A DNA stretch of 64,000 nt, taken from assembly GCA_030148865.1 (NCBI GenBank), contig JASBSR010000040.1, positions 62,518 through 126,517 of the forward strand. Reading direction: 5' to 3'. This document shows, one piece after another, positions 1-64,000 of this stretch. Position numbers and translations under genes: made by a program. Every line of letters begins with the position of its first letter. Positions within the stretch are counted from its first letter, which is position 1. Source of the DNA: Gammaproteobacteria bacterium (GTDB lineage: Bacteria > Pseudomonadota > Gammaproteobacteria > SZUA-229). Below the pieces are notes generated by a model. It saw only the letters and a list, made by a program, of their open reading frames with translations, was not told where the DNA came from and searched no databases.

Positions 1-220
1 CAATCCACCACGCTGGCCTGAAGCGACTGCTATCGTGAAGCGTATTCTGAAAGCCTATAAAGAAGATGCCAAAGACTGGGAACGCATTAACGACTGGATT
101 GAACGTATCGGCTGGCCGCGTTTCTTCGAGGCCACTGGCCTGCCGTTCACCAAGTATCATATTGATAACTGGCGCGGCGCTCGTAACAGCTTAAACGCAT
201 CCACACATATCCGCTTCTAA
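1..220 (+). CDS. dsrB: Dissimilatory sulfite reductase beta subunit, C-terminal fragment (5' end outside window)
   Basis: Open frame runs in from the window edge and ends ...ERIGWPRFFEATGLPF...STHIRF. It lies immediately upstream of dsrEFHC, the conserved position of dsrB. Confidence 0.55.
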   Translation, partial: NPPRWPEATAIVKRILKAYKEDAKDWERINDWIERIGWPRFFEATGLPFTKYHIDNWRGARNSLNASTHIRF

Positions 221-234
221 TATAGGAATCACTT

Positions 235-627
235 GTGAAGTTTGGTATTCAAATAAACGAAGGGCCGTACCAGCATCAGGCGGCTGATAGTGCCTATCAG
301 TTCGCCAAAGCTGCCCTGGCTAACGGACACGAAATATTTCGCGTGTTCTTCTACCACGACGGCGTCAACAACGCGACCCGGCTTGCAGTTCCACCGCAGG
401 ACGATCGCAATGTTGGCCAGCTCTGGTCTGATCTTGCTAAAGAGCATAATCTTGATTTAGTCGTATGTATTGCCGCTGCCCAGCGTCGTGGCCTGCTTGA
501 CGAAGATGAAGCAAAACGCCAGGGCAAAGATGCAAACAACATCGCTGAAGGTTTTCGCATTTCAGGTCTGGGTCAATTGATCGAGGCCGGTATTGAAAGC
601 GATCGTCTTGTTGTATTTGGCGCATAA
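235..627 (+). CDS. dsrE: DsrE sulfurtransferase subunit of the DsrEFH complex
   Basis: 130 aa, GTG start preceded by AGGA. DsrE/TusD-like sequence (MKFGIQINEGPYQHQA...). First of three small DsrE-family ORFs between dsrB and dsrC. Confidence 0.8.
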   Translation: MKFGIQINEGPYQHQAADSAYQFAKAALANGHEIFRVFFYHDGVNNATRLAVPPQDDRNVGQLWSDLAKEHNLDLVVCIAAAQRRGLLDEDEAKRQGKDANNIAEGFRISGLGQLIEAGIESDRLVVFGA

Positions 628-639
628 GGGGAAGAGATA

Positions 640-1044
640 ATGGCTACTAAAAAATTCATGTATCTCAACCGCAAGGCACCTTACGGTACTGTCTATGCGC
701 TTGAATCACTCGAAGTTGTACTGATTGGTGCGGCATTTGAACAGGACGTCAGTCTGGCATTTATAGGCGATGGCGTTTATCAGCTGGTCAAAGGTCAGAA
801 GACTGATGGCATTGGCATGAAAAACTTCTCGCCCACATTCGCAGCTCTCGGTGATTACGAAGTCAACAAAATTTATGTTGAAAAAGAATCTCTCGAAGAA
901 CGCGGCCTGACGCTGGAAGATTTACAGCACCTGGTCTGGGAAGATGAAGACGACGATTATGCTGAAAAAGATTCTATCCGTCTGGTTAATCGCAGCGAAC
1001 TAGCTGATGTGCTTGACGATCAAGACATCGTACTGAGTTTCTAG
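640..1044 (+). CDS. dsrF: DsrF subunit of the DsrEFH complex
   Basis: 134 aa DsrE/DsrF-family ORF, 12 nt after dsrE with an RBS. Canonical dsrEFH order. Confidence 0.8.
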   Translation: MATKKFMYLNRKAPYGTVYALESLEVVLIGAAFEQDVSLAFIGDGVYQLVKGQKTDGIGMKNFSPTFAALGDYEVNKIYVEKESLEERGLTLEDLQHLVWEDEDDDYAEKDSIRLVNRSELADVLDDQDIVLSF

Positions 1045-1053
1045 GAGATAATT

Positions 1054-1356
1054 ATGTCAACTTTACACACTGTCAACAAATCTCCTTTCGAGACAAACGT
1101 GCTGGAAATCTGCATTAGTCTTGCAAAATCCGGCTCTACGGTTCTTCTATATGAAGACGGCGTTTATGCTGCAACCGAAGGCACTCGTGCTGCGGTTGCA
1201 ATCAAAAATGCAAATGGTATTTCCTTCTGTGTACTTGGCCCTGACCTACAGGCACGCGGCATAGAAGGTAAATTGGCTAACGATATCAAAGTCGTTGATT
1301 ACGACGGTTTCGTTGATTTAGTCGCTGGGCATGACACGATTCAGGCCTGGCTTTAA
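1054..1356 (+). CDS. dsrH: DsrH subunit of the DsrEFH complex
   Basis: 100 aa DsrH/TusB-like ORF, tightly spaced after dsrF. Confidence 0.75.
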   Translation: MSTLHTVNKSPFETNVLEICISLAKSGSTVLLYEDGVYAATEGTRAAVAIKNANGISFCVLGPDLQARGIEGKLANDIKVVDYDGFVDLVAGHDTIQAWL

Positions 1357-1393
1357 GATATTTTAATTTTATTCTCAACGAGGAGCGCACATC

Positions 1394-1729
1394 ATGGCGG
1401 CTATCGAAGTAAACGGTAAAAGTTACGAAGTAGATGAAGAGGGTTACCTTTCTGACCTGAATCAATGGGACAAAGACGTTGCTGAAGCAATGGCAAACGC
1501 AGAAGATTGTAAGTTGACTGATGAACACTGGGATATCATCAACTTCCTGCGTGAATATTATGAAGAGTACCAGATTGCACCTGCAGTCCGCGTTCTGACC
1601 AAAGCAGTTGGCAAGAAACTGGGTAAAGATAAAGGCAACAGCAAGTATCTGTACGAACTGTTCCCTTATGGTCCTGGTAAGCAGGCATGTAAATATGCCG
1701 GTCTGCCAAAACCAACTGGTTGCGTATAA
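1394..1729 (+). CDS. dsrC: DsrC sulfur-carrier protein
   Basis: 111 aa. Characteristic C-terminal arm ...GLPKPTGCV with the two conserved Cys (CxxxxxxxxxxC) of DsrC/TusE. Sits between dsrH and dsrM. Confidence 0.9.
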   Translation: MAAIEVNGKSYEVDEEGYLSDLNQWDKDVAEAMANAEDCKLTDEHWDIINFLREYYEEYQIAPAVRVLTKAVGKKLGKDKGNSKYLYELFPYGPGKQACKYAGLPKPTGCV

Positions 1730-1744
1730 GCTCTGGTACGACCC

Positions 1745-1775
1745 GAAGGGGGTCACAAGACCCCCTTCTTCATTT
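1745..1775 (+). terminator. GC-rich hairpin followed by a short T tract after dsrC; possible partial terminator or attenuator
   Basis: gaagggggtc-acaa-gacccccttc (10-bp perfect stem) followed by ttcattt, 16 nt after the dsrC stop. Confidence 0.4.
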
Positions 1776-1809
1776 AACACTTAGTAATAGCAGGCGAGAC
1801 ACCTAAACA

Positions 1810-2586
1810 ATGACCGCTTTAAGTATTATTTACGTCATACTTTTTTATCTGGCGATGATCACCCTGGTGGTAGGCGTGGCCAATAAAATTGTGCAATACG
1901 TGCGTGTGCCTGCTCCGCTGAAAATTGCGGTAACTCCTGCGCCGATTACTCGCGGCGGTGTGGTTTATAGATTCTTTACCGAGGTTGTTTTTTTCAACAG
2001 CCTGTTTCGCGCAACCAAGTGGACCTGGATATTCGGCTGGATATTCCACCTTTCCCTGTTGCTCGCGTTTTTCCGTCACCTGCGTTATGTGATTAGCCCG
2101 AATTCATTTCTGTGGCCGCTGGTGAATCTGGAAGTGGTGCAAAGCTTTGGCAAATACGCCGGCTTTGCCATGCTGTTTGGCCTGACCGGATTATTTGTGC
2201 GTCGCATCTTTGTCGACCGCGTACGTTATATTTCTTCCCCTTCTGATTATTTGATGCTGCTGCTGATTTTTGCGATTGCTGGCACCGGTCTGCTAATGAG
2301 TTTCTCAAAAGAAGTGGGCATTAGCGGAGTTGACATTATTCAGCTAAAAGCTTTTGTCATGGGCCTGTTCCTGCTTGACTGGCAGAGCCTGCCTGGCGAT
2401 ATTATTCTACTGGTGCACCTGACCATGGTGCTATTCCTGATGATGATTTTCCCCGTGAGCAAACTGTTACACGCGCCGGGTTTGTTCTTTGCTCCGACTC
2501 GCTACCAGGTCGACAATCCGCGTGAAAAGCGCCATTTGTCTGATTGGGGTGCAGCGATCGAAGCTAAAGACGGCAGAAATGCTTAA
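1810..2586 (+). CDS. dsrM: DsrM, membrane dihaem b subunit (NarI-like) of the DsrMKJOP complex
   Basis: 258 aa polytopic membrane protein with NarI-like helices, immediately upstream of dsrK. Confidence 0.8.
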   Translation: MTALSIIYVILFYLAMITLVVGVANKIVQYVRVPAPLKIAVTPAPITRGGVVYRFFTEVVFFNSLFRATKWTWIFGWIFHLSLLLAFFRHLRYVISPNSFLWPLVNLEVVQSFGKYAGFAMLFGLTGLFVRRIFVDRVRYISSPSDYLMLLLIFAIAGTGLLMSFSKEVGISGVDIIQLKAFVMGLFLLDWQSLPGDIILLVHLTMVLFLMMIFPVSKLLHAPGLFFAPTRYQVDNPREKRHLSDWGAAIEAKDGRNA

Positions 2587-2645
2587 AAACACAGATTGGC
2601 CCATTAAAAAAGTTACAACCGGTACTGTGAAACAAGGTTAAAAAC

Positions 2646-4181
2646 ATGGCAGACTTCGAAACACCGCAAACCCACGAGTTCCCCGTCATCCCTACGGTGA
2701 TGGAAGGTGCTATGGCTCATAGTTCGCCGTTTGTCGCGAGCGCTGAGTTTCAGAGCGAGATGGGATTCCCCGGTGATGGCGGACTGATCGAAGGCTGGAA
2801 AGATAGATTTCTCGATCTGCTTGACGACAAACTCGGCAAATACCGTTCGCTGCAGGTGTTTATGGACACTTGCGTGAAATGCGGCGCCTGTACTGACAAA
2901 TGCCATTATTTCCTCGGCACCAGCGATCCAAAAAATATGCCGGTGGCACGTCAGGATCTACTGCGTAAGGTATATCGCCGCTATCACACATTTGCAGGAA
3001 AATACTTCCCGAAACTGGTGGGCGCGATTGATCTGACTGAAGACGTCGTCAACGATATGTATTCGTACTATCATCAGTGCTCTGAATGCCGCCGTTGCGC
3101 GGTGTTCTGCCCGTTCGGTATCGATACTGCTGAAGTCACCATGGCCGCGCGCGATATTCTGGCGCAGGTGGGCCTGGGTCAGAAATACTCGAATCAGATT
3201 ATTCCCAAAGTCCACAAGATTGGTAACAACCTCGGCCTGCCTGAGAAAGCACTCGCGGATACTCTGGAAGGTCTGGAAGAAGATGTGGAAGACGATACCG
3301 GCGTTAAGGTTCGTTTCCCGCTGGACGAAAAAGGTGCTGACATTTTACTGGTCACGCCGTCTGCTGACTTCTTTGCTGAGCCCCACGTCGATGGCCTCAT
3401 GGGTTACGGCAAAGTATTTCATGCTGCCGGCGTGAGCTGGACCTTGAGCTCAAAAGCCTCAGAAGCCGCCAACTTTGGTTTATTCATTGGTAGCTACGAA
3501 CAAATGCGTCAGGTATCACTGCGTATTCGTGATGCCGCCAAAGAGCTTGGCGTTAAGCGCATTGTGTTTGGTGAGTGCGGCCACGCCTGGCGCGTTGCCT
3601 ACAATCACCTGAACACACTGGCCGGCCCATGGGATTTTCTTGATCAGAGCTATCCGATTCCACAGCACATACTGGAATTCACCAAGGATTGCTTAGACCG
3701 CGGTATTTTAAATATCGACAAGTCACAAAATGATGATATGACGCTGACTTTCCACGATTCGTGTAACATCGCCCGTGCCTCACGCATTGGTGCAGAACCA
3801 GGCAGCCAGTTCACCACGCCGCGCGAAGTGATTAAAGCGGTGTGTAATAATTTTTACGATATGTCGGCAGACACCATCCACGATGCCACCTTCTGCTGTG
3901 GCGGCGGCGGCGGTCTGCTCACCGATGATCTGATGGAGCTGCGCGTAAAAGGCGCACTGCCAAGAATGGAATCGCTGAAGAATGTCATCGCCGACAAAGG
4001 CGTAACACACATGGCCGCGATTTGCGCCATCTGTAAATCACAGTTTACAAAAGTCCTGCCCTACTACGGCATGACCATGGATCAGATAGTGAGTGTTCAC
4101 CAGCTGGTTGGCAATGCCATCATTCTTGATGGTCAGGGCGACGACGCGGATGAATCTGACGACGCAGACGAAGCTGCATAA
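2646..4181 (+). CDS. dsrK: DsrK, HdrD-like iron-sulfur catalytic subunit
   Basis: 511 aa. Ferredoxin motifs CVKCGACTDKC and CSECRRCAVFCP, plus an HdrD-type CCG region (FCCGGGGG). Confidence 0.85.
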   Translation: MADFETPQTHEFPVIPTVMEGAMAHSSPFVASAEFQSEMGFPGDGGLIEGWKDRFLDLLDDKLGKYRSLQVFMDTCVKCGACTDKCHYFLGTSDPKNMPVARQDLLRKVYRRYHTFAGKYFPKLVGAIDLTEDVVNDMYSYYHQCSECRRCAVFCPFGIDTAEVTMAARDILAQVGLGQKYSNQIIPKVHKIGNNLGLPEKALADTLEGLEEDVEDDTGVKVRFPLDEKGADILLVTPSADFFAEPHVDGLMGYGKVFHAAGVSWTLSSKASEAANFGLFIGSYEQMRQVSLRIRDAAKELGVKRIVFGECGHAWRVAYNHLNTLAGPWDFLDQSYPIPQHILEFTKDCLDRGILNIDKSQNDDMTLTFHDSCNIARASRIGAEPGSQFTTPREVIKAVCNNFYDMSADTIHDATFCCGGGGGLLTDDLMELRVKGALPRMESLKNVIADKGVTHMAAICAICKSQFTKVLPYYGMTMDQIVSVHQLVGNAIILDGQGDDADESDDADEAA

Positions 4182-4240
4182 CACTAAAATTAGTTTTAAC
4201 GCATTACGCTTATAACGGTTGAAGCAACAGGAGAACTGGC

Positions 4241-6208
4241 ATGGCCACTTCCAAAGAAAACATGGTAAACGAAAAGTTAACCTTCAGAAAATTTGAAGAC
4301 GGTGATCAAAACTGGGGTGCACTCACTAATAAAATCTTCAAAGAAGATACTTCATATAAGTGTCCGACTTACGTTCACCGTACGCCACCTTGCCAGGGCA
4401 GCTGCCCTTCGGGTGAAGATATTCGCGGCTGGCTGGATATCGTTCGCGGTATCGAATCGCCATCAGAAGGCACCAGCATGAGCGAATACGCTTTTCGGCG
4501 CCTGACTGATGCCAACCCGTTTCCTTCTATGATGGGTCGCGTATGCCCAGCACCCTGTCAGGATGGCTGTAATCGTAATAATGTCGAGGACTTCGTTGGC
4601 ATTAATGCAGTTGAGCAGTATATCGGTGATACCGCATTCTCTAACAACTATAAATTCGATAACACCGCACCCATGACCGGCAAAAAAGTTGCCATCATCG
4701 GTGGTGGTCCTGCGGGCCTGGCGGCTGCCTATCAGTTGCGCCGTAAAGGTATCGCTTCAACCGTATTTGACGATCACTCAGAACTCGGTGGTATGTTCAA
4801 ATACGGTATTCCTGGTTATCGTACCCCACGCGACTACCTGAACAACGAAATTCAGCGCATCGTCGACATGGGCGAAATTGAAATCAAACTCAACACCCGC
4901 GTCGGTAAAGACGTCGCCGTCGACGCGCTTGAAAAAGAATACGACGCTGTGCTCTGGGCGATTGGCTGTAAAAGCGGTCGCGCACTGCCCGTGCCCAATG
5001 CCGATGCTCCTAACTGTGTATCGGGTGTTGCCTTCCTCGAAGCCTTCAATAAAGGCACGATGCAGGTCACTGCAGAAAAAGTGGTGTGTGTCGGCGGCGG
5101 TGATACTTCGATCGACGTGGTTTCAGTTGCACGTCGTCTGGGTAAAATCAACAACATCGACGACAGCAATCGTCCTGAGCAGGTCATCGGCGGTTATGTA
5201 GCTCACGACTCAGCTATGACAGCTTCACGTGAAGGCGCACAAGTGACCCTGACGTCATTGTTCCCGCGCGATCAAATGACTGCTGCTGAGCACGAAGTGG
5301 AAGATGCCACTGTCGAAGGCGTAGATATTCACACTGGAGTAATGCCGCTCGAGGTGATTGTCGATGCCAATGGCCGCGCCACCGCACTGAGAATGTGCAA
5401 GTGTGAACTGGTTGATGGCCGTCCCAGCAAAATCGAAGGCACTGAGTACGACATCGAAGCTGACCTGATCGTATCTGCGATTGGCCAGAGCGGTGACATG
5501 ACCGGCCTGGAAGACTTCGACAATGGTCGTGGTTTAATGGATGCCGACAGCTTCTACCGGGTACCGGGTAAAGACGGTCATTTCGTGTGTGGCGACATCG
5601 TCCGTCCTCACCTGCTGACTACTGCTATCGGTCAGGCTTCAATTGTTTCTGACACCATCGAAGCTTACTTCAAAGAAACTGATCTGCGTAAACGTCCTAA
5701 AGTTGACGTGCATCACTTCAAACTGATAAACAAACTGGATGAAGCCGGGCTGCATATTGATTCCTACAGTGCTGACAAATACCAGGATGATGCCCAACGC
5801 GGTACTGATCATCAGAAATATGCGATCCATAACTATGAGGACCGCTCAGCTCAGGAAATTATTTCTTCTGATCAGCTGTTCCTGGGTCATTTTTCATACA
5901 CTCCCCGTATCCAGCGCAAAACCATTGTGCCGACTTCAGAAGAAGTCCTGGGCCACTTTGCGGAACGCCAGATTGGTTACAGCGAAGAAGAAGCCGTTGC
6001 CGAAGCCGAACGTTGCATGAGTTGTGGTATGTGTTTCGAATGTGACAACTGTGTCATCTTCTGCCCTCAGGATGCGGTATTCCGCGTTAAGAAGAGCGAA
6101 AGCACCACTGGCCGTTATGTTGATACCGACTACAGCAAGTGTATTGGTTGCCATATCTGTGCTGATGTATGCCCCACTGGCTACATTGACATGGCGCTGG
6201 GCGAGTAA
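4241..6208 (+). CDS. dsrL: DsrL, NAD(P)H:acceptor oxidoreductase (glutamate synthase small-subunit-like)
   Basis: 655 aa. N-terminal FeS Cys cluster, dinucleotide-binding AIIGGGPAGLAAAY, C-terminal ferredoxin domain CMSCGMCFECDNCVIFCP and CIGCHICADVCP. Confidence 0.8.
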   Translation: MATSKENMVNEKLTFRKFEDGDQNWGALTNKIFKEDTSYKCPTYVHRTPPCQGSCPSGEDIRGWLDIVRGIESPSEGTSMSEYAFRRLTDANPFPSMMGRVCPAPCQDGCNRNNVEDFVGINAVEQYIGDTAFSNNYKFDNTAPMTGKKVAIIGGGPAGLAAAYQLRRKGIASTVFDDHSELGGMFKYGIPGYRTPRDYLNNEIQRIVDMGEIEIKLNTRVGKDVAVDALEKEYDAVLWAIGCKSGRALPVPNADAPNCVSGVAFLEAFNKGTMQVTAEKVVCVGGGDTSIDVVSVARRLGKINNIDDSNRPEQVIGGYVAHDSAMTASREGAQVTLTSLFPRDQMTAAEHEVEDATVEGVDIHTGVMPLEVIVDANGRATALRMCKCELVDGRPSKIEGTEYDIEADLIVSAIGQSGDMTGLEDFDNGRGLMDADSFYRVPGKDGHFVCGDIVRPHLLTTAIGQASIVSDTIEAYFKETDLRKRPKVDVHHFKLINKLDEAGLHIDSYSADKYQDDAQRGTDHQKYAIHNYEDRSAQEIISSDQLFLGHFSYTPRIQRKTIVPTSEEVLGHFAERQIGYSEEEAVAEAERCMSCGMCFECDNCVIFCPQDAVFRVKKSESTTGRYVDTDYSKCIGCHICADVCPTGYIDMALGE

Positions 6209-6244
6209 TTCGCAAATCACTAGGCGAGCAATAAGGCGAGAATT

Positions 6245-6709
6245 ATGACCAGGAGTTTTCTGCAACTCACCATCTTTTGCGGCATGTTTCTGCTAATGCT
6301 TTCTGGTAAAGCATTGGCAGAAACGCCGTTTCCAAAGATACATGAACCTGAAGGCGAAGGTGTCAAGTGCGTACAGCCGGAAGATGAAATTCGCAGAAAT
6401 CATATGAAATATATTCTGCACCAGCGTGATAAAACCGTGCACGAAGGTATCCGCACTGAGCGCTACAGCCTGGCAAAATGTATCGACTGCCACGTACAGC
6501 CAGATGAAAACGGCAAGATCGTCGATCACACCAGTGACGAGCATTTCTGTAATGCCTGTCATCAGTATGCCGCAGTGCAAATCGACTGTTTTGAATGCCA
6601 CGCTGATCGCCCGCAAAAATTCATCAAACGTAGCACTGACAAGCAGGCATTGAATCAACAGATGCAGGACATGCTGGCTAAAAAAACCAGCGATGGGAGC
6701 AATGAATAA
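6245..6709 (+). CDS. dsrJ: DsrJ, periplasmic trihaem cytochrome c
   Basis: 154 aa, signal peptide, three CxxCH motifs (CIDCH, CNACH, CFECH). Confidence 0.8.
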   Translation: MTRSFLQLTIFCGMFLLMLSGKALAETPFPKIHEPEGEGVKCVQPEDEIRRNHMKYILHQRDKTVHEGIRTERYSLAKCIDCHVQPDENGKIVDHTSDEHFCNACHQYAAVQIDCFECHADRPQKFIKRSTDKQALNQQMQDMLAKKTSDGSNE

Positions 6710-7452
6710 TGAGCGATTGCGTGAATAATTCAAGACGTGACTTTATTTCGAAAGTCGCACTCGCCGGCACTGTTACCCTCGCCCCCGGACTATTGCTGCA
6801 CACCGCCCAGGCCAAGCCTGATGACCAGGCAGTTTCCAGTAAAACCCGCTGGGGCATACTGATCGACACCAACAAATGCGGCAAAGGCTGCACTTCCTGT
6901 GTTGATGCCTGTAATGAAGAATTCGCCCTCATCGGCAGCATGCCGAATTCTGCGGATACTCAAAAAACTCAATATATTCGCAAGGTCACGCTCAAAGAAA
7001 AAACCACCGGTCATGAACAATCATTACCGTTATTATGCCAGCACTGCGAAAACCCACCGTGTGTTGATGTCTGCCCAACGGGTGCATCGTTTAAACGCGC
7101 TGACGGTATCGTACTGGTCGACAAGCATATCTGTATCGGCTGCCGCTATTGCATGATGGCCTGCCCATACAAAGCACGCTCTTTTGTGCATGAAGAAATC
7201 GTCAACCAGACACTGGCTGCACCACGCGGCAAAGGCACGGTTGAGTCCTGCACCATGTGCGTACATCGCGTTGACAAAGACCGTAACCCTGCCTGTGTCG
7301 AAGCCTGTAATGCAGACAATCACAACGCCATGATCTTTGGCGATATGAATGATCCTGAGAGTGCGCTTTCGGTAGAACTTAAAAACAATGGCGGCAAGCA
7401 AATCCGCGCCGATCTCGGCCTCAACACTGGTGTGCGCTACCAGGGCATCTAG
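6709..7452 (+). CDS. dsrO: DsrO, periplasmic Tat-targeted 4Fe-4S ferredoxin subunit
   Basis: 247 aa. Tat-like N-terminus (SRRDFISKVALAG) and multiple CxxCxxCxxxCP motifs. Start overlaps the dsrJ stop. Confidence 0.8.
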   Translation: MSDCVNNSRRDFISKVALAGTVTLAPGLLLHTAQAKPDDQAVSSKTRWGILIDTNKCGKGCTSCVDACNEEFALIGSMPNSADTQKTQYIRKVTLKEKTTGHEQSLPLLCQHCENPPCVDVCPTGASFKRADGIVLVDKHICIGCRYCMMACPYKARSFVHEEIVNQTLAAPRGKGTVESCTMCVHRVDKDRNPACVEACNADNHNAMIFGDMNDPESALSVELKNNGGKQIRADLGLNTGVRYQGI

Positions 7453-7473
7453 TTTTAAGAGAGAACGTTTTAG

Positions 7474-8676
7474 ATGAAAAAATTCGAATACTCGCAAATT
7501 AATGGCAAGAGCCTGGCGTACTTCGGTCTGCTCGCGGGCCTGGGCTTAATCGCAGTGATTGGTGTGCTTGCCAGCTGGTATATGGAACATAACGGCCACT
7601 ACGTGACTGGCATGAACAACCAGGTGATCTGGGGTACACCGCATATATTTGCCGTATTTTTGATCGTCGCGGCGTCAGGCGCGCTGAATGTGGCTTCGAT
7701 TGCATCTGTGTTCAGCAAAAAAATGTACGAACCGATGGCACGCTTATCCGCGCTGCTGGCCATCGCCCTGCTCGCCGGCGGTCTGGTCATTCTGCTGCTC
7801 GACCTCGGTCGTCCGGACAGACTGATCGTTGCCATGACCTATTACAATTTCAAATCCATCTTTGCCTGGAATATTATTCTGTATACCGGTTTCTTCGCCA
7901 TAGTCGGTACCTACATCTGGATGATGATGGATCACAATATGTACAAATACAAAAAAACCGTCGGCCTGGCGGCTTTTATCTGGCGACTGACACTCACCAC
8001 CGGTACCGGTTCAATTTTTGGTTTTCTGGTCGCGCGTTCCGCCTACGATGCCGCCCTGCTGGCACCGATGTTCATCATCATGTCATTTTCCTTCGGGCTG
8101 GCGATATTTATTCTGGTACTGATGGCCGCCTACAACTGGACAGGACGTGAGCTCGGTGACGTGGTGATTGCCCGCCTGCGTAAATTACTCGGCGTGTTCG
8201 TTGCCGCCGTGCTCTATTTTGTCATTGTTTACCACCTGACCAATCTCTACATTACCCAGCGTCATGGTGTTGAAGAGTTCATTCTATCTTCCGGCGGTAT
8301 TTACACCCAGCTGTTCTGGATCGGACAGGTGCTGATCGGTGGCCTGATTCCGCTGGTGCTGATTTATGCACCCGGTGTCAGCCAGTGTCGCAAGACCCTG
8401 GCCTTTGTCTGCACACTGGTCATTCTCGGCGGTCTCGCCCAGTTGTACGTCCTTATCATCGGTGGTCAGGCCTTCCCGCTGGATATATTCCCCGGCTACG
8501 AGGTCAGTAGTTCATTCTATGACGGTGTCATCGCCAGTTACTCACCTTCGTTACCCGAAGTCCTGCTCGGTCTCGGTGGCATCGCCGTCGCCCTGCTACT
8601 GGTCACCTTTGCGCTCAAAGTGCTGCGTTTTCTGCCACCGTCACTGGCTGATTCAGTCGCGGACCCGCACGCGTAG
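7474..8676 (+). CDS. dsrP: DsrP, NrfD/PsrC-like integral membrane quinone-interacting subunit
   Basis: 400 aa, about 10 TM helices, NrfD-like; follows dsrO. Confidence 0.8.
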   Translation: MKKFEYSQINGKSLAYFGLLAGLGLIAVIGVLASWYMEHNGHYVTGMNNQVIWGTPHIFAVFLIVAASGALNVASIASVFSKKMYEPMARLSALLAIALLAGGLVILLLDLGRPDRLIVAMTYYNFKSIFAWNIILYTGFFAIVGTYIWMMMDHNMYKYKKTVGLAAFIWRLTLTTGTGSIFGFLVARSAYDAALLAPMFIIMSFSFGLAIFILVLMAAYNWTGRELGDVVIARLRKLLGVFVAAVLYFVIVYHLTNLYITQRHGVEEFILSSGGIYTQLFWIGQVLIGGLIPLVLIYAPGVSQCRKTLAFVCTLVILGGLAQLYVLIIGGQAFPLDIFPGYEVSSSFYDGVIASYSPSLPEVLLGLGGIAVALLLVTFALKVLRFLPPSLADSVADPHA

Positions 8677-8688
8677 AAGCAATTAATA

Positions 8689-8799
8689 GTGAATAATGAA
8701 AGGCGACGCTTGCCAATAAACTATGGGCTTGCTTCAGGTCTGGTGTTTTCATTATTCATTGTTCATTATTCATTGCTCTTTTGAGCTGCGGCGCAGCTC
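8689..8799 (+). promoter_or_regulatory. Structured dsrP-dsrN intergenic region: inverted repeat, 14-bp tandem repeat and an RBS-occluding palindrome
   Basis: gtgaataatgaaagg (8689-8703) is the inverse of ttttcattattcatt (8746 onwards). ttcattattcattg occurs twice in tandem (8748-8761 and 8762-8775). Perfect palindrome gagctgcg-gc-gcagctc (8783-8799) abuts the dsrN ATG at 8800. Confidence 0.4.
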
Positions 8800-10188
8800 A
8801 TGTCTCGTCTGTTCATTTCTGCTGGCCACAAGTCTTCTGGCAAAACCACGGTCAGCATCGGCCTGTGCGCCGCCCTGACCGCTGCTGGTAACAGCGTACA
8901 GACCTTCAAAAAAGGCCCTGACTACATCGATCCACACTGGTTAGCCAAAGCCAGTGAGCGCCCGTGTTTTAATCTCGACTTTTACACCATGACACACGAT
9001 GAGATCAAAACCGCGTTCGCCCAGCACTCGGCAACGGCTGATATCAGTCTGATTGAAGGCAACAAGGGGCTCTACGACGGTCTTGATCTCGACGGCAGTA
9101 ACAGCAATGCCGCGCTGGCAATATTGCTGCATACGCCAGTGATACTGGTGCTGGACGCGCGCGGCATGACACGGGGCATCGCTCCGCTGATTCTCGGCTA
9201 CCAGGCATTCGATGCCAATATCAAGATTCGCGGCGTCATTCTCAACCAGCTCGGCGGGTCACGTCATGAAGCCAAACTGCGCAACGTAATCGAACACTAC
9301 ACCGATGTCAGCGTGGTCGGTGCTATTCATAAGGATGCGCGTTTCGATATCGACGAACGTCACCTTGGCCTGGTACCCAGTCACGAAGACCCGGCCTCGG
9401 CAACTAAAATTACTCTGTTGCGCGACGCCATCAGTGAACAGGTGGATCTCGACATGCTCCGGCACATCGCCAACACCGCGCCCGCGCTACCGAACACGAC
9501 CCCTGCCTCGCCGGCGTTTAGCAAAACCCGGCAGGATTTACGCATCGGTGTCGCGCGTAATGCAGCGTTCGGCTTTTATTACCCCGATGATCTGTTCGCG
9601 CTGGAACATGCTGGCGCCGAGCTTGTCGAAATTGACCCAATACGCGACCGCCAGCTACCCGAACTCGATGGCCTGATCATCGGCGGCGGCTTCCCGGAAA
9701 CCCACATGAGCGAATTATCGGCCAACCAGAGTATGCGTAGCGCCATCCACGAGGCGATTGGTGCCGGTCTGCCGGTCTATGCCGAGTGTGGTGGCCTGAT
9801 GTATCTGGCGCGATCGATCGAATGGCAGGGCGAAAACCACGCCATGGTGGGCAGTATCGCCGGGGACATCATCATGGAAGCTCGACCTCAGGGACGCGGC
9901 TACGTCCAGCTCAGCGAAAATACCGTCAGTCTCTGGCCAAACCCGACAAAGTCACAGATCTCGGCGCATGAGTTTCATTACTCGCGTTTTAAAAATCTGG
10001 ACAAAGATGCTAGATTTGCATTCTCCGTCAAACGCGGTACTGGTATCGATGGCAAGCATGATGGCTATATGTATAAGAATCTGCTGGCCTGTTACAGTCA
10101 CCAGCGCAGCACTGGCAGCAATCCATGGACACAACGCTTTGTTGATTTCGTAAGGCAACACAAACACAACACAACTACAGAAACATGA
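8800..10188 (+). CDS. dsrN: DsrN, sirohaem amidase (cobyrinic acid a,c-diamide synthase homolog)
   Basis: 462 aa. CbiA/CobB-like P-loop (GHKSSGKTT) and C-terminal glutamine amidotransferase domain (AECGGLMYL). Confidence 0.8.
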   Translation: MSRLFISAGHKSSGKTTVSIGLCAALTAAGNSVQTFKKGPDYIDPHWLAKASERPCFNLDFYTMTHDEIKTAFAQHSATADISLIEGNKGLYDGLDLDGSNSNAALAILLHTPVILVLDARGMTRGIAPLILGYQAFDANIKIRGVILNQLGGSRHEAKLRNVIEHYTDVSVVGAIHKDARFDIDERHLGLVPSHEDPASATKITLLRDAISEQVDLDMLRHIANTAPALPNTTPASPAFSKTRQDLRIGVARNAAFGFYYPDDLFALEHAGAELVEIDPIRDRQLPELDGLIIGGGFPETHMSELSANQSMRSAIHEAIGAGLPVYAECGGLMYLARSIEWQGENHAMVGSIAGDIIMEARPQGRGYVQLSENTVSLWPNPTKSQISAHEFHYSRFKNLDKDARFAFSVKRGTGIDGKHDGYMYKNLLACYSHQRSTGSNPWTQRFVDFVRQHKHNTTTET

Positions 10189-10499
10189 TTACCATAACAC
10201 CCAGCGCAGCGAGTCAGATTAAACTCTCTGCCCAGCAGAGCAAATCAGAAGGCATGCCACTGCGCATCGCCGCGACCCGAAACAGTGATAACAGCATTCA
10301 TTACGGCATGGGCTTCGATGACAGCAAAGAAGATGATATCAGCGTCACCTGTGAAGACATCGAATTAATCGTCTCGCCGGCGAGCGCTATTTTATTAAAA
10401 GATACGCAACTGGATTTCGTCGAACTCGAGCCGGGGAAATTTCAGTTCATTTTTCTCAACCCAGGTGACCCCAACTACAAACCCCCGGTTGAGCAATAG
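10185..10499 (+). CDS. dsrR: DsrR, IscA/HesB-like protein
   Basis: 104 aa with an A-type carrier fold but lacking the canonical Cys triad, as described for DsrR. Overlaps the dsrN stop. Confidence 0.6.
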   Translation: MITITPSAASQIKLSAQQSKSEGMPLRIAATRNSDNSIHYGMGFDDSKEDDISVTCEDIELIVSPASAILLKDTQLDFVELEPGKFQFIFLNPGDPNYKPPVEQ

Positions 10500-10522
10500 T
10501 CGACTCATCTGAGAGCACGATC

Positions 10523-11701
10523 ATGGGCAAGACGACCAAGGCCAAGGCCAGCGCGAAAATTTCGAGCCCGATCATCGAGTGGAGCCGAGACTCAATTATC
10601 ATTCTGTACGAAGTCATCAGTCTGATTAATTCGGCTGAAAATCAGCAGGAGCTGTTCAATTATTTTCTCAGGCATCTCACCAACCGGCTAAAAGCAAAAG
10701 CCGCCACTCTGCGGCTGATCACCAATGATGACTGGATGGAGCTGGTGGGTAGTTACAAACTTGATGACCCGAGCATCAGCAAAATTCAGCAAACCGCGAT
10801 TGAAGCGCCATTATTCAGCCGCAGTAGTGAACCGATCAATTTAGTCCGGGTAGCTCCCGCCGACGCGCTGCTGGCGGATTCAAGTGACCTGATGATTACC
10901 GTTCCGGTACGCCATCTGGTGCACACTCTGGGCGCGATCAATATTGTCTTCGCGCCCGGCGCTATCGACCTCGACAATGAACTGGCTTCGTTGCTGTTCA
11001 GTGCCGGCCACCATCTGGCGCTGGCGATTGAAAAATACCGCCTGGAAAACCTGACCCGACAAAAACTGGTGCAGGAAGAACGCAATATGCTGGCCAGCGA
11101 GCTACACGACTCACTGGCACAAACCCTGGCCTCATTACGCTTTCAGGTGCGGGTGCTGGATCAGTCCCTGCAGCCCTCGGGTGACTATATGGCAATTAAT
11201 AGCATCGAACAGGTGGAACACGGCCTTGATGAAGCCTATACCGATCTGCGCGAACTCATCGCCCACTGTCGCGAACCCATCGAGCAGCAGGGCCTGCTGC
11301 CCTCGATCGAGCGCGTGGTGGCCAAATTCCGCGAAGAAACCGGGATTCATATCCTGTTACAATGCGAGCATCAGCTGCCGGATATCCCCGTGATAATGGA
11401 AATGAATGTCTACCGCATCGTACAGGAATCGCTGACCAATATTAAAAAACACGCGAATGCCAAAATCGTGCGTATATTACTCGACTGCGATAACGAAGGC
11501 CGCTATCGTGTCCTGGTCGAAAACGATGGCATTGGCTTTGATAAAAAAGCCATTCAGAGCCACGCCGGTCAACATCTTGGCCTGACTATTATGCAGGAGC
11601 GCGCGCACCATTTGGGCGGTAAACTACGCATCGAGAGCGAGCCGGACGAAGGCACGCGGATCGAACTCAAGTTCCAGTACCAGAGAGAGCAGGCAATCTG
11701 A
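10523..11701 (+). CDS. Cytoplasmic sensor histidine kinase, NarX/HisKA_3 type, with a putative N-terminal GAF-like sensor domain
   Basis: 392 aa with no TM segments. H-box ERNMLASELHDSLAQTLASL and HATPase_c region (GLTIMQERAHHLGGKLRIESEPDEGTRIEL). Begins 24 nt after dsrR. Confidence 0.7.
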   Translation: MGKTTKAKASAKISSPIIEWSRDSIIILYEVISLINSAENQQELFNYFLRHLTNRLKAKAATLRLITNDDWMELVGSYKLDDPSISKIQQTAIEAPLFSRSSEPINLVRVAPADALLADSSDLMITVPVRHLVHTLGAINIVFAPGAIDLDNELASLLFSAGHHLALAIEKYRLENLTRQKLVQEERNMLASELHDSLAQTLASLRFQVRVLDQSLQPSGDYMAINSIEQVEHGLDEAYTDLRELIAHCREPIEQQGLLPSIERVVAKFREETGIHILLQCEHQLPDIPVIMEMNVYRIVQESLTNIKKHANAKIVRILLDCDNEGRYRVLVENDGIGFDKKAIQSHAGQHLGLTIMQERAHHLGGKLRIESEPDEGTRIELKFQYQREQAI

Positions 11702-11706
11702 CCATC

Positions 11707-12360
11707 ATGCGAGTCATTATAATCGACGATCACGCCCTGTTCCGGGTCGGCCTCAAAGGTCTGCTCGAACAACGCAACATCGAAGTGATCGGGGTCGCAG
11801 CCGACGGCAATGCCGGCATTAAGCTCGCCGAACTTCTCAGCCCCGATATTATTCTGCTCGACCTGCGCATGCCCGGCATCGGTGGCCTCGAAGTCCTGAA
11901 AACACTGCGCGGACACAATCCGACCATCCCCGTGGTCATGCTCACCACCAGCAATGAAGAATCCGACCTGATTAAATCCTTACGCCTTGGCGCACAGGGC
12001 TATTTGTTAAAAGATATGGAGCCTGATGAACTGGTGAGCGCGCTGCGTGATATCGAAAAAGGCAAGAATGTGGTCGCCCACGACCTCACCGATGCGCTGG
12101 CACGCATGGTTCAGGGTGAAACCACGGTCGATGACGATGCCGGCCCCTTCGCCAGCCTGACTCCGCGTGAGCGCGAAATCCTCTGCCTGCTCGCCGATGG
12201 CCAAAGCAATAAACTGATCGCGCGTAACCTCGGCATCTCCGATGGCACGGTCAAACTTCACGTCAAAGCGATTTTGCGCAAACTCGGGATTCATTCCCGG
12301 GTTGAAGCCGCCGTCATCGCTGTCGAACAGGGCCTGCGTAAAGCTGATACCAGTACCTGA
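11707..12360 (+). CDS. NarL/LuxR-family response regulator
   Basis: 217 aa. REC domain (MRVIIIDDHALFRVGLKGLL...DLRMPG) plus C-terminal LuxR HTH (LTPREREILCLLADGQSNKLIARNLGISDGTVKLH). Start 6 nt after the kinase. Confidence 0.85.
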   Translation: MRVIIIDDHALFRVGLKGLLEQRNIEVIGVAADGNAGIKLAELLSPDIILLDLRMPGIGGLEVLKTLRGHNPTIPVVMLTTSNEESDLIKSLRLGAQGYLLKDMEPDELVSALRDIEKGKNVVAHDLTDALARMVQGETTVDDDAGPFASLTPREREILCLLADGQSNKLIARNLGISDGTVKLHVKAILRKLGIHSRVEAAVIAVEQGLRKADTST

Positions 12361-12370
12361 GCTATCACTC

Positions 12371-12850
12371 ATGAAAACTTTTAAACAGATTGTCGAAGAC
12401 GCACGTCAGCAGGTTAGCGAGCTCATGCCCTGGGATGTGGATGAACTCTGCCGCAGTCACCCTGACACGCTAGTACTCGATATTCGAGAGGAATGCGAAT
12501 TTGCCAGTTTCCATATCGCGAACTCCATGCTGGTGCCTCGCGGCATCCTGGAAACTGCCTGTGAAGCTGAATACGAAGACGCTGTGCCCGAATTAATCAC
12601 TGCCCGTGAACGTGAAATCGTCATCATTTGCCGATCAGGAAATCGCAGCATACTGGCCGCCCAGACCCTGCAGACACTGGGCTACAAAAACGTCAAATCG
12701 ATGCAAACCGGTTTACGCGGCTGGAATGATTATGAATTGCCGCTGATCAACGCCAAGCGCGAAGTGCTCGACCCGGAACAGGTGGATCTGCTACTGGCCA
12801 AAGGTTTTAGTTCTGCAGTGTTGCAAACTGATCGCCGGCTCCAGTCGTAG
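12371..12850 (+). CDS. Single-domain rhodanese-like sulfurtransferase
   Basis: 159 aa from the ATG at 12371; the ORF track begins at an earlier in-frame codon. Active-site loop CRSGNRS in a rhodanese fold. 10 nt after the response regulator. Confidence 0.7.
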   Translation: MKTFKQIVEDARQQVSELMPWDVDELCRSHPDTLVLDIREECEFASFHIANSMLVPRGILETACEAEYEDAVPELITAREREIVIICRSGNRSILAAQTLQTLGYKNVKSMQTGLRGWNDYELPLINAKREVLDPEQVDLLLAKGFSSAVLQTDRRLQS

Positions 12851-12853
12851 ATC

Positions 12854-13225
12854 TCAGTCGTAACGTCTATGGTCTTTACGCCGACGTCCGGCCTGCTGTG
12901 AAATCACCCCGGAAATTTGCTCCAGCCCCGAAATTTCCACGGTATCATAAAGATCGTTCAATGGCTGAAGATAATATTTGTCGTCAACCATACGCAGCTG
13001 ACGAAAAATATATTCGTCATTATGGGTGGCAATGACATAACAGCCATCGCGAATCGCGCCCGCAGGGTCGATGACAATGACGCTACCCTCAGCAAATTCA
13101 GGCAGCATAGAATCCCCTAACACCCGTAAGGCGTAAGGTTCTGATGCACTGCAGCCACCTGTTTCTGACATACCAACTCCTGATTTTAATTCGCCAATTA
13201 TACCCGCCCGCTGGAATGCGACCAA
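12854..13225 (-). CDS. S24-family LexA/UmuD-like peptidase domain protein
   Basis: 123 aa with RVLGDSMLPEFAEGSVIVIDP (catalytic Ser region), a downstream Lys and an Ala-Gly near the N-terminus. No HTH domain. Confidence 0.55.
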   Translation of the reverse strand: MVAFQRAGIIGELKSGVGMSETGGCSASEPYALRVLGDSMLPEFAEGSVIVIDPAGAIRDGCYVIATHNDEYIFRQLRMVDDKYYLQPLNDLYDTVEISGLEQISGVISQQAGRRRKDHRRYD

Positions 13226-13291
13226 GCCCGGACATGCAATGCCCTGCCTGGCGGTGTAAAATGCCAGCTCTATTCAGAGCACCGATCTGTC

Positions 13292-13771
13292 ATGGCCAAA
13301 CACATCAAAAAAGATAAATATGTGTCGCTCACCTACACCATCACCGATGACATCGGCAAAGTGCTGGAACGCATTGATCTGCCGATTAATTTTATTCAGG
13401 GTCGCGACGCACAGATCATCAAAAAAATCTCGCAGGCGCTGGAAGGCCGTGCCAGCGGCGATCAGCTCAGTATCAGCCTGAGTCCGGCCGAGGGTTTTGG
13501 CGAATTACAGCCTGAACTCATATTTACCGATGAGCTGAGCAATGTGCCACCACAGTTTCACAGCATCGGCGCCGAGGTCGAGTTTCAAAACGACCGTGGC
13601 GAGATGAAGGTATTCCGCGTCAGCAAAATTGAAGACGGCAAACTCACGGTCGACGGCAATCATCCGCTCGCTGGCAAGGAGATTACCTACAATATCACCG
13701 TACAGGAGGTGCGCGACGCGACCCCGGATGAACTCGTCAACAGTGTCAGCGATTCACTGCAGCTGCATTAA
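13292..13771 (+). CDS. slyD: FKBP-type peptidyl-prolyl cis-trans isomerase (SlyD/FkpB-like)
   Basis: 159 aa aligning to SlyD, including DGNHPLAGKEITYNITVQEV (SlyD: DGNHMLAGQNLKFNVEVV). Confidence 0.75.
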   Translation: MAKHIKKDKYVSLTYTITDDIGKVLERIDLPINFIQGRDAQIIKKISQALEGRASGDQLSISLSPAEGFGELQPELIFTDELSNVPPQFHSIGAEVEFQNDRGEMKVFRVSKIEDGKLTVDGNHPLAGKEITYNITVQEVRDATPDELVNSVSDSLQLH

Positions 13772-13909
13772 GCGCTGCGATGCCGTCGATACCATTAACA
13801 GTGATAAGAGTATTAGCGGACAAACAGCGCGCCGGCGATGAATTCAGCTGAAAAAATGTCCGATTTAAGGTATCCTCGTGCCCCGTTGTCCAGCGTCAGG
13901 AATACTAGT

Positions 13910-14239
13910 ATGGCGACTGTTGCTGATTTTAGCGCAAGCGAGACCGGGACCATCGAAACTGCGCTGAAACAGCGCTGGCCGGGACAGGAACTTGATATCC
14001 AGCTGGCGGAGGTTGAAATCAGGATGCATCCGGATGATCGCGAGCTCAGCGAAATTCCCGCCATATTCTGGCAGGTCGGAGAAGCTAAATTCGTCATCTG
14101 CCAGATCGGGGATCACAGCTATCGCAGCCAGTTTTATTGCCGCGGCTATCAGCAGCACGGTGCCGGCAAAAGCGAGTTCAATGATATTAGCGATTGCCTG
14201 GTGACACTGTTGCAGATGCATGCCGACAAGGAACCATGA
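13910..14239 (+). CDS. Hypothetical acidic protein
   Basis: ATG at 13910 preceded by AGGAAT. No recognisable domain. The overlapping minus-strand ORF looks less protein-like. Confidence 0.3.
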   Translation: MATVADFSASETGTIETALKQRWPGQELDIQLAEVEIRMHPDDRELSEIPAIFWQVGEAKFVICQIGDHSYRSQFYCRGYQQHGAGKSEFNDISDCLVTLLQMHADKEP

Positions 14240-14343
14240 AACGCGAAGCACAGGAACAGCAATAAACAGGCGCACCACGAGCCATACAAACACAGATTCA
14301 GATTTATCAATTTAAAACTTCCAGTTCCAGGGGAATTCACAAC

Positions 14344-15603
14344 ATGAGTAAAAAAAACGCGTTTTACGCGCAATCCGGCGGTGTTACCGCAGTTATTAAT
14401 TCATCTGCCTGCGGCGTTATCGAAACTGCACGCAAGCACAAAGACAAAATCGGCAAAGTCTACGCCGGTCGCAACGGTATTATCGGCGCTCTCACCGAAG
14501 ATTTGATCGATACCAACAAGGAATCCAAATCAGCGATTGCTGCTTTGCGTTACACGCCTTCCGGCGCTTTTGGTTCCTGCCGTTTCAAAATGAAAAGTCT
14601 TGAAGCCAACAAACTTCAGTACGAGCGTTTGATCGAAGTTTTCAAAGCTCACAACATCGGTTATTTCTTTTACAATGGCGGCGGTGACTCGGCTGATACC
14701 TGTCTGAAAGTATCACAGATCGGTGAAAAAATGGGTTACCCAATCACTGCCGTACACGTGCCTAAAACGGTCGACAATGATTTACCAATTACCGACAACT
14801 GCCCCGGTTTTGGCTCTGTCGCCAAATACATTGCTGTGTCCACCATGGAAGCCAGCTTCGACGTAGCATCGATGTGCGCCACATCGACCAAAGTATTCGT
14901 CCTGGAAGTGATGGGCCGTCACGCCGGCTGGATTGCCGCTGCTGGTGCCATGGCTTCGACCAAAGAACACGAAATTCCTATCGTTGTCCTGTTCCCGGAA
15001 GTTGAGTTCAACCAGGAAAAATTCCTCAAAACCGTCGATGACAAAGTTAAAAAATTTGGTTACTGCTCAGTCGTCGTTTCTGAAGGTGTGCACTGGCCGG
15101 ATGGCAAATTTCTCGCCGAAACCGGTTTGAAAGATGCCTTCGGACACAGCCAGCTGGGCGGTGCTGCACCTGTGGTTGCCAACATGATTCAGGAAGGCCT
15201 GGGCTATAAATATCACTGGGGCGTGGCCGACTATATGCAGCGTGCTGCACGCCATATCGCGTCCAAGTCTGACGTGGATCAGGCTTATGCCACTGGTAAA
15301 GCCGCGGTTGAATACGCGCTCAAAGGCCATAACTCAGTCATGCCTGCGATCAAACGCGTTAGCAATAAGCCGTACAAGTGGAAAATCGAAATGGCACCGT
15401 TAAGCAAAATCGCCAACGTCGAGAAAATGATGCCAAAAAACTTCATTTCTAAAGACGGTTTCAGCATCACACCAAAATGTCGTGAATATCTGGCGCCGCT
15501 GATGAAAGGCGAAGACTATCCTCCATATAAAGATGGTCTGCCAAAATATGTCACACTGAAGAAAGTGGCCGTTGCTAAAAAACTGGCGCCTTTTGAAATT
15601 TAG
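14344..15603 (+). CDS. pfp: Pyrophosphate-dependent 6-phosphofructokinase
   Basis: 419 aa PFK-A family (GGGDSADT, MGRHAGW). PPi-type length and architecture. Strong RBS CAGGGGAA. Confidence 0.8.
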   Translation: MSKKNAFYAQSGGVTAVINSSACGVIETARKHKDKIGKVYAGRNGIIGALTEDLIDTNKESKSAIAALRYTPSGAFGSCRFKMKSLEANKLQYERLIEVFKAHNIGYFFYNGGGDSADTCLKVSQIGEKMGYPITAVHVPKTVDNDLPITDNCPGFGSVAKYIAVSTMEASFDVASMCATSTKVFVLEVMGRHAGWIAAAGAMASTKEHEIPIVVLFPEVEFNQEKFLKTVDDKVKKFGYCSVVVSEGVHWPDGKFLAETGLKDAFGHSQLGGAAPVVANMIQEGLGYKYHWGVADYMQRAARHIASKSDVDQAYATGKAAVEYALKGHNSVMPAIKRVSNKPYKWKIEMAPLSKIANVEKMMPKNFISKDGFSITPKCREYLAPLMKGEDYPPYKDGLPKYVTLKKVAVAKKLAPFEI

Positions 15604-15701
15604 ACTGAGGTCAAGCTCGATAAGACACGCAAACTCCTTACCATGCCTTGAGCGTTGTAGCTATAACCGCAACGTTGCAGGCATGGCGCTGGGGGAAGTG
15701 A

Positions 15702-16520
<819 letters not shown>

Positions 16521-16533
16521 TTTGTTTGAACTG

Positions 16534-16560
16534 AAGCCCTGTATATGCAGGGCTTTTTTG
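16534..16560 (+). terminator. Rho-independent terminator after adk
   Basis: aagccctg-tatatg-cagggctt followed by ttttttg. Confidence 0.6.
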
Positions 16561-16590
16561 TACTTTCACAATAATAAGCGAGATAGAATA

Positions 16591-18609
16591 ATGTCTAACG
16601 AACTTGTCTTTGCATTAGTCTGCGCGCTAGTCGGCATCGGCTATGGCGTAGTGTCAATTTTTAGCATCATGAGCAAGAACCCTGGCAATGCAGAAATGGT
16701 ACGCATTCAGGGGGCTATTCAGGAAGGCGCAATAGCTTATCTGAAACGCCAGTACACCACAATCGCCATGGTCGGTGTAGTGATCTTTGCTGTTATCTGG
16801 TTTCAGCTGAATGCGCACACGGCGATTGGCTTTGCCATTGGTGCCATTTTTTCCGGCCTTGCCGGTTACATCGGCATGCACGTTTCAGTGCGCGCTAACT
16901 CACGTACCGCACAGGCAGCAAATGAAGGCATCAACGCCGCATTCAAGGTCGCGTTTCGTGGCGGTGCCATCACCGGCATGTTAGTCGTCGGTCTTGGACT
17001 GCTCGGAGTCGCTGGCTATTACGCCTATCTTTTGCAAAGCGGTGCAGAAGATCCTTTGCACGCATTAATCGGCATGGCCTTTGGCGGTTCGCTGATTTCA
17101 ATTTTTGCGCGTCTCGGCGGCGGTATCTTTACCAAAGGCGCGGACGTCGGTGCTGACATCGTCGGTAAAGTTGAAGCCGGCATTCCCGAAGACGACCCGC
17201 GTAACCCGGCAGTGATCGCGGATAACGTTGGTGACAATGTCGGCGACTGTGCCGGCATGGCGGCTGACCTGTTTGAAACTTACGCGGTGACGATTATCGC
17301 CACCATGCTGCTCGCCAGCCTGCTGGTAGAGGGTGATGCAGGTCAGGTCATCCTCTACCCACTGGTGCTGGGTGGCGCCTCGATTATTGCTTCAATCATC
17401 GGTACCTTTTTCGTTAGCATCAAACCCGGTCAGAAAATTATGAACGCGCTGTATCGCGGCCTGATTATTTCCGGGGTGCTGGCGGCGATTGCGTTTTATC
17501 CCATCACCAGCCAGATGATCGGCGATCATCTGGTGTTTGCAGGTAAAGTCATCTCCGCGATGGATGTTTATTTCAGCGCACTCATCGGTCTCGCGCTCAC
17601 CGCAGCCATGGTGGTAATTACCGAGTATTACACCGCGACTGAATACGGCCCGGTGCGTAGAATCGCCGCCGCCTCCACAACAGGCGATGGCACCAATGTG
17701 ATCGCCGGTCTTGGTGTCTCGATGAAATCGACTGCACTGCCCGTGCTCTCGGTATGCGCCTCGATCTGGGGTGCCTACGAGCTCGCCGGCCTGTTCGGCA
17801 TTGCGATTGCTGCCACTGCCATGCTGTCGATGACCGGCATGATCGTCGCGCTCGATGCCTATGGTCCGATCACTGACAATGCCGGCGGGATTGCTGAAAT
17901 GGCCGAGCTGCCGGAAGACATTCGCAACATCACCGACCCGCTGGACGCTGTCGGCAACACCACCAAAGCTGTCACCAAAGGTTACGCGATTGGTTCAGCC
18001 GGTCTTGCCACGCTGGTGCTGTTTGCAGACTACACCCACAATCTTGGCGGTGACGTGATTTTCAAGCTGTCTGATCACCGTGTCATCATCGGCCTGTTCC
18101 TCGGCGGTATGGTGCCGTATCTGTTCGGTGCCATGGCGATGGAAGCGGTAGGTCGTGCTGCTGGCGGTATTGTCAACGAAGTGCGCCGTCAGTTCCGCGA
18201 GATGCCAGGCATCATGGATAAGAGCCAGAAACCGGATTATTCCAGCGCCGTCGATATGCTGACCCGTGCTGCCATCAAGGAAATGATTCTGCCTTCATTG
18301 CTGCCGATCGCAGTGCCGGTGGCGGTGGGTCTGTTGCTGGGCAAAGAAGCGCTCGGTGGCCTGCTTATCGGTACCATTATCACCGGCCTGTTCGTGGCCA
18401 TTTCCATGACCACCGGTGGTGGTGCCTGGGATAACGCCAAAAAATATATCGAGGACGGCAATCACGGCGGCAAGGGCTCGGATGCGCACAAGGCCGCAAT
18501 CACTGGCGACACGGTTGGCGACCCTTATAAGGATACCGCGGGGCCAGCGATCAACCCACTGATCAAAATTATCAATATTGTTGCCCTGCTGATGATTCCG
18601 CTGCTGTAA
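16591..18609 (+). CDS. hppA: Membrane-bound proton-translocating inorganic pyrophosphatase
   Basis: About 672 aa from the ATG at 16591 (downstream of the adk terminator). Polytopic protein with H+-PPase signature motifs ([28 protein letters not shown]). Confidence 0.9.
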
Positions 18610-18635
18610 ATAATCTGCCGCTTCGGCACACCAAG

Positions 18636-18661
18636 GCCCCGCAATGCGGGGCCTTTTTTTA
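18636..18661 (+). terminator. Rho-independent terminator after hppA
   Basis: ggccccgc-aat-gcggggcc followed by ttttttt. Confidence 0.7.
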
Positions 18662-19176
18662 ACAGCATCACAAACTGGTGGAGTATTTGCCGCCAGCCTA
18701 GTTATCGATTCCCAAAGAGTGATTTAGAACACAGTTTTATGCTATATCTACGGTCAGGATGTTTGTCTACAGGGAGTCTGGAAATGATTCAAAATCACCC
18801 GCACAAAAACCACCCGTCTGCGACCGCACTCAGCGATTTCCGCTGTATGGCCTGCCTGGTCATGGTCATACTGATCGTTGCCAGCACATCACTGGCTTTG
18901 ATCATGACTGACTGGGCCGACTGAGCGCTGACTTTTCGAACAGGCCGCTGCCACCCCCCCTCCGACTACGAATATTGCCCACTTTGAGGTAGAATGCGGC
19001 GCTCGAATCAGTGGTCGTGCCCAGGTGCTGAGCGGAATCCGCGTTTGAGCCTGAACCTAAGCCAACAGCAAAATGTAACGGCCTCACCGGATTTTTAATA
19101 TTTAATAGTTTATAAACCCGCTTTAACTAAACAGGACTGGCGATAACGCCAGCACTACCGCCCTCTGGAGATCCTA

Positions 19177-20376
19177 ATGATTAAACCTCATGGTTCTGAC
19201 ACTCTGAACCCTTTGTTTGTATACGATGCAGCCAAAAACGAAGCGCTGCAAAAAGCAGCCGCGGACCTGCCCGCGATCATCGTCAGCTCGGCCGCTGCCG
19301 CCAATGCAGTGATGCTCGGTGCCGGCTATTTCAACCCGCTGACCGGTTACATGAGCAAGGCCGATGCCCTGTCAGTCGCCAAAGACATGAAAACCACTGC
19401 CGGCCTTTTCTGGCCGACCCCGGTTTTAAATCTGGTGGAAAATGCTGGCAATATCAAGGCTGGCGACCGGATTGCACTGAAAGACCCCAATGTATCTGGT
19501 CATCCCGTGCTGGCGATCATGGATGTTGAGGCGGTCGAAAGCTTCAGCGATGAAGACATGGCCATGATGACCGAAAAAGTGTACGCACCTGCCGCTGGCG
19601 AAGCTCACCCCGGCGTGGATGCGTTCAACTCACAGGGCAAAGTTTGCCTGTCTGGCCCCATCCAGGTGCTGAACTTCTCTTATTTCCAGAGCGAGTTTCC
19701 AGATACCTTCCGCACGGCGGTCGAAATCCGCAATGAAATCGCCGAACGCGGCTGGAAAAAAATTGTTGCTTTCCAGACCCGTAACCCGATGCATCTGGCC
19801 CACGAAGAACTCTGCCACATGGCCATGGATCGTTTAGGCTGCGATGGCCTGGTAATCCACATGCTGCTCGGCAAACTGAAAAAAGGTGACATCCCGGCTC
19901 CAGTTCGCGATGCTGCGATTCGCAAAATGGTGGAGCTGTATTTCCCGGAAAACAGCGCCATGGTCACCGGCTACGGTTTCGACATGCTCTACGCCGGCCC
20001 ACGCGAAGCCGTGCTGCACGCGGTGTTCCGCCAGAATATGGGCGCCACCCACTTCATCATCGGTCGCGACCACGCCGGTGTTGGTGATCACTACGGTGCC
20101 TTCGATGCCCAGACCATTTTCGACAACGAAGTGCCCAAAGACGCTCTCGACATCGAAATCTTCAGGGCTGACCACACAGCCTGGTCGAAGAAACTGAACA
20201 AGGTGGTGATGATGTGCGAAGCGCCGGATCACCAGAAAGAAGATTTCATTTTATTGTCCGGCACCAAAGTCCGCGAAATGCTGGGCAATGGCGAAGCACC
20301 ACCAAAAGAATTCTCGCGCCCTGAAGTCGCGAAAATCCTGATCGACTACTACCAGAGCGAAGCAGCTAATGCCTGA
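19177..20376 (+). CDS. sat: Sulfate adenylyltransferase (ATP sulfurylase)
   Basis: 399 aa with QTRNPMHLAHEEL and GRDHAGVG motifs of homo-oligomeric ATP sulfurylase. Confidence 0.9.
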   Translation: MIKPHGSDTLNPLFVYDAAKNEALQKAAADLPAIIVSSAAAANAVMLGAGYFNPLTGYMSKADALSVAKDMKTTAGLFWPTPVLNLVENAGNIKAGDRIALKDPNVSGHPVLAIMDVEAVESFSDEDMAMMTEKVYAPAAGEAHPGVDAFNSQGKVCLSGPIQVLNFSYFQSEFPDTFRTAVEIRNEIAERGWKKIVAFQTRNPMHLAHEELCHMAMDRLGCDGLVIHMLLGKLKKGDIPAPVRDAAIRKMVELYFPENSAMVTGYGFDMLYAGPREAVLHAVFRQNMGATHFIIGRDHAGVGDHYGAFDAQTIFDNEVPKDALDIEIFRADHTAWSKKLNKVVMMCEAPDHQKEDFILLSGTKVREMLGNGEAPPKEFSRPEVAKILIDYYQSEAANA

Positions 20377-20400
20377 GCACTGGTAATAAGTCAGCATAAA

Positions 20401-20428
20401 AACGGCGCCACCTGGGCGCCGTTTTTAT
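20401..20428 (+). terminator. Rho-independent terminator after sat
   Basis: aacggcgcc-acctg-ggcgccgtt followed by tttta. Confidence 0.6.
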
Positions 20429-20520
20429 GCCTAAATAAATAATAAATATTGCCACAGAGGCACAGAGCACGTAGAGAAAAAATCTGCTGTTATAGTTTTT
20501 CAATTCCTCTAGAACGAGCC

Positions 20521-20759
20521 ATTGTGTGGTGTAGTGAATAAGGGGCTTTCCGCTGCGGCTATCTGAGCATTTTTTGCGAGTTGCGAGCTATTCACCCCAT
20601 CCATACACCGCATAGAACCCACTACCACTGAAATATAATTACTCGATAAGGCAAAAACAAAGATTCTTCATTGTCGCTCAGGACAAAAATGCTGGATCCC
20701 CGACACAGCCTTCGGGGATGACGAATGCGGGGCTGGCCTTATTCACTACACTACACAAA
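20521..20759. repeat. Inverted-repeat-flanked element of about 240 bp (MITE-like or structured RNA candidate)
   Basis: ttgtgtggtgtagtgaataaggggc (20521-20545) versus the reverse complement of ggccttattcactacactacacaa (20735-20759), about 22 of 24 matching. An internal hairpin (atccccga...tcggggat) lies between them. Confidence 0.35.
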
Positions 20760-20927
20760 AACAAATGCAGTGGCAGCGGCCTGCTCCTGACCAGCTGAAT
20801 TGCTATATGGCTGGTTTTGCACCTAAAATACGCTCCCTTGTTTTGCGCTGGTGTGAAGCTTCTAAAAGATGCAGCAAACCACACACCGTGATGACCACAT
20901 ATTAACCAGGCATAGAATAGATAATCC

Positions 20928-21461
20928 ATGAGTCAGGACATGATTCGAGTTGGCATTTTATCGGACACCCACGGCTTTATTGATCCGCGCGTGCTGGAAA
21001 CCGTTAATGACTGCGACCATATCATCCACGCCGGCGATATCTGCGGTGCGGATGTGCTCGCCCTGCTCAAGGCCGGAATAGAACTGCACGCAGTCGCCGG
21101 CAACAATGACCATGCCGCCGCCTGGGAGGCTTCAGAGCGCGCTGTCGTCGATGCTCTGCCGAAGCAGATCGACCTTGATCTGCCTGGGGGCCGCATTGTT
21201 ATCGAGCACGGTGATCGTCTCGGCAACCACCCCGATCACGAGCAGTTCCGCTGGGACCACGCCGATGCCCGTATGGTGATCTACGGACACACCCACAAAC
21301 GCGTCATTGATCAGAGCGCCGAACCCTGGGTGATCAATCCTGGCGCTGCCGGCAAGGTGCGCACCAAAGGCGGCCCCTCCTGCCTGATTTTGCAAATCTC
21401 GAACGCTCAATGGCTAATCGAACCGGTGGTTTTTCCTGACGCCAAAGAGTCCTCCGCCTGA
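20928..21461 (+). CDS. Metallophosphoesterase (YfcE/MJ0936-family phosphodiesterase)
   Basis: 177 aa with GILSDTHG, HAGD, GNND, GHTH motifs. Confidence 0.75.
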   Translation: MSQDMIRVGILSDTHGFIDPRVLETVNDCDHIIHAGDICGADVLALLKAGIELHAVAGNNDHAAAWEASERAVVDALPKQIDLDLPGGRIVIEHGDRLGNHPDHEQFRWDHADARMVIYGHTHKRVIDQSAEPWVINPGAAGKVRTKGGPSCLILQISNAQWLIEPVVFPDAKESSA

Positions 21462-21959
21462 AGCTTTTCCACTACTGCCAGTAGCTCCAGCCGGTCCAGA
21501 TAGCCCAGCAATAATTCCCGATTCGACGCCCGATTAAAACTGTGATTATGATTGTCTGTCATTGCGATAAAGCTATGCGGCGGTCGAGCGGCAGCGAACA
21601 GGTCTTTGCCATGTTGAATATTGATGATCTCATCATCACGGCTCTGCATAGTAATCAACGACTATAGCATCTAGCTCCGGCTCTCCCTGCGACTGGCCGT
21701 AACCACGATACTCAAACAAATAAACGTCGTAACCGTATTCTACCCGCCAGTACACATTACCGAACTGGGTGCTGATATTCTCACCATTGCCGTGAAAAAA
21801 TATCAAACTGCCAGCATGCTGCTGTGATGCCCGTTTCTCTGATACTCGTAATTTCCAGCCGTGTATGCGTAAACCATCGGCTGTTTTCACATAGATATCA
21901 TCGTAGGCAAAATGAACAACTTCGGGAGAATATATCTGATGCTTGAGCGGCTGAAACAA
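21407..21959 (-). pseudogene. Degraded alpha/beta-hydrolase gene (frameshifted and internally deleted)
   Basis: N-terminal part in one frame (HGNGENIS...YRGYGQSQGEPEL, TTG start). C-terminal part in another frame (DDEIINIQHGKDLF...TDNHNHSF, containing the Asp and His). The GxSxG nucleophile region is missing. A signal-peptide-like remnant sits in a third frame upstream, across a T7 homopolymer (about 21960-22040). Confidence 0.5.
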
Positions 21960-22126
21960 TAGCTGGGGTGCACGCAGACGCCAGCGTCAGCAGCAATAAG
22001 ACAAAAAAACCTGTAATGCACGAAACAATCCATGCATTACAGTTTGATAGCGATGTGTTGAATGGGGTTCAGACAGCAGCAGGCAGCCTCAGAGGTGTTG
22101 CGTAAACACCAGCACCGACTGACTCT

Positions 22127-22873
22127 CTAAACCTTAATGTATACCCAGCCTTTATTAATACGCTCGGGAATCAGCTCGCGCGCAGTCTTGTCGACTTTGG
22201 TTTCCGGCAGCATCACGATATCATGGCCTTCTCTGAGTTTTGCTTTCCTGATAGAGCGTTGACAGGCAAACAGTGATACCACGTCATGATTCTCAGAAAT
22301 CATTTTCTGGATCCGGCTGAGATAAGGTGAGACATCAACACGCAGAACATCGATACCCTGCTTGTTGGTAATAATGTCGATCTTAAGCGGTGTATTGGTG
22401 CGTTTATAACTCGCGATCAGATTATCCGCCTCATCAAGCGCAGCTTTAACCGCACCAAAGTTAGAAGTACTGAGATGCAAGATGAATTTGCGCTCTGAAA
22501 ATTCGACAGGTTGCTGTGAGGCATAATAGCTAAAGACCCCATTCGCTGTTGGCGAGCCGGCAATGACACGGGGGCCGTATTGATGTGTTGACCAGCCGAT
22601 CACTACACCCAGACCAAGCAAAAGTGCTGCGGCAACACATTTCCAGCAACGTCGCTGGTTTTTCACATGCCTCTTATCCGCGTGCTCAACTGATGGTGGC
22701 GTTTGATAGGCGAACGCCACCAGCTCGCGCACGGCCTTCAGGCGGCAGGTGCGTTCTCTAAGCGCATGATCTTCCAGTAGAGTCTCATGCAGCTGATTGG
22801 TCTCATCGGCGTCGAGTTCACCATCAATGAACATATTCAGGCGATGATCATCATATTCACTATTATCGTTCAC
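22127..22873 (-). CDS. Anti-sigma factor: RseA-like N-terminal domain, single TM segment, periplasmic DsrE/YchN-like domain
   Basis: 248 aa. N-terminus DDHRLNMFIDGELDADE...LHETLLEDHALRERTCRLKAVRELV resembles the RseA N-terminus (MDGELD). TM segment CVAAALLLGLGVVIGW. The C-terminal 150 aa are paralogous to the secreted ORFs at 24272 and 24813, share the C-terminus G(W/Y)VYIK(P/V) and carry a single conserved Cys (LFACQRSI). ATGA overlap with the sigma gene. Confidence 0.7.
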   Translation of the reverse strand: MNDNSEYDDHRLNMFIDGELDADETNQLHETLLEDHALRERTCRLKAVRELVAFAYQTPPSVEHADKRHVKNQRRCWKCVAAALLLGLGVVIGWSTHQYGPRVIAGSPTANGVFSYYASQQPVEFSERKFILHLSTSNFGAVKAALDEADNLIASYKRTNTPLKIDIITNKQGIDVLRVDVSPYLSRIQKMISENHDVVSLFACQRSIRKAKLREGHDIVMLPETKVDKTARELIPERINKGWVYIKV

Positions 22874-23424
22874 TTAACACTCCGTAATTTGAATCGGATA
22901 TTTTCATCACTGCTTATATCCAGTAACTGGTCCTTCAGATTTTGGCGGGCACGGTAGAGACGACTCATCACCGTGCCGACCGGAATATCGACAATGCTGG
23001 CGATCTCGGCATAACTAAACCCGGCAAAATCTGCCAGGGTTACCACTTCACGCAGGTTCATCGGCAGCTTCGCCACTGAAGAACGCACTCGATCTACAAT
23101 CTGCACCTTTTGATACATATCACTGTGATCTCCGATACGATCATCACTGATGTCAAAAAGTTCTACGTGTCGGCCGGAAACCCTCAGGTAATCGTGCCAG
23201 CAATTAATTAAAATACGGTACAACCAGGTATCCAGCGTTGCGATTTCGCGCAGCTTCGATGAATTCTTGATCGCTTTGACCATGGTGTCCTGCACCAGAT
23301 CATCCGCCAGTGCAGGATCATGGCACCAGGAATACGCTATTTGATACAATTTGGTACGACGTTTCGCCAGTTCCTGTTTAATCCCTAACGCGACTACAAA
23401 ATTCTTAACAATCTTCATCCACAT
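22870..23424 (-). CDS. ECF (RpoE-like) sigma-70 family sigma factor
   Basis: 184 aa with sigma-70 region 2 (DLVQDTMVKAIKN...WLYRILINCWHDYLR) and region 4 (LREVVTLADFAGFSYAEIASIVDIPVGTVMSRLYRARQNL). RBS AAGGGGA. Confidence 0.85.
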   Translation of the reverse strand: MWMKIVKNFVVALGIKQELAKRRTKLYQIAYSWCHDPALADDLVQDTMVKAIKNSSKLREIATLDTWLYRILINCWHDYLRVSGRHVELFDISDDRIGDHSDMYQKVQIVDRVRSSVAKLPMNLREVVTLADFAGFSYAEIASIVDIPVGTVMSRLYRARQNLKDQLLDISSDENIRFKLRSVK

Positions 23425-23456
23425 TCCCCTTTAAAGACGCGCCAGCCAGATAAATA

Positions 23457-23496
23457 TTCACCCTGTCAATTCGAATTTCACCCTGTCAATTCGAAT
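23457..23496. repeat. Perfect 20-bp direct tandem repeat (two copies) in the divergent promoter region between the ECF sigma gene and the TlpA/DsrE-like genes
   Basis: ttcaccctgtcaattcgaat at 23457-23476 and again at 23477-23496. On the sigma-gene strand each unit contains TTGACA. Confidence 0.6.
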
Positions 23497-23579
23497 ATTT
23501 ATGTGAATATACCAACGCCCTGAAGCGCCTGATATTAACCTCGGACAACCGTGCCCACAAGCCGCAGGCAATCAATAAC

Positions 23580-24122
23580 ATGAAATCAGTGATACCAACC
23601 AGGCTATATTCGAAATTACTAATATTATTTATAGCTATCTACAGTCAATCTATATTAGCTAATAATGAAATACTGTTAAAACACGTTAATGACCAACAGC
23701 ACGCACTCAGCGAGTACGTTGGAAAAGGCCAATGGACTTGTGGTGAATCTCTGGGGCGTAAATTGCCCACCGTGCCGAGAAGAATGCCAGAACTTGTCCT
23801 GCTGCATGATGAATATCATCAATCTCTGGTCAGTGTGCTCGGCATCGTGATCGATTTTCCCAGCTTCAGCTACCCCGACAAAACCGAAATAAATCAGTTT
23901 TTACAATAACTTATGGTTGATTTCCCAATATTACTCAGCGACGAAAGCATAGCCTCCAAACTGAACGCCGGTTATTTACAAGGCCTGCCCACCACTTACC
24001 TGTTCGACCCCAGTGGCAAACTGGTCGCACAACAGGTGGGGGCTGTGACCCGCAACATTATTCTGGATTTCATAAAAAAACACGAGCAAAGCAGAAATAT
24101 TGACAAAAACAAGAAAAATTAA
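23580..24122 (+). pseudogene. TlpA/ResA-like periplasmic thiol:disulfide oxidoreductase, disrupted by two frameshifts and an in-frame stop
   Basis: Signal peptide and ...LSEYVGKG in frame 1. Thioredoxin motif VVNLWGVNCPPCREE is in the +1 frame. The reading returns to frame 1 at MPELVLLHDEY...LGIVID, which requires one base missing in gaagaa(a)tgcc. An in-frame TAA at 23907-23909 is followed by ...DFPILLSD...GLPTTYLFDPSGKLV, the TlpA C-terminus. Confidence 0.6.
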
Positions 24123-24271
24123 TGAATAAATTCTCAGCTTGCCCGTCTTTTATCTCTGAGACTACCCGTGCAGCGATTACTACTGAATTCCTGCAACGAA
24201 ATAACGTTATCTAAAAAAAACCAGTCCGCTGGCCTTTTGGCCTGCGGCTGTATAAATCAATGAGGTAAGTT

Positions 24272-24760
24272 ATGAGAATCAGTACTATGAGATATTTATC
24301 AGTCATCTTTACAGCCTTGATGATGCTGTCGGCAGGCACAGCCATCGCTAACGAACGCTATGGCAAGCAAAAGGTGGTTTATCACATCAACTACGATGAT
24401 CCGAAAAAACAAACCGGTGCCCTGCGTAACATCCAGAACCATATCAATGCAGTGGGTGCAGAAAACCTGGATATTAAGGTTGTGCTCCACGGCAATGGTC
24501 TGGCACTGCTATTAGAACCTGATTCACTGGCGAAACTGAAAAAGTTCAAACACGCCAATGCCGATAACAGAATGACAGCACGCATCGACGGCCTGAAAAA
24601 TCAGGGCGTATCGTTCAATGTATGCGCCAACACCGTTAAAGGCCGCAAGGTTGATATCAAAACTGATCTCTACAACGTCGACGATAAGGACATCGTACCT
24701 AGCGGTGTAGCAGAACTCGCACGATTGCAGCAGATGGGCTACGTATACATCAAGCCTTAA
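24272..24760 (+). CDS. Secreted DsrE/YchN-like family protein (paralog 1)
   Basis: 162 aa. Signal peptide MRISTMRYLSVIFTALMMLSAGTAIA. Rossmann-like pattern comparable to YchN/DsrE, single conserved Cys (FNVCANTV), C-terminus GYVYIKP. RBS GAGGTAAG. Confidence 0.6.
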   Translation: MRISTMRYLSVIFTALMMLSAGTAIANERYGKQKVVYHINYDDPKKQTGALRNIQNHINAVGAENLDIKVVLHGNGLALLLEPDSLAKLKKFKHANADNRMTARIDGLKNQGVSFNVCANTVKGRKVDIKTDLYNVDDKDIVPSGVAELARLQQMGYVYIKP

Positions 24761-24812
24761 GCATTAAAGTCTTTCACACACCAAGCACTACTTTCCCCCA
24801 CTGGAGATAACA

Positions 24813-25256
24813 ATGAAAACAGCAATACGCGTTATGCTGCTCGCGGCACTCGCAACAATGACCACCATGACTAATGCGGCACAGCCCGAGGACAAACCGT
24901 TTGCAGAAAAGAAAGTCGTTCTGCAAATCAGCGATGGCGATCCATCCAAACAAACACTCGTATTGAATGTCGCCGGCAACATCATCAGGCACTACGGTGC
25001 CGACAAGGTAGATGTTGAAATCGTCGCTTTTGGCCCGGGCCTGCGCCTGTTGTTTAAAAACAATGCCAATGGTGATCGCATCACTGGCCTCGTCGGTAGT
25101 GGCGTTCGCTTTGCTGCCTGCAGTAATACGGTACACAACATGGGCAAAAAACTCGGCCATGACCCCGAGTTGAATTCAAATGCCACCACTGTTTCAGCGG
25201 GTGTAGTACGAATCATCGATCTGGTTTCTGATGGTTACGTTCTGGTCAAACCCTGA
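24813..25256 (+). CDS. Secreted DsrE/YchN-like family protein (paralog 2)
   Basis: 147 aa. Signal peptide MKTAIRVMLLAALATMTTMTNA, conserved Cys (FAACSNTV), C-terminus GYVLVKP. RBS GGAGATAA. Confidence 0.6.
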   Translation: MKTAIRVMLLAALATMTTMTNAAQPEDKPFAEKKVVLQISDGDPSKQTLVLNVAGNIIRHYGADKVDVEIVAFGPGLRLLFKNNANGDRITGLVGSGVRFAACSNTVHNMGKKLGHDPELNSNATTVSAGVVRIIDLVSDGYVLVKP

Positions 25257-25308
25257 TCTGTTCAGTATTTAAAACTAAAAAATTATATTTTTATCCGGAG
25301 GAGTCATT

Positions 25309-26664
25309 GTGACTATTACAGTAAATAAAAAGCGTCTATACGCTTCAGCGATTCTATGCTCACTGCTGAGCGCACCCACCTACGCTGCCAACTGGCTGGC
25401 ATTACAGGGCACTGAGCCCGACAGCGCAGCACCACGCGCCAAAGTATGGGGCTTTATCCAGCCTGAGTTCTCATCGACTGATGGCACCAAGCTCAAGGCG
25501 GGTCCCTGGAAAGGTCAGAATGCCATCTTTAACCAGATGCGCCCCAATCTGAAAACCAATGAAGGTTTTAATGTTCTACGTGCACGTGTCGGCGTGCGTG
25601 GTACCGGCATGCCGCTGGACAGTAATGTTAACTATTTTTTCCTGGCTGAATTTGGTAACAACGGCATCACCGCAGAAGGCGGTGGCAGCGTCAAAATCAC
25701 TGACGCCAGTGTTACCTTGAATCATATTCCAGGGGCGCGCATACGTGTCGGCCAGTTCAAAACCCCTGGCTCTGAAGAAGGTTTACAGGCAATTCACGTG
25801 TTCGACTACATCAACTTCACCAATGCCACTAACGGTCTGCTGCTGGAACGATTCTTCGATGGGAACGGTTCTGGAACGAACGTGGTACCGGGAACACCAC
25901 CTACTTTTAACAACTCAGGTGATGCGAACCGTCCCAACGGCCCGGTAAGCGCGTTTCGTGACACCGGTATTCAGGTGTTTGATATATTCAAAGTCGGCCA
26001 ATGGGAACATAGCTATGCGGTGATGATTGGTAACGGCAATGGTATCACTCGTGGTGATAACGATGACAACAAGGAAACCTATCTGTACTGGTCATCAGAA
26101 CTGGTGTTTGGGGGCGCGGGCGCACGACGCCAGGGCTGGAAACTGTTTGCCTGGAATCAAAATGGTAAACGCACGCTGATCACTGAAGGCGCGGGCGAAT
26201 ATGACCGTACCCGCAGTGGCCTTGGCACCACCTTCAAGAAAGACAAATACCGCGCCGCCTTCGAGTATATGACTGCTGACGGCATGATCTTCAACGGTAC
26301 CGATGGCGGTGCATTACCAGGTGCTTCCTCTAACAACGGGCAGACAATATCGTCATTCAACGTTGAAACGAAAGGTGAGGCTGACGGCATGTACGTGCAC
26401 TTCGGTTATGCCATTACGCCTGAGTTAGAACTGGATGCACGCTACGACGTGTACAACCGCATGACTGATGTTGCAGCAAAAGAACGTAAATTCGAAACTG
26501 TAACTCTGGGTGCTCAGTACTTCTTCAACAAAAAGAGTCGTTTAATCGTGAACTATGAAGCACGCAAAGCCGAAGCACCTAACCAGGCTAGTACTAGCAA
26601 TGCTAATCAAATTCTGGATAGCATAGACGACAGAATTGCAGCTCAGTTGCTGATCATTTTCTAA
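25309..26664 (+). CDS. Outer-membrane beta-barrel porin (possibly anion/phosphate-selective OprO/P-like)
   Basis: 451 aa, GTG start after GGAGGAG, signal peptide, alternating amphipathic beta-strand pattern, C-terminal ...LLIIF (terminal Phe). Confidence 0.55.
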   Translation: MTITVNKKRLYASAILCSLLSAPTYAANWLALQGTEPDSAAPRAKVWGFIQPEFSSTDGTKLKAGPWKGQNAIFNQMRPNLKTNEGFNVLRARVGVRGTGMPLDSNVNYFFLAEFGNNGITAEGGGSVKITDASVTLNHIPGARIRVGQFKTPGSEEGLQAIHVFDYINFTNATNGLLLERFFDGNGSGTNVVPGTPPTFNNSGDANRPNGPVSAFRDTGIQVFDIFKVGQWEHSYAVMIGNGNGITRGDNDDNKETYLYWSSELVFGGAGARRQGWKLFAWNQNGKRTLITEGAGEYDRTRSGLGTTFKKDKYRAAFEYMTADGMIFNGTDGGALPGASSNNGQTISSFNVETKGEADGMYVHFGYAITPELELDARYDVYNRMTDVAAKERKFETVTLGAQYFFNKKSRLIVNYEARKAEAPNQASTSNANQILDSIDDRIAAQLLIIF

Positions 26665-26715
26665 TTGTGAATCTCCCATAACAATAATAATACTCTCCCC
26701 TGCATGTAGTCTCTC

Positions 26716-26741
26716 GCCCCGGCTTGTCCGGGGCTTTTTTT
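26716..26741 (+). terminator. Rho-independent terminator after the porin gene
   Basis: gccccgg-cttgt-ccggggc followed by ttttttt. Confidence 0.7.
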
Positions 26742-26808
26742 GCCTGAAAAACATTACTCAGAATTATTTTTAGTCAGAGTGGCTATTCGGGTAATCAGAA
26801 AAACCGTG

Positions 26809-27075
26809 AGTCCACAAACAACGCAAATGCATGCGAATGAAATAAAAACCATACACCAGCCGCAAACTACACCAATAACGCAAAGGCAAAACCGGGTGAT
26901 AGGCCTTTTGCGAGATTGGCGTAGTTTGCGGCAAATGTTTTGTTTTTTAATGCCGGCGTACTGTCATCTTGAGCCTCGAGCAGCTTTACACACGAAGTGA
27001 AGGATCTCGTACCACAAAGATTCTTCTTCGCAGAAAACGCTTATCAGAATGGCAGATCGAATAAGAAAAAAATGC
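26809..27075. repeat. Intergenic repeat family, copy A (shares two segments with copy B at 55388-55667)
   Basis: Segment S2 gtccacaaacaacgcaaatgcatgcgaatgaaa (26809-26841). Hairpin gccgcaaactacacc...ggcgtagtttgcggc (26868-26932). Segment S1 ctgtcatcttgagc...gtgaaggatctc...gcttatcagaat (26960-27050). Lies between convergent genes. Confidence 0.45.
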
Positions 27076-27095
27076 AGAAAAGTGTTGCTTTTAAG

Positions 27096-28331
27096 CTATT
27101 CAGCAAAAGCCAGATAGTCGAGCACATCGCCTTCTTTAATTTCACGGCCCACTGGTATCACCACCAGACCCTCGGCCCAGCTCGCCGAACTCAGGACACC
27201 CGAGCCCTGTTTTGGATAGATTACCGCCCAGGACTCACCATCGCGCTGTTCGATGCGGGCGCGCAGGAATTCGCTGCGCTGCGCTGCACGCCAGGCAAAA
27301 CCTGCTTTCACAGAGATCGGCTTTGCCAGACATTCGCTTTCACCCTGTAACTGTCGAATCACTGGCCGGGCAAAAATCTGCGCGGTGACAAACACCGACA
27401 CCGGGTTGCCGGGCAGGCCGAGAAACAGTGCCTTGCCAATGCGGCCAAAGGCCACCGGCTTGCCCGGTTTCATCGCAATACGCCAGAGCACCAGTGTGCC
27501 CAGTTGTTGCAGTGCGCGGCGCACATAATCTTCTTCACCGACCGAAACGCCACCGCTGGTGAGAATCAGATCGGCCTCGGTGGCAGCCTGTTCGATCACT
27601 GCCAGTGTCGCCTCCATGCTGTCGGCGATGATGCCATAGTCGGTGATTTCGCAGTCCTGTGCCTGTAAAAAACCGTTCAGGGTATAGCGATTGGAATTGT
27701 AGATCTGACCATCAGCCAGCGGCTCGCCCGGGCTAACCAGCTCGTCGCCGGTAAAAAAACAGGCGACCTTGAGTCGGCGCACCACTTCGACTTCGGCGAT
27801 GCCGACCGAGGCGATCAAGCCCAGCTCCTGCGATCGCAGACGACGACCTGCATTCAGAATGATACTGCCCTGCTGAATGTCTTCACCAGTACGGCGGATA
27901 TTATCGCCGGCCTTCACGACAGCTTCGATGCGAACCTGATCGCTGTCTTCGCTACGTGTACAGCGTTCCTGCATCACCACCGCGTCCGCCCCCGGCGGGA
28001 TCGGCGCACCGGTAAAAATACGCGCCGCGGTGCCGGCTTTCAGTTCGACCCCGGAAGTGCCGGCAGGAATGCGCTGCGCCACGGTCAAAACTGCACCCGA
28101 CCGGGCGCAATCGGCGCTGCGCACCGCATAGCCGTCCATCGCGGAATTATCGTAACCTGGCACATTCAGGCTGGAGACCACAGCCTGCGCCAGCACTCGG
28201 TCACGTGCCTGCAACAGATTCAGTTTTTCACTGGCTGTCAGCACCGGGGTCTGCGCCAGCAGCTGCGCGATGGCCGCCTCGACCGAGAGCAGTGGTTCTG
28301 AATAACAGTCTTCTGGCTTTGCAGGACTCAT
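27096..28331 (-). CDS. moeA: Molybdopterin molybdotransferase
   Basis: 411 aa MoeA family (...GGVSVGEEDY..., four-domain layout). Confidence 0.85.
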   Translation of the reverse strand: MSPAKPEDCYSEPLLSVEAAIAQLLAQTPVLTASEKLNLLQARDRVLAQAVVSSLNVPGYDNSAMDGYAVRSADCARSGAVLTVAQRIPAGTSGVELKAGTAARIFTGAPIPPGADAVVMQERCTRSEDSDQVRIEAVVKAGDNIRRTGEDIQQGSIILNAGRRLRSQELGLIASVGIAEVEVVRRLKVACFFTGDELVSPGEPLADGQIYNSNRYTLNGFLQAQDCEITDYGIIADSMEATLAVIEQAATEADLILTSGGVSVGEEDYVRRALQQLGTLVLWRIAMKPGKPVAFGRIGKALFLGLPGNPVSVFVTAQIFARPVIRQLQGESECLAKPISVKAGFAWRAAQRSEFLRARIEQRDGESWAVIYPKQGSGVLSSASWAEGLVVIPVGREIKEGDVLDYLAFAE

Positions 28332-28337
28332 CGAGGT

Positions 28338-28856
28338 TTATTGCTCGAGCAATCGCGGCATCAGTTCGACCATATTGCAGGGCGCATTGCGATGGTCCAG
28401 CTGCGGCCCGATGATTTCGTCCCAGCCAGTTTTACAGGCACCGGTGGAACCTGGCAGACAGAAAATAAAAGTGGCATTGGCGACCCCGCCAAGCGCGCGC
28501 GAGGCCACAGTGGAGGTCTTGATGTCCTGATACGAAAGCCAGCGAAACAGCTCACCAACGCCTTCGATTTCTTTATCCAGCAATGGGCGAATCGCTTCCG
28601 GAGTGATATCGCGACCCGTAAGGCCGGTGCCACCGGTGATGATCACCACATTGACCCCGGGGTCGGCTATCCAGCGCGAAACCGTCTCGCGGATGCGATA
28701 TTTGTCGTCGACGATAATGGTTTTTTCCGCGAGCTGATGGCCAGCTTCGCTGATACGCTCGACCAGTATTTGCCCCGAAGTGTCCGTGGCTTCGGTACGA
28801 CTGTCAGACACGGTTAGCACCGCGATATTCACTGCAATAAAATTAGGTTCATTCAT
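28338..28856 (-). CDS. moaB: Molybdenum cofactor biosynthesis protein B (MoaB/Mog family)
   Basis: 172 aa MogA/MoaB fold with IITGGTG and GSTG motifs; 6 nt upstream of moeA. Confidence 0.8.
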
Positions 28857-28928
28857 AGCTAGAGGTCTTCTATCCTGGGATCAGATGGGTCACGCGTGCA
28901 TTTTATTTTATGTTTATGAATCTTGACA

Positions 28929-28942
28929 TTGATGCATATCAA
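28929..28942 (+). promoter_or_regulatory. Consensus FNR/ANR-type binding site upstream of nirT/napC
   Basis: TTGATgcatATCAA (perfect TTGAT-N4-ATCAA), centred about 90 bp upstream of the 29027 start. A -10-like tatagt lies at 28958-28963. Confidence 0.5.
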
Positions 28943-29026
28943 GTCGTGTAGAGTACCTATAGTATCAAATCCGCTCATATAAATTATCGGTAAATTCATT
29001 ATGCAGGGTAATGCCTCGGGACGCCT

Positions 29027-29674
29027 GTGAGAAAGTTCGCGCTCGGATTCCACAATTTCACCACCCCTGTAGCGCTCTTTATCCTGATTGTGAGTTTTAT
29101 CGCAGGTATTTTGTTCTGGGGAGCGTTCAACACCATCCTTGAATTAACCAATACCGAAAGTTTCTGTATCTCCTGTCATGAAATGAGAGACAACGTATAC
29201 AAGGAATATCGTCACAGCGTCCATTTCGCAAATGCTACTGGAGTACGCGCCACCTGCCCGGATTGTCATGTGCCTAAAGAATGGACGCATAAAGTGGCCC
29301 GAAAAATTGCTGCCACCAACGAATTATTCCACCATTTTGCCGGTTCTATAGATACCACAGAAAAATTCACTGCAAAGCGTTTCGAACTGGCGCAGATCGT
29401 CTGGCGCGTTATGAAGGAAACCGATTCTCGAGAATGCAGAAACTGCCACAGCGAAACCGCGATGGCATTATCCAGGCAAAGACCCGCCGCTGCAGAACAA
29501 CATGAACTTGCCCAGCAACAGCACAAAACCTGCATCGACTGCCATAAAGGTATCGCACATGAACTGCCAGAAAAATTTCTGGCGGCTGAGCACGAGCGCT
29601 TTGAAAAAGAAAAAGTCGATTGCATACAATGCCATGCCGATATGGCACACGCCAAACCCGGCGATGAAATCTGA
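29027..29674 (+). CDS. nirT: NapC/NirT-family membrane-anchored tetrahaem cytochrome c quinol dehydrogenase
   Basis: 215 aa, GTG start. N-terminal TM helix, four CxxCH motifs (CISCH, CPDCH, CRNCH, CIDCH) with NapC-family spacing. Confidence 0.8.
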   Translation: MRKFALGFHNFTTPVALFILIVSFIAGILFWGAFNTILELTNTESFCISCHEMRDNVYKEYRHSVHFANATGVRATCPDCHVPKEWTHKVARKIAATNELFHHFAGSIDTTEKFTAKRFELAQIVWRVMKETDSRECRNCHSETAMALSRQRPAAAEQHELAQQQHKTCIDCHKGIAHELPEKFLAAEHERFEKEKVDCIQCHADMAHAKPGDEI

Positions 29675-29897
29675 TTTCCGGAAACCGCCACCATTTTCAG
29701 TCACTTAGCCGTGATTGAAAATTGGATGAATTATTCAAAGGGGACTGGGATATGTAGCAGTGTTCGACGCAGCGTTGAATAGTTCATTACTTTGGGAGCT
29801 TCTCTGGGGTTTTCTACGGATTATTGACTTACGTCATAAATAGCGAGCATATATACCGGTACTGTTGCACGGGAAAAACCACCCTCAGGAGTCCAGG

Positions 29898-30539
29898 ATG
29901 TCAGTCAAACTCGCGCTATCAGCCCTGCTCGTTGCGGTATCGTGCTATTCACCATTACTGCTGGCTGCAAATAAAGCAGAGATCGCACTAGGCGAACAAA
30001 TCTATAATCAGAATTGCTCGGTCTGTCACCAGGCAGATGCTATCGGCAAGCCCGGCTTTGCACCATCGCTCACAAATCCAGAATTGCTTCACATAGCATC
30101 CGATAAATTTTTTGAAGGCACGATTCGTGATGGCCGCGGTGGCACCGGTATGCCACCATTTAGCCACCTGGGTAGAAAAAACATCAAGGCCATTGTCGCC
30201 TATTTACGCTCACATACTGACAAGCCAAATATTGCCGAAAAAGTGAATAAACAACCCGATGCACACGGGGATCCTCGGCTCGGTAAGGAATGGTTCCATT
30301 CTATTTGTTCCACCTGCCACGGCGCCAATGGCGATGGCTATAGTGCAGGCGGTACTGGAACCGCCATTGGTAAAAAAGGTTTTCTCAGTAAGGTATCTGA
30401 TGGCTTTATTCGCACCACCATCAAACTGGGACGTTCTAACACACGCATGCTTGGTTTTCAGGGTGCCAGCGGTCTCGCCAATCTGAGTGACCGGGAAATC
30501 GACGACATCATTGTTTACTTACGCAGTCTGCCTGAATAA
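29898..30539 (+). CDS. Periplasmic dihaem cytochrome c (c4/c552-type, NirB-like)
   Basis: About 213 aa from the ATG at 29898 (RBS AGGAG). Signal peptide. Two class-I cytochrome c domains with CSVCHQ and CSTCHG about 110 residues apart. Confidence 0.75.
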   Translation: MSVKLALSALLVAVSCYSPLLLAANKAEIALGEQIYNQNCSVCHQADAIGKPGFAPSLTNPELLHIASDKFFEGTIRDGRGGTGMPPFSHLGRKNIKAIVAYLRSHTDKPNIAEKVNKQPDAHGDPRLGKEWFHSICSTCHGANGDGYSAGGTGTAIGKKGFLSKVSDGFIRTTIKLGRSNTRMLGFQGASGLANLSDREIDDIIVYLRSLPE

Positions 30540-30553
30540 AGAGGATCCTGATC

Positions 30554-33274
30554 ATGAAACGCTTCAAAATAAATCGACGTACCTTTCTCAAGGGCAGCGC
30601 ATTTATCACCGGCTCCACCGCAGGCGCGGGCTTGATGGTGGCTGCCAACCCTGAGCTGGAAGCCGCAACTTCAACGATTGATTCCGCTTCGCGCACCACT
30701 GCGCTGGCACAGTGCCCGTATTGCGGCGTTGGCTGCGGCACTGTGATTCAGGTCGAGAACGGAAAAATTGTATCCATGCGCCCGGACAAAGATCATCCGA
30801 CAAATTTCGGTCTGCAATGTATAAAAGGCCTGACCGCTGCCGAACCGATTTATGTCGATCGTATGGAAGGTGATTCTTATGTACGCAAAGATGTCTGGGA
30901 TGAATGGAACAAACCCGGTCACGGTGATCTCGCTTATGTAAGCAAAACCAAAGGCTCGTTTGATGAAGAACATTTTGTCCGCGTACCTTACAAAGCGGCG
31001 GGCGAAATGGTCGATCACAAGATCGCACACTTTGCGAAGAAAGACGGTGGCAACTCGATAGCACTGTATGGCTCTGGCCAGCTCACCATGGAAGGCCAGT
31101 ATCTTGAAAACCTGTTCATGAAGGGCGTACTAGGTTCCAATACCATTGAAGCCAATGCGCGTATGTGTATGACTTCGGCGGTCACCGGCTACTTTGCTAC
31201 CCTTGGCTCAGATACACCGCCTCTGGCCTATGAAGACATTGAGATGTGCGACATGATTATGCACTTTGGTCATAATGCACGCGAATCACACCCGATTATT
31301 TTCTGGCGCGCTGCTGATTATAAAAAGAAAAACGATATCCCCACCGTAGTGGTTGATCCGCGTCGTACCGGAACTGTAATGGGATACGAGGACATCAACC
31401 CAAAAAATACTGTACACGTTCCTATTCTCAACGGTGACATAAGTTTTCTTAACGCCATCGCGCACGTGCTGCTGAAAGACCACGACGATGTCATTGACTG
31501 GGAATTTCTCAAAGCCCACGCCAACGGCTGGAAAGATTACGTAGACGGCGTAAAAGCCAATTATAGTCCCGAACAGGTGCAGGATCGTATGGGTGGCCCT
31601 AATCACGATGTATCACCCGAACTCATCAGACGCGTCGCTGGCATGTTTGCCGACGCCACTCGTAAGCGTCTGGCCCGCAGCAAAGGCAAGCAAAATGCCA
31701 GTGAAAGTGGTGTACCCGGTGGTGATGGTTATGGTGGTGTCATCATCATGTGGGGTATTGGTTACAATCAGCACATTCACGGCCAGAACAATGTAATTTC
31801 AATCATTAACCTGCTGACACTGACCGGCAATCTGGCCAAACCTGGCTGTGGCCCGTTTTCAATGACCGGCCAGCCCAATGCCATGGGCGAACGTTTCACC
31901 GGCGGTTTAACCGGTCGTCTGCCTTTCAATCAGCCATTAAAAAATGCAGAGCATCGTTTACATATGGCCCAACACTGGCGGGTTCCAGAAAAAAATCTGG
32001 TGAATGCCATGAACTCTCAAAACCCGGGCATGGCTGTAGGCATGATGGAGCGAGCGTTGAAAGGCGATGTCAAAGCCATGTTTCTGGTCTATGCCACACA
32101 CATCGACTTGCCCGATCAGGAAAACCTTGTGCGCCCGGCATTAATGAAAACATTTAATGTGGTGCAGGAAATATATCGCCATGCACCCAATAATTTATAC
32201 GCCGATGTTATATTCCCGGCAGCAACCTGGGGTGAGGTTAACGGTGTTTATATCAGCTCTGAACGCCGGATCAATATCTGTGAACAGGCCGCTATGCCAC
32301 CCAAAGGCTGTTTACCCGATCTTGATATGGTCATCGACAAAGCCAAAGGGATTGGCGAATTACTCGGCCTCGACATGGAAAAAACCCTGCCCTACAAAAA
32401 AGGCAAGAATGGGTTTTACGATACTGAAGAAATTTTCCGCGATGTCTGCCGTGCATCCGAAGGTACTGATACTGATTTAACCGGCATACTCGAACGCGAA
32501 AAAGTCGATGGCATCTCACCGTATGAGCAGCTCAAGGAGCTGCGTGGCATCCAGTGGCCCGCACCGACCTACGCGATTGCCAAAGCAGGCGGTACCAAGC
32601 GTCGCTATATGCTGCAGGAAGGCAACTGGAAATCCAAACCCTACGGTTACTTCCGCACCAAGGATGGCAAGGTACACATGAAACTGTGCCAGCAGGATTA
32701 CAGTCAACGTGAAGCCGTGACCAAAAAACTGATGGAATTTGGTATCAAGAAAGATCTATACACGATTGACCATATCGACCTCATCAAGCAGGCGCGTGAT
32801 ATGGGGCTGACGCCCGACTTACCGGATGAAAAATATCGTGGCAAGCTCTGGCAGGATGTTCCCGATGACAAATTCCCCTACTGGTTTGGCCTCGGTGTTG
32901 TCTATGAGCATTTTCATACAGCCAAATCTAACCGTAGCCCGACTACACGACGGCTGGTGCCTGAAATGTATGTTGAAATGCACCCCGATGATGCCAAAGA
33001 TCTCGGCATCAAAGACGGCGACAAAGTACGGGTGGTGACTCGTCGTGGCTCACTGGAAGCCCGGGCACAGGTGGGCACTGCTAGTCTGGTTAAACCGGCA
33101 CGAAACAATGTACCACGCGGCTACATGTTCGGCCCCTGGAACCTGTCAGTTGCCGACAGCGCGGTACCGGAAAAAAATAAGTGGCTGGCGAATCGCGTTA
33201 CCAGCCGCGTCTGGGATCCCGTCTCGGGTCAGGTTGATTTCAAGAAATCAGCGGCACGCATAGAGAAAATATAG
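30554..33274 (+). CDS. napA: Periplasmic nitrate reductase catalytic subunit, long form
   Basis: 906 aa. Tat signal KINRRTFLKGSAF. FeS motif CPYCGVGCG (NapA: CRFCGTGCG), LQCIKGLT (LNCIKGYF), and GSGQLTMEGQY...NARMCMTSAVTG...HPIIF aligning with the NapA Mo-ligand Cys region. Confidence 0.85.
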   Translation: MKRFKINRRTFLKGSAFITGSTAGAGLMVAANPELEAATSTIDSASRTTALAQCPYCGVGCGTVIQVENGKIVSMRPDKDHPTNFGLQCIKGLTAAEPIYVDRMEGDSYVRKDVWDEWNKPGHGDLAYVSKTKGSFDEEHFVRVPYKAAGEMVDHKIAHFAKKDGGNSIALYGSGQLTMEGQYLENLFMKGVLGSNTIEANARMCMTSAVTGYFATLGSDTPPLAYEDIEMCDMIMHFGHNARESHPIIFWRAADYKKKNDIPTVVVDPRRTGTVMGYEDINPKNTVHVPILNGDISFLNAIAHVLLKDHDDVIDWEFLKAHANGWKDYVDGVKANYSPEQVQDRMGGPNHDVSPELIRRVAGMFADATRKRLARSKGKQNASESGVPGGDGYGGVIIMWGIGYNQHIHGQNNVISIINLLTLTGNLAKPGCGPFSMTGQPNAMGERFTGGLTGRLPFNQPLKNAEHRLHMAQHWRVPEKNLVNAMNSQNPGMAVGMMERALKGDVKAMFLVYATHIDLPDQENLVRPALMKTFNVVQEIYRHAPNNLYADVIFPAATWGEVNGVYISSERRINICEQAAMPPKGCLPDLDMVIDKAKGIGELLGLDMEKTLPYKKGKNGFYDTEEIFRDVCRASEGTDTDLTGILEREKVDGISPYEQLKELRGIQWPAPTYAIAKAGGTKRRYMLQEGNWKSKPYGYFRTKDGKVHMKLCQQDYSQREAVTKKLMEFGIKKDLYTIDHIDLIKQARDMGLTPDLPDEKYRGKLWQDVPDDKFPYWFGLGVVYEHFHTAKSNRSPTTRRLVPEMYVEMHPDDAKDLGIKDGDKVRVVTRRGSLEARAQVGTASLVKPARNNVPRGYMFGPWNLSVADSAVPEKNKWLANRVTSRVWDPVSGQVDFKKSAARIEKI

Positions 33275-33367
33275 AACCGGGTTGTACAGGTGAATGATGG
33301 GGGAAAACAAACAACGACACACCGAATGCCATAACAACTTATGCAACCGTTCACGTAAAAGATAAAA

Positions 33368-33943
33368 ATGAAGCGTAGAACCGCACTCAAGTTCATTGGT
33401 TTTGGCGCAGCTGTAGCATTGCGCCCTGAAATGAGCATTGCGGCGACATCCAGTCCTGTATTACGATTCCTGAGGCCACCGGGCGCACTCACAGAAAATG
33501 AATTTCTGCAACGCTGTATTCACTGTGGCCAGTGTGGTGAGGCCTGCCCTAATCGTTGTATTAATTTTTTTGATCTGGAAAACGGCATTGCGTCGAGTGA
33601 CACGCCGTATATCATTCCTCGCGAAAAAGCCTGCATCCTCTGCATGAAATGTGGTGAGGTCTGTCCTACGGGTGCCATTCAAAAGGTTGCTGCCACCATG
33701 GCAGACATCATTAGCAAGGTTCACATGGGACGAGCCGTCGTCGATAGACAATTATGTTTATCGTGGCAGGGTAAAACCTGCGGTGTGTGTTACCGCGCCT
33801 GCAAGCTTCCTGATGTCGCCATTCGTGTCGGCATGCTTGAGCAACCGCATGTCCTCGATCATTGCGTCGGCTGTGGCCTGTGCGAGCGCTCGTGTATTCA
33901 AATACCTCAGGCCATCCGCATCGTACCTGATGTTTCAGCATGA
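33368..33943 (+). CDS. napG: NapG-like Tat-exported four-cluster ferredoxin
   Basis: 191 aa. Tat motif KRRTALKF. Four ferredoxin motifs (CIHCGQCGEACP, CILCMKCGEVCP, CGVCYRAC, CVGCGLCERSC). Confidence 0.8.
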   Translation: MKRRTALKFIGFGAAVALRPEMSIAATSSPVLRFLRPPGALTENEFLQRCIHCGQCGEACPNRCINFFDLENGIASSDTPYIIPREKACILCMKCGEVCPTGAIQKVAATMADIISKVHMGRAVVDRQLCLSWQGKTCGVCYRACKLPDVAIRVGMLEQPHVLDHCVGCGLCERSCIQIPQAIRIVPDVSA

Positions 33944-34926
33944 ACGGGGACAACATCAAACCCTTTTTTCTCTGGAAACATTTAAATAAACTACGTTGGC
34001 TGAGTTTGATCAGCATTTTTACCGTGCTGATTTATTTACCTTATGCGCATCTTTATCAAACCTATGAATCGGCACATGCCTATGACCTACTGGCGGACTC
34101 AGAAAAATTCATCTATGACACGATGGAAACAATCACCTCGCCTTTTATCGATGACCCGATAGAAGATCTCGACGCGATCAAGGGCAACACCTGGTCAGGA
34201 ACATTTTTCGGATTTAAACTGAGCGATCCACTTGCGGTTATCTCGCAGATATTTTCTGGCATGACCATTTACACAGCATTTTTATTGACTGCGGCATTAC
34301 CTGTATTATTAACGTTTGTATTCGGACGTTTTTTCTGTGGCTGGATTTGCCCGGCGACATTTTTATATGAGCTCAACACCAACCTGGCGGCGGGCTTAAG
34401 ACGTGCTGGACTAAAAACAGGCAACCGGCGTTTTGATCGCCGTGCCAAATATCTTGTGCTCACTATTGGCCTGATACTCTCCGCCATCAGTGGCTCAGTG
34501 CTGGCCGCAAACATTTACCCACCAGCGATTATTGGTCGAGAAATTTATTATGCAATCGCCTTAGGCGGATTCGGCACGGGTGCGGTTTTTTTCGTCGCCA
34601 CGCTGATGTTCGACCTACTGGTCGCTCGTCGCGGTTTCTGTCGCTACTTGTGTCCGGGCGGCGCACTGTATTCCATACTCGGGCGTTTCCGCCTGGTTCG
34701 CATCCAGCGTGTTGTCGAAAACTGCAATGACTGCGCCAAGTGCAATGCCATCTGCGAATTTGGACTTGACCCGCTGCGCGATGATTTTGGGCAGGAGTGC
34801 AACAACTGTTCTGCGTGCATAGCTATCTGCCCCACTGACGCCCTCACCTTCAAAATCCGGATGACAGACAGCCATTTTCAGGGCCCGGGCCATCTAGGCC
34901 GGCAATACAGTAAAGCGGCCAGATAA
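33940..34926 (+). CDS. napH: NapH-like membrane quinol dehydrogenase subunit
   Basis: 328 aa with 4 TM helices, FCGWICP and FCRYLCPGGA motifs, and two C-terminal ferredoxin motifs (CNDCAKCNAICEF, CNNCSACIAICP). Overlaps the napG stop. Confidence 0.8.
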   Translation: MNGDNIKPFFLWKHLNKLRWLSLISIFTVLIYLPYAHLYQTYESAHAYDLLADSEKFIYDTMETITSPFIDDPIEDLDAIKGNTWSGTFFGFKLSDPLAVISQIFSGMTIYTAFLLTAALPVLLTFVFGRFFCGWICPATFLYELNTNLAAGLRRAGLKTGNRRFDRRAKYLVLTIGLILSAISGSVLAANIYPPAIIGREIYYAIALGGFGTGAVFFVATLMFDLLVARRGFCRYLCPGGALYSILGRFRLVRIQRVVENCNDCAKCNAICEFGLDPLRDDFGQECNNCSACIAICPTDALTFKIRMTDSHFQGPGHLGRQYSKAAR

Positions 34927-35534
34927 TGCTGCGTCGTAATTTTATTCAGCAAATCGTTTTCAGCACGGGCGTGCTGATGGCATCAACCCTGCCTTACGGT
35001 TTTAGTCGACTGCTGGCACCCGAAGTTAAAGCCGACCCTTCAAGACAGTTAAGACCGCCGGGGGCTTTAAAGAATGACCAGGCTTTTATCGAAGCCTGTA
35101 TCGGCTGTGGCTTATGTGGTGAAGCGTGTCCACCAAAGTGTATCAAGTTTTATCAACGTGATGGCGGTAGTAAGCATAATACGCCATACATTAATCCAGA
35201 GGAGAAAGCCTGTATACTGTGTAACAAGTGCATGGAGGTTTGCCCGACCAAGTCATTAACCCTGATACCCAGAGAAAACATTGACATGGGTATTTCACAG
35301 ATAGACCGACTCGCCTGTTATCCCTGGGTAGACCGTGGAATTTGCGGCGCCTGCGTCAGCATTTGTCCGTTGGGTGAACACGCCATTGGCTTTGAAATGT
35401 GGGGACAGTACCGGCCAACGGTAAAAAGTGGCTGCGTCGGCTGCGGTCTTTGCGTAGAAGTTTGCCCGCACCCCAGTCTACCGATCAGAATAGTCGAGCG
35501 ATCACAGGGCACTGTCATGAGACACCAGATATGA
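34926..35534 (+). CDS. Second NapG/MauM-like Tat ferredoxin (paralog of napG)
   Basis: 202 aa, RRNFI Tat-like motif. LRPPGALKNDQAFIEACIGCGLCGEACP...EKACILCNKCMEVCPT parallels the same positions in napG. Four clusters. Confidence 0.7.
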   Translation: MLRRNFIQQIVFSTGVLMASTLPYGFSRLLAPEVKADPSRQLRPPGALKNDQAFIEACIGCGLCGEACPPKCIKFYQRDGGSKHNTPYINPEEKACILCNKCMEVCPTKSLTLIPRENIDMGISQIDRLACYPWVDRGICGACVSICPLGEHAIGFEMWGQYRPTVKSGCVGCGLCVEVCPHPSLPIRIVERSQGTVMRHQI

Positions 35535-36115
35535 AACTGCTTAAATTGCTTGCCGTATTGCTCGCATGCCTTGTCTGGAGTGAAGCCGGCTTCGCGCATC
35601 ACGTCCTCGGTCGCCCCTCATATAGTCTTGGCGAAGATTCAAACACTCCCCCCGGTATGCAGATTGATACCCAAATCGGTAATTATTTTGTCACCTATAT
35701 GATATTTCCTGCATTTCCAAAAGCAGGCGAACGTGGTCGTGTCAACCTCTATGCCACCCGTCTTGACAACGGGAAGGCTTTGACCGGGCAGGTCGCATTT
35801 AAAGTTCGCGATGATGTGATGTTCGGCGACAACAACGAAGAAGTGCTGGGCACACAATCTCCCGATGACAGTGTTTTTCGTCAGGGTTTTGTTTTTAGCG
35901 GCGATGGCAAATACATTATTACGGCTGAATTTACCGCCGATGGCGAACCCTATAGTATTGATTTTCCCTTGCGCATAGGTCCACCAAATTCAATAGGCCC
36001 GATCGGTTTTGCTGTTGGTGCCATTTTGATTGTTCTGATCGGCGTCAATCTGATACAACGCAAACGCCTGTTGCATACCAAAATTCGGCGTGCTCACGAG
36101 GAAACCTCGCGATGA
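35531..36115 (+). CDS. Periplasmic single-pass membrane protein, possible CopC/YtkA/FixH-like metal-binding fold
   Basis: About 194 aa from the ATG at 35531. Signal peptide cleavable after AGFA would give a mature N-terminus HHVLG (His1, as in CopC-type proteins). C-terminal TM anchor IGPIGFAVGAILIVLIGV followed by basic residues. Confidence 0.4.
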   Translation: MKLLKLLAVLLACLVWSEAGFAHHVLGRPSYSLGEDSNTPPGMQIDTQIGNYFVTYMIFPAFPKAGERGRVNLYATRLDNGKALTGQVAFKVRDDVMFGDNNEEVLGTQSPDDSVFRQGFVFSGDGKYIITAEFTADGEPYSIDFPLRIGPPNSIGPIGFAVGAILIVLIGVNLIQRKRLLHTKIRRAHEETSR

Positions 36116-37644
36116 CGATGACACACCCGGGATTACCCGATTTTTGGGGGCTGATTATCATTAGCCTCATGTTGCTCGGTGTTATCTGGGTGGTATTTTC
36201 CCCACTCCCTGCACAGTTTAATCTCTCTACCTTCAGTCTCGCGCGGCTGCCGCTGCTGGGGCGTGGTTTTCGTAAACTGAGCGCAAGCCGCTGGTTACTG
36301 TTCTCGCTAAAGCTCATTGTTGTTGGGTTTTTTTTATTAATTATCATTGCGGGTCTTTTTGGCACGCCGATAGCGGAGCGCAACATTGCTACCGTACTCA
36401 CCTGGAACCTGTGGTGGTCAGGCCTGGTTTTTTCTATATTTTTCCTGGGCTCTGCATGGTGTGCCGTCTGTCCCTGGGATACGCTGGCACAATGGCTGGT
36501 TAAACGAAAGTTGTGGAAACGTCACCATCAAATCACCAGCCTGAACTTGCGCGTGCCGCGCTGGCTACAGAATGTATGGCCTGCGCTCGCTCTATTTATC
36601 ATACTCACCTGGCTTGAGCTGGGTGTCGGCATCACCAGCAATCCTTACGCCACCGCTGCAGTTTCTTTATTAATGGTTGTGCTCGCGACAATTTCACTCG
36701 CCCTTTTTCAGCGGAAAGCGTTTTGCCGTTACTTTTGTCCAGTCGGACGCACAGTGGGTTATTACTCGCAACTGGCACCTGTTGAACTGCGTCCAATCAA
36801 CCATGATGTATGCCTGAACTGTAAAACCCTGGACTGCTACCACGGCACTGATGAAGTTGAACCCTGTCCAACCTGGCTGGTCATGGGCCGCCTGCAACAA
36901 AACAGTTATTGCACCTCTTGTGGTAACTGCAGCCAGAGTTGTCCGCATGAAAATATCGCCTGGCGTTTACGCTCACCCAGTGTTGAAGCTCTGCACAGCG
37001 CGCGCCCACATTGGGATGAATCCTGGTTTATGATTGGCCTGCTGGCACTCACTGGTTTTCATGGACTCACCATGATGCCATTCTGGGAAATCTGGATGAG
37101 CGACCTGGCTCGTGTTATTGGCGACTCAGGCCGCTTATTATGGAGCTTTTCACTCGGACTGACTGCCAGTGTTGCTGTGATAGCGAGCACCTACGCAATA
37201 CTGGTTGCAATCACAAAAAATGTACTCGGCACCGATTTGCCATTTAAACGAATGTTCTCCAACTTTGCATTTGTTTCATTACCACTTGCCTTTTCCTATC
37301 ACATGGCACACAACCTGAATCATCTAATCCGTGAAGCCGGAAATATTGGCTCAGTATTTCTCAACCCGCTCGGCATTGACACATTACCACTGAGCATGAT
37401 GGAGAAACATCAACGACAGATAGACATGTGGCTCTCGCAGGATGTGATTTTCTCTATCCAGGCGGGTTTAATGATCTTTGGTTTCTGGATTGCACTCCAG
37501 GTGGTACGTTATCGCGGTTTTAAACTTGTCCCCGCCGGCACAAGTTTTGCCAGCCTGCGATTATTCCCCATCCTGATGTTTGCAATTCTGGTAACCGGAT
37601 TCCATCTCTGGTTATTGATGCAACCCATGATCATGAGAATGTAA
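36112..37644 (+). CDS. Polytopic NapH/MauN/CcoG-family membrane polyferredoxin (510 aa, atypical architecture)
   Basis: About 10 TM helices. CAVCPWD and FCRYFCPVG motifs typical of the NapH/CcoG family. Central ferredoxin motifs CLNCKTLDC...CP and CTSCGNCSQSCP, followed by about five further TM helices. Confidence 0.65.
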   Translation: MTMTHPGLPDFWGLIIISLMLLGVIWVVFSPLPAQFNLSTFSLARLPLLGRGFRKLSASRWLLFSLKLIVVGFFLLIIIAGLFGTPIAERNIATVLTWNLWWSGLVFSIFFLGSAWCAVCPWDTLAQWLVKRKLWKRHHQITSLNLRVPRWLQNVWPALALFIILTWLELGVGITSNPYATAAVSLLMVVLATISLALFQRKAFCRYFCPVGRTVGYYSQLAPVELRPINHDVCLNCKTLDCYHGTDEVEPCPTWLVMGRLQQNSYCTSCGNCSQSCPHENIAWRLRSPSVEALHSARPHWDESWFMIGLLALTGFHGLTMMPFWEIWMSDLARVIGDSGRLLWSFSLGLTASVAVIASTYAILVAITKNVLGTDLPFKRMFSNFAFVSLPLAFSYHMAHNLNHLIREAGNIGSVFLNPLGIDTLPLSMMEKHQRQIDMWLSQDVIFSIQAGLMIFGFWIALQVVRYRGFKLVPAGTSFASLRLFPILMFAILVTGFHLWLLMQPMIMRM

Positions 37645-38252
37645 TGGATCGCCGCGCATTTTTTAAAACCACGTTCAATAAAAGCACGAAGACAATCGTG
37701 GATGAAGCCAGCCGACGCGTCAACAAAAAAGCGTCGCGCTGGATTCGACCGCCGTTTGCCATCGATGAGCTCGATTTTTTACTCGCCTGCACTCGCTGCG
37801 GTGATTGTGGTGTGGCCTGTCCACACGAGGTCATATTCGACCTGCCAGCCCGTCTCGGTGCCAGGGTCGCCGGCACTCCGGCGCTGGATTTACTCAACAA
37901 GGGCTGCCATTTATGTAGCGACTGGCCCTGTGTCAACGCCTGTAGCCCCGGCGCTTTAGCGATCAAAATTACCGAGAATGAAAGCGCGAACACTGATACT
38001 CAGCCAGCCTCTGAGCTACCGAGACTGGCGGTCGCAGCGATCGACTCAGTCACCTGCCTGCCCTTCCACGGGCCTGAGTGTGGTGCCTGTATTCCATCCT
38101 GCCCGGTACCTGGCGCACTGTCGCTGGCGGTGACCCGGCCAGTGATTAATTCAGCACTGTGCACAGGCTGCGGCCTGTGTCGGGAAAACTGTATAGTCGA
38201 ACCCGGAGCGATTCGTATCAAATCGTTGTATACTATCAAGGCGCATACATAA
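37644..38252 (+). CDS. Third NapG/MauM-like Tat ferredoxin
   Basis: 202 aa. Tat motif DRRAFFKTT. IRPPFAIDELDFLLACTRCGDCGVACP and three further Cys clusters. Confidence 0.7.
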   Translation: MDRRAFFKTTFNKSTKTIVDEASRRVNKKASRWIRPPFAIDELDFLLACTRCGDCGVACPHEVIFDLPARLGARVAGTPALDLLNKGCHLCSDWPCVNACSPGALAIKITENESANTDTQPASELPRLAVAAIDSVTCLPFHGPECGACIPSCPVPGALSLAVTRPVINSALCTGCGLCRENCIVEPGAIRIKSLYTIKAHT

Positions 38253-38339
38253 ACCAATGATTTTATATGGTTTTTTGATTAAGCTTGTTATGGCAGTATA
38301 GCTAAATTTTATCCACCAGGTGATCACCAGAAGACTGAT

Positions 38340-39347
38340 ATGGCAAGCTTACGAAACACTACAGATCCCGGCATGCTGATTGATCCATTTGGCCGCAGGA
38401 TCGAGTATTTGCGCCTGTCGGTGGCCGATAAGTGCAATCTGCGCTGTTTCTATTGTCTGCCCGAAGGCCACAAAGATTTCGAGCAACCCGATCACTGGCT
38501 GAGGTTTGACGAAATTGAACGTGTCATCAAAGCTTTCGCCGAACTCGGTGTTGGCCGCGTGCGCCTCACCGGCGGAGAACCTCTGGTGCGCAAAAATCTG
38601 CACCAGTTGGCTGCGAGTTTGAGTGCTCTACCCGGCATTGAGGATCTTTCGCTCAGCACCAATGCTGTATTGCTGGAACGGCACGCAGAAAATCTATTCA
38701 AGGCTGGCGTAAAACGTATTAACGTCAGTCTCGACAGCCTGAATCCCGAACGTTTCAAAGCTATCACCGGTGGTGAACTGGCAGCTGTATTATCTGGTTT
38801 GCAGGCCGCGCGCCGGGTCGGTATCGCACCGATCAAAATCAATATGGTCGCGATGAAAGGCATCAATGATGATGAGTTCGAAAACATGGTGACCTATTGT
38901 CTGGCGAACGATTTCACTCTACGCCTGATCGAAACCATGCCGATCGGCAGCACTGGCGTCACTGCCAGCGACCACTATCTCGATTTACAGGACGTGAAAA
39001 AAAATCTCAGCGAACGTTTCGATTTAATCCCCGGTGTCATGCCAGGCGGTGGCCCGGCACGCTATATGCAGATGCGCAACGAAAATTTACGCATCGGTTT
39101 TATCACACCCATTTCACAGCACTTTTGCGAAACCTGTAACCGCGTGCGACTGTCCGTCGATGGTACTTTGTATATGTGCCTCGGCCAGGAAGACAACATG
39201 GAGCTACGCCCTTTGCTACGCGCCGGTATTAGTGATGATGGCTTAAAACAGGCCATTTTTGCCGCGATTGCGCTTAAACCCGAAAAACACGAGTTCAAAA
39301 ATAAACCCGGCCAGGTGGTGCGTTTTATGAGCATGACCGGCGGCTAA
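38340..39347 (+). CDS. moaA: GTP 3',8-cyclase (molybdenum cofactor biosynthesis protein A)
   Basis: 335 aa radical SAM protein with CNLRCFYCLPEG and a C-terminal second cluster (CETCNRVRLSVDGTLYMCLG). Confidence 0.9.
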   Translation: MASLRNTTDPGMLIDPFGRRIEYLRLSVADKCNLRCFYCLPEGHKDFEQPDHWLRFDEIERVIKAFAELGVGRVRLTGGEPLVRKNLHQLAASLSALPGIEDLSLSTNAVLLERHAENLFKAGVKRINVSLDSLNPERFKAITGGELAAVLSGLQAARRVGIAPIKINMVAMKGINDDEFENMVTYCLANDFTLRLIETMPIGSTGVTASDHYLDLQDVKKNLSERFDLIPGVMPGGGPARYMQMRNENLRIGFITPISQHFCETCNRVRLSVDGTLYMCLGQEDNMELRPLLRAGISDDGLKQAIFAAIALKPEKHEFKNKPGQVVRFMSMTGG

Positions 39348-39474
39348 TTGATAATCATTTTCAAATACTACCGCCAGACGTCTGGCGCTTCACTCAACAA
39401 CAACCCACGCACTAACCTCACCACCACAGGTGGCGCATAAAATATATATTCCTGCACCAATCCGGTTCCTTTAT

Positions 39475-39488
39475 TTGACATAGGTCAC
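39475..39488 (+). promoter_or_regulatory. Candidate DNR/NNR/FNR-family half-palindromic box upstream of nirS
   Basis: TTGACatagGTCAC, about 95 bp upstream of the nirS ATG; one mismatch against TTGAC-N4-GTCAA. Confidence 0.35.
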
Positions 39489-39550
39489 CTTGTTCGCTGC
39501 CTTCAAGAGGTAGTGTCTGGTTAAAACAAGCATTTAATATACCTGTTTGA

Positions 39551-41287
<1,737 letters not shown>

Positions 41288-41295
41288 TGGCCTGC

Positions 41296-41330
41296 CTGCG
41301 GGCAGTCATCGACTGTCCGCAGCATTTTTA
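41296..41330 (+). terminator. Hairpin plus T tract after nirS (terminator or attenuator)
   Basis: ctgcgggcagtc-atc-gactgtccgcag (12-bp stem, one mismatch) followed by cattttta. Confidence 0.5.
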
Positions 41331-41342
41331 AGGAACAGCAAC

Positions 41343-42137
41343 ATGCACAACGAAGGTTTTGTTTCACTGGTTGGCGCAGGTCCTGGCGATGTTGAGCTAC
41401 TGACAGTAAAAGCCCTGCGTTTGATTCAACAGGCTGAGGTTATAGTTTACGATCGTCTTATATCGGGCGATATTCTCAAACTGATACCAGCAGGTGTCAG
41501 TCGTATCGCAGTTGGCAAATCTCCTGGTGCACACTGCCTGCCACAGAATGATATCAATGAAATCATGATTAATCTCGCCACAGCAGGTCGTCGCGTGGTA
41601 CGACTCAAGGGGGGTGACCCTTATCTGTTTGGCCGTGGCAGCGAAGAGGCGCTGGCGCTTAAAAAACACCATATCAAATTTGAAGTCGTACCCGGCATAA
41701 CAGCAGCATTCGGTTGCAGTGCCTATAGCGGCATACCTCTGACACATCGCGGCCTGAGCCGTAGTGTGAAATTCATCACTGGCCACTTCAGCAACGATGA
41801 AGCGCTCGAGTATGACTGGGAAAAACTCGCCGACCAGGATTGCACCCTGGTGTTTTATATGGCGATGGCGAATCTATTAACTATTTGCAGTCAATTGATT
41901 AATGCTGGATTAGATGCAGGCACACCCGCCGCTGCAGTTGAAAATGGAACCACGCAATCACAACGACGTATCATTTCAACATTAGGCCTGCTCTTTGCCG
42001 AAGTGAGTGCACAGAGAATACAGGCACCTGCGATGATTATTATCGGCAATGTGGTTTCACTCGCTACAGACATCGACTGGTTTCAGCAATCACTGGAGAT
42101 GACAGTCTATGACGAAAGTCTCGCTGCCAGTCGCTAG
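41343..42137 (+). CDS. nirE: Uroporphyrinogen-III C-methyltransferase (haem d1 / sirohaem branch)
   Basis: 264 aa SUMT with GAGPGDVELLTVKA and RLKGGDPYLFGRG motifs. Confidence 0.8.
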   Translation: MHNEGFVSLVGAGPGDVELLTVKALRLIQQAEVIVYDRLISGDILKLIPAGVSRIAVGKSPGAHCLPQNDINEIMINLATAGRRVVRLKGGDPYLFGRGSEEALALKKHHIKFEVVPGITAAFGCSAYSGIPLTHRGLSRSVKFITGHFSNDEALEYDWEKLADQDCTLVFYMAMANLLTICSQLINAGLDAGTPAAAVENGTTQSQRRIISTLGLLFAEVSAQRIQAPAMIIIGNVVSLATDIDWFQQSLEMTVYDESLAASR

Positions 42138-42438
42138 TATGATATTAATCGGCACGATACTAATGATGAACACCAGTATCGCCGATGTCAGTGTCGCACG
42201 TCAGACTGAGCTGGTGTATCTACTCAGACAGGATTGCGGCTCGTGTCATGGTATGACTCTCAGGGGTGGCCTCGGCCCAGCCCTGCTACCCGAGTTGCTG
42301 ATCGGTAAATCAGAACAGTTTCTTAGCACGACTATTCTCGAAGGTCGTCCTGGCACAGCGATGCCAGCGTGGAAGGGCATGTTGAACAAAGCTGATGCCA
42401 GCTGGCTGGCGCATCAGCTGCAACGGGGCGTGCAATGA
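42109..42438 (+). CDS. nirC: Monohaem cytochrome c55X
   Basis: 109 aa, signal peptide, CGSCHG. Canonical position between nirE and nirF. An alternative ATG at 42139 is possible. Confidence 0.65.
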   Translation: MTKVSLPVASMILIGTILMMNTSIADVSVARQTELVYLLRQDCGSCHGMTLRGGLGPALLPELLIGKSEQFLSTTILEGRPGTAMPAWKGMLNKADASWLAHQLQRGVQ

Positions 42439-43601
42439 TAATCCGCGTGTTTTGTGCCATTACGCTGATGTTATCAGCAAATTTGCTGCACGCTCGTGGT
42501 ACTGGCGATCTCGGTATCGTGATTGAACGTGCGAGCGGTAGCATGCAAATTATCGAAACCACAGGCAACAGCAGCCTTGGCCGAATTGAAGGTCTTGGTG
42601 ATCTGTCTCATGCCTCTGCGGTGTACTCACGCGATGAACAATTCGTGTATATCTTCGGTCGCGATGGCGGACTGAGCAAAATCGACCTGCTGGATAAAAA
42701 ACTGGTGAAACGCGTGATGCAGGCCGGCAACAGTATTGGCGGTGCCATATCGCAGGATGGCACACTGGTTGCGGTATCAAATTACACGCCCGGCGGAGTA
42801 AAAATATTTGACGCTGGCACAATGCAGCTGGTCGCTGACATTCCAGCCAGCTATGGTGACAGCACTCTACAGTCAAAAGTCATAGGCCTCGTGGATGCAC
42901 CCGGCCAGAAGTTTGTCTTTAGTCTGTGGGATGCGGGCGAAATCTGGGTCGCAGACCTAGCAGACAGATCAAATCCTGTTATCACAAAATTCAAAAACAT
43001 CGGCAGCAATCCTTACGATGCTCTGATTACACCTGATGGACGATACTATATCGCCGGCCTGTTCGGCGAAGATGGCATGGCATTGCTTGACTTATGGAAC
43101 CTGGACTCGGGCGTGAAACGCATTCTCAACCACTATGGCAAGGGTGAACAAAAACTTCCGGTGTACAAAATGCCACACCTCGAAGGCTGGGCGATTGCAG
43201 GAAGATATACTTTTGTGCCAGCGGTGGGCCACCATGAAGTACTGGTGATCGATACTCAAACCTGGAAGGAAAAATGCCGTATCGAGGTTCATGGCCAGCC
43301 GGTATTTGTTATGGCACGTCCCGATGGTCGCCACGTCTGGGTCAATTTTGCAGTACCTGACAACAACACTTTGCAGGTAATTGATACCCAGTCGTTAAGT
43401 ATTATCAAAACATTAACACCCGGCAAAGGCGTACTGCACATGGAGTTCGAGCCCCGTGGCGAACAGGTCTGGGTATCGGTGCGCGATGAAGATCGTGTTG
43501 CCGTGTTTGATACCAGTAACTTCAGACAAATCACCACCCTGCCAGCAAGAAAACCCAGCGGTATTTTTTTCACCTCGCGCGCACATAAAACAGGTCTGTA
43601 A
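42435..43601 (+). CDS. nirF: NirF, haem d1 biosynthesis dehydrogenase (cd1-like beta-propeller without a haem c domain)
   Basis: 388 aa, signal peptide, d1-type propeller repeats similar to the NirS C-terminal domain. Confidence 0.75.
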   Translation: MIIRVFCAITLMLSANLLHARGTGDLGIVIERASGSMQIIETTGNSSLGRIEGLGDLSHASAVYSRDEQFVYIFGRDGGLSKIDLLDKKLVKRVMQAGNSIGGAISQDGTLVAVSNYTPGGVKIFDAGTMQLVADIPASYGDSTLQSKVIGLVDAPGQKFVFSLWDAGEIWVADLADRSNPVITKFKNIGSNPYDALITPDGRYYIAGLFGEDGMALLDLWNLDSGVKRILNHYGKGEQKLPVYKMPHLEGWAIAGRYTFVPAVGHHEVLVIDTQTWKEKCRIEVHGQPVFVMARPDGRHVWVNFAVPDNNTLQVIDTQSLSIIKTLTPGKGVLHMEFEPRGEQVWVSVRDEDRVAVFDTSNFRQITTLPARKPSGIFFTSRAHKTGL

Positions 43602-44068
43602 TGAACAAAATCGATGTATTGAACACGCTTGAAAAAAATCTTCTGAATAACTTTCAGCATGATATGAGTTTATCGACCATGCCCTATGCTGATATCGCCA
43701 GAGACCTCGGTGTTGGCGAAGACAAAATTATTAGCACATTGACAGAGTTACAGAACAGGGGTTACATCAGTCGCATTGGGCCTGTATTTACCGCCAATCG
43801 CATCGGTGTCAGCACCCTGGCCGCCATGGCAATACCCGATGACGAGCTGGAATGCGTGGCGCGTATCATCAGCACCTTTCCAGAAGTGAATCATAACTAT
43901 GAGCGCGAGCATCATTATAATTTGTGGTTCGTGGTCACCGCCTGTAGCGAAGAGCATCTGGACATCGTGTTGCACGAGATTGAACAACATGCCGAACATC
44001 CATTAATGTCATTACCAATGCTGGAAGACTATTTTATCGACCTGGGATTCAAACTGCCATGGGCATAA
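43601..44068 (+). CDS. nirD: Sirohaem decarboxylase subunit NirD (Lrp/AsnC-like)
   Basis: 155 aa, AsnC-type HTH plus ligand-binding domain. Head of the nirDLGH set. Confidence 0.7.
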   Translation: MNKIDVLNTLEKNLLNNFQHDMSLSTMPYADIARDLGVGEDKIISTLTELQNRGYISRIGPVFTANRIGVSTLAAMAIPDDELECVARIISTFPEVNHNYEREHHYNLWFVVTACSEEHLDIVLHEIEQHAEHPLMSLPMLEDYFIDLGFKLPWA

Positions 44069-44643
44069 TGCAGGCCAATCAGTTAGTCGCTCAACTTTCA
44101 GTTGATGACCGCAAACTGGTCAAACTAATTGAGCATGGCATTCCAGTCACCAGGAGGCCCTATGCCGAAATCGCACAACAGCTGGGAATTACCGAGCAGA
44201 TGGTAGTTGCACGCATTCAGGCGCTGATACACAGTACAGCGATAAAACGCTACGGAGTAGTTGTACGTCATCATGAACTCGGTTACAAAGCCAACGGTAT
44301 GGTAGTGTGGAATATCCCCGATGAGTCTGTCAGTGAAATTGGAAAATGTATTGGTGAATATAATTGTGTGACCTTAAGCTACCGTCGACCACGACGCCTG
44401 CCAGACTGGCCCTATAATTTATTCACCATGGTGCACGGCCAGAACCGCGAAGCAGTCATCGCACAGGTGAACCACATCGTGCAGCGGTGTAATTTGAGCC
44501 ACATTGAACACACCATTTTATTTAGCATGCGTCGCTTCAAGCAACGTGGCGCTAAATACACCCGAATGGAACATGCTACAGATCATACAGCAAGTCCACT
44601 ATCAGAAAATCTGAAATCAATTAAACAGCGAGCACACGTATGA
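44059..44643 (+). CDS. nirL: Sirohaem decarboxylase subunit NirL
   Basis: 194 aa Lrp/AsnC-like paralog; overlaps nirD. Confidence 0.7.
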   Translation: MGIMQANQLVAQLSVDDRKLVKLIEHGIPVTRRPYAEIAQQLGITEQMVVARIQALIHSTAIKRYGVVVRHHELGYKANGMVVWNIPDESVSEIGKCIGEYNCVTLSYRRPRRLPDWPYNLFTMVHGQNREAVIAQVNHIVQRCNLSHIEHTILFSMRRFKQRGAKYTRMEHATDHTASPLSENLKSIKQRAHV

Positions 44644-45638
44644 CACAGTCACCTGACAAACTCAATGAGCTTGAAACTGCTCTGATCAACCAGTATCAGG
44701 GCGGCTTTCCGTGTTGTGCATTGCCCTTTGCCGAAATTGCACACAAACTTAACAGCAGTGAAGCAAAAATTATTGACACAATACAACGACTGATCGATGC
44801 CGGCTGGTTGACACGCTTCGGCCCTCTGTACGATGCGGCCGCACTTGGTGGCGGCCTGACGCTGGCGGCAGTCTCTGTAGATGAGGCAGACTACGATAGA
44901 ATCGCGGGCATTATTAACCACTATCCTCAGGTGGCGCACAATTATCGACGCGAACATCAGCTCAACATGTGGTTTGTACTCGCCACTGAAACACCTGAAG
45001 CCATTCAAGATATAATTGACAATATCGAGTCAAGCACCGGGCTGCAAGTTTACAACTTTCCCAAACTACACGGGTTTTACGTTGGGCTCTGGCTACACCT
45101 TGCCAATGATCGGGTCAGCACGATTCCCTTACCAGAAAACCCAATCGAAACCATCCCTTATCATCAGCAGAATCTGGACAAAAAAATTATTCACCTCACT
45201 CAGGCAGGTCTGCTGCTGACCAGTCAGCCCTATGCCGAAATCGCCAGAAGCATCGGAAGCTCTACCGAAATGGTCCTTAATCGTATGCAACATATGCTGG
45301 CCAGCGGAGTTATTCGCCGTATTGGCGCGGTGCCCAATCATTACAAACTGGGGCTAAAAGCCAACGGCATGTCTGTCTGGCATGTAAGCGAAAAAAATAT
45401 TAGACAATTTGGCAACCTCATCGGTACTTTTAATTTTGTCAGCCACTGTTATCAGCGTCCACAGCATTTACCTGAATGGCGTTACAACCTGTTTGCCATG
45501 GTGCACGGTCACGACCGTGATGAAGTTGATAAAAAAGTGGCCCGCATTGCCGATACTCTCGGCGATGACTGCACTGCCTATGAAGTACTTTATAGCAGTG
45601 CAATTCTTAAGAAAACCGGCATACGACTGGTCGCCTGA
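44640..45638 (+). CDS. nirGH: Fused NirG-NirH sirohaem decarboxylase subunits
   Basis: 332 aa with two tandem Lrp/AsnC-like repeats. The first half resembles NirD/G, the second NirL/H, including the shared motif HNY(R/Q)R.H.LNMWF. Confidence 0.7.
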   Translation: MTQSPDKLNELETALINQYQGGFPCCALPFAEIAHKLNSSEAKIIDTIQRLIDAGWLTRFGPLYDAAALGGGLTLAAVSVDEADYDRIAGIINHYPQVAHNYRREHQLNMWFVLATETPEAIQDIIDNIESSTGLQVYNFPKLHGFYVGLWLHLANDRVSTIPLPENPIETIPYHQQNLDKKIIHLTQAGLLLTSQPYAEIARSIGSSTEMVLNRMQHMLASGVIRRIGAVPNHYKLGLKANGMSVWHVSEKNIRQFGNLIGTFNFVSHCYQRPQHLPEWRYNLFAMVHGHDRDEVDKKVARIADTLGDDCTAYEVLYSSAILKKTGIRLVA

Positions 45639-45649
45639 GGATCAATCAC

Positions 45650-46855
45650 ATGTTCCGACTCAGTCAGTATTTAAACGCGATTAATAATAAAAAGTCGTCA
45701 CCCCCCAGGCAGGAGCCGACCGGCCCGGTAGTCATCTGGAATTTAATCCGCCGCTGTAATCTCACCTGTAAACACTGTTATGCCACCTCGGCTGATAAAA
45801 ATTTTCCGGGGGAGCTGAGTACCCAGGAGATTTACACCGTCATGCAAAACCTGCATGATTTTGGCGTACGCGTGCTGATACTCTCTGGTGGCGAGCCACT
45901 GATGCGACCTGATATTTTTGCAATCTCGCAACATGCAAAAGCCATGGGGTTTTACCTCGGATTGTCGACTAATGGAACGCTGATTGATGAACACAATATT
46001 GATGAAATTGTTAAGGTTGGCTACAACTACGTCGGCATTAGTATTGATGGCATGCGTGAAACCCATGACAGATTCAGACGCAAACTCGGTTCTTACGATG
46101 CTGCATTGCGCGGTATTCGGCTGTGTCATGCCGCGGGCATTAAGATTGGTCTGCGTTTTACCCTGACCCAGGATAACCAGCACGAATTACCTGATCTACT
46201 GCAACTGATGGACGATGAATGCGTGGATAAATTTTATTTATCACATCTTAATTATGCTGGTCGCGGCAACAAAAACCGGCGTGATGACCTGCACCACCAG
46301 ATGACCCGCAGGGCGATGAATCTGCTCTTTAAGACCTGTTGGCAGGATACGCAAAATAACCGGCAACGCGAGTTTGTCACCGGCAACAATGATGCCGATG
46401 GCGTCTACCTGTTGCTCTGGGTGCGTAAACACATGCCAGCACATGCCGACTATCTGGAAACTATGCTTATGCGCTGGGGGGGCAATTCATCCGGCGTCAA
46501 TATTTCCAATATCGATAACCTTGGTAACGTGCACCCCGACACCATGTGGTGGGAGTACACCATTGGTAATGTTAAACAACGTACTTTTTCCGATATCTGG
46601 ATGGACACCAGCAACCCATTAATGGCAGGACTGAAACACCAGCAGCGCCCGGTAGAAGGCCGCTGCGTAGACTGCATTTACCGTCAGATTTGTGGTGGTA
46701 ACACACGCACACGTGCCTGGCAACTCACCGGTAACTTCTGGGCGGAAGATCCGGGCTGTTATTTAAACAATGAAGAAATCGGTGTCGATATTGAGCAACA
46801 GCGTTTACAATTACAACCGTGGTCACATCAGTTAAAAATCAGCCCTTCTGCGTGA
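45650..46855 (+). CDS. nirJ: NirJ, radical SAM enzyme of haem d1 biosynthesis
   Basis: 401 aa with CNLTCKHCY radical SAM motif and a C-terminal SPASM-like Cys-rich domain. Confidence 0.85.
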   Translation: MFRLSQYLNAINNKKSSPPRQEPTGPVVIWNLIRRCNLTCKHCYATSADKNFPGELSTQEIYTVMQNLHDFGVRVLILSGGEPLMRPDIFAISQHAKAMGFYLGLSTNGTLIDEHNIDEIVKVGYNYVGISIDGMRETHDRFRRKLGSYDAALRGIRLCHAAGIKIGLRFTLTQDNQHELPDLLQLMDDECVDKFYLSHLNYAGRGNKNRRDDLHHQMTRRAMNLLFKTCWQDTQNNRQREFVTGNNDADGVYLLLWVRKHMPAHADYLETMLMRWGGNSSGVNISNIDNLGNVHPDTMWWEYTIGNVKQRTFSDIWMDTSNPLMAGLKHQQRPVEGRCVDCIYRQICGGNTRTRAWQLTGNFWAEDPGCYLNNEEIGVDIEQQRLQLQPWSHQLKISPSA

Positions 46856-48414
46856 AACCAAACCGTTTTATTCTCTTTGTCATGAGCGCACTCGCAGCAG
46901 CGCCTGTCTATGCAACAGGTGACGCCAGTGAAATCTATCAACAGTATTGCGCCAGTTGCCATGGCGCAGACCGGCTCGGCATGATAGGCCCGGCTCTGTT
47001 GCCAGAAAATATGCAACGTCTGCGCAGGAATGAAGCAATTAACACCATTCGCCAGGGGCGCATTGCCACCCAGATGCCCGCCTTCGCTGACAAATTATCT
47101 GGCGAACAAATACAGTCGCTGATCGATTTAATCTACACACCGCTGGCAGCGCCCCCCCGCTGGAATCAGCAGGCGATTACAACCAGTCATGTCATTTACG
47201 AACCCGCTTTCACTCGGGGGGATGTCACCAGTGTCAAGCCGGTTTACGCGGCTGACCCGCTAAATCTATTCCTGGTGGTCGAAAGTGGTGACCACCATGT
47301 TAGTGTACTCGATGGCGACAAAATGGTACCTATCTATCGCTTTAAATCGCGTTTTGCTCTCCATGGCGGGCCCAAGTTTTCCTTCGACGGACGGTTTGTC
47401 TATTTTGCTTCACGCGACGGCTGGATCAGCAAGTTTGATATGTACACGCTGAAAACGGTGGCAGAGATACGTGCCGGAATAAATACCCGCAACCTGGCCG
47501 TATCCGCTGATGATCGTTATGTTATGGTCGCTAACACTCTGCCGCACAGCCTGGTTATACTCGATGCAGGCGATCTTAGCCTGATAAAAGTGATTCCGGT
47601 AACAGATGATTTTGGCAACAGCTCACGGGTGAGCGCAGTCTACACCGCGCCGCCGCGTAATAGCTTTATCATTGCGCTAAAAGATTTCAAAGAAGTCTGG
47701 GAGATTAATTACACTGATACACCGCCGCGAGTATTTCGCGGCCATGTCCATGATTACAAAATGGGCGAAGGCATCTCCGAGCAGGGACTATTCCCGGTAC
47801 GGCGCATTATGCTCGATGATTATCTTGATGATTTTTTCTTCGACCAGAGCTACGTAAACCTGATCGGTGCCTCACGTGGTGGTGGCAAGGGCCAGGTGGT
47901 TAATCTCATCGTTGGCAAAAAAATTGCCGATATCGACCTCCCCGGCATGCCACATCTGGGCTCAGGTATTACCTGGAAATACAAAGATACCACAGTACTG
48001 GCCACACCTAACCTCAAACAAGGCATCGTCAGCATTATTGACACTGAAACATGGCAAACTATCAAAAAGATAAAAACCGATGGCCCCGGGTTTTTTATGC
48101 GCAGCCATGAAAACTCACCCTATGCCTGGGTGGACGTGTTCGTCGGCCCCCATAGAGATGTCATGCATGTCATCGATAAAAGCACGCTGGAAATCGTCAA
48201 AACCCTGAAACCTGACCCTGGAAAAACCTCAGGGCATATCGAATTTAACCGCGATGGCAGCCGTGCTCTGCTCAGTATCTGGGAAGATGACGGTGAAGTG
48301 ATTGTATATGACAGCAAAACGCTTAAAATCGTAAAACGCCTGCCGATGCGTAAACCTGTCGGCAAATATAATGTTTATAATAAGGTCACACATTCTGAAG
48401 GCACCAGTCATTAA
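46852..48414 (+). CDS. nirN: NirN, cytochrome cd1-like dihydrohaem d1 dehydrogenase
   Basis: GTG at 46852 overlaps the nirJ stop (GTGA). Signal peptide, CASCHG haem c domain, d1-type propeller. Confidence 0.75.
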   Translation: MKPNRFILFVMSALAAAPVYATGDASEIYQQYCASCHGADRLGMIGPALLPENMQRLRRNEAINTIRQGRIATQMPAFADKLSGEQIQSLIDLIYTPLAAPPRWNQQAITTSHVIYEPAFTRGDVTSVKPVYAADPLNLFLVVESGDHHVSVLDGDKMVPIYRFKSRFALHGGPKFSFDGRFVYFASRDGWISKFDMYTLKTVAEIRAGINTRNLAVSADDRYVMVANTLPHSLVILDAGDLSLIKVIPVTDDFGNSSRVSAVYTAPPRNSFIIALKDFKEVWEINYTDTPPRVFRGHVHDYKMGEGISEQGLFPVRRIMLDDYLDDFFFDQSYVNLIGASRGGGKGQVVNLIVGKKIADIDLPGMPHLGSGITWKYKDTTVLATPNLKQGIVSIIDTETWQTIKKIKTDGPGFFMRSHENSPYAWVDVFVGPHRDVMHVIDKSTLEIVKTLKPDPGKTSGHIEFNRDGSRALLSIWEDDGEVIVYDSKTLKIVKRLPMRKPVGKYNVYNKVTHSEGTSH

Positions 48415-48449
48415 TTTGACAGCGCCACTAAACCCAAAGAAAAATTAAT

Positions 48450-49340
48450 ATGACAAACGATAAAAATGACTCTTCTGCGATAAAGATCGGACTCGCAGAA
48501 ATGCTGAAAGGTGGCGCCATCATGGATGTCACCAATGCCGAACAGGCGAAAATTGCCGAGGACGCTGGCGCCTGTGCGGTGATGGCGCTGGAGCGCATAC
48601 CGGCCGACATCCGCCGCGACGGCGGTGTCGCGCGCATGTCAGACCCTGAAATGATTCAGAATATCAAAAACACGGTGTCTATCCCGGTGATGGCAAAATG
48701 CCGTATTGGTCATTTTGCCGAAGCCCAGATCCTGCAGACACTGGAAGTCGATTTCATCGACGAGTCCGAGGTATTAACCCCGGCGGATGAAGCCAATCAT
48801 ATTTATAAACGCGACTTCAAGGTTCCTTTTGTCTGTGGCGCCACAAATCTTGGCGAAGCCCTGCGGCGCATCGGTGAAGGTGCCGCCATGATCCGCACCA
48901 AGGGCGAAGCCGGCAGCGGTAATATCGTTGAAGCCGTGCGCCACATGCGCGCCCTGCAAAATGAAATGCAACGGCTGACGACGCTCGGCAGAGAACAACT
49001 GATGGCGGTGGCCAGAGATCTGGGCGCCCCCTATGATCTGGTATGTTATGTCGCAGAGCACGGACGATTGCCGGTACCAAATTTTTCTGCGGGGGGTATC
49101 GCCACCCCTGCAGACGCCGCCCTCGTCCGTCAGCTAGGCGCAGAAGCCGTTTTTGTCGGTTCCGGTATCTTTAAATCCGAAGATCCCGAGGCACGCGCAA
49201 CGGCGATCGTGAAGGCCACTACTCACTACGACAACCCTGATATACTGCTGGAAGTGAGTCGGGGTTTACAGGCAGGAATGAAGGGGCTTGAAATGTCTGA
49301 TATTCCTGACAGCGAGCGTCTGGCTGACAGAGGCTGGTAA
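48450..49340 (+). CDS. pdxS: Pyridoxal 5'-phosphate synthase lyase subunit
   Basis: 296 aa PdxS/SNZ family ([17 protein letters not shown]...), ends ...RGW. Confidence 0.9.
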
Positions 49341-49353
49341 GCGTAGCGAGCCT

Positions 49354-49929
49354 ATGGAAAACATTGTCGGTGTGCTCGCCTTGCAGGGCGCGTATCAGAA
49401 ACACATTGATATGCTGCATGCGCTAGGTGTATCGGCACAAAGCGTACGTCAGCCACACCAGCTGACGGATTGCTCAGCATTGATCATACCCGGTGGTGAG
49501 TCAACCACCATCAGTCTGTTAATACAGGAGTACGGCTTATATGAACCGATTAAAACATTTGCAGACAGTCTTCCTGTCATGGGCGTCTGCGCAGGTCTGA
49601 TTATGCTCGCAAGTGAAGTTGATGATGTACGCATTAAGCCACTGGAATTGATGCCGTTTAAAGCCATCCGTAATCATTACGGACGGCAGCTACACAGCTT
49701 TACTGCGGATATCAAACTGAATTTCGATCACAGTAACAAGTTTTTTCATGCACCCTTTATTCGCGCACCCGGTACTACACAATTGTCACCCGAGATCGAA
49801 GTACTGGCAACACACAATGATAAGGCTGTTATGCTAAGCACAGGCCGGCATCTGGCATTATCATTTCATCCTGAATTAACCAACGACAGTCGAATTCACC
49901 AGTACTGGCTGAACAGGTTCTGCCAATAA
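49354..49929 (+). CDS. pdxT: Pyridoxal 5'-phosphate synthase glutaminase subunit
   Basis: About 192 aa from the ATG at 49354. Class I GATase (MENIVGVLALQGA, catalytic Cys in GVCAG). Confidence 0.85.
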   Translation: MENIVGVLALQGAYQKHIDMLHALGVSAQSVRQPHQLTDCSALIIPGGESTTISLLIQEYGLYEPIKTFADSLPVMGVCAGLIMLASEVDDVRIKPLELMPFKAIRNHYGRQLHSFTADIKLNFDHSNKFFHAPFIRAPGTTQLSPEIEVLATHNDKAVMLSTGRHLALSFHPELTNDSRIHQYWLNRFCQ

Positions 49930-49946
49930 ATTCCCGGACAAATCCA

Positions 49947-50444
49947 ATGCATCCATCAAACCAGTCTACTCGATCCAGCCCCGTATTTCCGGCACTATTG
50001 TCACTGCCGTTAAAAACAATCCCCTGCTTTATACATAACCGCATGCTGGTCGCTGCGCTTAATAAAATATTTTACAAAAATCTGCAACAGGGGGAACTTG
50101 ACTTTCTAAAAAACAAGCTGGTACGCATCTTCATTGAAGATACTGGTATTGAATTTCGCATCAGCTTAAACCAGAATAAACTGATACCCGGCGACAAAGA
50201 TCAGGCTGCTGATCTTTCACTAAAAGGAACAGTGTATAACTATTTGCTACTGGCGAGTCGGCGCGAAGACACTGACACCCTGTTTTTTAGCCGCCGCCTG
50301 CAGATGCAGGGTGATACCGAACTCGGCCTGTATGTGAAAAACTTTCTTGACGGTATCGATCTGGAGTCATACAAAACCCCTGCTTATCTTGAATCAGCAT
50401 TACAAAAGTTTTTGCCTGTCTATGAGCGTCTGTTCAGGCTGTAG
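49947..50444 (+). CDS. ubiT: SCP2-domain ubiquinone biosynthesis accessory factor (UbiT/YhbT-like)
   Basis: 165 aa aligning with E. coli YhbT (FPALLSLPLKTIPCF vs GPSLLSVPVKLTPF; DTLFFSRRLQMQGDTELGLYVKN vs DTLFFQRRLVIEGDTELGLYVKN). Confidence 0.75.
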   Translation: MHPSNQSTRSSPVFPALLSLPLKTIPCFIHNRMLVAALNKIFYKNLQQGELDFLKNKLVRIFIEDTGIEFRISLNQNKLIPGDKDQAADLSLKGTVYNYLLLASRREDTDTLFFSRRLQMQGDTELGLYVKNFLDGIDLESYKTPAYLESALQKFLPVYERLFRL

Positions 50445-50557
50445 TTTTCGATTGTAATGACCGATTAATATCATCACCAGGGCAGGTATCTAATAAGCCA
50501 CTGGCCGAGGTGATTATATACCTGAACTCCAGCCTTAGATCACAACAGCGAAGTAAT

Positions 50558-51727
50558 CTAGAACCATTTAAACAGCCAGTATTTTTCAAACGCCACCTTA
50601 GCCAGGTGCAACATACGACTCGGTTGCTGGAGTTTAATTTGTGGACTGGGTTCGGCAAAGAAATTCCCACTACCGAAACCAGCCTGACCGTCACCAATTT
50701 CGACAAAACATTCACCACCGCCATCGAATGCCACCAGCCTGCCTTTATTGGTTATCACATGCGCCAGGTTGTTCGCCACCACCTCAGCCTCGCCATGGGC
50801 GAACACCCCGGCCTTAGGCAGGGGTTTGCCGATAGTAAGCGGGATATCGGTGACATCACCTATCGCATACACACCGGGGAAACGTGTTTCCAGGGTACTC
50901 CGATCAACCGGCACCCAACCAGATGACCCGGTTAAGTCGGCATCAATAACGACTTGCGGTGCTCGATGCGGCGGAACATAAACCAGAAAATCATAGCTTA
51001 CCACCGTACCATTGCTAAAAATAATGCGTTTTGTCTCAGGCTCAACCCGAGTCACAGTATGTTCGGGGTAATAATGAACATCCTTGCTTTCAACCATCTG
51101 CCGAACCTGTCCGGATACTTCTGGTCCCGCGACACCCATCGGTCCGGGCTCTGGTGTAAAAAGATCAATGCTAATACTGTCACGCACATTGCGCTGGCGA
51201 CAGTCAGACTCCAGCAACATCGCCGCTTCATAAGGTGCTGCCGGACACTTGAATGGTACGCCGCTGACCAGAACCACAAGATGCCCTTTACGAAATTCAA
51301 GCCGAGCATCACGCAAGGCTTCAGCACCAGCGAGCGTATATAAATTATGACCTGCTTCAACAAGGCCGGGCACTGTTTCCGGTATCAGTTCTGCTCCCAG
51401 TGCGATAACAAGATAATCTGCTTTGACGTCAGCGCCATTCACCTGTACCGACCTTTGTTCCGGATCAATCTTGCTAATCTCACCACGAATAAGTTCAATG
51501 CCCGTACTTTCTAATTTTGACAGCGGTCGCGAAATATTACTGGTCTTGCGTAAGCCGGTCATCAACCACAAAAATGACGGTGCAAATACAAAATTTGATT
51601 CACGTTCAGCGAGTATGACGCGATGACTGCCTAATAGTTTTTTGCGCAGGAGGCTGGCAACTGTGATACCACCTATGCCTCCACCAAGAACAAGAATTGT
51701 CTTATCCGCATTTTTGTTGATACTCAT
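50558..51727 (-). CDS. sqr: Sulfide:quinone oxidoreductase-like flavoprotein (pyridine nucleotide-disulfide oxidoreductase family)
   Basis: 389 aa. FAD motif ILVLGGGIGG, FVFAPSFLW and KCPAAPYE Cys region resembling SQR. The third SQR Cys is not evident, so the subtype is uncertain. Confidence 0.55.
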   Translation of the reverse strand: MSINKNADKTILVLGGGIGGITVASLLRKKLLGSHRVILAERESNFVFAPSFLWLMTGLRKTSNISRPLSKLESTGIELIRGEISKIDPEQRSVQVNGADVKADYLVIALGAELIPETVPGLVEAGHNLYTLAGAEALRDARLEFRKGHLVVLVSGVPFKCPAAPYEAAMLLESDCRQRNVRDSISIDLFTPEPGPMGVAGPEVSGQVRQMVESKDVHYYPEHTVTRVEPETKRIIFSNGTVVSYDFLVYVPPHRAPQVVIDADLTGSSGWVPVDRSTLETRFPGVYAIGDVTDIPLTIGKPLPKAGVFAHGEAEVVANNLAHVITNKGRLVAFDGGGECFVEIGDGQAGFGSGNFFAEPSPQIKLQQPSRMLHLAKVAFEKYWLFKWF

Positions 51728-51845
51728 AATTTTTCACGCCATTACTTATAACGCCTTCATTTTTCAGCTCGTCATCCGGCCACAGCAGCTTCAGGGCAAG
51801 CAGTACTTTTCACAACAATGATGACTTCTGGCATAACAACTTCCA

Positions 51846-52190
51846 CTAAAATACCAGGGTTTTGTTAGCATTAATTATGTGTTCTGAAAGCTCCTGCATG
51901 GTACTTCGCCGAGCGCCTTCAATCAGTTCCCCATCAATCAAACCGCGTGCGTCCATGCAGGTACCACAGACCAGCACCTCGCCCTGTCGCAGTACAGACT
52001 TGAGCATGAGTTCAAGATTGTAAAAACCCTGCGGTACTTTTTGCCCATGTTTGCCGCAGCTCACCGCATCAGCCATCAGAAATACCGTCACTTTGCAACT
52101 TTCATTACTCACCGCTTTGGCGACACGCAGGCCGTTAAAACTGCGCTCCGTGCCATAAGGCGGATCGTTAAGAATGATCAAAATATTCAT
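51846..52190 (-). CDS. YchN-like DsrE/DsrF-family protein (cytoplasmic)
   Basis: 114 aa, near-collinear with E. coli YchN (MNILIILNDPPYGTERSFNGLRVA vs MQKIVIVANGAPYGSESLFNSLRLA; LVCGTCMDARG vs KLCKTCTDGRG). Confidence 0.8.
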   Translation of the reverse strand: MNILIILNDPPYGTERSFNGLRVAKAVSNESCKVTVFLMADAVSCGKHGQKVPQGFYNLELMLKSVLRQGEVLVCGTCMDARGLIDGELIEGARRSTMQELSEHIINANKTLVF

Positions 52191-52278
52191 CTCTTTCTCC
52201 TCGTACTGGGCATTTACATCTAACGTATACTTCGAATCAAAATGATAGTGCAGTCCAATGCAGCATCAACTGTAACAG

Positions 52279-52521
52279 TTACATACTTACCATCACTGCT
52301 TTAGCATCACATTTTCTTATCTCGCCAAGCAAGACCTCCGAACTAACAGCTTCCGGGTTATAGGCCACCAGCATAATATGCGGATGTTCTTCATCATTAA
52401 AATGAACCGAAATCACGCCATCATGACTGCGCAGTCCCTGTTCGACTTTATCTCTGTCATCACACGAGCTTTCCGGGTGCAGATGAACAGTAATATCAGC
52501 AATTTTTATATCTGCATTCAT
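52279..52521 (-). CDS. Small hypothetical protein with HMA-like ferredoxin-fold pattern (no CxxC)
   Basis: About 80 aa (MNADIKI...). Beta-alpha-beta-beta-alpha-beta hydrophobic periodicity similar to HMA/TusA-sized sulfur or metal carrier domains. Single Cys (SSCDD). Confidence 0.3.
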   Translation of the reverse strand: MNADIKIADITVHLHPESSCDDRDKVEQGLRSHDGVISVHFNDEEHPHIMLVAYNPEAVSSEVLLGEIRKCDAKAVMVSM

Positions 52522-52561
52522 GATGACCTCCCGACAATTAGCTGTCATAAACTCAGTTGTT

Positions 52562-53530
52562 TTAGTGAACCACTGGCAAATTAGCCTCGATCCACTTTGT
52601 CATTCCACCACGCACAACATGTACATCATGAAAACCCTGTCTTGTTAGTAGTAATGCCGCTTTTGCAGAGCGCTTGTCAGTTCTGCACACCAGTGCAACC
52701 GGATGTTCGAGATACTCGCTTAATTCATTGAATCGACTCGGTAATTCTTCTACAGCAATATTAACTGCGCCCTCGATATGCCCCTGCTCACCAACAAAAT
52801 CATCAGCGGTACGCACATCCAGTACTAAGGTTTCATTATTATCAATACGTTTTTTTAACTCAGGAATATCAATCACCGGACCTCGTCGTATGCTCGCAAT
52901 CAAACGCGGTAAAAATGAAACTGTTGCAAGCAGGGCAAGCGCAATTAATATTTTTTGAATCAAGCCTTCGTTGCCGCCGATAGCCTCACGGCCCACGTAG
53001 CCAATGTAGGTATAGGCCACGGCGCCCGGCAACATGAACACATAGCTCGCTATCACATAATGCAACACCGAAATTCGTGTTAAGCCAAGCGCATAATTCA
53101 GCAGGTTAAAAGGAAACAATGGCATCAGCCTGACAAAGGCCACAAAACGCCAGCCTTCCGATTCCACGCCGTTAATGAGTTGTTTTACCCTGCCTCCGGT
53201 TTTTTCTTCAACCCAGCCTGAGGCAAGATAACGAGATATTAAAAATCCCAGCAAGGCTCCCAGGGTCGCCCCCGTCAGATTGTAGAATGTTCCCAGTACT
53301 GGGCCAAACAAAGCACCACCAGCAAGTGTTAACACGGATCCTGGTAAAAACAACACAGTGGCCAGCGCATACACCAGCATAAATACCACTGGCGCCAATG
53401 CGCCTGCATCATTGATCCAGGCTTCGAGTGCAGCCGCATCAAAGTGTTCTCGATAAATAATTGCTAAAACAATGCCTGCACCGAGACCCAGAATTATCAA
53501 TATACGTATCCAGCGGTTATTTTTCATCAT
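52562..53530 (-). CDS. DedA/TVP38-family membrane protein fused to a C-terminal rhodanese domain
   Basis: About 322 aa. N-terminal polytopic DedA (SNARE-associated) region. C-terminal rhodanese with active-site loop CRTDKRS. Confidence 0.7.
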   Translation of the reverse strand: MMKNNRWIRILIILGLGAGIVLAIIYREHFDAAALEAWINDAGALAPVVFMLVYALATVLFLPGSVLTLAGGALFGPVLGTFYNLTGATLGALLGFLISRYLASGWVEEKTGGRVKQLINGVESEGWRFVAFVRLMPLFPFNLLNYALGLTRISVLHYVIASYVFMLPGAVAYTYIGYVGREAIGGNEGLIQKILIALALLATVSFLPRLIASIRRGPVIDIPELKKRIDNNETLVLDVRTADDFVGEQGHIEGAVNIAVEELPSRFNELSEYLEHPVALVCRTDKRSAKAALLLTRQGFHDVHVVRGGMTKWIEANLPVVH

Positions 53531-54386
53531 TACCACTCCACTCACGACGATTAATGGCATAACTGCTTATCTTGCCAATAAACGGTAACACCAGTATGCC
53601 GTGCAGCCACGAAACCAGCCTGGGATCGTTATACTTGTGAATACCGATTGTCATATTCTCATGACCCGCGCGCGGCTGATCCCGATAAGTGCCAAATAAC
53701 CGATCCCACCAGGGCAGGTTAAAACCAAAGTTACTGTTGGCTTCATCATCTTCGACTGAATGATGCACACGATGCATATCGGGAGTAACCACGAACAGGC
53801 GCACTACTTTATCGATGCGCGCTGGAATGCGAACATTACTGTGATTGAACATAGCTGTGGCATTCAGTAGAACTTCAAAAATAATAACAGCTACTACCGG
53901 CGGCCCAAGTACCATAATGGTTGCAAATTTTATAAGCATGGACAGAATGATTTCGATGGGATGAAAACGCGCGCCAGTGGTGACATCAAAATCTATATCG
54001 GCATGATGTACCCGGTGCAGTCTCCACAGTGCTGGTACAGCATGCACCATGACGTGTTGTAGATAGATAATTAAATCCAGAGCAACAACAGAAACGATCA
54101 CTGCCAGCGGAAAAGGTGTCTGGTAATAATTCAATAGCCCCCAGCCCTGGCTACTGGCAAAGCTGGCCATGCCCACAGCTGCCGCCGGAAATAACAGACG
54201 CAGCACAACACTGTTGAGTACCACCAGACCCAGGTTATTGGCCCAGCGTACCGCTTTGGATACTCTAAGTGCACGACGCGGGGCGATGAATTCCCAGAGC
54301 GCCATGACAGCAAACACTCCCAGAAAAAAGCTGAGTCGGATAATCACCTCGTTATTGCTGACAAATTCATTCATACCCATGGCCAC
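53517..54386 (-). CDS. Fatty acid hydroxylase / sterol desaturase superfamily membrane protein
   Basis: 289 aa with His-box motifs HRVHH (twice) and HxxHH on a polytopic membrane core. Confidence 0.7.
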   Translation of the reverse strand: MAMGMNEFVSNNEVIIRLSFFLGVFAVMALWEFIAPRRALRVSKAVRWANNLGLVVLNSVVLRLLFPAAAVGMASFASSQGWGLLNYYQTPFPLAVIVSVVALDLIIYLQHVMVHAVPALWRLHRVHHADIDFDVTTGARFHPIEIILSMLIKFATIMVLGPPVVAVIIFEVLLNATAMFNHSNVRIPARIDKVVRLFVVTPDMHRVHHSVEDDEANSNFGFNLPWWDRLFGTYRDQPRAGHENMTIGIHKYNDPRLVSWLHGILVLPFIGKISSYAINRREWSGNDEK

Positions 54387-54490
54387 CCTCTTTACGGTTA
54401 ACTGGCATTCAGTCCAGATTTTCTGCTATCATAATAATTCGCAAGTATTCAATAGAGTACTTGAATAGTATCTTAATACGATTAACTGTA

Positions 54491-55159
54491 ATGTCAATAG
54501 TCAATTTCAAACATGATCTGTTCGCCCAGTTCGCCCGTGTGGCCAAAGCGCTGAGCAATGCTAACCGGCTGGAATTAATGGAATTTCTGGCGCAGGGCGA
54601 ACGCAGTGTAGACGCCCTCGCCGAGGTCTCGGGGCTGAGCGTGGCCAATACTTCACAACATTTACAGCAGCTCAGACAGACCGGTCTGGTGCTGTCACGC
54701 AAGCAGGGTCTCAAAGTCTACTATCGGCTCTCGGGTGATGATGTGATAGCACTGCTGGACAGCCTGCGCAGTGTGGCCGAAGCGCGAATGGCCGAAATCG
54801 ATCGGCTCATCAACGCTTACCTGACGATCAAGGACAAACTGGAGCCCATTGCCAGCGAGGAGCTACTGCAACGTGTCAAAGACGGTCTGGTGACGGTGAT
54901 CGATGTGCGTCCTGCGGAAGAATATAAAGCCGGCCATCTCAAGGGTGCGATTAATATCCCCCTGACTGAGCTCGACAGCCAGCTCGAAAAACTGGGCAAG
55001 GAGAAAGAAGTCATCGCTTACTGCCGCGGCCCGCATTGCGTGCTGGCGTATGATGCGGTTGCACGCCTGCGCAAAAAGGGTCGCACAGCACGCCGCCTGG
55101 AAGGTGGCTATCCTGAATGGCGGGTTGCTGGCCTGCCGGTGGAAACGTCAGATAAATAA
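54491..55159 (+). CDS. ArsR-family HTH transcriptional regulator fused to a rhodanese domain
   Basis: About 222 aa from the ATG at 54491. ArsR wHTH (LSNANRLELMEFLAQGERSVDALAEVSGLSVANTSQHLQQLRQTGLV). C-terminal rhodanese with CRGPHCV active-site loop. Confidence 0.75.
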   Translation: MSIVNFKHDLFAQFARVAKALSNANRLELMEFLAQGERSVDALAEVSGLSVANTSQHLQQLRQTGLVLSRKQGLKVYYRLSGDDVIALLDSLRSVAEARMAEIDRLINAYLTIKDKLEPIASEELLQRVKDGLVTVIDVRPAEEYKAGHLKGAINIPLTELDSQLEKLGKEKEVIAYCRGPHCVLAYDAVARLRKKGRTARRLEGGYPEWRVAGLPVETSDK

Positions 55160-55387
55160 TGGAGACGAATAAAAATTATCTGCTCCGAAAAAACTATAAA
55201 CCCGCCGCAAATAACGCAAAAAGATATTGGTCGGGTTTTACCTTCGCCTCCTTGGCGCAGCTTGTGGAAAATATTTTGTTTTTTAAGGTAAGCTCACTGT
55301 CAATCCCGAGCAATAGCGAAGGGATCTCATGCTTCAGTGGTGAAAGATTCCTCTTCGCATAAAACGCTCATCAGGATGACAGAATCC

Positions 55388-55667
55388 GTCCTGTCATCCT
55401 GAGCTGCTTTTGTGAAGGATCTCATGCCCTGATGGTCATAAGTTTTTTCTCCCACAGAATGCTTATCAGAATAATAAATCGGATAATCAAAAAATAATTA
55501 GTCCGCAAACAATGCAAATGAATGCGAATCAAAAAATATTAATTATCATGCTATGAAAATGCCAGGTTTACGAACATAAAACCCGACCAATATCTTTTTA
55601 CCTTATTTGTGTCTGGCTTATAATTTTTACTTTTGCTCGCATTCATTTGCATTGGTTGTGGACTCAT
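55388..55667. repeat. Intergenic repeat family, copy B (MITE-like, with about 34-bp inverted repeats)
   Basis: Perfect hairpin tcaggatgacag-aatccgtc-ctgtcatcctga (55383-55414). S1 segment gtgaaggatctc...gcttatcagaat. S2 gtccgcaaacaatgcaaatgaatgcgaatcaaaa (55511-55544) and its inverted copy (55634-55667, about 30 of 34 matching). Confidence 0.45.
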
Positions 55668-55685
55668 GTTTTTCAATATACCGGG

Positions 55686-57349
<1,664 letters not shown>

Positions 57350-57353
<4 letters not shown>

Positions 57354-57952
57354 GACAGCAACTTTAGAAAAGTTTTATCCGGCGGTGGTCGCGGAAAACC
57401 CGGTACATGCTGCAACCACTTCCAGCCAGCCATATCAGTATTACCGCCATAAACAGGGTCTGTTAACAAAGCTTCAACAATGTACAATAATACTGTCGAC
57501 AGCCAGTTCTCACCAGCTTCGCTGCTGGCAATACGTCGCAATACCTTTTCACGTTTAGCATCGGGTAACACAATAAATGAAGCCTTATACATTTGTTGTG
57601 CGATGCCTTCCAGCCAGCCTGAGCCTTTGATGATAAACTCACGACTCTCACTGTCTAGCGTGGTGTCTGTCATGACAAATTTTAAATAGCTCAGGGCATT
57701 GATGTCACGCGCACCCGGTGCGTTCGTTTCGACAGGAAACAGATGTTGCTGAACGCTGTCTATCACCAACCATGAATCAGAGATCTCCAGCTTATTCGTA
57801 GCAGCATGAGATGCCATAGAAAACATCGTCGCCAGGCTACCACCGGCAGCGGCCAGCAAAAATCGACGGCGCGTTATCAAAGACTGGTGCCCGCCTGATA
57901 ACAGACCGATCGAACAGGATGATCTGTCCAACGGGCGTTGTTTACGATTCAT
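57350..57952 (-). CDS. Tat-signal small subunit (gluconate 2-dehydrogenase subunit 3 family) partnering the GMC oxidoreductase
   Basis: About 200 aa from the ATG at 57952. Twin-arginine motif TRRRFLLAAAGGSLA. Overlaps the GMC gene start by 4 nt. Confidence 0.6.
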
Positions 57953-57968
57953 TATCAATACCTGAAAT

Positions 57969-58895
57969 TCAGGTAGCACCTGTTCGGCTAAAATAACGCA
58001 ATCTGTATAATAGACGTTTGTTTTCATCATTATCTTCAAAACCTGACCGATCATGCAATACATTATTACTCACCAGTCCCTGACCAGGCTGAAGTGTAGC
58101 GCGATAAATATAAGTGGATGATGAATGTAGATATTCAGTCAGTACTTTCAATGCGGCCTGTGTTACTGCATCATCTTTCCATTCAATGCTGTGTGTGCGC
58201 GCCGTATAGCGCATATGTAAATGACCGTCCGACATCACGGAAAACACTGGACCGGAGCGCTGCGGTCGGAGTTCCTTACCATGATTTATATTCGCCGGAA
58301 TGGTCATTGCATCCCCCATTGATAATACTCGAATAAAATCCGGGTTATAATCGCGCAGGTGGATATACGCCAGCTCATGATCCAGCAAAGCATTCTCGCC
58401 GCCACTTGCCGCAGGAGTTACGCAATGCAGGAACAGCGCACCAATTTGTTGATTGAGTGAATTATAGTAGCCGTCTGTGTGCCAGTGTATAGGTTTATTA
58501 GTGTAGGGAATATACGCATCACGCCAGTCACCTGAAACCACGGTTAGCGATGTTACACCCTCTTCTGAACCCGCATTATCATCCAGCTCAGTCAGACCAA
58601 ACTGTTCACCGAATTTCACAGGGATGTCTTTGTCAGGATTATTGCCCGTTTTTCCCGCATAAATTGCCATATTGGTTTTAGCGACCAGAGCATGTATCGC
58701 ATTAAATTCCGCACGACTTAAAACTGCCGGGTTATTGATTTCAACGATCAGGTCTTCGATTTTTTCCGGATAGTCATCGAGTTTATTTTCTCGCCAGACC
58801 CGATAGGCCTTGTCATCATCAAGATCGAATGGATTACCATACCTGTATCGATCAGAAATTTTAGTGGTAGCATGGGTAGATGCTTTCTGTATCAT
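57969..58895 (-). CDS. TauD/TfdA-family Fe(II)/2-oxoglutarate-dependent dioxygenase
   Basis: 308 aa with the IHWHTDG (His-x-Asp) motif and a downstream His, in a TauD-like fold. Confidence 0.65.
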
Positions 58896-59821
58896 GTGGA
58901 AGATCTCTGCTTGTTCGGGTCGGCCATCATCATGCCAGCCTGTGCATGCCAGTAACCGTTACATGCACCTGACATAATGTATTGCTGAAGAATAGTATCA
59001 GCCTCACTGGCGGTAACCTGTCCCTGCAAATGTCTGTCAAAAGTCTTAATAATCTGTTCTGTATTATTTGACTGTGGGCTGATGCGTAATACATCTATGC
59101 CAAGATCGATAAAATCATCCACATCCCGAATCAGATTATGAGTTTTTGCTGACTGTGTCTGGATGCCATTGAGAACAAGAAACGACTCATCCTCTCGGGT
59201 GCGTAGCATGAGTCCATCTGGATAGTCCAGACACCTGAACTGGCAATCATCTTTGGCCAGATTGTGTGCACGTGCGGTAAAACATCTGGCCGAATAAGCC
59301 AGTGGCAGCCTGCCAAACACAAACACTTCTGTTTCAATCCCCTCGGGACGATTCTGGTGAAGCTCTATCAATGTCGCTTTTGATAACTCGACGGGCAGTG
59401 TCCAGCGCTGCAAGCCAAGTTTTGTCAGCACTGATAAAGTCTGTGAGTTATAAATATTGAGCGCGGGTCCTGTCACAAATGAGGTTTTACCAGACATCAT
59501 CTGTACTCCGGCCATATCATTGGCTTCCACCAGATATTGATTATTGCTGCAGATTTTTCTCAGTGTGCTCAGTTCAGAGCCTGCCTCCAGCAAGGTCAGC
59601 GTTGACAACGCCACCTGCTTACCTGACTGTTGCAACATGATGGCCAGCTGCAGCCAGTCATCAAGACGCATGACACGGCGCTTTGAACACACGGTTTCAC
59701 CCAGATAAATAATGTCTACCGGCGTTTTTGCAATACCTTCATAAAACCTGAACACGTCTTCACGCGGCCAGAAATAAAGGATTGGCCCGAGTGAAAGCTT
59801 TGGCCTGAATTTATTTAACAT
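58892..59821 (-). CDS. ubiV: U32-family peptidase-like protein, UbiV-type (O2-independent ubiquinone hydroxylation)
   Basis: 309 aa U32 family, smaller partner located directly downstream of the larger U32 gene. Conserved Cys present. Confidence 0.65.
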
Positions 59822-59876
59822 TTTTTATACCCGACAGAAACATTCGGATACAGGCTTTTCACGTTTCGTTTATTCA

Positions 59877-60872
59877 TCACTGCCACGGTCGATGATAAGC
59901 GCCCAGTGTGGTTTGCGAACCTTCTGATACTTTCTCAAGCACTGACAACCACGCTGAATCTACTTTGAAAGTATCAGGATTTTTTAGACAGGCATCAATC
60001 GCAGCACGCCATACTGTTGTCACCTGCGCAACATAGGCCGGACTACGCTGGCGACCTTCGATTTTAATTGCTGCCACACCGACAGATTGTAATTTTGGCA
60101 ATATTGCCAGAGTATTCAGGCTGGTGGGTTCTTCAATCGCGTAATAAGTATTGTTAGCAACATTAAAACGCCCTTTACACAACGTCGGATAGCCGGCCGA
60201 TTCTCCCACAGCATGGCGATCGATCAGCACATGGTTAAGCCGTGTCTCAAGTCCATCCGGAGTTTCTGTCCAGCTAACCGCATTTGCTGGTGAACAGGCA
60301 CCAAAGGTATTGGGCGAACGACCGGTCACATACGAAGACAACATACAACGCCCTTCTACCATGACACAGAGGCTACCAAAGCCAAATACCTCAATCGGTA
60401 CCGGGCTGGTCTGCGCCACGCGTTCCACCTGCCTGAGCGATAACACGCGCGGCAGAACAACGCGCTGAATGGAAAAGTTTTGCTGATAAAACGCAATCGC
60501 TTCTGCGCTGGTGGCTGATGCCTGTACGGATAAATGCAGGCGAAGCTTGGGCCAACGATGATGTGCATATTCCATCACACCAGTATCAGCAAGAATGAGT
60601 GCATCAACCCCAAGATCAGCTGCATGATCAACTGATCGTTGCCAACGAGACCAGCCAGAATCCTGTGGATAGGTGTTGATCGCAACAAATACTTTCACCG
60701 CATGATCATGTGCATAACGAATACCTTCCTCGGCACGTGCTTCATTAAAATTCAGACCTGCAAAATGCCGCGCATTGGTATCGTCACAAAAACCCATATA
60801 AACTGCACTGGCACCGTTATCCACAGCCGCTTTGAGCGATGGTAAATTACCTGCAGGACAAACAAGTTCCAT
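59877..60872 (-). CDS. ubiU: U32-family peptidase-like protein, UbiU-type
   Basis: 331 aa U32 family (MELVCPAGNLPSLKAAVDNGASAVYMG...) with conserved Cys for an FeS cluster. Confidence 0.65.
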   Translation of the reverse strand: MELVCPAGNLPSLKAAVDNGASAVYMGFCDDTNARHFAGLNFNEARAEEGIRYAHDHAVKVFVAINTYPQDSGWSRWQRSVDHAADLGVDALILADTGVMEYAHHRWPKLRLHLSVQASATSAEAIAFYQQNFSIQRVVLPRVLSLRQVERVAQTSPVPIEVFGFGSLCVMVEGRCMLSSYVTGRSPNTFGACSPANAVSWTETPDGLETRLNHVLIDRHAVGESAGYPTLCKGRFNVANNTYYAIEEPTSLNTLAILPKLQSVGVAAIKIEGRQRSPAYVAQVTTVWRAAIDACLKNPDTFKVDSAWLSVLEKVSEGSQTTLGAYHRPWQ

Positions 60873-60893
60873 AATAGTGCTCCAGTATTCTGA

Positions 60894-61568
60894 TTACAGT
60901 CTTATAAACCGACAATAAATAAAGTTTTGTAAAGCCGAGCTCGGTGTCACATGTTTCTCTGTACGCGTTTCAATAAGTTGGAAAGAATCGCCCAGCATAG
61001 CTGAGATAGTCTCTGGACTGTAACGCACAATCTCCAGACCACTGCATTTTTCTGGACCATCCAGACCAAAGGTAGCCATAATAAGCTGTGCCCCCGGTTT
61101 TAAAGCACAGCATACCGCACTCACGTATTTTTCCTGATCATGCGGATCTGTCAGAAAATGAAATACGGCCCGATCATGCCAGATATCATATTTTCCATCT
61201 GCAACAAGTGTGGTGGTATCCAGCCGTGTAATATCATGCTCAAGCCAGACAACCCTGTCAGCATGCTTGCCAAGACGTGACCTCGCCTGTTCGATAGCAC
61301 CACGTGCAATATCAAGCACAGTCAAATTTTGATATCCCGCTGCCAGTAAATAATCCACCAGTGTGGATGCACCAGCACCAATGTCAATAATCCGCGCTGT
61401 ACCACCAACACCGCATGCCTGTACAAGCTCAAGTGAACATTCTGGATGCTGCTGATACCAGCTGACTTCGGTCGCGATCTTGTTCTGATAGACCTGCTCC
61501 CAATGATACTTTCGATTAGAATCCAGCATAGCTTTTGTTCGCGATGATGGCACGGTCACACCGAACAC
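60894..61568 (-). CDS. Class I SAM-dependent methyltransferase
   Basis: 224 aa; SAM-binding motif I (RIIDIGAGAS) and an acidic loop (VLDIA). Confidence 0.65.
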   Translation of the reverse strand: MFGVTVPSSRTKAMLDSNRKYHWEQVYQNKIATEVSWYQQHPECSLELVQACGVGGTARIIDIGAGASTLVDYLLAAGYQNLTVLDIARGAIEQARSRLGKHADRVVWLEHDITRLDTTTLVADGKYDIWHDRAVFHFLTDPHDQEKYVSAVCCALKPGAQLIMATFGLDGPEKCSGLEIVRYSPETISAMLGDSFQLIETRTEKHVTPSSALQNFIYCRFIRL

Positions 61569-62518
61569 ACTTTGTGCCAGCGCGGGATCGATGGTGTTTG
61601 CTGACCAGTATTTTTATCAGGATTCTTCGCCTGCCTGGCCAGCGCAGCTGTGATACGATTTAGCACCTGCCATTTTTTTGAGCACCAGTCGGGTGCCAGT
61701 AGAATACTGGATGATGCCGTACCCGTGAGGCGATGAAACACAACCTCCTCAGGTGTCCGTCTGACCAGCTCGACTGCATCAGCAACGTAATCTTCCAGGG
61801 TTAATGCCCGATACTCACCACGACGCCATTCGTTGGCCAGCTGCGTACCCTTCACCACATGCAGCGGATGCAACTTGAGACCGTCTATACCAAGACTCAG
61901 GACACGCTCCAGTGAAGCAATATAGTGATCCCTGGATTCACCGGGAAGACCAAGAATTAAATGGGCGCACACTTTTATACCCCGGCAGCGTGCCCGTTGC
62001 ACCGCCTGCCGATATTCAGCAAAACCATGCCCCCGATTAACCCGATCCAGAGTCGCATCATGCGCAGACTGCAAACCGAGTTCCAGCCAGACCTCATAGC
62101 CCTGCTGTTGATAATCTACGAGTAGATCAAGCACTTTATCCGGCACGCAGTCGGGACGTGTGCCGATATCAAGCCCGATCACATCTGGCTGGCTTAGCGC
62201 CTGATTATATAAACGACTAAGCTCCTCGACATCGGCATAGGTATTGGTGTACGCCTGAAAGTAGGCCATATATTTTTTTGCACCGGTGCGCCTGCTAATC
62301 ACCTGCCTGCCAGACTCAATCTGCTCAGCAATTGAATCAGGTCTGCGTCCATTCGGACTGAATGAAATATTATTACAGAACGTGCAACCGCCCCGACCAA
62401 TGCTGCCATCACGGTTGGGACAGGTAAAACCAGCGTCGATAGCAATTTTGTGCACACGCTCGCCGTAGCGCCGCAACGTATCCTGACCGAATGTATTGAC
62501 GTAGTTACTAAGATTCAT
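61556..62518 (-). CDS. Radical SAM protein, TIGR01212 (YhcC-like) family
   Basis: 320 aa with CTFCNN... (CxxxCxxC-type cluster region) and a YhcC-like layout. Overlaps the methyltransferase gene start. Confidence 0.65.
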   Translation of the reverse strand: MNLSNYVNTFGQDTLRRYGERVHKIAIDAGFTCPNRDGSIGRGGCTFCNNISFSPNGRRPDSIAEQIESGRQVISRRTGAKKYMAYFQAYTNTYADVEELSRLYNQALSQPDVIGLDIGTRPDCVPDKVLDLLVDYQQQGYEVWLELGLQSAHDATLDRVNRGHGFAEYRQAVQRARCRGIKVCAHLILGLPGESRDHYIASLERVLSLGIDGLKLHPLHVVKGTQLANEWRRGEYRALTLEDYVADAVELVRRTPEEVVFHRLTGTASSSILLAPDWCSKKWQVLNRITAALARQAKNPDKNTGQQTPSIPRWHKVCSV

Positions 62519-62812
62519 TCTCGACCCAGATAGTTTTGAACGGCTATTTTCTACAACTGCACTATAAAATTAATGATCCATATCAAGTAATTCTGCCAGA
62601 CTGCCACAGTGCGTTGTAGATTTAGACATTGTCTGATTTGAGCGTATTCATTAATTTGCGCCGGCTGTAAAAAAATGCGGCCGACGGCAGACTCCAGAGA
62701 TTGACTGGGCCGAACACCATGTCTGGCCAGTATAATATTCGTGTTCGACCTGCTGTTTTCAAACTGGCTGTTTTTAGACCTGATATTTCTTTACCTTGCG
62801 CTGGCTGATTCA

Positions 62813-63580
62813 TTACCCGCATTTGGAATCACCGCAATTCAGGCAGGTCATACAGCCATCCATGCTGATAACTGCTTTGGTATGGCATTTTTTGCACAAT
62901 TTCGACATCGGCGGAAAATCTGTTGCTGGCGTGTTTGTGACGTGACCCTCATCAGCATGATGAAAGGCTTCGTATTCCTTCCGTTTTGCCAGCAACATTT
63001 CTCGCTGGCGCTCATCCATCGCCTCGTCTTCGATCATGCCGATCATTTTCATATGACACTCAATAGCATCGCCAATCTCTGCCACCAGTGAGGGTTTGTA
63101 TTTACCACCGCTTTTGAAATAGCCACCGCGCGGGTCAAACACACTGCGCAATTCATCCACTAGAAAAGTTACATCACCACCTTTTCTGAATACCGCCGAG
63201 ATGATTCGCGTTAGCGCGACAATCCACTGAAAATGATCCATATTTTTTGAGTTAATAAATATCTCATACGGCCGCCGAATCTCATGCTCGGTCCCCGGAT
63301 TCAGGACAACATCATTAATTGTGATATACAGCGCATGCTCGGACTGTGGCGTTTTTATTTTGTAGGTCGAGCCCAGAATCATCTCTGGTCGCTCGAGTTT
63401 TTCGTGCATTTGAATAATTTCCGCACTAGCGGCCTGTTTATCACCTGCCTCTTTTTTCTCTACTGTAGCACTCTGTTTGCGATCACTTTCACTGGCTGGA
63501 CCCGTGCCTTCGCAACCAGCCTCATCACCTGCATTGACAACTTCATACGCCACAATTTTTTGTTTTATTTCTAGCGCCAT
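62813..63580 (-). CDS. nrdJb: Class II (adenosylcobalamin-dependent) ribonucleotide reductase, small C-terminal subunit of a split enzyme
   Basis: 255 aa with a conserved RNR C-terminal core (YITINDVV...FQWIVALTRIISAVFRKGGDVTFLVDEL) and a Cys-rich tail CKKC...CMTCLNCGDSKCG. Confidence 0.6.
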   Translation of the reverse strand: MALEIKQKIVAYEVVNAGDEAGCEGTGPASESDRKQSATVEKKEAGDKQAASAEIIQMHEKLERPEMILGSTYKIKTPQSEHALYITINDVVLNPGTEHEIRRPYEIFINSKNMDHFQWIVALTRIISAVFRKGGDVTFLVDELRSVFDPRGGYFKSGGKYKPSLVAEIGDAIECHMKMIGMIEDEAMDERQREMLLAKRKEYEAFHHADEGHVTNTPATDFPPMSKLCKKCHTKAVISMDGCMTCLNCGDSKCG

Positions 63581-63613
63581 TGCTCCACCTCTATTATTAT
63601 CTTGCCTAAATCT

Positions 63614-64000
63614 TCAATGTTTTCCGTAATAGCCTTCTTTTAATGCATCGTACAGATTCGCTGCGGTATGCTGTTCACCGTCGTAAACGATTGCTTCATT
63701 ACCTTTCACATCAATACTCGTACCATCTTCGAGAATGAATCGGTAGTGGGTGTTCGCCAGGTCTTTTTCATTCACCAGCACACCCTGAAATACTTCTGGA
63801 TTAAATCTAAATGTGGTGCAACCCTTCAGTTTCTTTTCATAGGCGTACATATAAACATCTTTGAAACTCTGATAAGGAAAATCCACAGGGATATTGACCG
63901 TCTTCGAAATCGAAGAATCAACCCATTTCTGCGCCGCCGCCTGGATATCGATATGCTGTATCGGACTAACTTCATCAGCACCAATAAAATACCCGGGCAG
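63614..64000 (-). CDS. nrdJa: Class II ribonucleotide reductase large subunit, C-terminal fragment (5' end beyond window)
   Basis: Open frame continues to the window edge with no upstream stop (...IQAAAQKWVDSSISKTVNIPVDF...CTTFRFNPE...); ends 33 nt before nrdJb. Confidence 0.55.
   Translation of the reverse strand: MPGYFIGADEVSPIQHIDIQAAAQKWVDSSISKTVNIPVDFPYQSFKDVYMYAYEKKLKGCTTFRFNPEVFQGVLVNEKDLANTHYRFILEDGTSIDVKGNEAIVYDGEQHTAANLYDALKEGYYGKH

Follow-up and report, generated by a model that had tools for sequence, protein, structure and literature searches.

The window, the whole 64,000-nucleotide stretch of gammaproteobacterial DNA that was analysed, begins within a dsr locus whose gene set is that of the oxidative (reverse) pathway. 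Genes dsrEFH and dsrL stand with dsrC, dsrMKJOP, dsrN and dsrR, as identified with NCBIfam and Pfam models, and a partial dsrA and dsrB lie directly upstream on the window's own contig, off its left edge (Table 1). After dsrR come three genes, all on the + strand. A first-pass annotation of the sequence had described them as encoding a HisKA_3 kinase free of transmembrane segments and with a GAF-like sensor, a NarL-type response regulator and a single-domain rhodanese, and Pfam searches and hydropathy analysis bear this out for each gene, with the boundaries unchanged. Of the three gaps, put at 24, 6 and 10 nt, the last, between regulator and rhodanese, is indeed 10 nt, whilst that between dsrR and the kinase is 23 nt and that between kinase and regulator 5 nt.

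Table 1. Features of the dsr operon and its tail in the window
Feature	Position	Strand	Basis
dsrEFHCMKLJOPNR, reverse-dsr operon body	235..10499	+	NCBIfam and Pfam match per gene
dsrR-kinase spacer, 23 nt, with weak GAGAG Shine-Dalgarno-like motif	10500..10522	+	sequence
Soluble sensor histidine kinase, 392 aa, GAF + HisKA_3 + HATPase_c	10523..11701	+	Pfam, hydropathy, family alignment
GAF sensor domain, about residues 20-181, without the CxCG...C triad of membrane-anchored relatives	10580..11065	+	
HisKA_3 domain: H-box ELHDSLAQ, phospho-acceptor His195 (HDxxxQ motif), Cys249 ending helix 2	11078..11278	+	Pfam, invariant columns
HATPase_c catalytic domain with conserved N, G1 and G2 boxes	11405..11680	+	Pfam, family alignment
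NarL-type response regulator, 217 aa	11707..12360	+	Pfam, NCBIfam
Single-domain rhodanese, 159 aa, catalytic Cys87 (codon 12629-12631)	12371..12850	+	Pfam Rhodanese E 3.5e-14
S24 (LexA/UmuD-type) gene, peptidase domain only, convergent	12854..13225	-	Pfam Peptidase_S24 E 6e-18

It is plausible that kinase, regulator and rhodanese are co-transcribed with dsr, as had been suggested from their spacing, since all three gaps are short and free of promoter or terminator matches and the dsrR-kinase spacing is comparably short in the 17 loci of the soluble-kinase clade. In the dsrR-kinase gap neither a promoter-like site on the + strand nor a terminator-like site was found. The S24 peptidase gene that faces the rhodanese gene adjoins the module in many dsr-linked loci and is also found close to stand-alone ones (L165, L075 and L078); its membership of the module is uncertain.

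In Allochromatium vinosum the operon is ordered dsrABEFHCMKLJOPNRS, and DsrS there shares with the kinase here the position directly after dsrR. The claim that the kinase stands in place of dsrS was upheld: a DsrS homologue from a related locus (L099, 17823-18950), whose relatives carry the NCBI name DsrS, had no tblastn match in the window. NCBIfam holds no curated DsrS family. The idea that the kinase might itself be a diverged DsrS was rejected, since blastp against the same homologue gave chance segments only, with E above 1. DsrS, a protein of about 375 aa without recognised domains, has no sequence relationship to the kinase; it has been implicated in dsr expression and has a promoter of its own (PMC3368242).

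The N-terminus of the kinase opens straight into its sensor, and the 182 residues have room for one GAF domain only; the first-pass call of a GAF-like sensor is right. The sensor has the GAF fold, residues 1-182 contain no cysteine at all, and no residue pattern indicating a ligand was found in the GAF pocket. There is no transmembrane segment in the window kinase, whose peak 19-residue hydropathy, 1.48, is reached in a beta-strand predicted for the sensor domain; the peak in membrane-anchored relatives is 2.2-2.3. Pfam places HisKA_3 at residues 186-252 (E 8e-14) and HATPase_c at residues 295-386 (E 4e-15), with VraS and DesK as the best solved-structure matches of the latter. The catalytic core is invariant in the family alignment, including the ELHDSLAQ motif and the N and G boxes.

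Identity to Escherichia coli NarX is 29% across residues 134-384, and the NCBIfam matches, to NarQ (165.9 bits, cut-off 553) and NarX (114.9 bits, cut-off 578), cover the C-terminal half only. For membrane-anchored relatives of 550 aa the alignment to E. coli NarX runs from TM2/HAMP as far as the C-terminus, and distant relatives carry a tight transmembrane hairpin with almost no periplasmic loop; the HAMP linker is absent from the 392-aa window kinase. The soluble kinase is a truncated, derived offshoot of a NarX-like family whose members are membrane-anchored and have no periplasmic sensor. This origin, and the wide distribution described below, are points to which the first-pass annotation did not extend.

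Cys249 is present in 29 of 79 family members, which are exactly those without the GAF cysteine triad. Cysteine-based sensing as a family-wide feature was accordingly rejected, the two arrangements being mutually exclusive and clade-specific. Because the pattern tracks clade boundaries, it may simply be phylogenetic.

The response regulator has a Response_reg domain at residues 3-113 (E 2.5e-30) and a GerE/LuxR helix-turn-helix at residues 150-205 (E 1.8e-22). Among NCBIfam models it scores best with NarL, reaching 227 bits where the equivalog cut-off is 250, and it aligns with the E. coli NarL structure 1A04 at E 8e-51; the phospho-acceptor aspartate lies in LLDLRMPG, where NarL has LLDLNMPG. 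The recognition helix, TVKLHVKAILRKL, is near-invariant in 87 of 90 orthologues. NarL contacts bases through Lys188, Val189 and Lys192 (PMC10853779), and the regulator has K, L and K in these places (KLHVK vs KVHVK), two of the three contacts being kept and leucine replacing Val189.

The start of the rhodanese was set at the ATG at 12371; the mechanical open reading frame, from 12242, would overlap the regulator gene. The catalytic cysteine heads a six-residue active-site loop (C87-RSGNR-S), and the protein is predicted to be a sulfurtransferase. The CRSGNRS loop, residues 87-93, is kept in 41 of 57 orthologues, Cys87 and a second conserved cysteine, Cys64, are each at least 90% conserved, and 6mxv and Wolinella Sud (1qxn) are among the relatives with known structures.

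The signalling trio at the dsr tail is widespread in sulfur-oxidising Gammaproteobacteria and is not a local oddity. Eighty genome loci were picked by kinase similarity (41-82% identity), and they span Thiotrichaceae, Thiohalomonadaceae, Ectothiorhodospiraceae, Arenicellales, Acidiferrobacterales and others. In this kinase-picked set, dsrR lies no more than 1 kb upstream of the kinase in 63 of 71 informative loci and the regulator is the next gene after the kinase in 76 of 78, while the rhodanese comes next after the regulator in 38 of 67 and is missing beside the module in about 40%. An independent set, picked by DsrK similarity, has dsrR followed by the kinase in 10 of 16 informative loci. 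In the two clades whose kinases lack the GAF cysteine triad, the rhodanese adjoins the regulator in most informative loci, the exceptions being L013, L014 and the truncated L016 and L018. No regulator follows the kinase in L013 and L014; the latter seems to be a rearrangement, since a transporter and an open reading frame that is transposase-like in appearance occupy the regulator's place.

The trio also moves as a block. In L131 kinase, regulator and rhodanese have been relocated together and diverge from dsrA, the kinase reading frame starting about 450 bp upstream of it. In Chromatiaceae and other lineages with dsrS the trio lies elsewhere in the genome, and stand-alone trios occur in the cultured purple sulfur bacteria Thioflavicoccus mobilis and Thiocapsa bogorovii; their existence argues that the three genes act as one unit. 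Modules distant from dsr in L163 and L165 include the rhodanese, and their genes overlap or abut. At five other kinase loci away from dsr (L059, L072, L073, L075 and L078) no sulfur genes were found among the neighbours checked, which comprise an ABC transporter, HlyD, NnrS and an FGE-sulfatase. The A. vinosum pair Alvin_0025/0026 is unlikely to be orthologous, to judge by gene order and neighbourhood: the regulator (Alvin_0025, family unspecified) carries a lower number than the kinase, and both genes belong to a cytochrome cluster.

The window holds no dsrA promoter, since the sole contig on record begins inside dsrA, and the evidence for an operator comes from the dsrA promoters of relatives, the closest being L082, whose DsrA is 97% identical. 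A palindrome, TATCCC-N4-GGGATA, is present in 24 of 28 such upstream regions. In about 20 loci with flanks that cannot otherwise be aligned, a second element (CCCAWGGGTAGG) begins at +28 from its centre and the -10 hexamer at +64 or +65. The implied centres relative to the dsrA transcription start are about -76.5 for the palindrome and about -44.5 for the second element. At the ogt promoter of E. coli, one that NarL activates, the NarL sites are at -77.5 and -44.5 (PMC7419079). By form, the palindrome resembles the 7-2-7 inverted repeat of NarL, although its TATCCC half-site differs from the TACYYM of NarL, and the layout of the two elements matches that of ogt; the palindrome is a candidate operator.

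Outside dsrA promoters, palindrome matches of at least 16 bits in 2.05 Mb of loci are confined to two settings. In L027, L029 and L041, and more weakly in L045, the kinase gene has an extended -10 promoter immediately upstream with which the palindrome overlaps, and in L131 an additional copy lies upstream of an unrelated 77-aa open reading frame. The total of palindrome matches outside dsrA promoters does not exceed the shuffle expectation; their location alone is striking, and the three or four kinase-promoter loci are related to one another. Most dsr-linked modules, and the stand-alone modules, have no palindrome upstream of the kinase. The palindrome is also found in dsr loci without an adjacent module, namely L099, which has dsrS, and L129; for regulator and palindrome to be linked, these genomes would have to encode the regulator at another place. 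A regulator elsewhere in the genome is seen for Chromatiaceae generally and not for the L099 and L129 contigs. No other transcription-factor gene was found beside dsrA in L085.

Feedback of the two-component system on sulfur-oxidation genes, as the first-pass annotation envisaged, gains comparative support from the linkage to dsr across many lineages, from the position of the L131 module beside the dsrA promoter and from the NarL-like palindrome at fixed spacing in relatives. The further suggestion of a regulator site upstream of sat was not borne out by the search. A weight matrix built from the 24 palindromes gave no match of 8 bits or more over the 64-kb window, and a degenerate NarL 7-2-7 pattern with one mismatch allowed gave a single match, at chance level, after sat; the window thus has no site upstream of sat, of the nap- and nir-like genes or of the module, nor anywhere else.

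The trio is a strong candidate for a switch of dsr expression that has so far gone undescribed. We consider it somewhat more probable than the reverse that the three genes form one conserved module, which is transcribed at the end of the dsr operon and feeds back on the operon's own promoter. The cytoplasmic kinase would autophosphorylate at His195 in response to an intracellular signal, read through the GAF domain, through Cys249 of the dimerisation domain or through both, and would hand the phosphate to the NarL-type regulator. A dimer of the phosphorylated regulator would then bind TATCCC-N4-GGGATA, whose centre lies about 76 bp upstream of where dsrA transcription starts, and probably also the single heptamer-like element at about -44. 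Binding would activate a sigma-70 promoter with a weak -35, so that dsr genes and module alike would be expressed more strongly. The rhodanese would most likely tie the system to the sulfane-sulfur pool, either through persulfidation of the kinase or through control over how much of the sensed sulfur species is present.

The kinase and regulator might instead be a nitrate/nitrite system of the NarX-NarL type that serves denitrification genes and stands after dsrR incidentally. Their top curated-family matches are NarQ, NarX and NarL, the membrane-anchored relatives align with NarX as described, and genes for a NapC/NirT cytochrome, a periplasmic molybdopterin oxidoreductase and a cd1 nitrite reductase lie 16-36 kb downstream in the window. 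However, every score falls under its equivalog cut-off (166 vs 553; 227 vs 250), and the window kinase has neither transmembrane helices nor a periplasmic P-box; its relatives, with their tight hairpin, have no periplasmic domain either. The window also has no 7-2-7-like site at its nap- or nir-like genes, the linkage across lineages is to dsr and a rhodanese and not to nar, nap or nir, and this assignment is quite improbable. Less remote, but still unlikely, is a sulfur-related two-component system with other targets (sulfur-globule, sox, apr/sat or sulfur-relay genes), with another factor acting on the dsrA palindrome; binding of DsrC to the dsrA promoter has reportedly been put forward for A. 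vinosum. The palindromes of L099 and L129, the distance of the Chromatiaceae stand-alone modules from dsr and the extra L131 palindrome would all suit such an arrangement. Against it stand the 7-2-7 form of the palindrome and its NarL-typical positions (PMC7419079), the retention of NarL's base-contacting lysines in a near-invariant recognition helix, the same palindrome over the kinase-gene promoter in one subclade, and the lack of a site at sat or elsewhere in the window.

The part played by the rhodanese is a separate matter. It could be a metabolic sulfur carrier toward TusA, DsrEFH and DsrC that shares only the transcript and is no signalling partner, a reading that is possible though not the favoured one, and that is compatible with the proposed roles of kinase and regulator. 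Its catalytic loop is conserved, and relays from rhodanese through TusA and DsrE2 to DsrEFH and DsrC are established in A. vinosum (PMC8477390, PMC3397948). The absence of the gene beside about 40% of modules implies that signalling can run without an adjacent copy. A purely metabolic role is less easily reconciled with its company with kinase and regulator in the relocated module of L131 and the stand-alone ones of L163 and L165, or with its place next to the regulator in most informative loci of the two clades whose kinases lack the GAF cysteine triad. The feedback module could be extended to a general reverse-Dsr switch of Gammaproteobacteria, sensing the sulfane-sulfur pool through persulfidation of the kinase by the rhodanese, with the CxCG...C triad of the GAF domain as target where the kinase is membrane-anchored and Cys249 where it is soluble. 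So broad a scheme is unlikely to hold in full; if true, a dedicated sulfurtransferase that persulfidates a kinase would be a kind of input new to two-component systems.

With the E. coli nitrate/nitrite systems NarX-NarL and NarQ-NarP the pair has in common a kinase with a GAF-like central module, a HisKA_3 domain bearing an HDxxxQ H-box and HATPase_c, and a regulator built of receiver and GerE domains. The window kinase differs in having no P-box sensor in the periplasm, no transmembrane helices and no HAMP domain, and its clade has no central cysteine cluster. NreB senses through a PAS domain with an Fe-S cluster ligated by four cysteines, whereas the window kinase has a GAF sensor free of cysteine. 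In other respects NreBC of Bacillus licheniformis is a close parallel, in which a HisKA_3-class kinase of the cytoplasm is likewise paired with a NarL-family regulator inside a sulfur-oxidation cluster (yrkD...sqr-pdo), with which it is co-transcribed; it senses sulfide and activates or amplifies transcription of the cluster (PMC9918477). Its host is a Firmicute, however, the pathway is SQR/PDO and not reverse Dsr, and no dedicated rhodanese directly follows the regulator. The mycobacterial DosS/DosT-DosR (DevS-DevR) systems, which serve cytoplasmic redox and gas sensing, likewise pair a soluble, GAF-containing HisKA_3 kinase with a NarL/LuxR-family regulator, and the DevS GAF-B and DosT ATP-binding domains are among the structural and sequence matches of the kinase. 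DosS and DosT differ in having tandem GAF domains with haem in GAF-A, where the window kinase has a single GAF and no sign of haem, and in their biological context.

TspS-TspR of Acidithiobacillus is a two-component regulator of sulfur oxidation encoded beside the genes that it controls, and sigma-54-dependent regulators are represented in the group that it forms with RsrS-RsrR and SulRS. RsrS-RsrR, also of Acidithiobacillus, and SulRS of Campylobacterota lie beside the sulfur-oxidation clusters that they regulate (PMC5093147, PMC6335251, PMC12936845). All these belong to other kinase and regulator families (the OmpR type among them), sense in the periplasm or membrane and serve Sox or S4I pathways; none controls reverse Dsr. 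In the searchable literature regulators are named for sox, S4I and sqr/pdo, and none was found for dsr, nor any dsr-linked kinase or regulator.

Control of reverse-Dsr induction in sulfur oxidisers is poorly understood. Candidates for the regulator and for an operator of defined positions, together with cultured carriers, make it directly testable. Comparing the soluble and membrane-anchored forms of the kinase amounts to a natural experiment on the signal's point of entry. The module is common in environmental sulfur oxidisers and in metagenome-assembled genomes labelled Thiotrichaceae, and could aid the reading of dsr expression in metatranscriptomes. Cultured organisms that carry it include Thiocapsa, Thioflavicoccus, Marichromatium and Allochromatium palmeri.

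An intact kinase-regulator pair with a rhodanese alongside stands at minimal spacing at the end of the dsr operon in the window (Table). The gaps from dsrR to the kinase, kinase to regulator and regulator to rhodanese are 23, 5 and 10 nt; the first-pass annotation had the last of these right and the other two, as 24 and 6 nt, one base off. Its reading of the products as a TM-less HisKA_3 kinase, a NarL-type regulator and a single-domain rhodanese agrees with Pfam, hydropathy and alignment to NarL. The kinase carries HisKA_3 (residues 186-252) and HATPase_c (295-386) domains by Pfam, its H-box ELHDSLAQ and N, G1 and G2 boxes are invariant in an alignment of 20 family sequences, and its hydropathy profile has no segment hydrophobic enough to span a membrane; some of its relatives match Pfam GAF_2 directly. 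The regulator, a receiver domain plus a GerE/LuxR helix-turn-helix by Pfam, aligns with E. coli NarL over its full length (E 8e-51) and scores 227 bits on the NarL equivalog model, slightly below the cut-off of 250. In the rhodanese the catalytic loop is C87-RSGNRS, and C64 is a further conserved cysteine; the solved structures nearest to it are those of the Wolinella polysulfide-sulfur transferase Sud and of a two-domain rhodanese-like protein.

Table. Locations of features in the window and, where a locus (L number, genome locus of a relative) is named, in that locus
Feature	Location	Strand	Remarks
dsrE, F, H, C, M, K, L, J, O, P, N, R	235-10499	+	family matches
Sensor kinase	10523-11701	+	392 aa
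Regulator	11707-12360	+	217 aa
Rhodanese	12371-12850	+	159 aa, read from ATG at 12371
S24 peptidase-domain gene	12854-13225	-	convergent with rhodanese
ORF	13838-14239	+	133 aa, no Pfam/NCBIfam match
Phosphofructokinase-like, adenylate kinase, membrane H+-pyrophosphatase-like	14344-18609	+	419 aa (first), 695 aa (third); by eye
sat (ATP sulfurylase)	19177-20376
ECF-type sigma factor and following gene	22127-23424	-	183 aa (Sigma70_r2, r4_2); 247 aa, no Pfam match
Respiratory cluster	29027-48414
Oxidoreductase between dsrR and kinase	L040 7895-9397; L071 8018-9463; L074 7969-9402		class I, about 480-500 aa
Genes in place of regulator and rhodanese	L014 11485-14180
Dioxygenase/'Cas6'/DsrC-paralogue set	L085 1316-4690; L131 17829-21183
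Extra sequence between dsrP and dsrN	L030 6274-7545; L027 6263-7584; L039 4046-7722		matches no window protein

The three genes would be transcribed by read-through from the dsrA promoter. A promoter and terminator between dsrR and the kinase, which according to the first-pass annotation would speak against co-transcription, are not to be seen: a consensus scan of 8500-14400 gave neither a plus-strand promoter-like nor a terminator-like site there. The operon promoter lies outside the window, since the sole public contig with an identical DsrE, on which dsrB and part of dsrA are directly 5' of dsrE, itself begins inside dsrA. In L099, a related metagenomic locus, dsrR is followed by a 375-aa ORF without a family match, relatives of which in Sedimenticolaceae and Chromatiaceae MAGs bear the NCBI name 'sulfur reduction protein DsrS'. 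Comparison of this homologue with the window kinase gives chance segments only, which rules out that the kinase is DsrS, and tblastn finds no match to it in the window or in any kinase-bearing locus; the trio does stand in place of dsrS, as had been claimed.

The linkage of the trio to dsr is strong and proof against rearrangement. A kinase-profile scan with one genome per species gave 80 loci among at least 600 matching stretches, all from Gammaproteobacteria or unclassified MAGs and with kinase identities of 41-82% among the matches listed. When the window proteins were mapped onto these loci to score neighbours, dsrR lay within 1 kb 5' of the kinase in 63 of 71 informative loci, the regulator immediately 3' of the kinase in 76 of 78 and the rhodanese immediately 3' of the regulator in 38 of 67 (in each case among the matches listed). 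Three further loci have dsrR within 2.5 kb of the kinase, with a pyridine nucleotide-disulfide oxidoreductase gene between. Regulator and rhodanese are both absent after the kinase in L013 and L014; in the latter an amino-acid transporter-like gene and a 356-aa transposase-like ORF take their place, which indicates a rearrangement that orphaned the kinase, these genes being read by appearance and not from a family library. A second, independent sample was picked by DsrK, the kinase being ignored. Among the 16 of its loci that extend 1.5 kb or more past dsrR, the kinase comes next after dsrR in ten and 2 kb farther downstream in one, and is missing from four, one of which has dsrS; in L131, from the same sample, all three genes lie 5' of dsrA and divergent from it. 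The kinase of the Chromatiaceae MAG locus L075 has orthologues at 65-75% identity in cultured purple sulfur bacteria, including Thiocystis, Thiocapsa, Thiorhodococcus, Marichromatium, Thioflavicoccus and Allochromatium palmeri, and the trio is a tight stand-alone unit distant from dsr in the completely sequenced Thioflavicoccus mobilis and Thiocapsa bogorovii. Given the linkage in two samples and these stand-alone trios, the three genes behave as one module, which is usually, not always, attached to the dsr operon.

The S24 (LexA/UmuD-like) gene whose stop codon is 3 nt from that of the rhodanese encodes the peptidase domain only. It retains the GDSM serine motif and, by eye, has Arg at the position of the LexA/UmuD catalytic Lys (FRQL versus VKRL/VKKL). 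It adjoins the module in many dsr-linked loci and is also near stand-alone modules (L165, L075, L078).

The dsrA promoters of relatives conserve a palindrome and a second element at what appear to be activator positions. Of the 400 nt taken 5' of dsrA from 28 loci, the eight closest regions are alignable in short blocks only, the strongest block being the palindrome TATCCC-N4-GGGATA. Written as heptamers (TATCCCn-nn-nGGGATA), it has the '7-2-7' layout of NarL sites, TACYYMT-NN-AKRRGTA, with one consistent change, T for C at position 3, and 24 of the 28 regions have it when at least 10 of 12 core matches are required. The second element, CCCAWGGGTAGG, which includes AWGGGTA, the complement of the NarL heptamer TACCCWT, begins 28 nt from the palindrome centre, and a -10-like hexamer (TAGACT, TAAACT, TAGAAT or TAAAAT) begins 64 or 65 nt from it; this spacing is fixed in about 20 loci that cannot otherwise be aligned in the flanks. 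Taking the hexamer as the -10 would place the centre of the palindrome at about -76.5 and that of the second element at about -44.5, beside a weak -35; in E. coli, NarL activates ogt through sites at -77.5 and -44.5 in its promoter (PMC7419079). The NarL base contacts Lys188, Val189 and Lys192 (PMC10853779) correspond to K, L and K in the regulator, whose recognition helix, TVKLHVKAILRKL, is identical or one residue different in 87 of 90 orthologues, stand-alone ones included. No other transcription-factor gene adjoins dsrA in L085, the locus annotated around that gene. In L082-L095 the dsrA upstream region also has a second, proximal sigma-70-like promoter (TTGAGA or TTGTTT, 17 nt, TAGAAT) at about -95 to -65 from the ATG, downstream of the putative palindrome-dependent promoter and conserved in the closest clade; dsrA would then have either a pair of promoters or a long, structured leader.

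The phosphorylated regulator would bind the palindrome and activate transcription, and activation of the dsrA promoter would be positive feedback on dsr and on the module itself. A weight matrix built from the dsrA sites gave 29 matches of at least 16 bits in 2.05 Mb of fetched loci, 25 of them dsrA promoters, a circular result in that most of these trained the matrix. Three more are in the dsrR-kinase spacer (L027, L029, L041) and one precedes a small ORF in L131; the total of non-dsrA matches is not above shuffle prediction and their placement alone is notable. An extended -10 promoter (TGnTATAAT or TATCAT) lies about 70 nt ahead of the kinase start codon in the three spacers, and the palindrome overlaps its -35 position; L045 has a weaker version of this arrangement. 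Such a layout would be expected for autoregulation, and the loci concerned are related to one another. Most modules, stand-alone ones included, have no palindrome of their own. The palindrome was not found anywhere in the window, so there is none at sat or at the nap- and nir-like genes, and the regulator sites that had been envisaged upstream of sat did not materialize. Both L099, of the dsrS type, and L129 have the palindrome with no adjacent module, which could be reconciled through stand-alone modules, as in Chromatiaceae.

The small ORF in L131, which has the palindrome upstream at a class-II-like distance from a TGnTATAAT promoter, belongs to a conserved set of genes found with the dsr cluster. 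Their products are a TauD-like dioxygenase, a match to Pfam 'Cas6' (PF09559, E 4e-63), a paralogue of DsrC, a small protein (about 76 aa) and a 2OG-Fe(II) oxygenase. These genes are 5' of dsrA in many loci and 3' of dsrR in L131.

Full-length kinase ORFs form three groups by size and membrane anchoring: soluble (376-398 aa, 17 loci, this being the window's clade), intermediate (469-472 aa, two N-terminal transmembrane helices, 9 loci) and long (about 550 aa, a tight transmembrane hairpin plus linker). A long member can be aligned to E. coli NarX at 26% identity (E 3e-37), starting at TM2/HAMP and continuing across the central module as far as the C-terminus, so the family is NarX-like without the periplasmic sensor domain; the soluble kinase is a derived form. 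In the long kinases (50 of 79) the GAF domain has a CxCG...C triad and residue 249 is Phe; in the other two groups, soluble and intermediate (29 of 79), the triad has been lost together with about ten residues, and Cys249 stands at the end of the dimerisation domain. Since it tracks clade boundaries, this split suggests that a thiol switch was relocated but does not prove it.

With neither a membrane nor a periplasmic part, the window kinase must receive its signal in the cytoplasm. Our best guess, tentative and the most speculative element here, is a signal of sulfane-sulfur or thiol-redox type, with the rhodanese as a participant. It is favoured because the rhodanese moves with the pair and follows the regulator in most informative loci of the two triad-less clades (exceptions are L013 and L014, without regulator and rhodanese, and the truncated L016 and L018), and because a cytoplasmic HisKA_3/NarL-type system within a sulfur-oxidation operon of Bacillus licheniformis senses sulfide (PMC9918477). 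It is just as conceivable that the GAF pocket binds a small molecule, sulfite for instance; the family alignment has no conserved pocket residues pointing to a ligand. The rhodanese may also be only a sulfur carrier for the Dsr relay, a role compatible with regulation by the kinase-regulator pair.

The domain content of the pair is that of the NarX/NarL class. It is nevertheless unlikely to be a nitrate-sensing Nar system: the kinase lacks the nitrate sensor domain, with neither periplasmic P-box nor HAMP domain, family scores fall under the equivalog cut-offs, nearby denitrification genes have no sites, and the linkage is to dsr and the rhodanese. A sulfur-related two-component system with other targets is a possible, less likely reading, given that binding of the regulator to the palindrome is a prediction. 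Most alike in working to the proposed feedback system on dsr are NreBC and DosS/T-DosR, both with cytoplasmic HisKA_3 sensors; they sense through a PAS Fe-S and a haem-GAF domain, respectively, in contrast to the single cysteine-free GAF domain here. Full-text searches returned regulators for the sox, S4I and sqr/pdo pathways, and no description of a dsr-attached kinase, regulator or rhodanese in the part of the literature covered, large comparative dsr-cluster studies included. The module is a widespread, apparently undescribed, NarXL-derived system that has its own dedicated rhodanese and, at the dsr promoter, a plausible operator.

Several neighbours of the dsr region can also be noted. The 133-aa ORF lies between slyD-like and pfk-like genes and keeps its position, at 48-59% identity, in several relatives; the order of the phosphofructokinase-like, adenylate kinase and H+-pyrophosphatase-like genes that follow is kept in other relatives, for example L001, L003, L006, L010 and L060. 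The 247-aa protein after the ECF sigma factor is possibly its anti-sigma factor. Thiohalomonadaceae-type loci, of which the Table gives three examples, carry 1.2-3.7 kb extra between dsrP and dsrN. The respiratory cluster, farther on than sat, encodes a NapC/NirT cytochrome, a cytochrome c, a 906-aa periplasmic molybdopterin oxidoreductase with ferredoxin-like partners, MoaA, the cd1 nitrite reductase NirS, two NirF/NirN-like cytochrome d1-domain proteins and a radical-SAM protein; sulfur oxidation in the host is apparently coupled to respiration of nitrate or nitrite.

What the first reader, a model, noticed from the sequence alone, without database searches (positions are those of the whole stretch)
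26745..27095. Intergenic repeat family present at two convergent-gene junctions (copy A)
The spacer between the porin gene and moeA (copy A) shares two conserved segments with the spacer between the ArsR-rhodanese gene and the GMC oxidoreductase (copy B, 55388-55667). One is S1, ctgtcatc(c/t)tgagc...gtgaaggatctc...gcttatcagaat. The other is S2, gtcc(a/g)caaacaa(c/t)gcaaatg(c/a)atgcgaat. The two segments are in different order in the two loci. Copy B has S2 as an about 34-bp inverted-repeat pair about 90 bp apart and a perfect 12-bp hairpin at S1. Copy A has an about 15-bp hairpin. These look like REP/MITE-type mosaic elements or a family of 3'-UTR-derived small RNAs.
Basis: seen in the sequence. 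Interest (0 to 1): 0.5.

Follow-up and report, generated by a model that had tools for sequence, protein, structure and literature searches.

The report
REP-type mosaic repeats in gene spacers
The two spacers carry nested copies of short hairpin-forming intergenic repeats of the REP/BIME kind that also occur in many other uncultured bacteria, so this is an ordinary type of bacterial "junk-or-helper" DNA, with one sub-family that I found described in no paper I searched.

Summary
Spacer A (porin/moeA) and spacer B (ArsR-rhodanese/GMC oxidoreductase) share sequence far above chance: local score 73 against 22±2.6 in shuffles.

It includes a colinear ~215-nt block, X-Y-S1. A third mosaic locus lies at 20430-20760.

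- **S1** is a tail-to-tail pair of TGTC-tagged REP-like hairpins, 86-95 nt long. The same unit gives 107 matches in 81 IMG/VR contigs with GC from 37% to 68%. It fits the CGTC/TGTC-tagged REP superfamily of Di Nocera et al. 2013.
- **S2** (and its relatives X/Y) is a 28-37-nt arm built from three tandem ~10-nt units, CGCAAATnAA. It usually occurs as an inverted pair 72-166 nt long around a variable AT-rich core. I found it in about 17-19 unrelated intergenic contexts in MAGs of Thiotrichaceae and other Gammaproteobacteria.

None of the nine doublets I inspected has a target-site duplication, the held DNA carries no transposase, Rfam gives no match, and orientation relative to the flanking genes is not consistent.

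Best reading: a REP/REPIN/BIME-like mosaic of non-autonomous hairpin repeats sitting at gene 3' ends. The small-RNA reading is not supported. S1 is a new member of a known kind. S2 matched no paper in my sequence-string searches but is of the same general kind. Interest is modest.

The parts
26716..26743 (+). Canonical intrinsic terminator of the porin gene. It is not part of the repeat family and marks the left limit of mosaic A.
   Evidence: Terminator scan finds a 7-bp all-GC stem followed by T7. Region 26678-26743 is 91% identical to the porin 3' end of relative L003.
26807..26838 (+). S2 arm, present as a singlet. It consists of three tandem ~10-nt units: CACAAACAA / CGCAAATGCAT / GCGAATG.
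   Evidence: It lies 4 mismatches from the family consensus CCGCAAATAACGCAAATGAACGCGAA.
26844..26947 (.). X/Y long hairpin. The arms (26844-26884 and 26907-26947) are S2-related. An A-run lies on the 5' side and a T-run on the 3' side, on both strands.
   Evidence: Inverted repeat I3 has 41-nt arms at 80% complementarity. Folding gives -45.3 kcal/mol (z = -6.5) on + and -54.7 kcal/mol (z = -9.0) on -. Flank T-runs are 7 of 8 on both strands.
26961..27055 (+). S1 copy A, a tail-to-tail pair of TGTC-tagged REP-like hairpins. The left unit is TGTC + ATCTT...AAGGAT. The right unit is ATTCT (27020-27024)...AGAAT (27046-27050) + GGCAG.
   Evidence: The architecture matches the widespread family found.
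55189..55290 (+). X' (55189-55246) and Y' (55252-55290), the decayed counterpart of the X/Y hairpin of A. X' is also a 58-nt inverted repeat of 55571-55628.
   Evidence: I1 has 58-nt arms at 84% complementarity, and D5 is a direct repeat at 78%. Alignment A1. The local fold is weak, z = -0.3.
55297..55382 (+). S1 copy B1: TGTC(A) + ATCCC-GAGCAATAGCGAA-GGGAT on the left, and GCTCATCAGGATGACAG on the right.
   Evidence: Folding gives -29.5 kcal/mol, z = -3.0.
55371..55402 (.). Head-to-head junction of S1 B1 and S1 B2. This is the perfect 12-bp hairpin (TCAGGATGACAG / CTGTCATCCTGA) with an 8-nt loop.
55391..55472 (+). S1 copy B2. The right end is truncated and lacks the GGCAG/GACAG tag.
55491..55673 (.). 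S2 doublet. The arms are 55491-55527 (+) and 55637-55673 (-). An X-type arm (55571-55628, -) lies in the core.
   Evidence: I4 has 37-nt arms at 86% complementarity, 109 nt apart. Folding gives -55.8 kcal/mol, z = -7.3. The layout is the same as in nine doublets of other genomes.
20449..20481 (+). P-type arm (TGCCACAGAGGCACAGAGCACGTAGAG), a third kind of tandem-unit arm. It belongs to a third mosaic locus.
   Evidence: It is 87-94% identical to copies in L026 (three), L035 (two) and L036, which lie next to S2 arms there.
20693..20723 (-). Canonical CGTC-tagged REP: CGTC-ATCCCCGA-AGGCTGTG-TCGGGGAT-CCA. An S1-like fragment lies beside it at about 20655-20690. The whole is bracketed by the 22-nt inverted repeat 20522-20543 / 20737-20758.
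   Evidence: (I20). The defining features are taken from PMC3733652.

Best explanation
The two spacers, and a third at 20430-20760, are mosaic clusters of non-autonomous, hairpin-forming intergenic repeats of the REP/REPIN/BIME kind. They have two layers.

**Layer 1: long palindromes.** Each arm is 3-4 tandem copies of an 8-11-nt unit. S2 and X/Y use CGCAAATnAA. P uses CACAGAGG. A complete element is an inverted pair with the GTCCGC end outward, 72-166 nt long, around a variable AT-rich core.

**Layer 2: tagged REP hairpins.** S1 is a tail-to-tail heterodimer of TGTC-tagged units with stems ATCCT/AGGAT and ATTCT/AGAAT. These units sit inside or beside the layer-1 palindromes.

**What is shown:**
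- The repeats are real.
- They are dispersed among unrelated spacers and genomes.
- They nest in one another.
- They fold into very stable hairpins.
- They sit between genes, mostly at 3' ends.

**What is inferred:**
- They spread and persist through a hairpin- or single-strand-dependent process driven by a protein encoded elsewhere. For GTAG REPs that protein is a RAYT-type HUH tyrosine transposase. For CGTC/TGTC REPs none is known.
- They are tolerated at convergent junctions, where they may act as 3' hairpins that stop or protect transcripts. This is possible but not demonstrated.
For: **Similarity and shared blocks**
- A/B similarity is far above chance, with a colinear X-Y-S1 block.

**S2 family**
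- S2 arms occur in 13 metagenome loci and 9 MAG loci: Thiotrichaceae, several Gammaproteobacteria, a Pseudomonadota MAG and a Rhodanobacteraceae MAG.
- Fuzzy matching gives 77 hits in 440 kb (including in-frame matches inside genes) against 0.2 in shuffles.
- The contexts are unrelated housekeeping spacers: ribD, mrp/dcd, folA/thyA, mlaA, ilvE, rlmE/yhbY, apbE and others.
- Nine of nine doublets have the same polarity and a variable core.
- Orthologous spacers in related species keep the arms while the sequence between them changes. The arm type can even switch between P, Q and S2.

**Nesting**
- REP units lie inside the palindromes in L017, L026, L035 and L056. The same is reported for Halothiobacillus and Anabaena REP dimers (PMC3733652).

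**S1 family**
- S1 has the TGTC tag and an AT-initiated stem.
- The pattern gives 107 matches in 81 IMG/VR contigs, where I estimate under one is expected by chance.
- 36 of 88 distinct units have an inverted partner. The median element is 97 nt, and the partner mostly uses the ATTCT/AGAAT stem, as in the window.

**Structure and assembly**
- Hairpins are strong, with z from -6.5 to -9.
- Contigs of the closest relative break at exactly these spacers (L002, L057).
Against: - No transposase was found in any held sequence.
- Copy number in the source genome is unknown. Only 64 kb is available, and the exact-pattern scans give just 1-2 S2 hits per MAG.
- S2 arms are not themselves palindromes and carry no GTAG or CGTC tag, so they fail the strict REP definition.
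- Arm identity within a doublet (0.85) is about the same as between doublets (0.82). There is therefore no hairpin-specific covariation.
- The S2-X-Y module next to moeA in L003 may be an orthologous, inverted copy rather than an independent insertion.
- No clean filled-versus-empty site comparison could be made, because synteny differs in the relatives.
Confidence: 0.8

Rival explanations
1. The hairpins are mainly functional bidirectional transcription terminators or mRNA 3'-end protectors for the convergent gene pairs. On this view they are kept by selection rather than spread by mobility.
For: - The X/Y hairpin and the S2 doublet are very stable and have an A-run upstream and a T-run downstream on both strands.
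- moeA and the GMC gene have no other terminator-like site.
- In L003 the X-Y hairpin directly follows moeA and is followed by TTTTTATTTT.
- In phage-like contig L096, eight S1-like units lie 30-40 nt after gene ends, all in gene orientation.
Against: - The porin already has a canonical terminator upstream of the mosaic.
- The same arms occur between divergent genes (L043) and upstream of genes (L044, L035).
- The stems are far longer than terminator stems, and the T-runs are often 4-8 nt away from the stem.
- A terminator role would not explain why the same 26-nt arm sequence recurs in unrelated spacers of different genomes.
Confidence: 0.3
2. The S2 doublets are classical MITEs, meaning deletion derivatives of a DDE-type insertion sequence with about 30-nt terminal inverted repeats.
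For: They have terminal inverted repeats of 28-37 nt with fixed polarity, a size of 72-166 nt, and intergenic dispersal.
Against: - No direct repeats flank the nine doublets inspected.
- The cores are unrelated in sequence and length.
- No arm pair separated by 0.5-3 kb, and no transposase, was found in about 500 kb of held loci.
- Each arm is itself a tandem array, and unit number varies between strains: two versus three CACAGATGAA units in L018 versus L036.
Confidence: 0.12
3. The arms are arrays of binding sites for a DNA-binding protein such as a nucleoid or partition-type factor. The units would be read about every 10 bp on one face of the helix.
For: - In S2 the CGC triplets are exactly 10 nt apart (positions 2, 12, 22).
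- Arms are conserved across genomes at about 82% or more while the cores are free.
- Arm identity within a doublet is no higher than between doublets, so conservation is not explained by base-pairing alone.
Against: - Sister arm types P and Q have 8-9-nt units, so helical phasing is not general.
- No candidate protein is linked to the sites.
- The conservation figures are inflated, because the loci were found with a pattern that fixes 19 positions.
Confidence: 0.1
4. The modules encode small RNAs, either derived from 3' UTRs or independently transcribed.
For: The location is downstream of genes, the hairpins are strong, and an A-rich single strand is available in the S2 arms.
Against: - No Rfam family matches at gathering score. 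The relaxed search gives only plant miRNA-precursor and other generic hairpin models, far below threshold.
- Orientation relative to neighbouring genes is not consistent.
- The interior is not conserved.
- The promoter scan finds nothing above background.
Confidence: 0.06
5. The similarity is a local duplication or chance resemblance confined to the two loci.
For: Only two full mosaic loci were found by BLAST in the 64-kb window.
Against: The shuffle z-score is 19. Copies also occur in many other genomes and contexts.
Confidence: 0.01

Closest known systems
CGTC/TGTC-tagged REPs (Di Nocera, De Gregorio & Rocco 2013, PMC3733652; includes Neisseria dRS3 and Rickettsia RPE-4/6)
   Same: - S1 units start with TGTC, followed by a stem that begins with AT.
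- The unit at 20723-20693 reads CGTC + 8-bp stem + CCA tail.
- The units form head-to-head and tail-to-tail dimers, including heterodimers with different stems.
- They lie downstream of ORFs between convergent genes, cluster in mosaics, and sit inside longer palindromes.
- No linked transposase is found.
   Different: - S1 stems have only 5 uninterrupted base pairs, and loops are 13-33 nt rather than 4-5.
- S1 tails read CTC, not CCA.
- The family consensus figures of that paper could not be read, so assignment to CGTC-1 to CGTC-4 is open.
REPINs mobilised by RAYTs (Bertels & Rainey 2011, PMC3116915)
   Same: - Two inverted repeat units surround a less conserved spacer and fold into one long hairpin.
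- Singlets look like decayed doublets.
- The location is intergenic.
- The elements persist at orthologous sites across species.
   Different: - The S2 unit is not a palindrome and has no GTAG tag.
- No RAYT was seen.
- Copy number is unknown.
BIMEs of Escherichia coli (bacterial interspersed mosaic elements)
   Same: Several short motif types are combined in different orders and orientations in spacers at gene 3' ends.
   Different: The motif sequences are unrelated. Binding of IHF, gyrase or Pol I could not be tested.
Short tandem intergenic repeats of cyanobacteria and Beggiatoaceae (STRR heptamers from my own knowledge; TAACTGA sets, MacGregor 2015, PMC4679880)
   Same: Short units are repeated 2-6 times in tandem in intergenic DNA of sulfur-oxidising Gammaproteobacteria, and copy number varies between strains.
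   Different: Those are 7-mers in direct arrays just upstream of start codons. Here the units are 8-11 nt, are arranged as inverted arm pairs, and lie mostly at 3' ends. The sequences are not mentioned in that paper.
Bacterial MITEs (Correia, ERIC, Nezha; Thiomargarita MITEs, Flood 2016, PMC4853749)
   Same: They are small, have terminal inverted repeats, fold into hairpins and are dispersed.
   Different: There is no target duplication, no conserved interior and no parent IS.

Membership tests
CGTC/TGTC-tagged REP superfamily (PMC3733652) | Unpaired terminal tag CGTC, with TGTC or CCTC as accepted variants | tested here: met
   TGTC at 26962-26965, 55298-55301 and 55392-55395. CGTC at 20723-20720 on the - strand. 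Definition. S2, X and Y have no such tag.
CGTC/TGTC-tagged REP superfamily (PMC3733652) | Stem of 8-9 bp beginning with A-T, T-A pairs; loop of 4-5 nt; short tail, mostly CCA | tested here: inconclusive
   All stems begin with AT. The unit at 20693-20723 has an 8-bp stem and a CCA tail but an 8-nt loop. S1 units have 5 continuous pairs (ATCCT/AGGAT, ATCCC/GGGAT, ATTCT/AGAAT), loops of 13-33 nt and a CTC tail.
CGTC/TGTC-tagged REP superfamily (PMC3733652) | Dimer organisation (head-to-head or tail-to-tail, homo- or heterodimers) and extragenic position downstream of ORFs | tested here: met
   S1 is a tail-to-tail heterodimer. B1/B2 form a head-to-head junction. All copies are intergenic at convergent junctions. 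36 of 88 related units in IMG/VR have an inverted partner.
CGTC/TGTC-tagged REP superfamily (PMC3733652) | High copy number within a genome | not testable with these tools
   Only 64 kb of the source genome is available, holding 3 S1 copies, 1 fragment and 1 CGTC REP. Up to 8 copies per 14 kb occur in contig L096.
REPIN-RAYT system | Two inverted REP units separated by a spacer, folding as one hairpin | tested here: met
   The S2 doublet at 55491-55673 folds at -55.8 kcal/mol, z = -7.3. Nine doublets share the same polarity. S1 dimers also fit.
REPIN-RAYT system | The REP unit is itself a short imperfect palindrome with a GTAG head | tested here: not met
   The S2 arm CCGCAAATAACGCAAATGAACGCGAA is a tandem array, not a palindrome, and has no GTAG. 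True GTAG REPs do occur beside S2 in L026 and L035.
REPIN-RAYT system | A single-copy RAYT (HUH Y1 transposase) gene flanked by the same repeats | not testable with these tools
   No hit in the window or in about 1.2 Mb of held loci, using memory-typed RAYT and IS200 queries. Whole genomes could not be searched.
MITE (DDE-transposon derivative) | Terminal inverted repeats | tested here: met
   28-37-nt arms.
MITE (DDE-transposon derivative) | Target-site duplication flanking the element | tested here: not met
   The flanks of the doublets show no direct repeats, only AT-rich sequence that partly extends the inverted repeat (TTAGTCC...GGACTAA).
MITE (DDE-transposon derivative) | Conserved interior and a parent IS with the same ends | tested here: not met
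   Cores differ in sequence and in length, 20-110 nt. No arm pair is spaced 0.5-3 kb apart.
Intrinsic (bidirectional) terminator | Short GC-rich stem immediately followed by a U-tract | tested here: inconclusive
   The canonical scan finds only the porin terminator and the S1 head-to-head junction. The long hairpins have T-runs within 20 nt on both strands.
Small RNA gene / Rfam family | Match to a curated covariance model, or strand-specific conservation with a promoter and terminator | tested here: not met
   No hits at gathering score. Only generic hairpin models appear below threshold. Orientations relative to genes are mixed.

The most novel reading that the evidence does not exclude
The S2/X/P/Q/R arms may form a so-far undescribed superfamily of palindromic elements.

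- Their arms are short tandem arrays of 8-11-nt units of the form C-R-C-A-R-A-K-n-n.
- They are conserved almost base for base across different gammaproteobacterial families.
- A near-identical arm, GTCCGCAAATGACGCAAAT..., occurs in Bacteroidales-like contigs.
- They serve as preferred landing pads, or scaffolds, for tagged REPs.

That would imply a dedicated and still unknown protein that recognises the unit array: either a new kind of hairpin or single-strand transposase, or a chromosome-organising factor.
Probability: 0.2. Interest if true: 0.55.

Novelty: new member of a known kind. Interest (0 to 1): 0.3.

Why it matters
For annotation, these spacers should be labelled as REP-type repeat mosaics, not as small-RNA genes. 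The repeats also explain why short-read contigs of the closest relatives break at exactly these junctions.

For biology, the record adds two things:
- a sulfur-oxidiser lineage to the hosts of TGTC/CGTC REPs, whose mobilising enzyme is still unknown;
- a clean, searchable consensus for a companion family, (TA)GTCCGCAAAnAACGCAAATGAACGCGAA, an inverted pair with a variable core.

That consensus could be used to look for the protein that recognises the arms. It could also be used to test whether tagged REPs preferentially insert into such palindromes.

Tried and rejected
1. **Strict S2 scan.** The first genome-contig scan used a stricter S2 pattern and found nothing. The source species is evidently not among the GTDB representatives.
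2. **Reaching more of the source genome.** The exact MoeA protein is on a 223-kb NCBI contig. Only an 8.5-kb Logan contig identical to the window could be fetched.
3. **Empty-site comparison.** Relatives with MoeA at 77-84% identity or GMC at 82-89% identity have different neighbours, or their contigs end at the spacer. No clean filled/empty pair was obtained.
4. **RAYT/IS200 search.** This negative is weak.
5. **Covariation between S2 arms.** The variable position 8 agrees between partner arms in 5 of 6 doublets. It also agrees among all three S2 copies of the window, so it is lineage-specific rather than hairpin-specific. Arm identity within doublets is about equal to identity between doublets.
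6. **Helical-phasing idea.** It holds for S2 and R (10-nt units) but not for P and Q (8-9 nt).
7. **Literature searches by sequence string.** These returned nothing relevant. The Thiomargarita MITE paper and the TAACTGA repeat paper describe other elements.
8. **S2 in viral contigs.** No hits.
9. **Coding potential of spacer ORFs.** The 67-aa ORF at 55159-55362 has no Pfam hit. The A/B alignment has gaps of 10 and 7 nt, which break any reading frame.

Full report
**1. What is in the sequence**

The window has 49.7% GC. It comes from an uncultured gammaproteobacterium. Its MoeA and GMC proteins are identical to proteins on a 223-kb NCBI MAG contig and on Logan contigs. The neighbouring genes include DsrE, nirS-type cytochrome cd1 and many ferredoxins.

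Spacer A (26665-27095) lies between a Porin_O_P gene (+) and moeA (-). Spacer B (55160-55685) lies between an ArsR-rhodanese gene (+) and a GMC oxidoreductase gene (-).

**2. Is it more than chance?**

Yes. The best local alignment of A against B scores 73. Three hundred dinucleotide-preserving shuffles give 22.2±2.6 (maximum 34). A or B against eight other spacers of the window gives 17-26.

MAFFT shows a colinear block of about 215 nt, X-Y-S1, at 26840-27062 and 55186-55392. The shared material is therefore larger than "two segments".

**3. Anatomy**

Spacer A, left to right:
- porin terminator, 26716-26743;
- S2 singlet, 26807-26838;
- X/Y hairpin, 26844-26947, with 41-nt arms. It folds at -45 kcal/mol on + and -55 kcal/mol on -, z = -6.5 and -9;
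- S1, 26961-27055.

Spacer B, left to right:
- X' 55189-55246 and Y' 55252-55290;
- S1 55297-55382 and S1 55391-55472.
- an S2 doublet, 55491-55527 and 55637-55673. Its arms are 37 nt, 86% complementary and 109 nt apart. It folds at -55.8 kcal/mol, z = -7.3. An inverted X copy (55571-55628) lies in its core and pairs with X' over 58 nt at 84%.

A third mosaic lies at 20430-20760. It holds:
- a P-type arm (20449-20481);
- an S1-like fragment;
- a textbook CGTC REP on the minus strand, 20723-20693: CGTC-ATCCCCGA-AGGCTGTG-TCGGGGAT-CCA;
- a 22-nt inverted pair, 20522-20543 / 20737-20758.

No other spacer of the window carries these modules.

**4. S2 elsewhere**

A 19-base degenerate S2 pattern gave 34 metagenome loci and 17 GTDB genome loci. 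About a third to a half of them are real family members. The rest are in-frame matches inside conserved genes.

The real members come from MAGs labelled Thiotrichaceae, Gammaproteobacteria (four MAGs), Pseudomonadota and Rhodanobacteraceae. A fuzzy search with up to 7 mismatches finds 77 hits in 440 kb (in-frame gene matches included), against 0.2 per shuffle.

The elements lie in about 17-19 unrelated spacers next to housekeeping genes: ribD, mrp/dcd, folA/thyA, mlaA, ilvE, rlmE/yhbY, apbE, an SLT gene and others. Gene arrangements are convergent, tandem and, in L043, divergent.

All nine doublets examined have the same polarity, with the GTCCGC end outward. They span 72-166 nt and have AT-rich cores unrelated in sequence. 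No direct repeats flank them.

The arm is three tandem ~10-nt units (CGCAAATnAA). Sister arm types exist with other units:
- R: CACAGATGAA
- P: CACAGAGG
- Q: CGCAGAGGA or CGCAAAGA

These types nest in a fixed order. Examples are R-S2-core-S2-R in L055 and L056, and P-S2 in L026 and L035. Unit number varies between strains, two versus three R units in L018 versus L036.

In the orthologous mrp-dcd spacer of three species, the arms persist while the interior and even the arm type change.

Arm identity within doublets (0.85) is about the same as between doublets (0.82). The conservation is therefore not explained by pairing alone. These figures are inflated because the loci were found with a pattern that fixes 19 positions.

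**5. S1 elsewhere**

S1 is a pair of hairpins with their tags facing outward. The left unit is TGTC + ATCCT...AGGAT. The right unit, read on the other strand, is a tag + ATTCT...AGAAT.

The pattern CTGTCATCYTGAGC-N5-35-GAAGGATC gives 107 matches in 81 IMG/VR contigs with GC from 37% to 68%. I estimate fewer than one match is expected by chance.

Of 88 distinct units, 36 have an inverted partner ending in CTCAG(A/G)ATGACA within 160 nt. The median element length is 97 nt, and the partner mostly uses the ATTCT/AGAAT stem, the same heterodimer as in the window. In contig L096, eight copies lie 30-40 nt after gene ends, all in gene orientation. A similar dimer sits inside a P-type palindrome in MAG locus L056.

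**6. Comparison with known families**

Di Nocera et al. 2013 define CGTC REPs by four features:
- a terminal CGTC tag, often changed to TGTC;
- a stem of 8-9 bp starting with A-T pairs;
- loops of 4-5 nt;
- a CCA tail.

They also report dimers (including heterodimers), location downstream of ORFs between convergent or unidirectional genes, insertion of REP dimers inside longer palindromes (Halothiobacillus, Anabaena), mosaic clusters (Neisseria), and no dedicated transposase.

S1 meets the tag, the AT start, the dimer organisation and the location. It has shorter continuous stems and larger loops. The unit at 20693-20723 meets everything except loop length.

S2 resembles REPINs in topology only. 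The unit is not a palindrome, has no GTAG, and no RAYT was seen (both weak). It fails the MITE tests for target duplication and conserved core.

Rfam has nothing at gathering score. The relaxed search returns only plant miRNA-precursor and other generic hairpin models far below threshold. Searches of the paper library by sequence string found no description of S1 or S2.

**7. How it most likely works**

Shown:
- these are dispersed, nested, strongly folding intergenic repeats;
- they are shared by many genomes.

Inferred:
- they are non-autonomous elements copied or maintained through their hairpin or single-stranded form by a protein encoded elsewhere. RAYT-type HUH enzymes do this for GTAG REPs. 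The enzyme for CGTC/TGTC REPs and for S2 is unknown;
- tagged REPs prefer to land in or beside the tandem-unit palindromes;
- the clusters survive at gene 3' ends because insertions there are harmless.

A cis role as bidirectional terminators or 3' protectors is plausible for the X/Y hairpin and the S2 doublet. Both have A-runs and T-runs on their flanks, and moeA and GMC have no other terminator. This role is not demonstrated, and it cannot explain copies in divergent or upstream positions.

**8. Relation to the moeA locus of a relative**

In L003 (MoeA 77% identical), an S2-X-Y module directly follows moeA. Relative to moeA it is inverted compared with the window. This may be an orthologous element flipped through its own palindrome, or an independent copy. 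The data do not decide.

Relatives with GMC at 82-84% identity (L058, L060) have no such elements in 12-21 kb. Contigs of the closest relative (sample SRR24974057) end 207 nt after moeA and 10 nt after the GMC stop, as expected where a repeat breaks an assembly.

**9. Verdict**

The REP-type mosaic reading is supported. The MITE reading in the strict sense and the small-RNA reading are not.

S1 is a new member of a known and widespread kind. S2 is an apparently undescribed family of the same general kind, and its tandem-unit arms are its one unusual feature. Interest is modest.

Noticed in passing
window 26678-26743 and L003 14058-14123: The 66 nt after the porin stop codon, including its terminator, are 91% identical between the window and a relative whose MoeA is only 77% identical at the protein level. 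That is unusually high for non-coding DNA. It could mark a conserved 3'-UTR element or a small RNA of the porin gene.
   Followed up: partly
window 20430-20760: This is a third mosaic spacer, lying between two same-strand genes. It holds a P-type arm, an S1-like fragment, a canonical CGTC REP (20723-20693, minus strand) and a 22-nt inverted pair at 95% complementarity (20522-20543 / 20737-20758) enclosing them.
   Followed up: partly
window 23458-23499: A perfect tandem direct repeat of a 21-nt unit (attcaccctgtcaattcgaat, two copies) lies in the 849-nt spacer upstream of the DsrE-like genes. It may be a regulator-binding site.
   Followed up: no
L033 620-1060 and 3880-3965; L025 923-948 and 2619-2644: AT-rich contigs carry S2-like arms (GTCCGCAAATGACGCAAATTAAACGAAT) paired with CCGCTAATT-type arms, several per contig. 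These contigs also carry a gene found in Bacteroidales and Mariniphaga MAGs. This suggests the arm family, or a look-alike, crosses phyla.
   Followed up: partly
L035 1180-1578: A unit of about 270 nt is duplicated in tandem downstream of mlaA. It holds a P arm, an S2-variant doublet and CTAC/GTAG-tagged palindromic sequence. Upstream of mlaA, a GTAG REP dimer is nested inside R- and S2-type arms.
   Followed up: no
L096 (IMG/VR contig) 710-12643: Eight S1-like units lie in 14 kb, each 30-40 nt after the end of a plus-strand ORF and all in the same orientation. This hints at an RNA-level role, or at strand-specific insertion, for this REP family in a phage-like genome.
   Followed up: partly
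L002 11231-11437; L057 2037-2047: In the closest relative (sample SRR24974057), contigs stop 207 nt after moeA and 10 nt after the GMC stop. The first of these ends inside a diverged S2/R-like inverted pair (CCGCAGATGAACACGGATGAACGCAGAT ... AGATGAACGCGAATGTAA). Breaks like these are typical where repeats interrupt an assembly.
   Followed up: partly
window 33514-37824: The largest direct-repeat family of the window (five copies of about 38 nt) is the coding sequence of CxxCxxCxxxCP ferredoxin motifs in a cluster of Fer4 genes. It is not a non-coding repeat.
   Followed up: no

Follow-up and report, generated by a model that had tools for sequence, protein, structure and literature searches.

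A predicted respiratory module around a Nap-like periplasmic molybdoenzyme that falls outside the NapA family

Introduction

When the gene for a long molybdoenzyme lies among genes resembling nirT, napG and napH, directly behind the gene for a dihaem cytochrome, does it encode a periplasmic nitrate reductase NapA that has lost its usual partners, or an enzyme of another family with a partner of its own? The locus that raises this question lies in a 64-kb stretch of gammaproteobacterial DNA, referred to here as the window. An earlier note had read it as nirT, a c4-type cytochrome, a long-form napA close to that of epsilonproteobacteria, napG and napH, without recognisable napB or napD. We examined the family membership, gene order, distribution and regulation of the locus, and weighed the readings that it allows.

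Results

Organization of the cluster

The five open reading frames on which the earlier reading was built were recovered at 29027–29674, 29865–30539, 30554–33274, 33368–33943 and 33940–34926, as was the 14-nt spacing of the cytochrome and molybdoenzyme genes. The end of the locus at 34926 had to be revised, because four further conserved genes run on to 38252. All genes of the cluster (29027–38252) are on the plus strand. A NapC/NirT-family tetrahaem membrane cytochrome of the quinol dehydrogenase type (nirT-like, 29027–29674), which is a variable member of the cluster, precedes c2, a 213-aa periplasmic class-I dihaem cytochrome c made with a Sec signal peptide (29898–30539, the start being set at 29898 after the gene call in locus L081), and the 906-aa catalytic subunit, here called MoX (30554–33274), a predicted Tat-exported Mo/W-bisPGD protein with an N-terminal [4Fe-4S] motif. 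The conserved position after MoX is taken by G1, a NapG-like poly-ferredoxin of the periplasm whose twin-arginine signal reads MKRRTALKF (33368–33943), followed in conserved synteny by the NapH-like integral-membrane ferredoxin H1 (33940–34926) and a second NapG-like Tat ferredoxin, G2 (MLRRNFIQQ; 34926–35534). The remaining genes encode a 194-aa protein that combines a signal peptide and an Ig-like beta-sandwich with a membrane helix at its C-terminus (unk, 35531–36115), a 510-aa membrane protein with a NapH/CcoG-like polyferredoxin N-terminal half and a helical C-terminal half (H2, 36112–37644), and a NapF-like ferredoxin, G3 (37644–38252), whose N-terminal RR motif, like that of E. coli NapF, lacks a hydrophobic signal core.

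Genes for molybdenum cofactor biosynthesis are loosely associated with the cluster. MoaA (GTP 3',8-cyclase; 38340–39347, plus strand; TIGR02666, 376 bits, cut-off 284) follows G3 and adjoins the cluster in 7 loci, while MoeA (27096–28331) and a MoaB/Mog-type protein (28338–28856), identified by Pfam matches on the minus strand, diverge from it, an arrangement shared with L053 and L057. Cofactor genes also flank the MoX homologue of Microaerobacter.

Family identity of the catalytic subunit

The name napA did not withstand comparison with the curated models: MoX reaches 334.0 bits on the NCBIfam NapA model NF010055 (cut-off 904) and 307.3 bits on TIGR01706 (cut-off 930.55), and its identity to annotated NapA is only 27–29%. 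A genuine NapA, encoded in the MAG locus L011, scores 1445.6 bits on the NapA model. The score of MoX on the Fdh-alpha model TIGR01591 (311 bits, cut-off 666) is level with its NapA-model scores, and assignment to Fdh-alpha was rejected on this value and on a Cys-Met ligand in place of Cys/Sec-His. Among solved structures, those of NapA match best (2nya, E 7e-74), with 252 bits for E. coli NapA, 238 for Desulfovibrio desulfuricans NapA and 220 for Campylobacter jejuni NapA (9pxt). Searching 50% representatives with MoX gave matches of 1004, 736 and 465 bits, after which full-length proteins scored 351 bits or less, and in a neighbour-joining tree the MoX family forms its own clade outside those of NapA ('DEP'), Nas ('DGP') and Fdh ('CH'). 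By these sequence relations, MoX is assigned as the catalytic subunit of a separate family, sister to NapA, Nas and Fdh, and is not regarded as a NapA. Its members are deposited as 'hypothetical' or 'molybdopterin-dependent oxidoreductase', and our literature search found no paper on the family.

The extra length of MoX is real (906 aa against 828 aa for E. coli NapA), whereas the proposed closeness to the epsilonproteobacterial long form is contradicted by the alignment: the insertions of MoX, about 130 residues, lie at positions of their own, both proteobacterial NapA insertions are absent, and C. jejuni NapA matches MoX less well than E. coli NapA does.

MoX carries the Tat signal NRRTFLKG. 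Alignment with the NapA proteins of E. coli and L011 revealed an N-terminal [4Fe-4S] motif, CPYCGVGCG...CIKG, with its cysteines and the Lys of CIKG retained. The Mo-ligand Cys precedes a Met (NARMCMTSAV), unlike the Cys/Sec-His pair of Fdh, and the catalytic Arg is kept in QPNAMGERF. Where NapB-binding NapA has a Tyr behind CIKG (review PMC13223375), MoX has Leu. The pterin-contact patch TGRVLEHWH of NapA reads GLGVVYEHFHT in MoX, changing Arg to Val and Trp to Phe; the equivalent residues, Arg720 and Trp725 in E. coli numbering, are conserved in all five NapA structures (PMC13223375). Throughout the MoX family the patch Arg is Val or Ile; it is kept by almost every Nap, Nas and Fdh representative in the tree. 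Of four charged residues described in the channel of D. desulfuricans NapA, MoX has lost two, with T for E156 and F for D355.

The dihaem cytochrome

The protein c2 consists of two PF00034/PF13442 domains and has no other domain match, which distinguishes it from the bis-His proteins of PF03892. Both CxxCH motifs and both candidate axial Met residues (M85 and M184) are conserved among 57 orthologues. Of the c4-type description, the two-domain class-I architecture with CxxCH and Met is present; the specific likeness to c4 is loose, the closest solved relatives being CcoP dihaem domains (E 7e-16), ahead of a solved cytochrome c4 (E 2e-3).

Of the 72 loci with upstream sequence, 69 have c2 immediately 5' of MoX and 3 have it a little further away on that side, and the pairing holds in relatives that are 54% and 49% identical, one of them Gram-positive. 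Together with the loss of the NapB-linked Tyr, this association bears out the suggestion that the cytochrome may substitute for NapB. We consider c2 a dedicated partner of MoX in the role that NapB has in Nap, and presume that it is the direct electron donor; the two proteins would be expected to form a physical complex.

Accessory proteins and the search for NapB and NapD

The accessory proteins resemble their Nap counterparts at a distance. The nirT-like protein scores 255.9 bits on PF03264, a clear match, 272.5 on TIGR02161 (slightly under the cut-off of 310.6) and 236.6 on the NapC equivalog (cut-off 349). The names napG and napH could not be kept, as G1 reaches 130.7 bits on NF007012 (cut-off 269) and H1 reaches 154.1 on NF007013 (cut-off 234) and 148.6 on TIGR02163 (cut-off 213), with PF12801 present; the canonical NapG and NapH of L011 score 358.5 and 402.5 bits. 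G2 scores 96.7 bits on the NapG model (cut-off 269), and G3 scores 108.6 on the same model and 62.6 on the NapF model TIGR00402 (cut-off 102.2). Judged by these scores, G1, H1 and the other NapG- and NapH-like proteins represent homologous but paralogous subfamilies. G3 is presumably a cytoplasmic maturation factor.

H2 (TIGR02163, 43.3 bits; PF12801 present) belongs to the NapH/CcoG/NosR polyferredoxin superfamily and, like H1, matches the CcoG model weakly. Its C-terminal half contains five His residues that are invariant in the alignment (317, 397, 400, 404 and 433); the AF2 model has a pTM of 0.81, and our search found no solved structural relative. The unk protein has no Pfam or NCBIfam match and is homologous to 1275 clusters at 90% identity. 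Its mature N-terminus is an invariant HHVLGRP, and its AF2 model (pLDDT 85) has a weak fold likeness to the Cu-binding proteins FetP/P19, PmoD and CrdA (E about 1e-3).

The reported lack of napB and napD extends to the whole window. Neither turned up when all six-frame ORFs of 40 aa or more were searched by phmmer with the E. coli sequences, or when spare small ORFs were scanned against Pfam, and the plus strand of the operon leaves no room for a hidden 85-aa gene. NapD is also not among the conserved cluster genes in 80 related loci, whereas the NapD beside the canonical napA of L011 is detectable (E 5e-9).

Distribution and synteny

MoX proteins from Gamma-, Alpha- and Zetaproteobacteria and Rhodocyclaceae share 80–95% identity, a level across proteobacterial classes that points to very strong purifying selection; Verrucomicrobiota, Myxococcota and, within Bacillota, Microaerobacter geothermalis have relatives at 49–63% identity. 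The hosts are lithotrophs oxidising sulfur or iron, largely from marine habitats (vents, oxygen-minimum zones, sponges and sediments), and cultured carriers are Thiogranum longum (DSM 19610), Thiohalobacter sp. IOR34 and M. geothermalis. Most loci with enough sequence contain the full downstream gene set, and the cytochrome and NapG/H-like genes persist with MoX at 54% and 49% identity. The nirT-like gene occurs in 46 of 80 loci; it lies upstream in 36 of 63, and in about 8 it is found on the downstream side in inverted orientation.

In L011 a canonical napFDAGHB operon lies right beside the MoX cluster, indicating two separate systems. Considering that MoX co-occurs with Nap in L011 and with Nar in M. 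geothermalis (PMC9119079), nitrate reduction in these organisms does not need MoX. T. longum has a complete cluster and an FNR box and is reported (Mori 2015, as cited in PMC10092204) to need oxygen obligately; on that account, the cluster alone does not give anaerobic growth on nitrate.

Regulation

The divergent intergenic region between moaB and the nirT-like gene contains a perfect FNR/ANR-type box, TTGATGCATATCAA (28929–28942), 85–98 bp 5' of the nirT-like start codon and the sole TTGA-N6-TCAA match in the window. In related loci, boxes of this type occur in 32 of 60 intergenic regions directly 5' of nirT or c2, compared with 12 of the 304 intergenic regions elsewhere (Fisher p 9e-20). 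About 9 loci are flanked by NarXL nitrate sensor pairs. In L040, L047, L048, L050, L052 and L059 the divergent upstream genes encode NarX/Q-like sensors (408 bits, with the P-box LRMRSYR) and NarL (295 bits, cut-off 250), and in L020 and L022, both from Rhodocyclaceae, genes for NarX-like, NarL and Crp/Fnr proteins are found downstream. FNR genes were found in 4 loci. E. coli NarL and FNR also control enzymes that do not act on nitrate, e.g. fdnGHI and dmsABC, and the regulatory argument for nitrate is therefore suggestive rather than specific.

Discussion

The reading that we favour, if only slightly, is that 29027–38252 is a self-contained low-oxygen-induced respiratory module around MoX, a separate Nap-like periplasmic reductase with nitrate as its likeliest substrate; more broadly, the substrate is probably nitrate or a related oxyanion. 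Speaking for this reading are the separateness of the family, the retained [4Fe-4S] cysteines, Lys, Mo-ligand Cys and catalytic Arg, the cohesion of the gene set, the FNR boxes, the NarXL pairs and the nir, nap and cofactor genes nearby; the oxygen requirement reported for T. longum, the co-occurrence with Nap and Nar and the exchanged pterin-contact and channel residues count against it. In such a module, MoX would be exported via Tat and would receive electrons from its own His/Met dihaem protein c2, encoded 14 nt upstream. Electrons from the quinol pool may reach c2 via the NapC/NirT-like tetrahaem protein, the G1H1 pair or both, and perhaps also from bc1 or the soluble cytochrome c pool, given that c2 is a class-I cytochrome; cytochrome-bc-dependent Nap and an uncertain role of NapGH have been described (PMC6195509). 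G3 would likely stand in for the missing NapD as a cytoplasmic maturation factor. The G2–unk–H2 module, which has no counterpart in any Nap system, could provide a second transmembrane electron input or serve as a maturation device. In the window genome, nitrite formed from nitrate by MoX could pass on to NirS, encoded in the adjacent nirS-nirECFDLGHJN cluster.

A more far-reaching interpretation, which we put forward tentatively, is that MoX represents a hitherto overlooked class of respiratory oxyanion reductases in the periplasm: it could be an additional type of nitrate reductase besides Nar, Nap and Nas, or it could act on some other marine oxidant, for instance iodate. In either case it would be fed from the high-potential cytochrome c pool via its own His/Met dihaem subunit. 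If so, sulfur- and iron-oxidising lithotrophs could pass electrons at the level of Sox or Cyc2 to the acceptor without reverse electron flow, by an enzyme invisible to napA and narG marker surveys even though public metagenomes contain at least about 1,000 separate sequence clusters.

We regard it as unlikely that MoX reduces a different oxyanion or oxide (iodate, chlorate/perchlorate, selenate, an S-oxide or an N-oxide) as an auxiliary acceptor at low oxygen. The family-wide departure of substrate-channel and pterin-contact residues from NapA would suit such an enzyme, as would the co-occurrence with Nap and Nar, the largely marine distribution, the presence in an organism reported not to respire nitrate, and FNR control, which suits any anaerobic acceptor. 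Against this, NarX/NarL, at about 9 loci, are the only substrate-specific regulators found alongside, nirS is adjacent in the window and nap in L011, and neither cld nor an idrP-type peroxidase nor any other pathway-specific partner is among the recurrent neighbours.

Operation in the oxidising direction appears improbable. MoX would then be a periplasmic dehydrogenase (e.g. for nitrite, arsenite or a sulfur compound) delivering electrons via the high-potential CcoP-like dihaem cytochrome to a cbb3 oxidase or NirS, consistent with a His/Met class-I partner typical of acceptors of periplasmic dehydrogenases, with the sulfur- and iron-oxidising lithotrophic hosts and with the resemblance of H2 and unk to the cbb3 assembly factors CcoG and Cu chaperones. 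The cbb3 genes, moreover, are classically controlled by FNR/FixK. However, homologues of NapC- and NapGH-type quinol dehydrogenases and a NapF-like factor are typical of reductase systems, the Fdh His beside the Cys is absent, and both the control by NarXL and the surrounding denitrification genes suit a reductase. Aio-type oxidases, furthermore, lack the Cys ligand (PMC10100899).

That MoX is an ordinary long-form NapA of epsilonproteobacterial type whose napB and napD were lost or relocated, as the earlier note framed it, is very improbable. The solved relatives, the nap-like gene order, the Tat signal, the Cys ligand and the NapC/G/H/F-like neighbours agree with it, but both curated NapA models are missed by a factor of about 3, the insertions and the separate clade set MoX apart, and the genuine napFDAGHB operon (NapA 1446 bits) adjoins the cluster in L011; family thresholds and this paralogy contradict the assignment.

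Least probable of all is the suggestion that the nirT-like protein and the dihaem cytochrome serve NirS, like NirT and NirB of the P. stutzeri nirSTB genes, where such a pairing reportedly exists, leaving MoX to the NapGH-like pair only: nirS does follow on the same strand at a distance of 6.3 kb in the window, but this adjacency is confined to the window studied, with nirS within 10 kb in 0 of 80 related loci, c2 always near MoX, the nirT-like gene retained as noted above, and the pairing persisting in Thiohalobacter, Thiogranum and Microaerobacter loci without nirS nearby.

If, as in the favoured reading, MoX reduces nitrate, the nitrate-reducing potential of sulfur- and iron-oxidising lithotrophs is under-counted, because inventories of nitrate reduction and denitrification in oceans, vents, sediments and wastewater use narG and napA models and the MoX family fails these. 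Coupling of a Nap-type enzyme to a class-I cytochrome would also alter the energy bookkeeping of lithotrophic denitrification, and with another substrate MoX would define a new respiratory acceptor system. MoX is directly testable in the cultured carriers.

Comparison with known systems

The cbb3 accessory set (CcoP, CcoG/FixG and Cu chaperones) recalls the MoX cluster in that c2 is nearest to CcoP dihaem domains, H1 and H2 are weak CcoG matches, unk combines an Ig-like fold and weak similarity to Cu-binding proteins with an N-terminal His pair, and both are under FNR-type control. The MoX module differs in lacking an oxidase subunit and in being built on a Mo enzyme; each of the resemblances is distant, and Cu binding by unk is putative.

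With the Qcr-dependent epsilonproteobacterial system (napAGHBFLD), the cluster shares a long catalytic subunit of roughly 900–925 aa and a NapGH pair without an absolute need for NapC, and electron entry at the level of cytochrome c provides a precedent for the proposed role of c2 (PMC6195509). In contrast, the length of MoX appears convergent, its insertions being at other sites and C. jejuni NapA being the weaker match, and the MoX cluster has no NapB, NapL or NapD and contains a NapC/NirT-like gene in about half of the loci.

The E. coli system (napFDAGHBC) likewise comprises a periplasmic, Tat-exported Mo-bisPGD/[4Fe-4S] enzyme, as predicted for MoX, with a Cys ligand, an adjacent dihaem cytochrome gene, NapC-, NapG-, NapH- and NapF-like accessory genes and control by FNR and Nar-type regulators. 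Unlike it, the MoX cluster has a catalytic subunit only 27% identical to NapA, lacks NapD and the bis-His NapB (PF03892), has Leu for the Tyr after CIKG, contains accessory proteins that all fall below equivalog cut-offs, and coexists with a canonical operon in L011.

Among the nap operon types reviewed in PMC13223375, napCMADGH of D. desulfuricans has the same order of NapC-type cytochrome, c-type cytochrome, catalytic subunit, NapG and NapH, also without NapB, and its NapA, like MoX, lacks the proteobacterial NapA insertions. The MoX cluster departs from it in the failure of MoX to reach NapA thresholds, its own insertions of about 130 residues and the lost TGR Arg, in lacking NapD, in having a class-I His/Met dihaem protein instead of the tetrahaem NapM, and in its extra G2–unk–H2–G3 module.

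The MoX locus

The earlier note had described a locus of nirT, dihaem c4, long-form napA, napG and napH at 29027-34926. All five ORFs are present, and an independent gene call on a public contig identical to the window (Logan SRR23576960) returned the same frames. The call placed the start of c2, the dihaem cytochrome c, at 29898, an ATG behind AGGAG, giving a protein of 213 aa whose stop lies 14 nt from the start of the 906-aa gene, the spacing noted before. To look for NapB and NapD, all six-frame ORFs down to 40 aa in length were compared with the E. coli K-12 Nap proteins by phmmer, and the spare small ORFs were searched against Pfam; neither protein was found within the 64-kb window, in line with the earlier reading. 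The operon is too tightly packed to leave room for an overlooked 85-aa gene. The names napA, napG and napH could not be retained, because the 906-aa protein (MoX, 30554..33274 (+)) and the accessory proteins all score below curated cut-offs.

Relationship of MoX to NapA, Nas and formate dehydrogenase

MoX has the three Pfam domains of a Mo-bisPGD enzyme. It reaches 334 bits on the NCBIfam NapA model NF010055 (cut-off 904) and 307 bits on TIGR01706 (cut-off 931), about level with its 311 bits on the formate dehydrogenase alpha model (cut-off 666) and not far above its 259 bits on the NasA model. Annotated NapA genes are 27-29% identical to MoX over the full length. Among solved structures, the NapA proteins of E. 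coli (252 bits), D. desulfuricans (238) and C. jejuni (220) match in only two or three stretches. Searching 1.84 billion representatives clustered at 50% identity recovered relatives at 1004 bits (54% identity), 736 bits (49%) and 465 bits (40%), while every other full-length protein scored at most 351 bits and at most 39% identity, indicating that the MoX family is isolated. These three relatives are likewise below every Nap, Nas and Fdh cut-off, and a rough neighbour-joining tree built from 110 representatives sets the family apart as its own clade, outside those of NapA, Nas/NarB and Fdh. A plasmid collection contained no member, only canonical NapA or Nas below 30% identity.

At the residue level, all four [4Fe-4S] cysteines are retained in MoX, as are the CIKG Lys and the catalytic Arg (QPNAMGERF). 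A Met comes after its Mo-ligand Cys (NARMCMTSAV), which matches Nap and Nas, in contrast to the Cys/Sec-His of Fdh. The pterin-contact motif TGRVLEHWH becomes GLGVVYEHFH. The Arg of this motif is conserved in all five NapA structures (PMC13223375) and in nearly all other representatives of the 110-sequence set; it is Val or Ile throughout the MoX family, the 40-54% relatives included. Leu replaces the Tyr that NapB-binding NapA proteins conserve after CIKG, and MoX lacks two of the four named charged channel residues of DdNapA (E156 is T and D355 is F). MoX is 78 residues longer than E. coli NapA owing to five insertions of the family's own, the largest of about 50 residues near position 705-765, and it has neither of the two insertions that typify proteobacterial NapA; its proposed likeness to the epsilonproteobacterial long form thus extends to length alone. 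Taken together, the scores, tree and residues indicate that the catalytic subunit is not a NapA.

Conservation of the gene cluster

Scanning one genome per GTDB species yielded 146 relatives, from which 80 loci were retrieved and their synteny read by tblastn with the window's proteins. They share a cluster of 8-9 genes in the order (nirT-like)-c2-MoX-G1-H1-G2-unk-H2-G3, where G1 and G2 are NapG-like, G3 is NapF-like, H1 and H2 are NapH-like and unk is a 194-aa protein (35531..36115 (+)). c2 immediately precedes MoX in 69 of the 72 loci with upstream sequence and lies a little further off in the other three. Of the 53 loci with sufficient sequence, 31 gave the full downstream set (three NapG/F-like, two NapH-like and one unk), and most of the remainder missed just one tblastn hit. 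The nirT-like gene (29027..29674 (+) in the window) is variable: it occurs in 46/80 loci, upstream in 36/63, and about eight have it inverted on the downstream side. Both the 54% relative, from a deltaproteobacterial MAG, and the 49% relative, from the Gram-positive Microaerobacter geothermalis, are likewise immediately preceded by a dihaem cytochrome c gene and followed by NapG/NapH-like genes; the Microaerobacter locus further contains TatA, TatC, a NapF-like ferredoxin and Moco genes. A 180-aa protein after the Microaerobacter cluster was considered as an unk counterpart and rejected as not homologous, and several apparent recurrent neighbours were discarded as antisense ORF artefacts in GC-rich loci.

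Some loci carry additions. Extra inverted or tandem NapG-like/NapH-like copies flank the cluster upstream of c2 in L051 and in the Myxococcota loci L075 and L077, so the G/H module has been duplicated repeatedly. A periplasmic thioredoxin-like protein of 780-810 aa (Thioredox_DsbH and DsbD_N domains) follows the cluster in 9-10 loci (L084, at 17984-20338; also L020, L021, L022, L026, L031, L049, L050, L056 and L073).

Accessory proteins

All Nap-like accessory proteins fall below the equivalog cut-offs and are thus paralogues of the Nap proteins. Twin-arginine signals are present in G1 and G2. In G3, as in E. coli NapF, the RR motif lacks an accompanying hydrophobic core; its best scores are on the NapF and NapG models. 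c2 contains two class-I domains, with both CxxCH motifs and both candidate axial Met conserved in 57 orthologues. As a label for it, c4-type is loose: the nearest solved relatives are CcoP dihaem domains and c4 matches are much weaker.

No family match was found for unk. AlphaFold models it as an Ig-like sandwich followed by a membrane helix at the C-terminus (pLDDT 85); its mature N-terminus HHVLGRP is invariant, and the fold weakly matches the Ig-like Cu-binding proteins FetP/P19, PmoD and CrdA (E ~1e-3, TM 0.35-0.45), a model-based likeness that offers a lead, short of an assignment. In H2, a NapH/CcoG-type polyferredoxin is joined to a helical domain that carries five invariant His; a PDB search gave no solved relative (best E 0.065). 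Together, unk and H2 (35531-37644) look like a metal-handling or haem-b module, which has no obvious place in a Nap-like system.

Regulation

The 64-kb window has a single TTGA-N6-TCAA, a perfect FNR-type palindrome lying between moaB and the nirT-like gene (28929-28942). Across the related loci, TTGA[TC]N4[AG]TCAA occurs in 32/60 intergenic regions directly upstream of nirT or c2 and in 12/304 of the remaining intergenic regions in these loci (odds ratio 28, p 9e-20), and in many, including Thiogranum longum and Thiohalobacter sp. IOR34, it is the sole box in about 22 kb. Boxless loci often show a divergent NarX/Q-like sensor and NarL directly upstream (L040, L047, L048, L050, L052 and L059); the sensor reaches 408 bits and includes LRMRSYR, the nitrate-binding P-box motif, and NarL scores 295 bits, above its cut-off of 250. 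Genes for NarX-like, NarL and Crp/Fnr proteins lie downstream in L020 and L022, both from Rhodocyclaceae, and FNR genes flank four more loci. The boxes and flanking regulators thus place the cluster in a low-oxygen regulon, and several lineages appear to have also tied it to nitrate or nitrite sensing. Scanning the operon for promoter and terminator consensus sequences gave nothing exceeding shuffled expectation. The region upstream of nirS (39348-39574) has no TTGA-N6-TCAA box, the perfect one lying 10 kb upstream at the nirT-like promoter; nirS may depend on readthrough from the cluster or on another regulator.

Hosts and proposed function

In the window are a dsr cluster, an ATP sulfurylase gene and nirS together with haem-d1 genes; the first two imply that its host is a sulfur-oxidising gammaproteobacterium. 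The reverse-dsr-type cluster (235-12360 and 19177-20376) comprises small DsrEFH/DsrC-like ORFs, DsrK-like, DsrL-like, NrfD-type DsrP-like and CobB-like DsrN proteins, and is followed by a HisKA_3 kinase with a response regulator and, further on, ATP sulfurylase. At 14344-18609 a phosphofructokinase gene (PF00365) adjoins a membrane H+-pyrophosphatase (893 bits), a pairing that suggests a PPi-based energy economy. The haem-d1 set after nirS is complete (41343-48414: SUMT, NirC-like cytochrome, NirF, NirD/L/G-H-type AsnC-like proteins, radical-SAM NirJ and NirN), with PdxS next. Two DsrE-like ORFs and a 451-aa Porin_O_P-like ORF (anion-selective porin family) lie just upstream of the Moco genes (24272-26664), and porin-like ORFs flank the cluster in about 5-8 other loci; the porin-like protein might be an outer-membrane entry for an anionic substrate.

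Members of the MoX family occur in Thiohalobacter, Thiogranum, Thiotrichaceae, Ca. Parabeggiatoa, Acidiferrobacteraceae, oxygen-minimum-zone and sponge-associated Alpha-/Gammaproteobacteria, Zetaproteobacteria and Rhodocyclaceae, with relatives at ~60% identity in Verrucomicrobiales and Myxococcota. Public names are 'hypothetical', 'molybdopterin-dependent oxidoreductase' and 'ferredoxin-nitrate reductase', with one fragment called 'NapA'. M. geothermalis also has narGHJI (PMC9119079). In L011 (Thiotrichaceae MAG JALXAX010000064), a canonical napFDAGHB operon (123-6614) stands back-to-back with the nirT-c2-MoX cluster; its NapA reaches 1446 bits on the NapA model that excludes MoX, and NapD, NapB, NapG, NapH and NapF are all recognisable. 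T. longum, with a complete, FNR-boxed cluster, reportedly needs oxygen. These co-occurrences and the oxygen need limit the functional claim: the MoX system would be an additional one, not its hosts' sole nitrate reductase.

Judged by sequence, the cluster encodes a predicted Tat-exported, Cys-ligated Mo-bisPGD/[4Fe-4S] enzyme, a putative periplasmic His/Met dihaem cytochrome obligately co-encoded with it, homologues of both known Nap quinol dehydrogenases and a NapF-like factor, with FNR and NarXL cis/trans elements and neither NapB nor NapD. We lean modestly towards nitrate as what it reduces. Quinol would supply electrons to the NirT-like protein and/or G1H1, which would hand them to c2; from there they would reach the [4Fe-4S] cluster of MoX and finally Mo, the presumed site of nitrate reduction. 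In the window's genome, nitrite would go on to NirS. The bc1 complex or soluble cytochromes may also feed c2, and Campylobacter provides precedents in its Qcr-dependent Nap, where the true job of NapGH is an open question (PMC6195509). G3 probably takes over the maturation role of NapD, and the G2-unk-H2 module may serve either as a further entry point for electrons or in metal/redox maturation.

Among the alternatives, action on another oxyanion is a minority possibility, and an oxidative role appears improbable. That MoX is an ordinary NapA, as its ligand residues and Nap-like neighbours might suggest, is very hard to reconcile with its scores and clade. The other earlier proposal, that nirT and c2 serve NirS, is highly improbable: nirS occurs in 0 of the 80 related loci.

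Comparison with known systems

No description of the MoX family was found in the searchable literature. The 'unusual nap' of Bacillus azotoformans (PMC3475470) and the nap of 'Ca. Siderophilus' (PMC10993476) were considered as the same system and rejected, both being canonical with NapB and NapD. The cluster is undescribed within that literature, and it is abundant, conserved and testable in cultured strains. The D. desulfuricans-type napCMADGH operon comes nearest in gene order: a cytochrome gene separates napC from napA, NapB is lacking and the NapA it encodes is monomeric (PMC13223375). The MoX cluster differs in the class of its cytochrome, the missing NapD, four further conserved genes and a catalytic subunit that fails NapA membership tests. 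It would work like a Nap system, yet it lies outside the NapA family as curated.

Follow-up and report, generated by a model that had tools for sequence, protein, structure and literature searches.

What do the four genes that follow the napAGH-like genes of this gammaproteobacterial genome encode, and to which enzyme system do they belong? The window, the whole stretch of DNA that was analysed, comprises 64,000 nt from Gammaproteobacteria bacterium (SZUA-229; assembly GCA_030148865.1, contig JASBSR010000040.1, positions 62,518–126,517 of the forward strand). An earlier note had described the genes as a free-standing four-gene redox module, possibly an electron donor for NirS or a metal-related system. 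All four open reading frames (designated G1–G4) were recovered on the + strand and are strongly conserved, and moaA (38340..39347, +; an ORF for Moco biosynthesis and a frequent neighbour 3′ of the cluster) and nirS both lie 3′ of them, as that note had it. The four genes are not free-standing, but occupy the 3′ half of a conserved operon with the order (napC)-cytochrome c-napA*-napG-napH-[G1]-G2-G3-G4, which has an eight-gene core when napC is left out.

In the window the cluster begins with a variable member encoding a NapC/NirT-type tetrahaem quinol dehydrogenase (29027..29674, +; Pfam Cytochrom_NNT, 2.1e-76), which flanks the cluster on either the 5′ or the 3′ side in 28 related loci. It is followed by a class-I dihaem cytochrome c of the CcoP/c4-like type in the position of NapB (29865..30539, +; Pfam Cytochrom_C and Cytochrome_CBB3 in two stretches), a NapA-like Mo-bisPGD enzyme (30554..33274, +), a Tat-exported NapG-like four-cluster ferredoxin (33368..33943, +; RR motif and hydrophobic core; NapG equivalog at 1.3e2 bits, below the cut-off), and a NapH-like membrane polyferredoxin with two CxxxCP motifs (33940..34926, +; NapH equivalog at 154 bits, cut-off 234). 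Overlaps of 1 or 4 nt chain NapG through G4 (33940/33943, 34926, 35531/35534, 36112/36115, and 37644); the start of G2 was worked out by hand from the ORF list and agrees with the 194-aa structure model. A Mo enzyme lies upstream of the G1–G4 genes in every one of the 51 related loci with sufficient flank, and the upstream order of dihaem cytochrome c, divergent NapA-like molybdoenzyme, NapG, and NapH is likewise found in 51/51; in 53 loci the cytochrome gene immediately precedes that of the Mo enzyme. None of the 51 is a ccoGHIS or mau operon, contexts that the earlier note had named as evidence against its reading. A MoaA-like gene occurs 3′ of the cluster in at least eight related loci, and moaA, moaB, and moeA flank it, whereas nirS is adjacent in only a few; the strict linkage to the NapA-like enzyme argues against a donor module for NirS. 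Of the loci, 74/76 have G2 and 71/74 have G4, while G1 is missing from 11 of the 50 complete loci and from 16 loci overall (about a fifth). No napD was found among the window ORFs of the operon. Neither the operon nor the 64-kb window encodes a copper enzyme, such that any copper role would be without an obvious client. The operon variant occurs in at least 233 species representatives, including cultured strains of Photobacterium, Thiohalobacter, and Thiogranum and abundant marine sulfur oxidisers.

The position directly 3′ of napAGH was stated correctly in the earlier note, but its "napA" needs qualifying. The 906-aa Mo enzyme scores 307–334 bits against the NapA models (TIGR01706 and NF010055; 334 bits for the NapA equivalog), for which the cut-offs are 904–930, and belongs to a divergent clade with 77–90% identity across loci. 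Among PDB entries, E. coli NapA matches it best (6.7e-74), with both the [4Fe-4S] motif and the Cys-Met of 'RxCMxSAV' aligned, and its Tat signal is conserved. The operon encodes a predicted divergent periplasmic nitrate-reductase-like enzyme.

Two of the four proteins had been described as Tat-exported, four-cluster ferredoxins paralogous to NapG, and both G1 (34926..35534, +; 202 aa, 16–17 Cys) and G4 (37644..38252, +; 202 aa) do contain four Cys4 motifs, at 42% and 34% identity, respectively, to the NapG of the window. Export is borne out for G1, in which the Tat motif and h-region are conserved among orthologues (96.7 bits against the NapG models NF007012 and TIGR00397, cut-off 269); G1 is a predicted Tat-exported NapG paralogue that is dispensable in 11–16 loci. 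For G4, all 72 orthologues have an RR motif without an h-region, and the maximum 12-residue hydropathy after the RR has a median of 0.07, compared to 1.60–1.66 in G1 and NapG. The lack of a hydrophobic signal core suggests that G4 is probably cytoplasmic and not Tat-exported. Its N-terminus is of the NapF type ('MDRRAFF...RWIRPP...FLLACTRC'), though it falls below the cut-offs of both the NapF (TIGR00402; 62.6 bits, cut-off 102.2; 3.8e-17) and NapG (108.6 bits; 2.7e-31) models. NapF is a cytoplasmic four-cluster protein with membrane attachment dependent on NapH (PMC10609526, citing Kern & Simon 2009).

For G3 (36112..37644, +; 510 aa), over 1,100 clusters of homologues were found, the best 120 of which are 61–84% identical over the full length. 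The CxxCP and FCRYFCP signatures and the approximately five additional C-terminal TM helices after the ferredoxin motifs, both noted earlier, were confirmed: the invariant AWCAVCPW and FCRYFCP (the first Cys-Pro motif being CxxCP and the second CxxxCP) are accompanied by eight further Cys for two [4Fe-4S] clusters, and 10 TM helices are predicted in total. G3 is predicted to consist of a NapH-type polyferredoxin core and a C-terminal 5-helix membrane domain. G3 shares with NapH two cytoplasmic [4Fe-4S] motifs and Cys-Pro motifs located where the membrane meets the cytoplasm, but G3 has 10 TM helices to the 4 of NapH, its N-terminus points outward and bears an invariant HPGLP, the first of its Cys-Pro motifs is CxxCP instead of CxxxCP, and 220 residues at its C-terminal end form a domain that NapH lacks. 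With the NapH/MauN models (TIGR02163 and NF007013), G3 reaches 43.3 bits against a cut-off of 213 and 34.3 against 234, and it is 23% identical to the NapH of the window over 121 residues. On the score, a canonical NapH was rejected, as was MauN, all 51 informative loci being nap-like and not mau. Membership in CcoG, to which G3 had been likened, was rejected too: there is no match to CcoG/FixG/RdxA (TIGR02745) at E ≤ 0.01 (the NapH of the window matches weakly), no FixG_C domain by Pfam, and a cco context in 0/51 loci. The NosR model yields only 17 bits.

The topology of G3 was derived from hydropathy and the positive-inside rule (loops 30–61, 121–151, and 463–483 are rich in K and R, and the N-terminal tail has neither) and is confirmed by domain fusions in relatives, in which a signal peptide and periplasmic domain are fused directly before an internal 'MTHPGLP', placing the N-terminus outside. 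A series of invariant His and Met residues consequently faces the periplasm: the HPGLP N-terminus ('MTHPGLP' in the window), FH317G-MM, YH397xxH400NxxH404, H433, H498, and the C-terminal QPMxMRM. The N-terminal motif of the family, [M/H]x[H/M]PG[L/I/M]P, resembles the Cu(I) motif MxxMPGM of CopC/PcoC/CrdA (PMC9182242). Three helices carry the conserved His residues, all at much the same depth, and two conserved Arg (R407 and R509) are close by; the polar residues conserved in the C-terminal domain are confined to the outer half of the membrane. As the structure model of G3 is poor (pLDDT 54), spatial clustering of the His and Met residues is read from topology only.

The C-terminal domain of G3 (residues ~295–510, ~220 residues) had no match in Pfam, NCBIfam, or the PDB, and CopD (PF05425) did not match the membrane domain at E ≤ 10 in Pfam; hhalign against E. 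coli YebZ (CopD) returned a probability of 10%. The domain defines a superfamily of 862 clusters in which H397 and H400 are the only residues conserved throughout. Distant lineages (L084, L086, and L092) repeat NapH-G2-G3-ferredoxin or NapG-NapH-G2-G3, and it is NapH-G2-G3-ferredoxin, rather than G1-G2-G3-G4 as first proposed, that is retained there as a unit. Single chains of NapH+G2+G3 (P0337 and P0296) and G2+G3 (P0316) and a NapH::G2 fusion adjoining G3 (L088) are Rosetta-stone fusions which suggest that G2 and G3 physically associate, also with NapH. Among relatives, N-terminal fusions to YHS (four times), HMBD, NosL, and YtkA-like domains support the metal-related role that had been proposed, and fusions to cytochrome c or c554 occur in five. 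The real novelty at this locus is the G2–G3 pair, two uncharacterised membrane redox proteins that probably bind copper and occur in hundreds of bacterial species.

G2 (35531..36115, +; 194 aa) has 1,351 homologues and was correctly described as a single-pass periplasmic protein with a His-His mature N-terminus. The His-His (HHVLGRP in the window) is invariant, directly follows a conserved signal-peptidase cleavage context, and precedes a beta-sandwich (residues 28–149) and a C-terminal TM helix. Of the proposed likeness to CopC and FixH, that to CopC was upheld by structure, the top match of the beta-sandwich being the copper protein CrdA (CopC family), but not by sequence: G2 has no Pfam match to CopC (PF04234), hhalign against E. 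coli YobA (CopC) returned a probability of 0.7%, YtkA (PF13115) matched only 3/98 G2 orthologues at E ≥ 0.029, and neither FixH (PF05751) nor DUF1775 (YcnI) matched any orthologue. As in CopC, predicted signal-peptide cleavage exposes an N-terminal His on a beta-sandwich. The CopC/PcoC/CrdA and CopD proteins, and YcnI/YcnJ of Bacillus subtilis, share with the pair an exposed N-terminal His, a small beta-sandwich, and a His-rich polytopic partner, as well as the MxxMPGM-like motif (CopC) and the C-terminal TM anchor (YcnI), yet sequence homology is absent, no CopC, CopD, DUF1775, or YtkA match exceeds threshold, and the partner of G2 has Fe-S clusters and resides in a respiratory operon. CcoG/FixG and CcoH/FixH of cbb3 oxidase assembly similarly combine a NapH-like polyferredoxin with a single-pass, Ig-like periplasmic protein and a suspected copper connection. 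The resemblance of CcoH to G2 is limited to a Foldseek E of 0.03, and G2 differs in that a C-terminal helix is its anchor once the signal peptide has been cleaved, and in having no FixH domain.

The reality of the genes, operon membership, topology, invariant residues, fold class, and fusions are established; for the identity of the metal and the direction and purpose of electron flow, we infer the following. Tentatively, and at somewhat short of an even chance, the G2–G3 pair extends NapGH as a metal-dependent (probably copper), periplasm-directed electron-transfer accessory. G2 and G3 would form an obligate membrane pair added to the NapGH quinol dehydrogenase, in which the two cytoplasmic [4Fe-4S] clusters of the NapH paralogue G3, probably serviced by the NapF-like G4, would be coupled through the new 5-helix domain to a copper-binding, periplasm-facing His/Met site. 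G2, its CopC/YcnI-style beta-sandwich anchored in the membrane and its N-terminal His-His free, would sit on the periplasmic face of G3, and electrons would pass to NapG/G1, the cytochrome c, and the Mo enzyme. The His-His of G2, the G3 N-terminal motif, the metal-domain fusions, a relative within a metal-resistance island (L087), and cupredoxin-like genes adjoining other relatives hint at a metal; the cytochrome fusions and NapF-like G4 hint at electron transfer. That the pair represents a new class of copper-cofactored transmembrane conduit, a NapH-type Fe-S protein with a periplasmic histidine-brace/His-Met copper centre, is possible but doubtful. Literature searches found no expression, genetic, or biochemical data, and the view that no characterised complex holds these proteins stands.

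The accessory may provide auxiliary electron input or reductive (re)activation, comparable to NosR or NosB for NosZ. NosR and the NosB/NosGH of clade II nos operons are also membrane accessories dedicated to one periplasmic reductase, though G3 has no flavin-binding domain and the client here is Mo-based, not copper-based. NosB, which is polytopic and uncharacterised, has conserved His motifs, works together with NosGH (similar to NapGH), and in some cases forms a fusion with NosL (PMC9697520), as does one G3 relative; by comparison of published motifs only, its LNHYIGM and YGHN (PMC9697520) are arranged unlike the YHxAHNxxH of G3. As in the NapGH and NapF systems of E. coli and Wolinella succinogenes, the G1–G4 genes encode a NapG paralogue and a NapF-like protein and belong to a nap-type operon that also encodes true homologues of NapG and NapH, but a G2-like subunit is not known from any canonical nap operon.

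A doubtful alternative, though a possible one, is a system for acquisition, reduction, or delivery of copper or another metal, a periplasm-facing analogue of CcoG/CcoH or CopC/CopD (YcnI/YcnJ). The histidine brace of G2 would capture Cu(II), G3 would reduce and/or translocate it with electrons from Fe-S clusters and G4, and the linkage to nap would serve to supply the denitrification apparatus with metal, to buffer metal, or to protect that apparatus, and not to pass electrons to the Mo enzyme. CcoG, which is NapH-like, is a cupric reductase, and the metal-domain fusions, the metal-resistance island and cupredoxin neighbours, and the CrdA-like fold with its N-terminal His-His all suit such a system, as does YcnI, which is built in the same way, with a His brace at the N-terminus, a beta-domain, and a TM helix at the C-terminus (PMC12362106). 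Conversely, the operon is strictly linked to a set of Mo, Fe-S, and haem enzymes without a copper protein, G3 has no CopD or CcoG homology, the cytochrome c fusions are better suited to electron transfer, and polar residues restricted to the outer half of the membrane leave no continuous transport path evident. The ferrous-iron system FtrABCD, which includes a P19 protein and the polyferredoxin FtrD, is set apart in that the operon studied here has no Ftr1-type permease, cupredoxin FtrB, or RExxE motifs.

The conserved His residues of G3 could equally be haem b ligands or line a quinol site. In an unlikely, metal-free version, G3 would be a NapH paralogue in a second quinol dehydrogenase or transmembrane electron conduit, its extra helices binding haem b or forming a quinol site or proton path (an energy-conserving NapGH step), with G1 as the periplasmic ferredoxin, G4 as the cytoplasmic ferredoxin, and G2 as a structural subunit. 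The NapH-type core with its Fe-S motifs, the NapG/NapF paralogy of G1 and G4, the three-helix His and nearby Arg (as at haem b sites), the cytochrome fusions, and a module without a Mo enzyme (L086) are consistent with this version. However, G1 is dispensable and G2 is not, the only universal motif, HxxH, has both of its His on a single helix, an unusual arrangement for bis-His haem ligation, and the invariant His-His, Met-rich periplasmic motifs, and metal-domain fusions would be left unexplained. Very unlikely is a maturation device in which G4, tethered to the membrane by G3, assembles or repairs the Fe-S/Moco centres of the precursor of the NapA-like enzyme prior to its export by Tat and G2–G3 has no catalytic electron-transfer role: the absence of napD, the flanking moaA, moaB, and moeA, and the NapH-anchored NapF implicated in NapA Fe-S assembly in W. 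succinogenes (PMC10609526) favour it, but the invariant periplasmic features of G2 and G3, the NapH-G2-G3 fusions, and modules with no Mo enzyme nearby (L086 and L091) do not fit.

Many periplasmic respiratory enzymes are served by NapH-, NosR-, and CcoG-type polyferredoxins, for which, to our knowledge, there is neither a structure nor an agreed account of how electrons get from Fe-S clusters on the cytoplasmic side to their partners in the periplasm. The operon described here contributes two further subunits, both conserved and without annotation, that have striking invariant His and Met features in the periplasm. At minimum, the genes routinely annotated as 'napA/napGH' in these organisms represent a distinct, uncharacterised enzyme system. 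Should copper binding prove correct, a major nitrate-reduction route in oxygen-minimum zones, vents, and sediments would be copper-dependent, and the G2–G3 family would offer a genetic handle on the membrane-crossing step. Should the pair be a copper conduit, a form of periplasmic nitrate respiration that is widespread among Proteobacteria, sulfur oxidisers included, would depend on copper, and the pair would provide the first tractable model of how electrons cross the membrane in NapH/NosR/CcoG-type polyferredoxins.

The NapG-like G1 (34926–35534, + strand, 202 aa), the beta-sandwich protein G2 (35531–36115, +, 194 aa), the polytopic polyferredoxin G3 (36112–37644, +, 510 aa) and the NapF-like ferredoxin G4 (37644–38252, +, 202 aa) are not an independent module; a more fitting description of the finding is a distinct, widespread nap-like operon type with a new two-protein membrane redox unit. 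The four genes continue a chain that starts with a NapG-like gene (33368–33943) and a NapH-like gene (33940–34926), each start overlapping the preceding stop by 1 or 4 nt; a promoter and terminator scan yielded no usable operon boundary. All four are real genes, as borne out by the number of homologues of G3 (more than 1,100 clusters, the best 120 of which are full length with 61–84% identity) and of G2 (n = 1,351). The observation in the earlier note was essentially correct and its interpretation is partly supported; the four genes do not form the separate module that it proposed. A scan with one genome per species identified a G3 relative in 233 species, and when the proteins of the window were placed on the best 80 loci, the order dihaem cytochrome c, 900-aa Mo enzyme, NapG, NapH, (G1), G2, G3, G4 was present in all 51 loci whose upstream flank is 6.6 kb or longer.

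Among these best 80 mapped loci, a NapC/NirT gene precedes or follows the cluster in 28 and moaA is often downstream. G2 was found in 74 of 76 loci and G4 in 71 of 74. G1 is absent from 11 of 50 complete clusters and from 16 loci overall, with a sub-lineage in which NapH stands directly before G2 (L003, L011, L021, L031, L034, L039, L046, L050, L052, L053, L057, L068, L070–L072 and L079); the second NapG was therefore either gained as an accessory or lost. Cultured carriers include Photobacterium indicum, P. frigidiphilum and Thiohalobacter sp. IOR34, Thiogranum is present among the homologues, and further carriers are many Gamma-, Beta- and Zetaproteobacteria and some Alphaproteobacteria MAGs.

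The Mo enzyme of the operon (30554–33274, 906 aa) is 77–90% identical across loci from Gamma-, Beta- and Zetaproteobacteria, and its score of 334 bits against the NapA equivalog (cut-off 904) marks it as a probable divergent Mo-bisPGD enzyme rather than a canonical NapA. It retains a Tat signal, a [4Fe-4S] motif and the Cys-Met of the NapA/Nas active-site motif 'RxCMxSAV', its closest solved relative is E. coli NapA, a NarX/NarL-type sensor pair adjoins it in one locus (L002), and in the window nirS and haem d1 genes lie downstream. Based on these features the enzyme is nitrate-reductase-like, with nitrate as a putative substrate, and its clade seems to be uncharacterised in its own right. Neither napB nor napD is present in the operon, and a class-I dihaem cytochrome c occupies the NapB position (29865–33274 for cytochrome and Mo enzyme together). 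Moco biosynthesis genes surround the operon, with the divergently transcribed moeA and moaB (27096–28856, − strand) immediately on its upstream side and moaA immediately on its downstream side.

The surrounding window provides further metabolic context. At 39575–48414 lies a complete nirS locus, which includes genes for haem d1 biosynthesis (NirE-like, NirF-like, NirDL-like and a radical-SAM NirJ-like protein) and for a second cd1-type, NirN-like protein (46819–48414); the suggestion that G1–G4 act as a NirS-specific donor was rejected. A dsr-type set at 1810–10188, with DsrM-like (Nitrate_red_gam), DsrK-like (Fer4_8), DsrL-like (Pyr_redox_2 and Fer4_20) and NrfD/DsrP-like proteins and a CobB/CobQ-type amidase (DsrN-like), marks the organism as a probable rDsr sulfur oxidiser. 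Genes for phosphofructokinase, adenylate kinase, membrane H+-pyrophosphatase and ATP sulfurylase cluster at 14344–20376, apparently as a pyrophosphate-economy module next to sulfur oxidation that forms sulfate.

Both G1 and G4 carry four Cys4 motifs, with 42% and 34% identity, respectively, to the NapG of the operon, and both had been described as Tat-exported. The NapF pattern of G4 leaves this claim half right. In G1 and NapG a hydrophobic core comes after the twin-arginine motif (median maximal 12-residue hydropathy of 1.60 and 1.66), compared to a value of 0.07 for G4 (72 of 72 orthologues). G4 begins with 'MDRRAFFK', followed by a charged hydrophilic stretch and 'RWIRPPxAxxELxFLLACTRC', an N-terminus that appears to be that of NapF; with this pattern and no hydrophobic core after the RR, G4 was rejected as an exported NapG. 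NapF, a cytoplasmic protein with four clusters, has been implicated in the maturation of NapA, and in W. succinogenes its membrane attachment requires NapH (PMC10609526). A maturation device centred on the NapF-like protein would draw on this role, but it ignores the periplasmic features of G2 and G3 and is improbable.

G3 combines cytoplasmic Fe-S clusters with a periplasm-facing His/Met site. It has invariant AWCAVCPW and FCRYFCP motifs and eight further invariant cysteines, which suffice for two [4Fe-4S] clusters. Hydropathy and the positive-inside rule predict 10 TM helices with the N-terminus (no K or R in residues 1–10) and C-terminus outside, and with the K/R-rich loops 30–61, 121–151 and 463–483 and the Fe-S domain (200–303) in the cytoplasm, as is the Fe-S domain of NapH (PMC5449189). 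This topology is independently confirmed by two natural fusions (P0278 and P0286), in which a signal peptide and periplasmic domain lead directly into an internal 'MTHPGLP' and TM1. Within the last five helices, all invariant polar residues (H317, M321/M322, H397, H400, H404, R407/E408, H433, H498 and the C-terminal QPMxMRM) are in the outer membrane half or periplasmic loops, on the same side as the invariant N-terminal HPGLP. The corresponding motif before TM1, [M/H]x[H/M]PG[L/I/M]P, recurs across the G3 family and is similar to MxxMPGM, the Cu(I) loop of CopC/PcoC/CrdA (PMC9182242).

Neither NapH/MauN nor CcoG accounts for G3. The match to the NapH family is weak (43 bits, cut-off 213) and covers residues 106–282 only; with this score and a differing architecture, assignment to NapH/MauN, or to MauN itself, was rejected, as were CcoG and a CcoG/FixH pair (no HMM match, wrong context) and the Sec/Tat dual-targeted NapH-NapG fusion polyferredoxin (PMC5449189), which differs in architecture. 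The five-TM C-terminal domain (residues ~295–510), absent from NapH, has no Pfam (even at E ≤ 10), NCBIfam or PDB family match, and NCBIfam detected the NapH-like core alone in ten superfamily members.

G2 likewise has no Pfam or NCBIfam match, and its mature form finds nothing in Pfam even at E ≤ 10; when the G2 and G3 alignments were run as profiles against the PDB, a generic Fe-S motif match (RnfB, 0.016) was all that was returned. All orthologues have a signal peptide whose last residue is small and is followed at once by an invariant His-His (H23/H24 in 98 database sequences; 'HH[VI]LGRP' in 68 of 79 locus-derived sequences). A confident AlphaFold2 model from 98 sequences (pLDDT 86.8) predicts a beta-sandwich (residues 28–149) and a long C-terminal TM helix, and the sole Foldseek match at E ≤ 1e-3 is CrdA, a CopC/PcoC family member (PMC9182242). 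The same architecture of cleaved signal peptide, N-terminal His, beta-domain and C-terminal anchor occurs in B. subtilis YcnI, where an N-terminal histidine brace binds Cu(II) (PMC12362106). At the sequence level G2 does not belong to CopC, YtkA, FixH or DUF1775, and assignment of G2 and G3 to CopC/CopD was rejected, as hhalign was not significant for G2 against E. coli CopC (YobA; probability 0.7%) or for the C-terminal domain of G3 against CopD (YebZ; 10%).

G2 and G3 form an obligate pair with a physical link to NapH. A profile search of 1.84 billion representative proteins recovered the G3 C-terminal domain in 862 clusters (E ≤ 1e-3), always C-terminal. One relative fuses a G2-like domain to a G3-like protein (P0316), and two join NapH-like, G2-like and G3-like parts in one chain (P0337 and P0296). 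The latter keep an internal hydrophobic segment (residues ~320–350 in P0337) ending in 'ATHA↓HH', a signal-peptidase-like site, which suggests that cleavage within the polyprotein may free an N-terminal His-His. Gene orders at distant loci include Mo enzyme-NapG-NapH-G2-Fer-G3 (L084), NapG-NapH-G2 with a YHS-bearing G3 (L092), NapH-G2-G3-Fer with no Mo enzyme nearby (L086), a NapH::G2 fusion preceding G3 (L088) and three G2-like genes preceding NosL::G3 (L091). The three tandem genes of L091 (2567–4187) each encode a signal peptide, an Ig-like domain and a C-terminal helix, one with the mature N-terminus 'HMPAGY', and are flanked by a PAS histidine kinase and a PadR-like regulator. Other remote contexts (L085, L089, L090 and L097) were uninformative or frameshifted assemblies, and tblastn of the domain against plasmids gave one weak match (Sagittula), with neighbours that were not informative.

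Across the wider family, linkage to copper-type metal-binding domains or to cytochromes c has arisen again and again. Among 73 full-length relatives, 46 have the NapH-type Fer4_5 core, four an N-terminal YHS domain, one HMBD, one NosL, two a weak YtkA-like domain and five cytochrome c or c554 domains, and many begin with a signal peptide and 'A↓HG...'. A form without Fe-S motifs is a second, unannotated architecture of the superfamily (L087, 8001–9185; L093, 3074–4555; L095, 1087–2586), starting with a signal peptide and 'A↓HGFG.RY.LP'. Such versions adjoin cupredoxin-like genes (L093; Cupredoxin_1 at 1.4e-9) or reside in a metal-resistance island on a conjugative element, which in L087 includes two P-type ATPases, one CDF and one Nramp protein, and ArsR-type regulators.

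We rank first, tentatively and at somewhat less than even odds, a copper-binding G2–G3 pair that passes reducing equivalents to the periplasmic Nap machinery, because it explains the nap linkage, the NapH and cytochrome fusions and the metal features together. The periplasm-facing His/Met site would bind copper, and reducing equivalents would move from the membrane/cytoplasmic side (the NapH-type core and the NapF-like G4) through G2–G3 to the periplasm. A dedicated role in copper acquisition, reduction or delivery is the next candidate and is unlikely, as neither the operon nor the window contains a copper enzyme and no trans-membrane polar path is evident. More doubtful still is a metal-free haem b or quinol conduit, which offers no explanation for the invariant N-terminal His-His or for the metal-domain fusions.

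Literature searches found no published description of the operon or of the G2–G3 pair. In its working the operon most resembles NapGH/NapF; the resemblance to NosR, or to the NosGH/NosB module of clade II nos clusters, is conceptual. NosB, a polytopic protein that is itself uncharacterised, is in some cases fused to NosL (PMC9697520). The mechanism of this redox unit is experimentally accessible in the cultured carriers.
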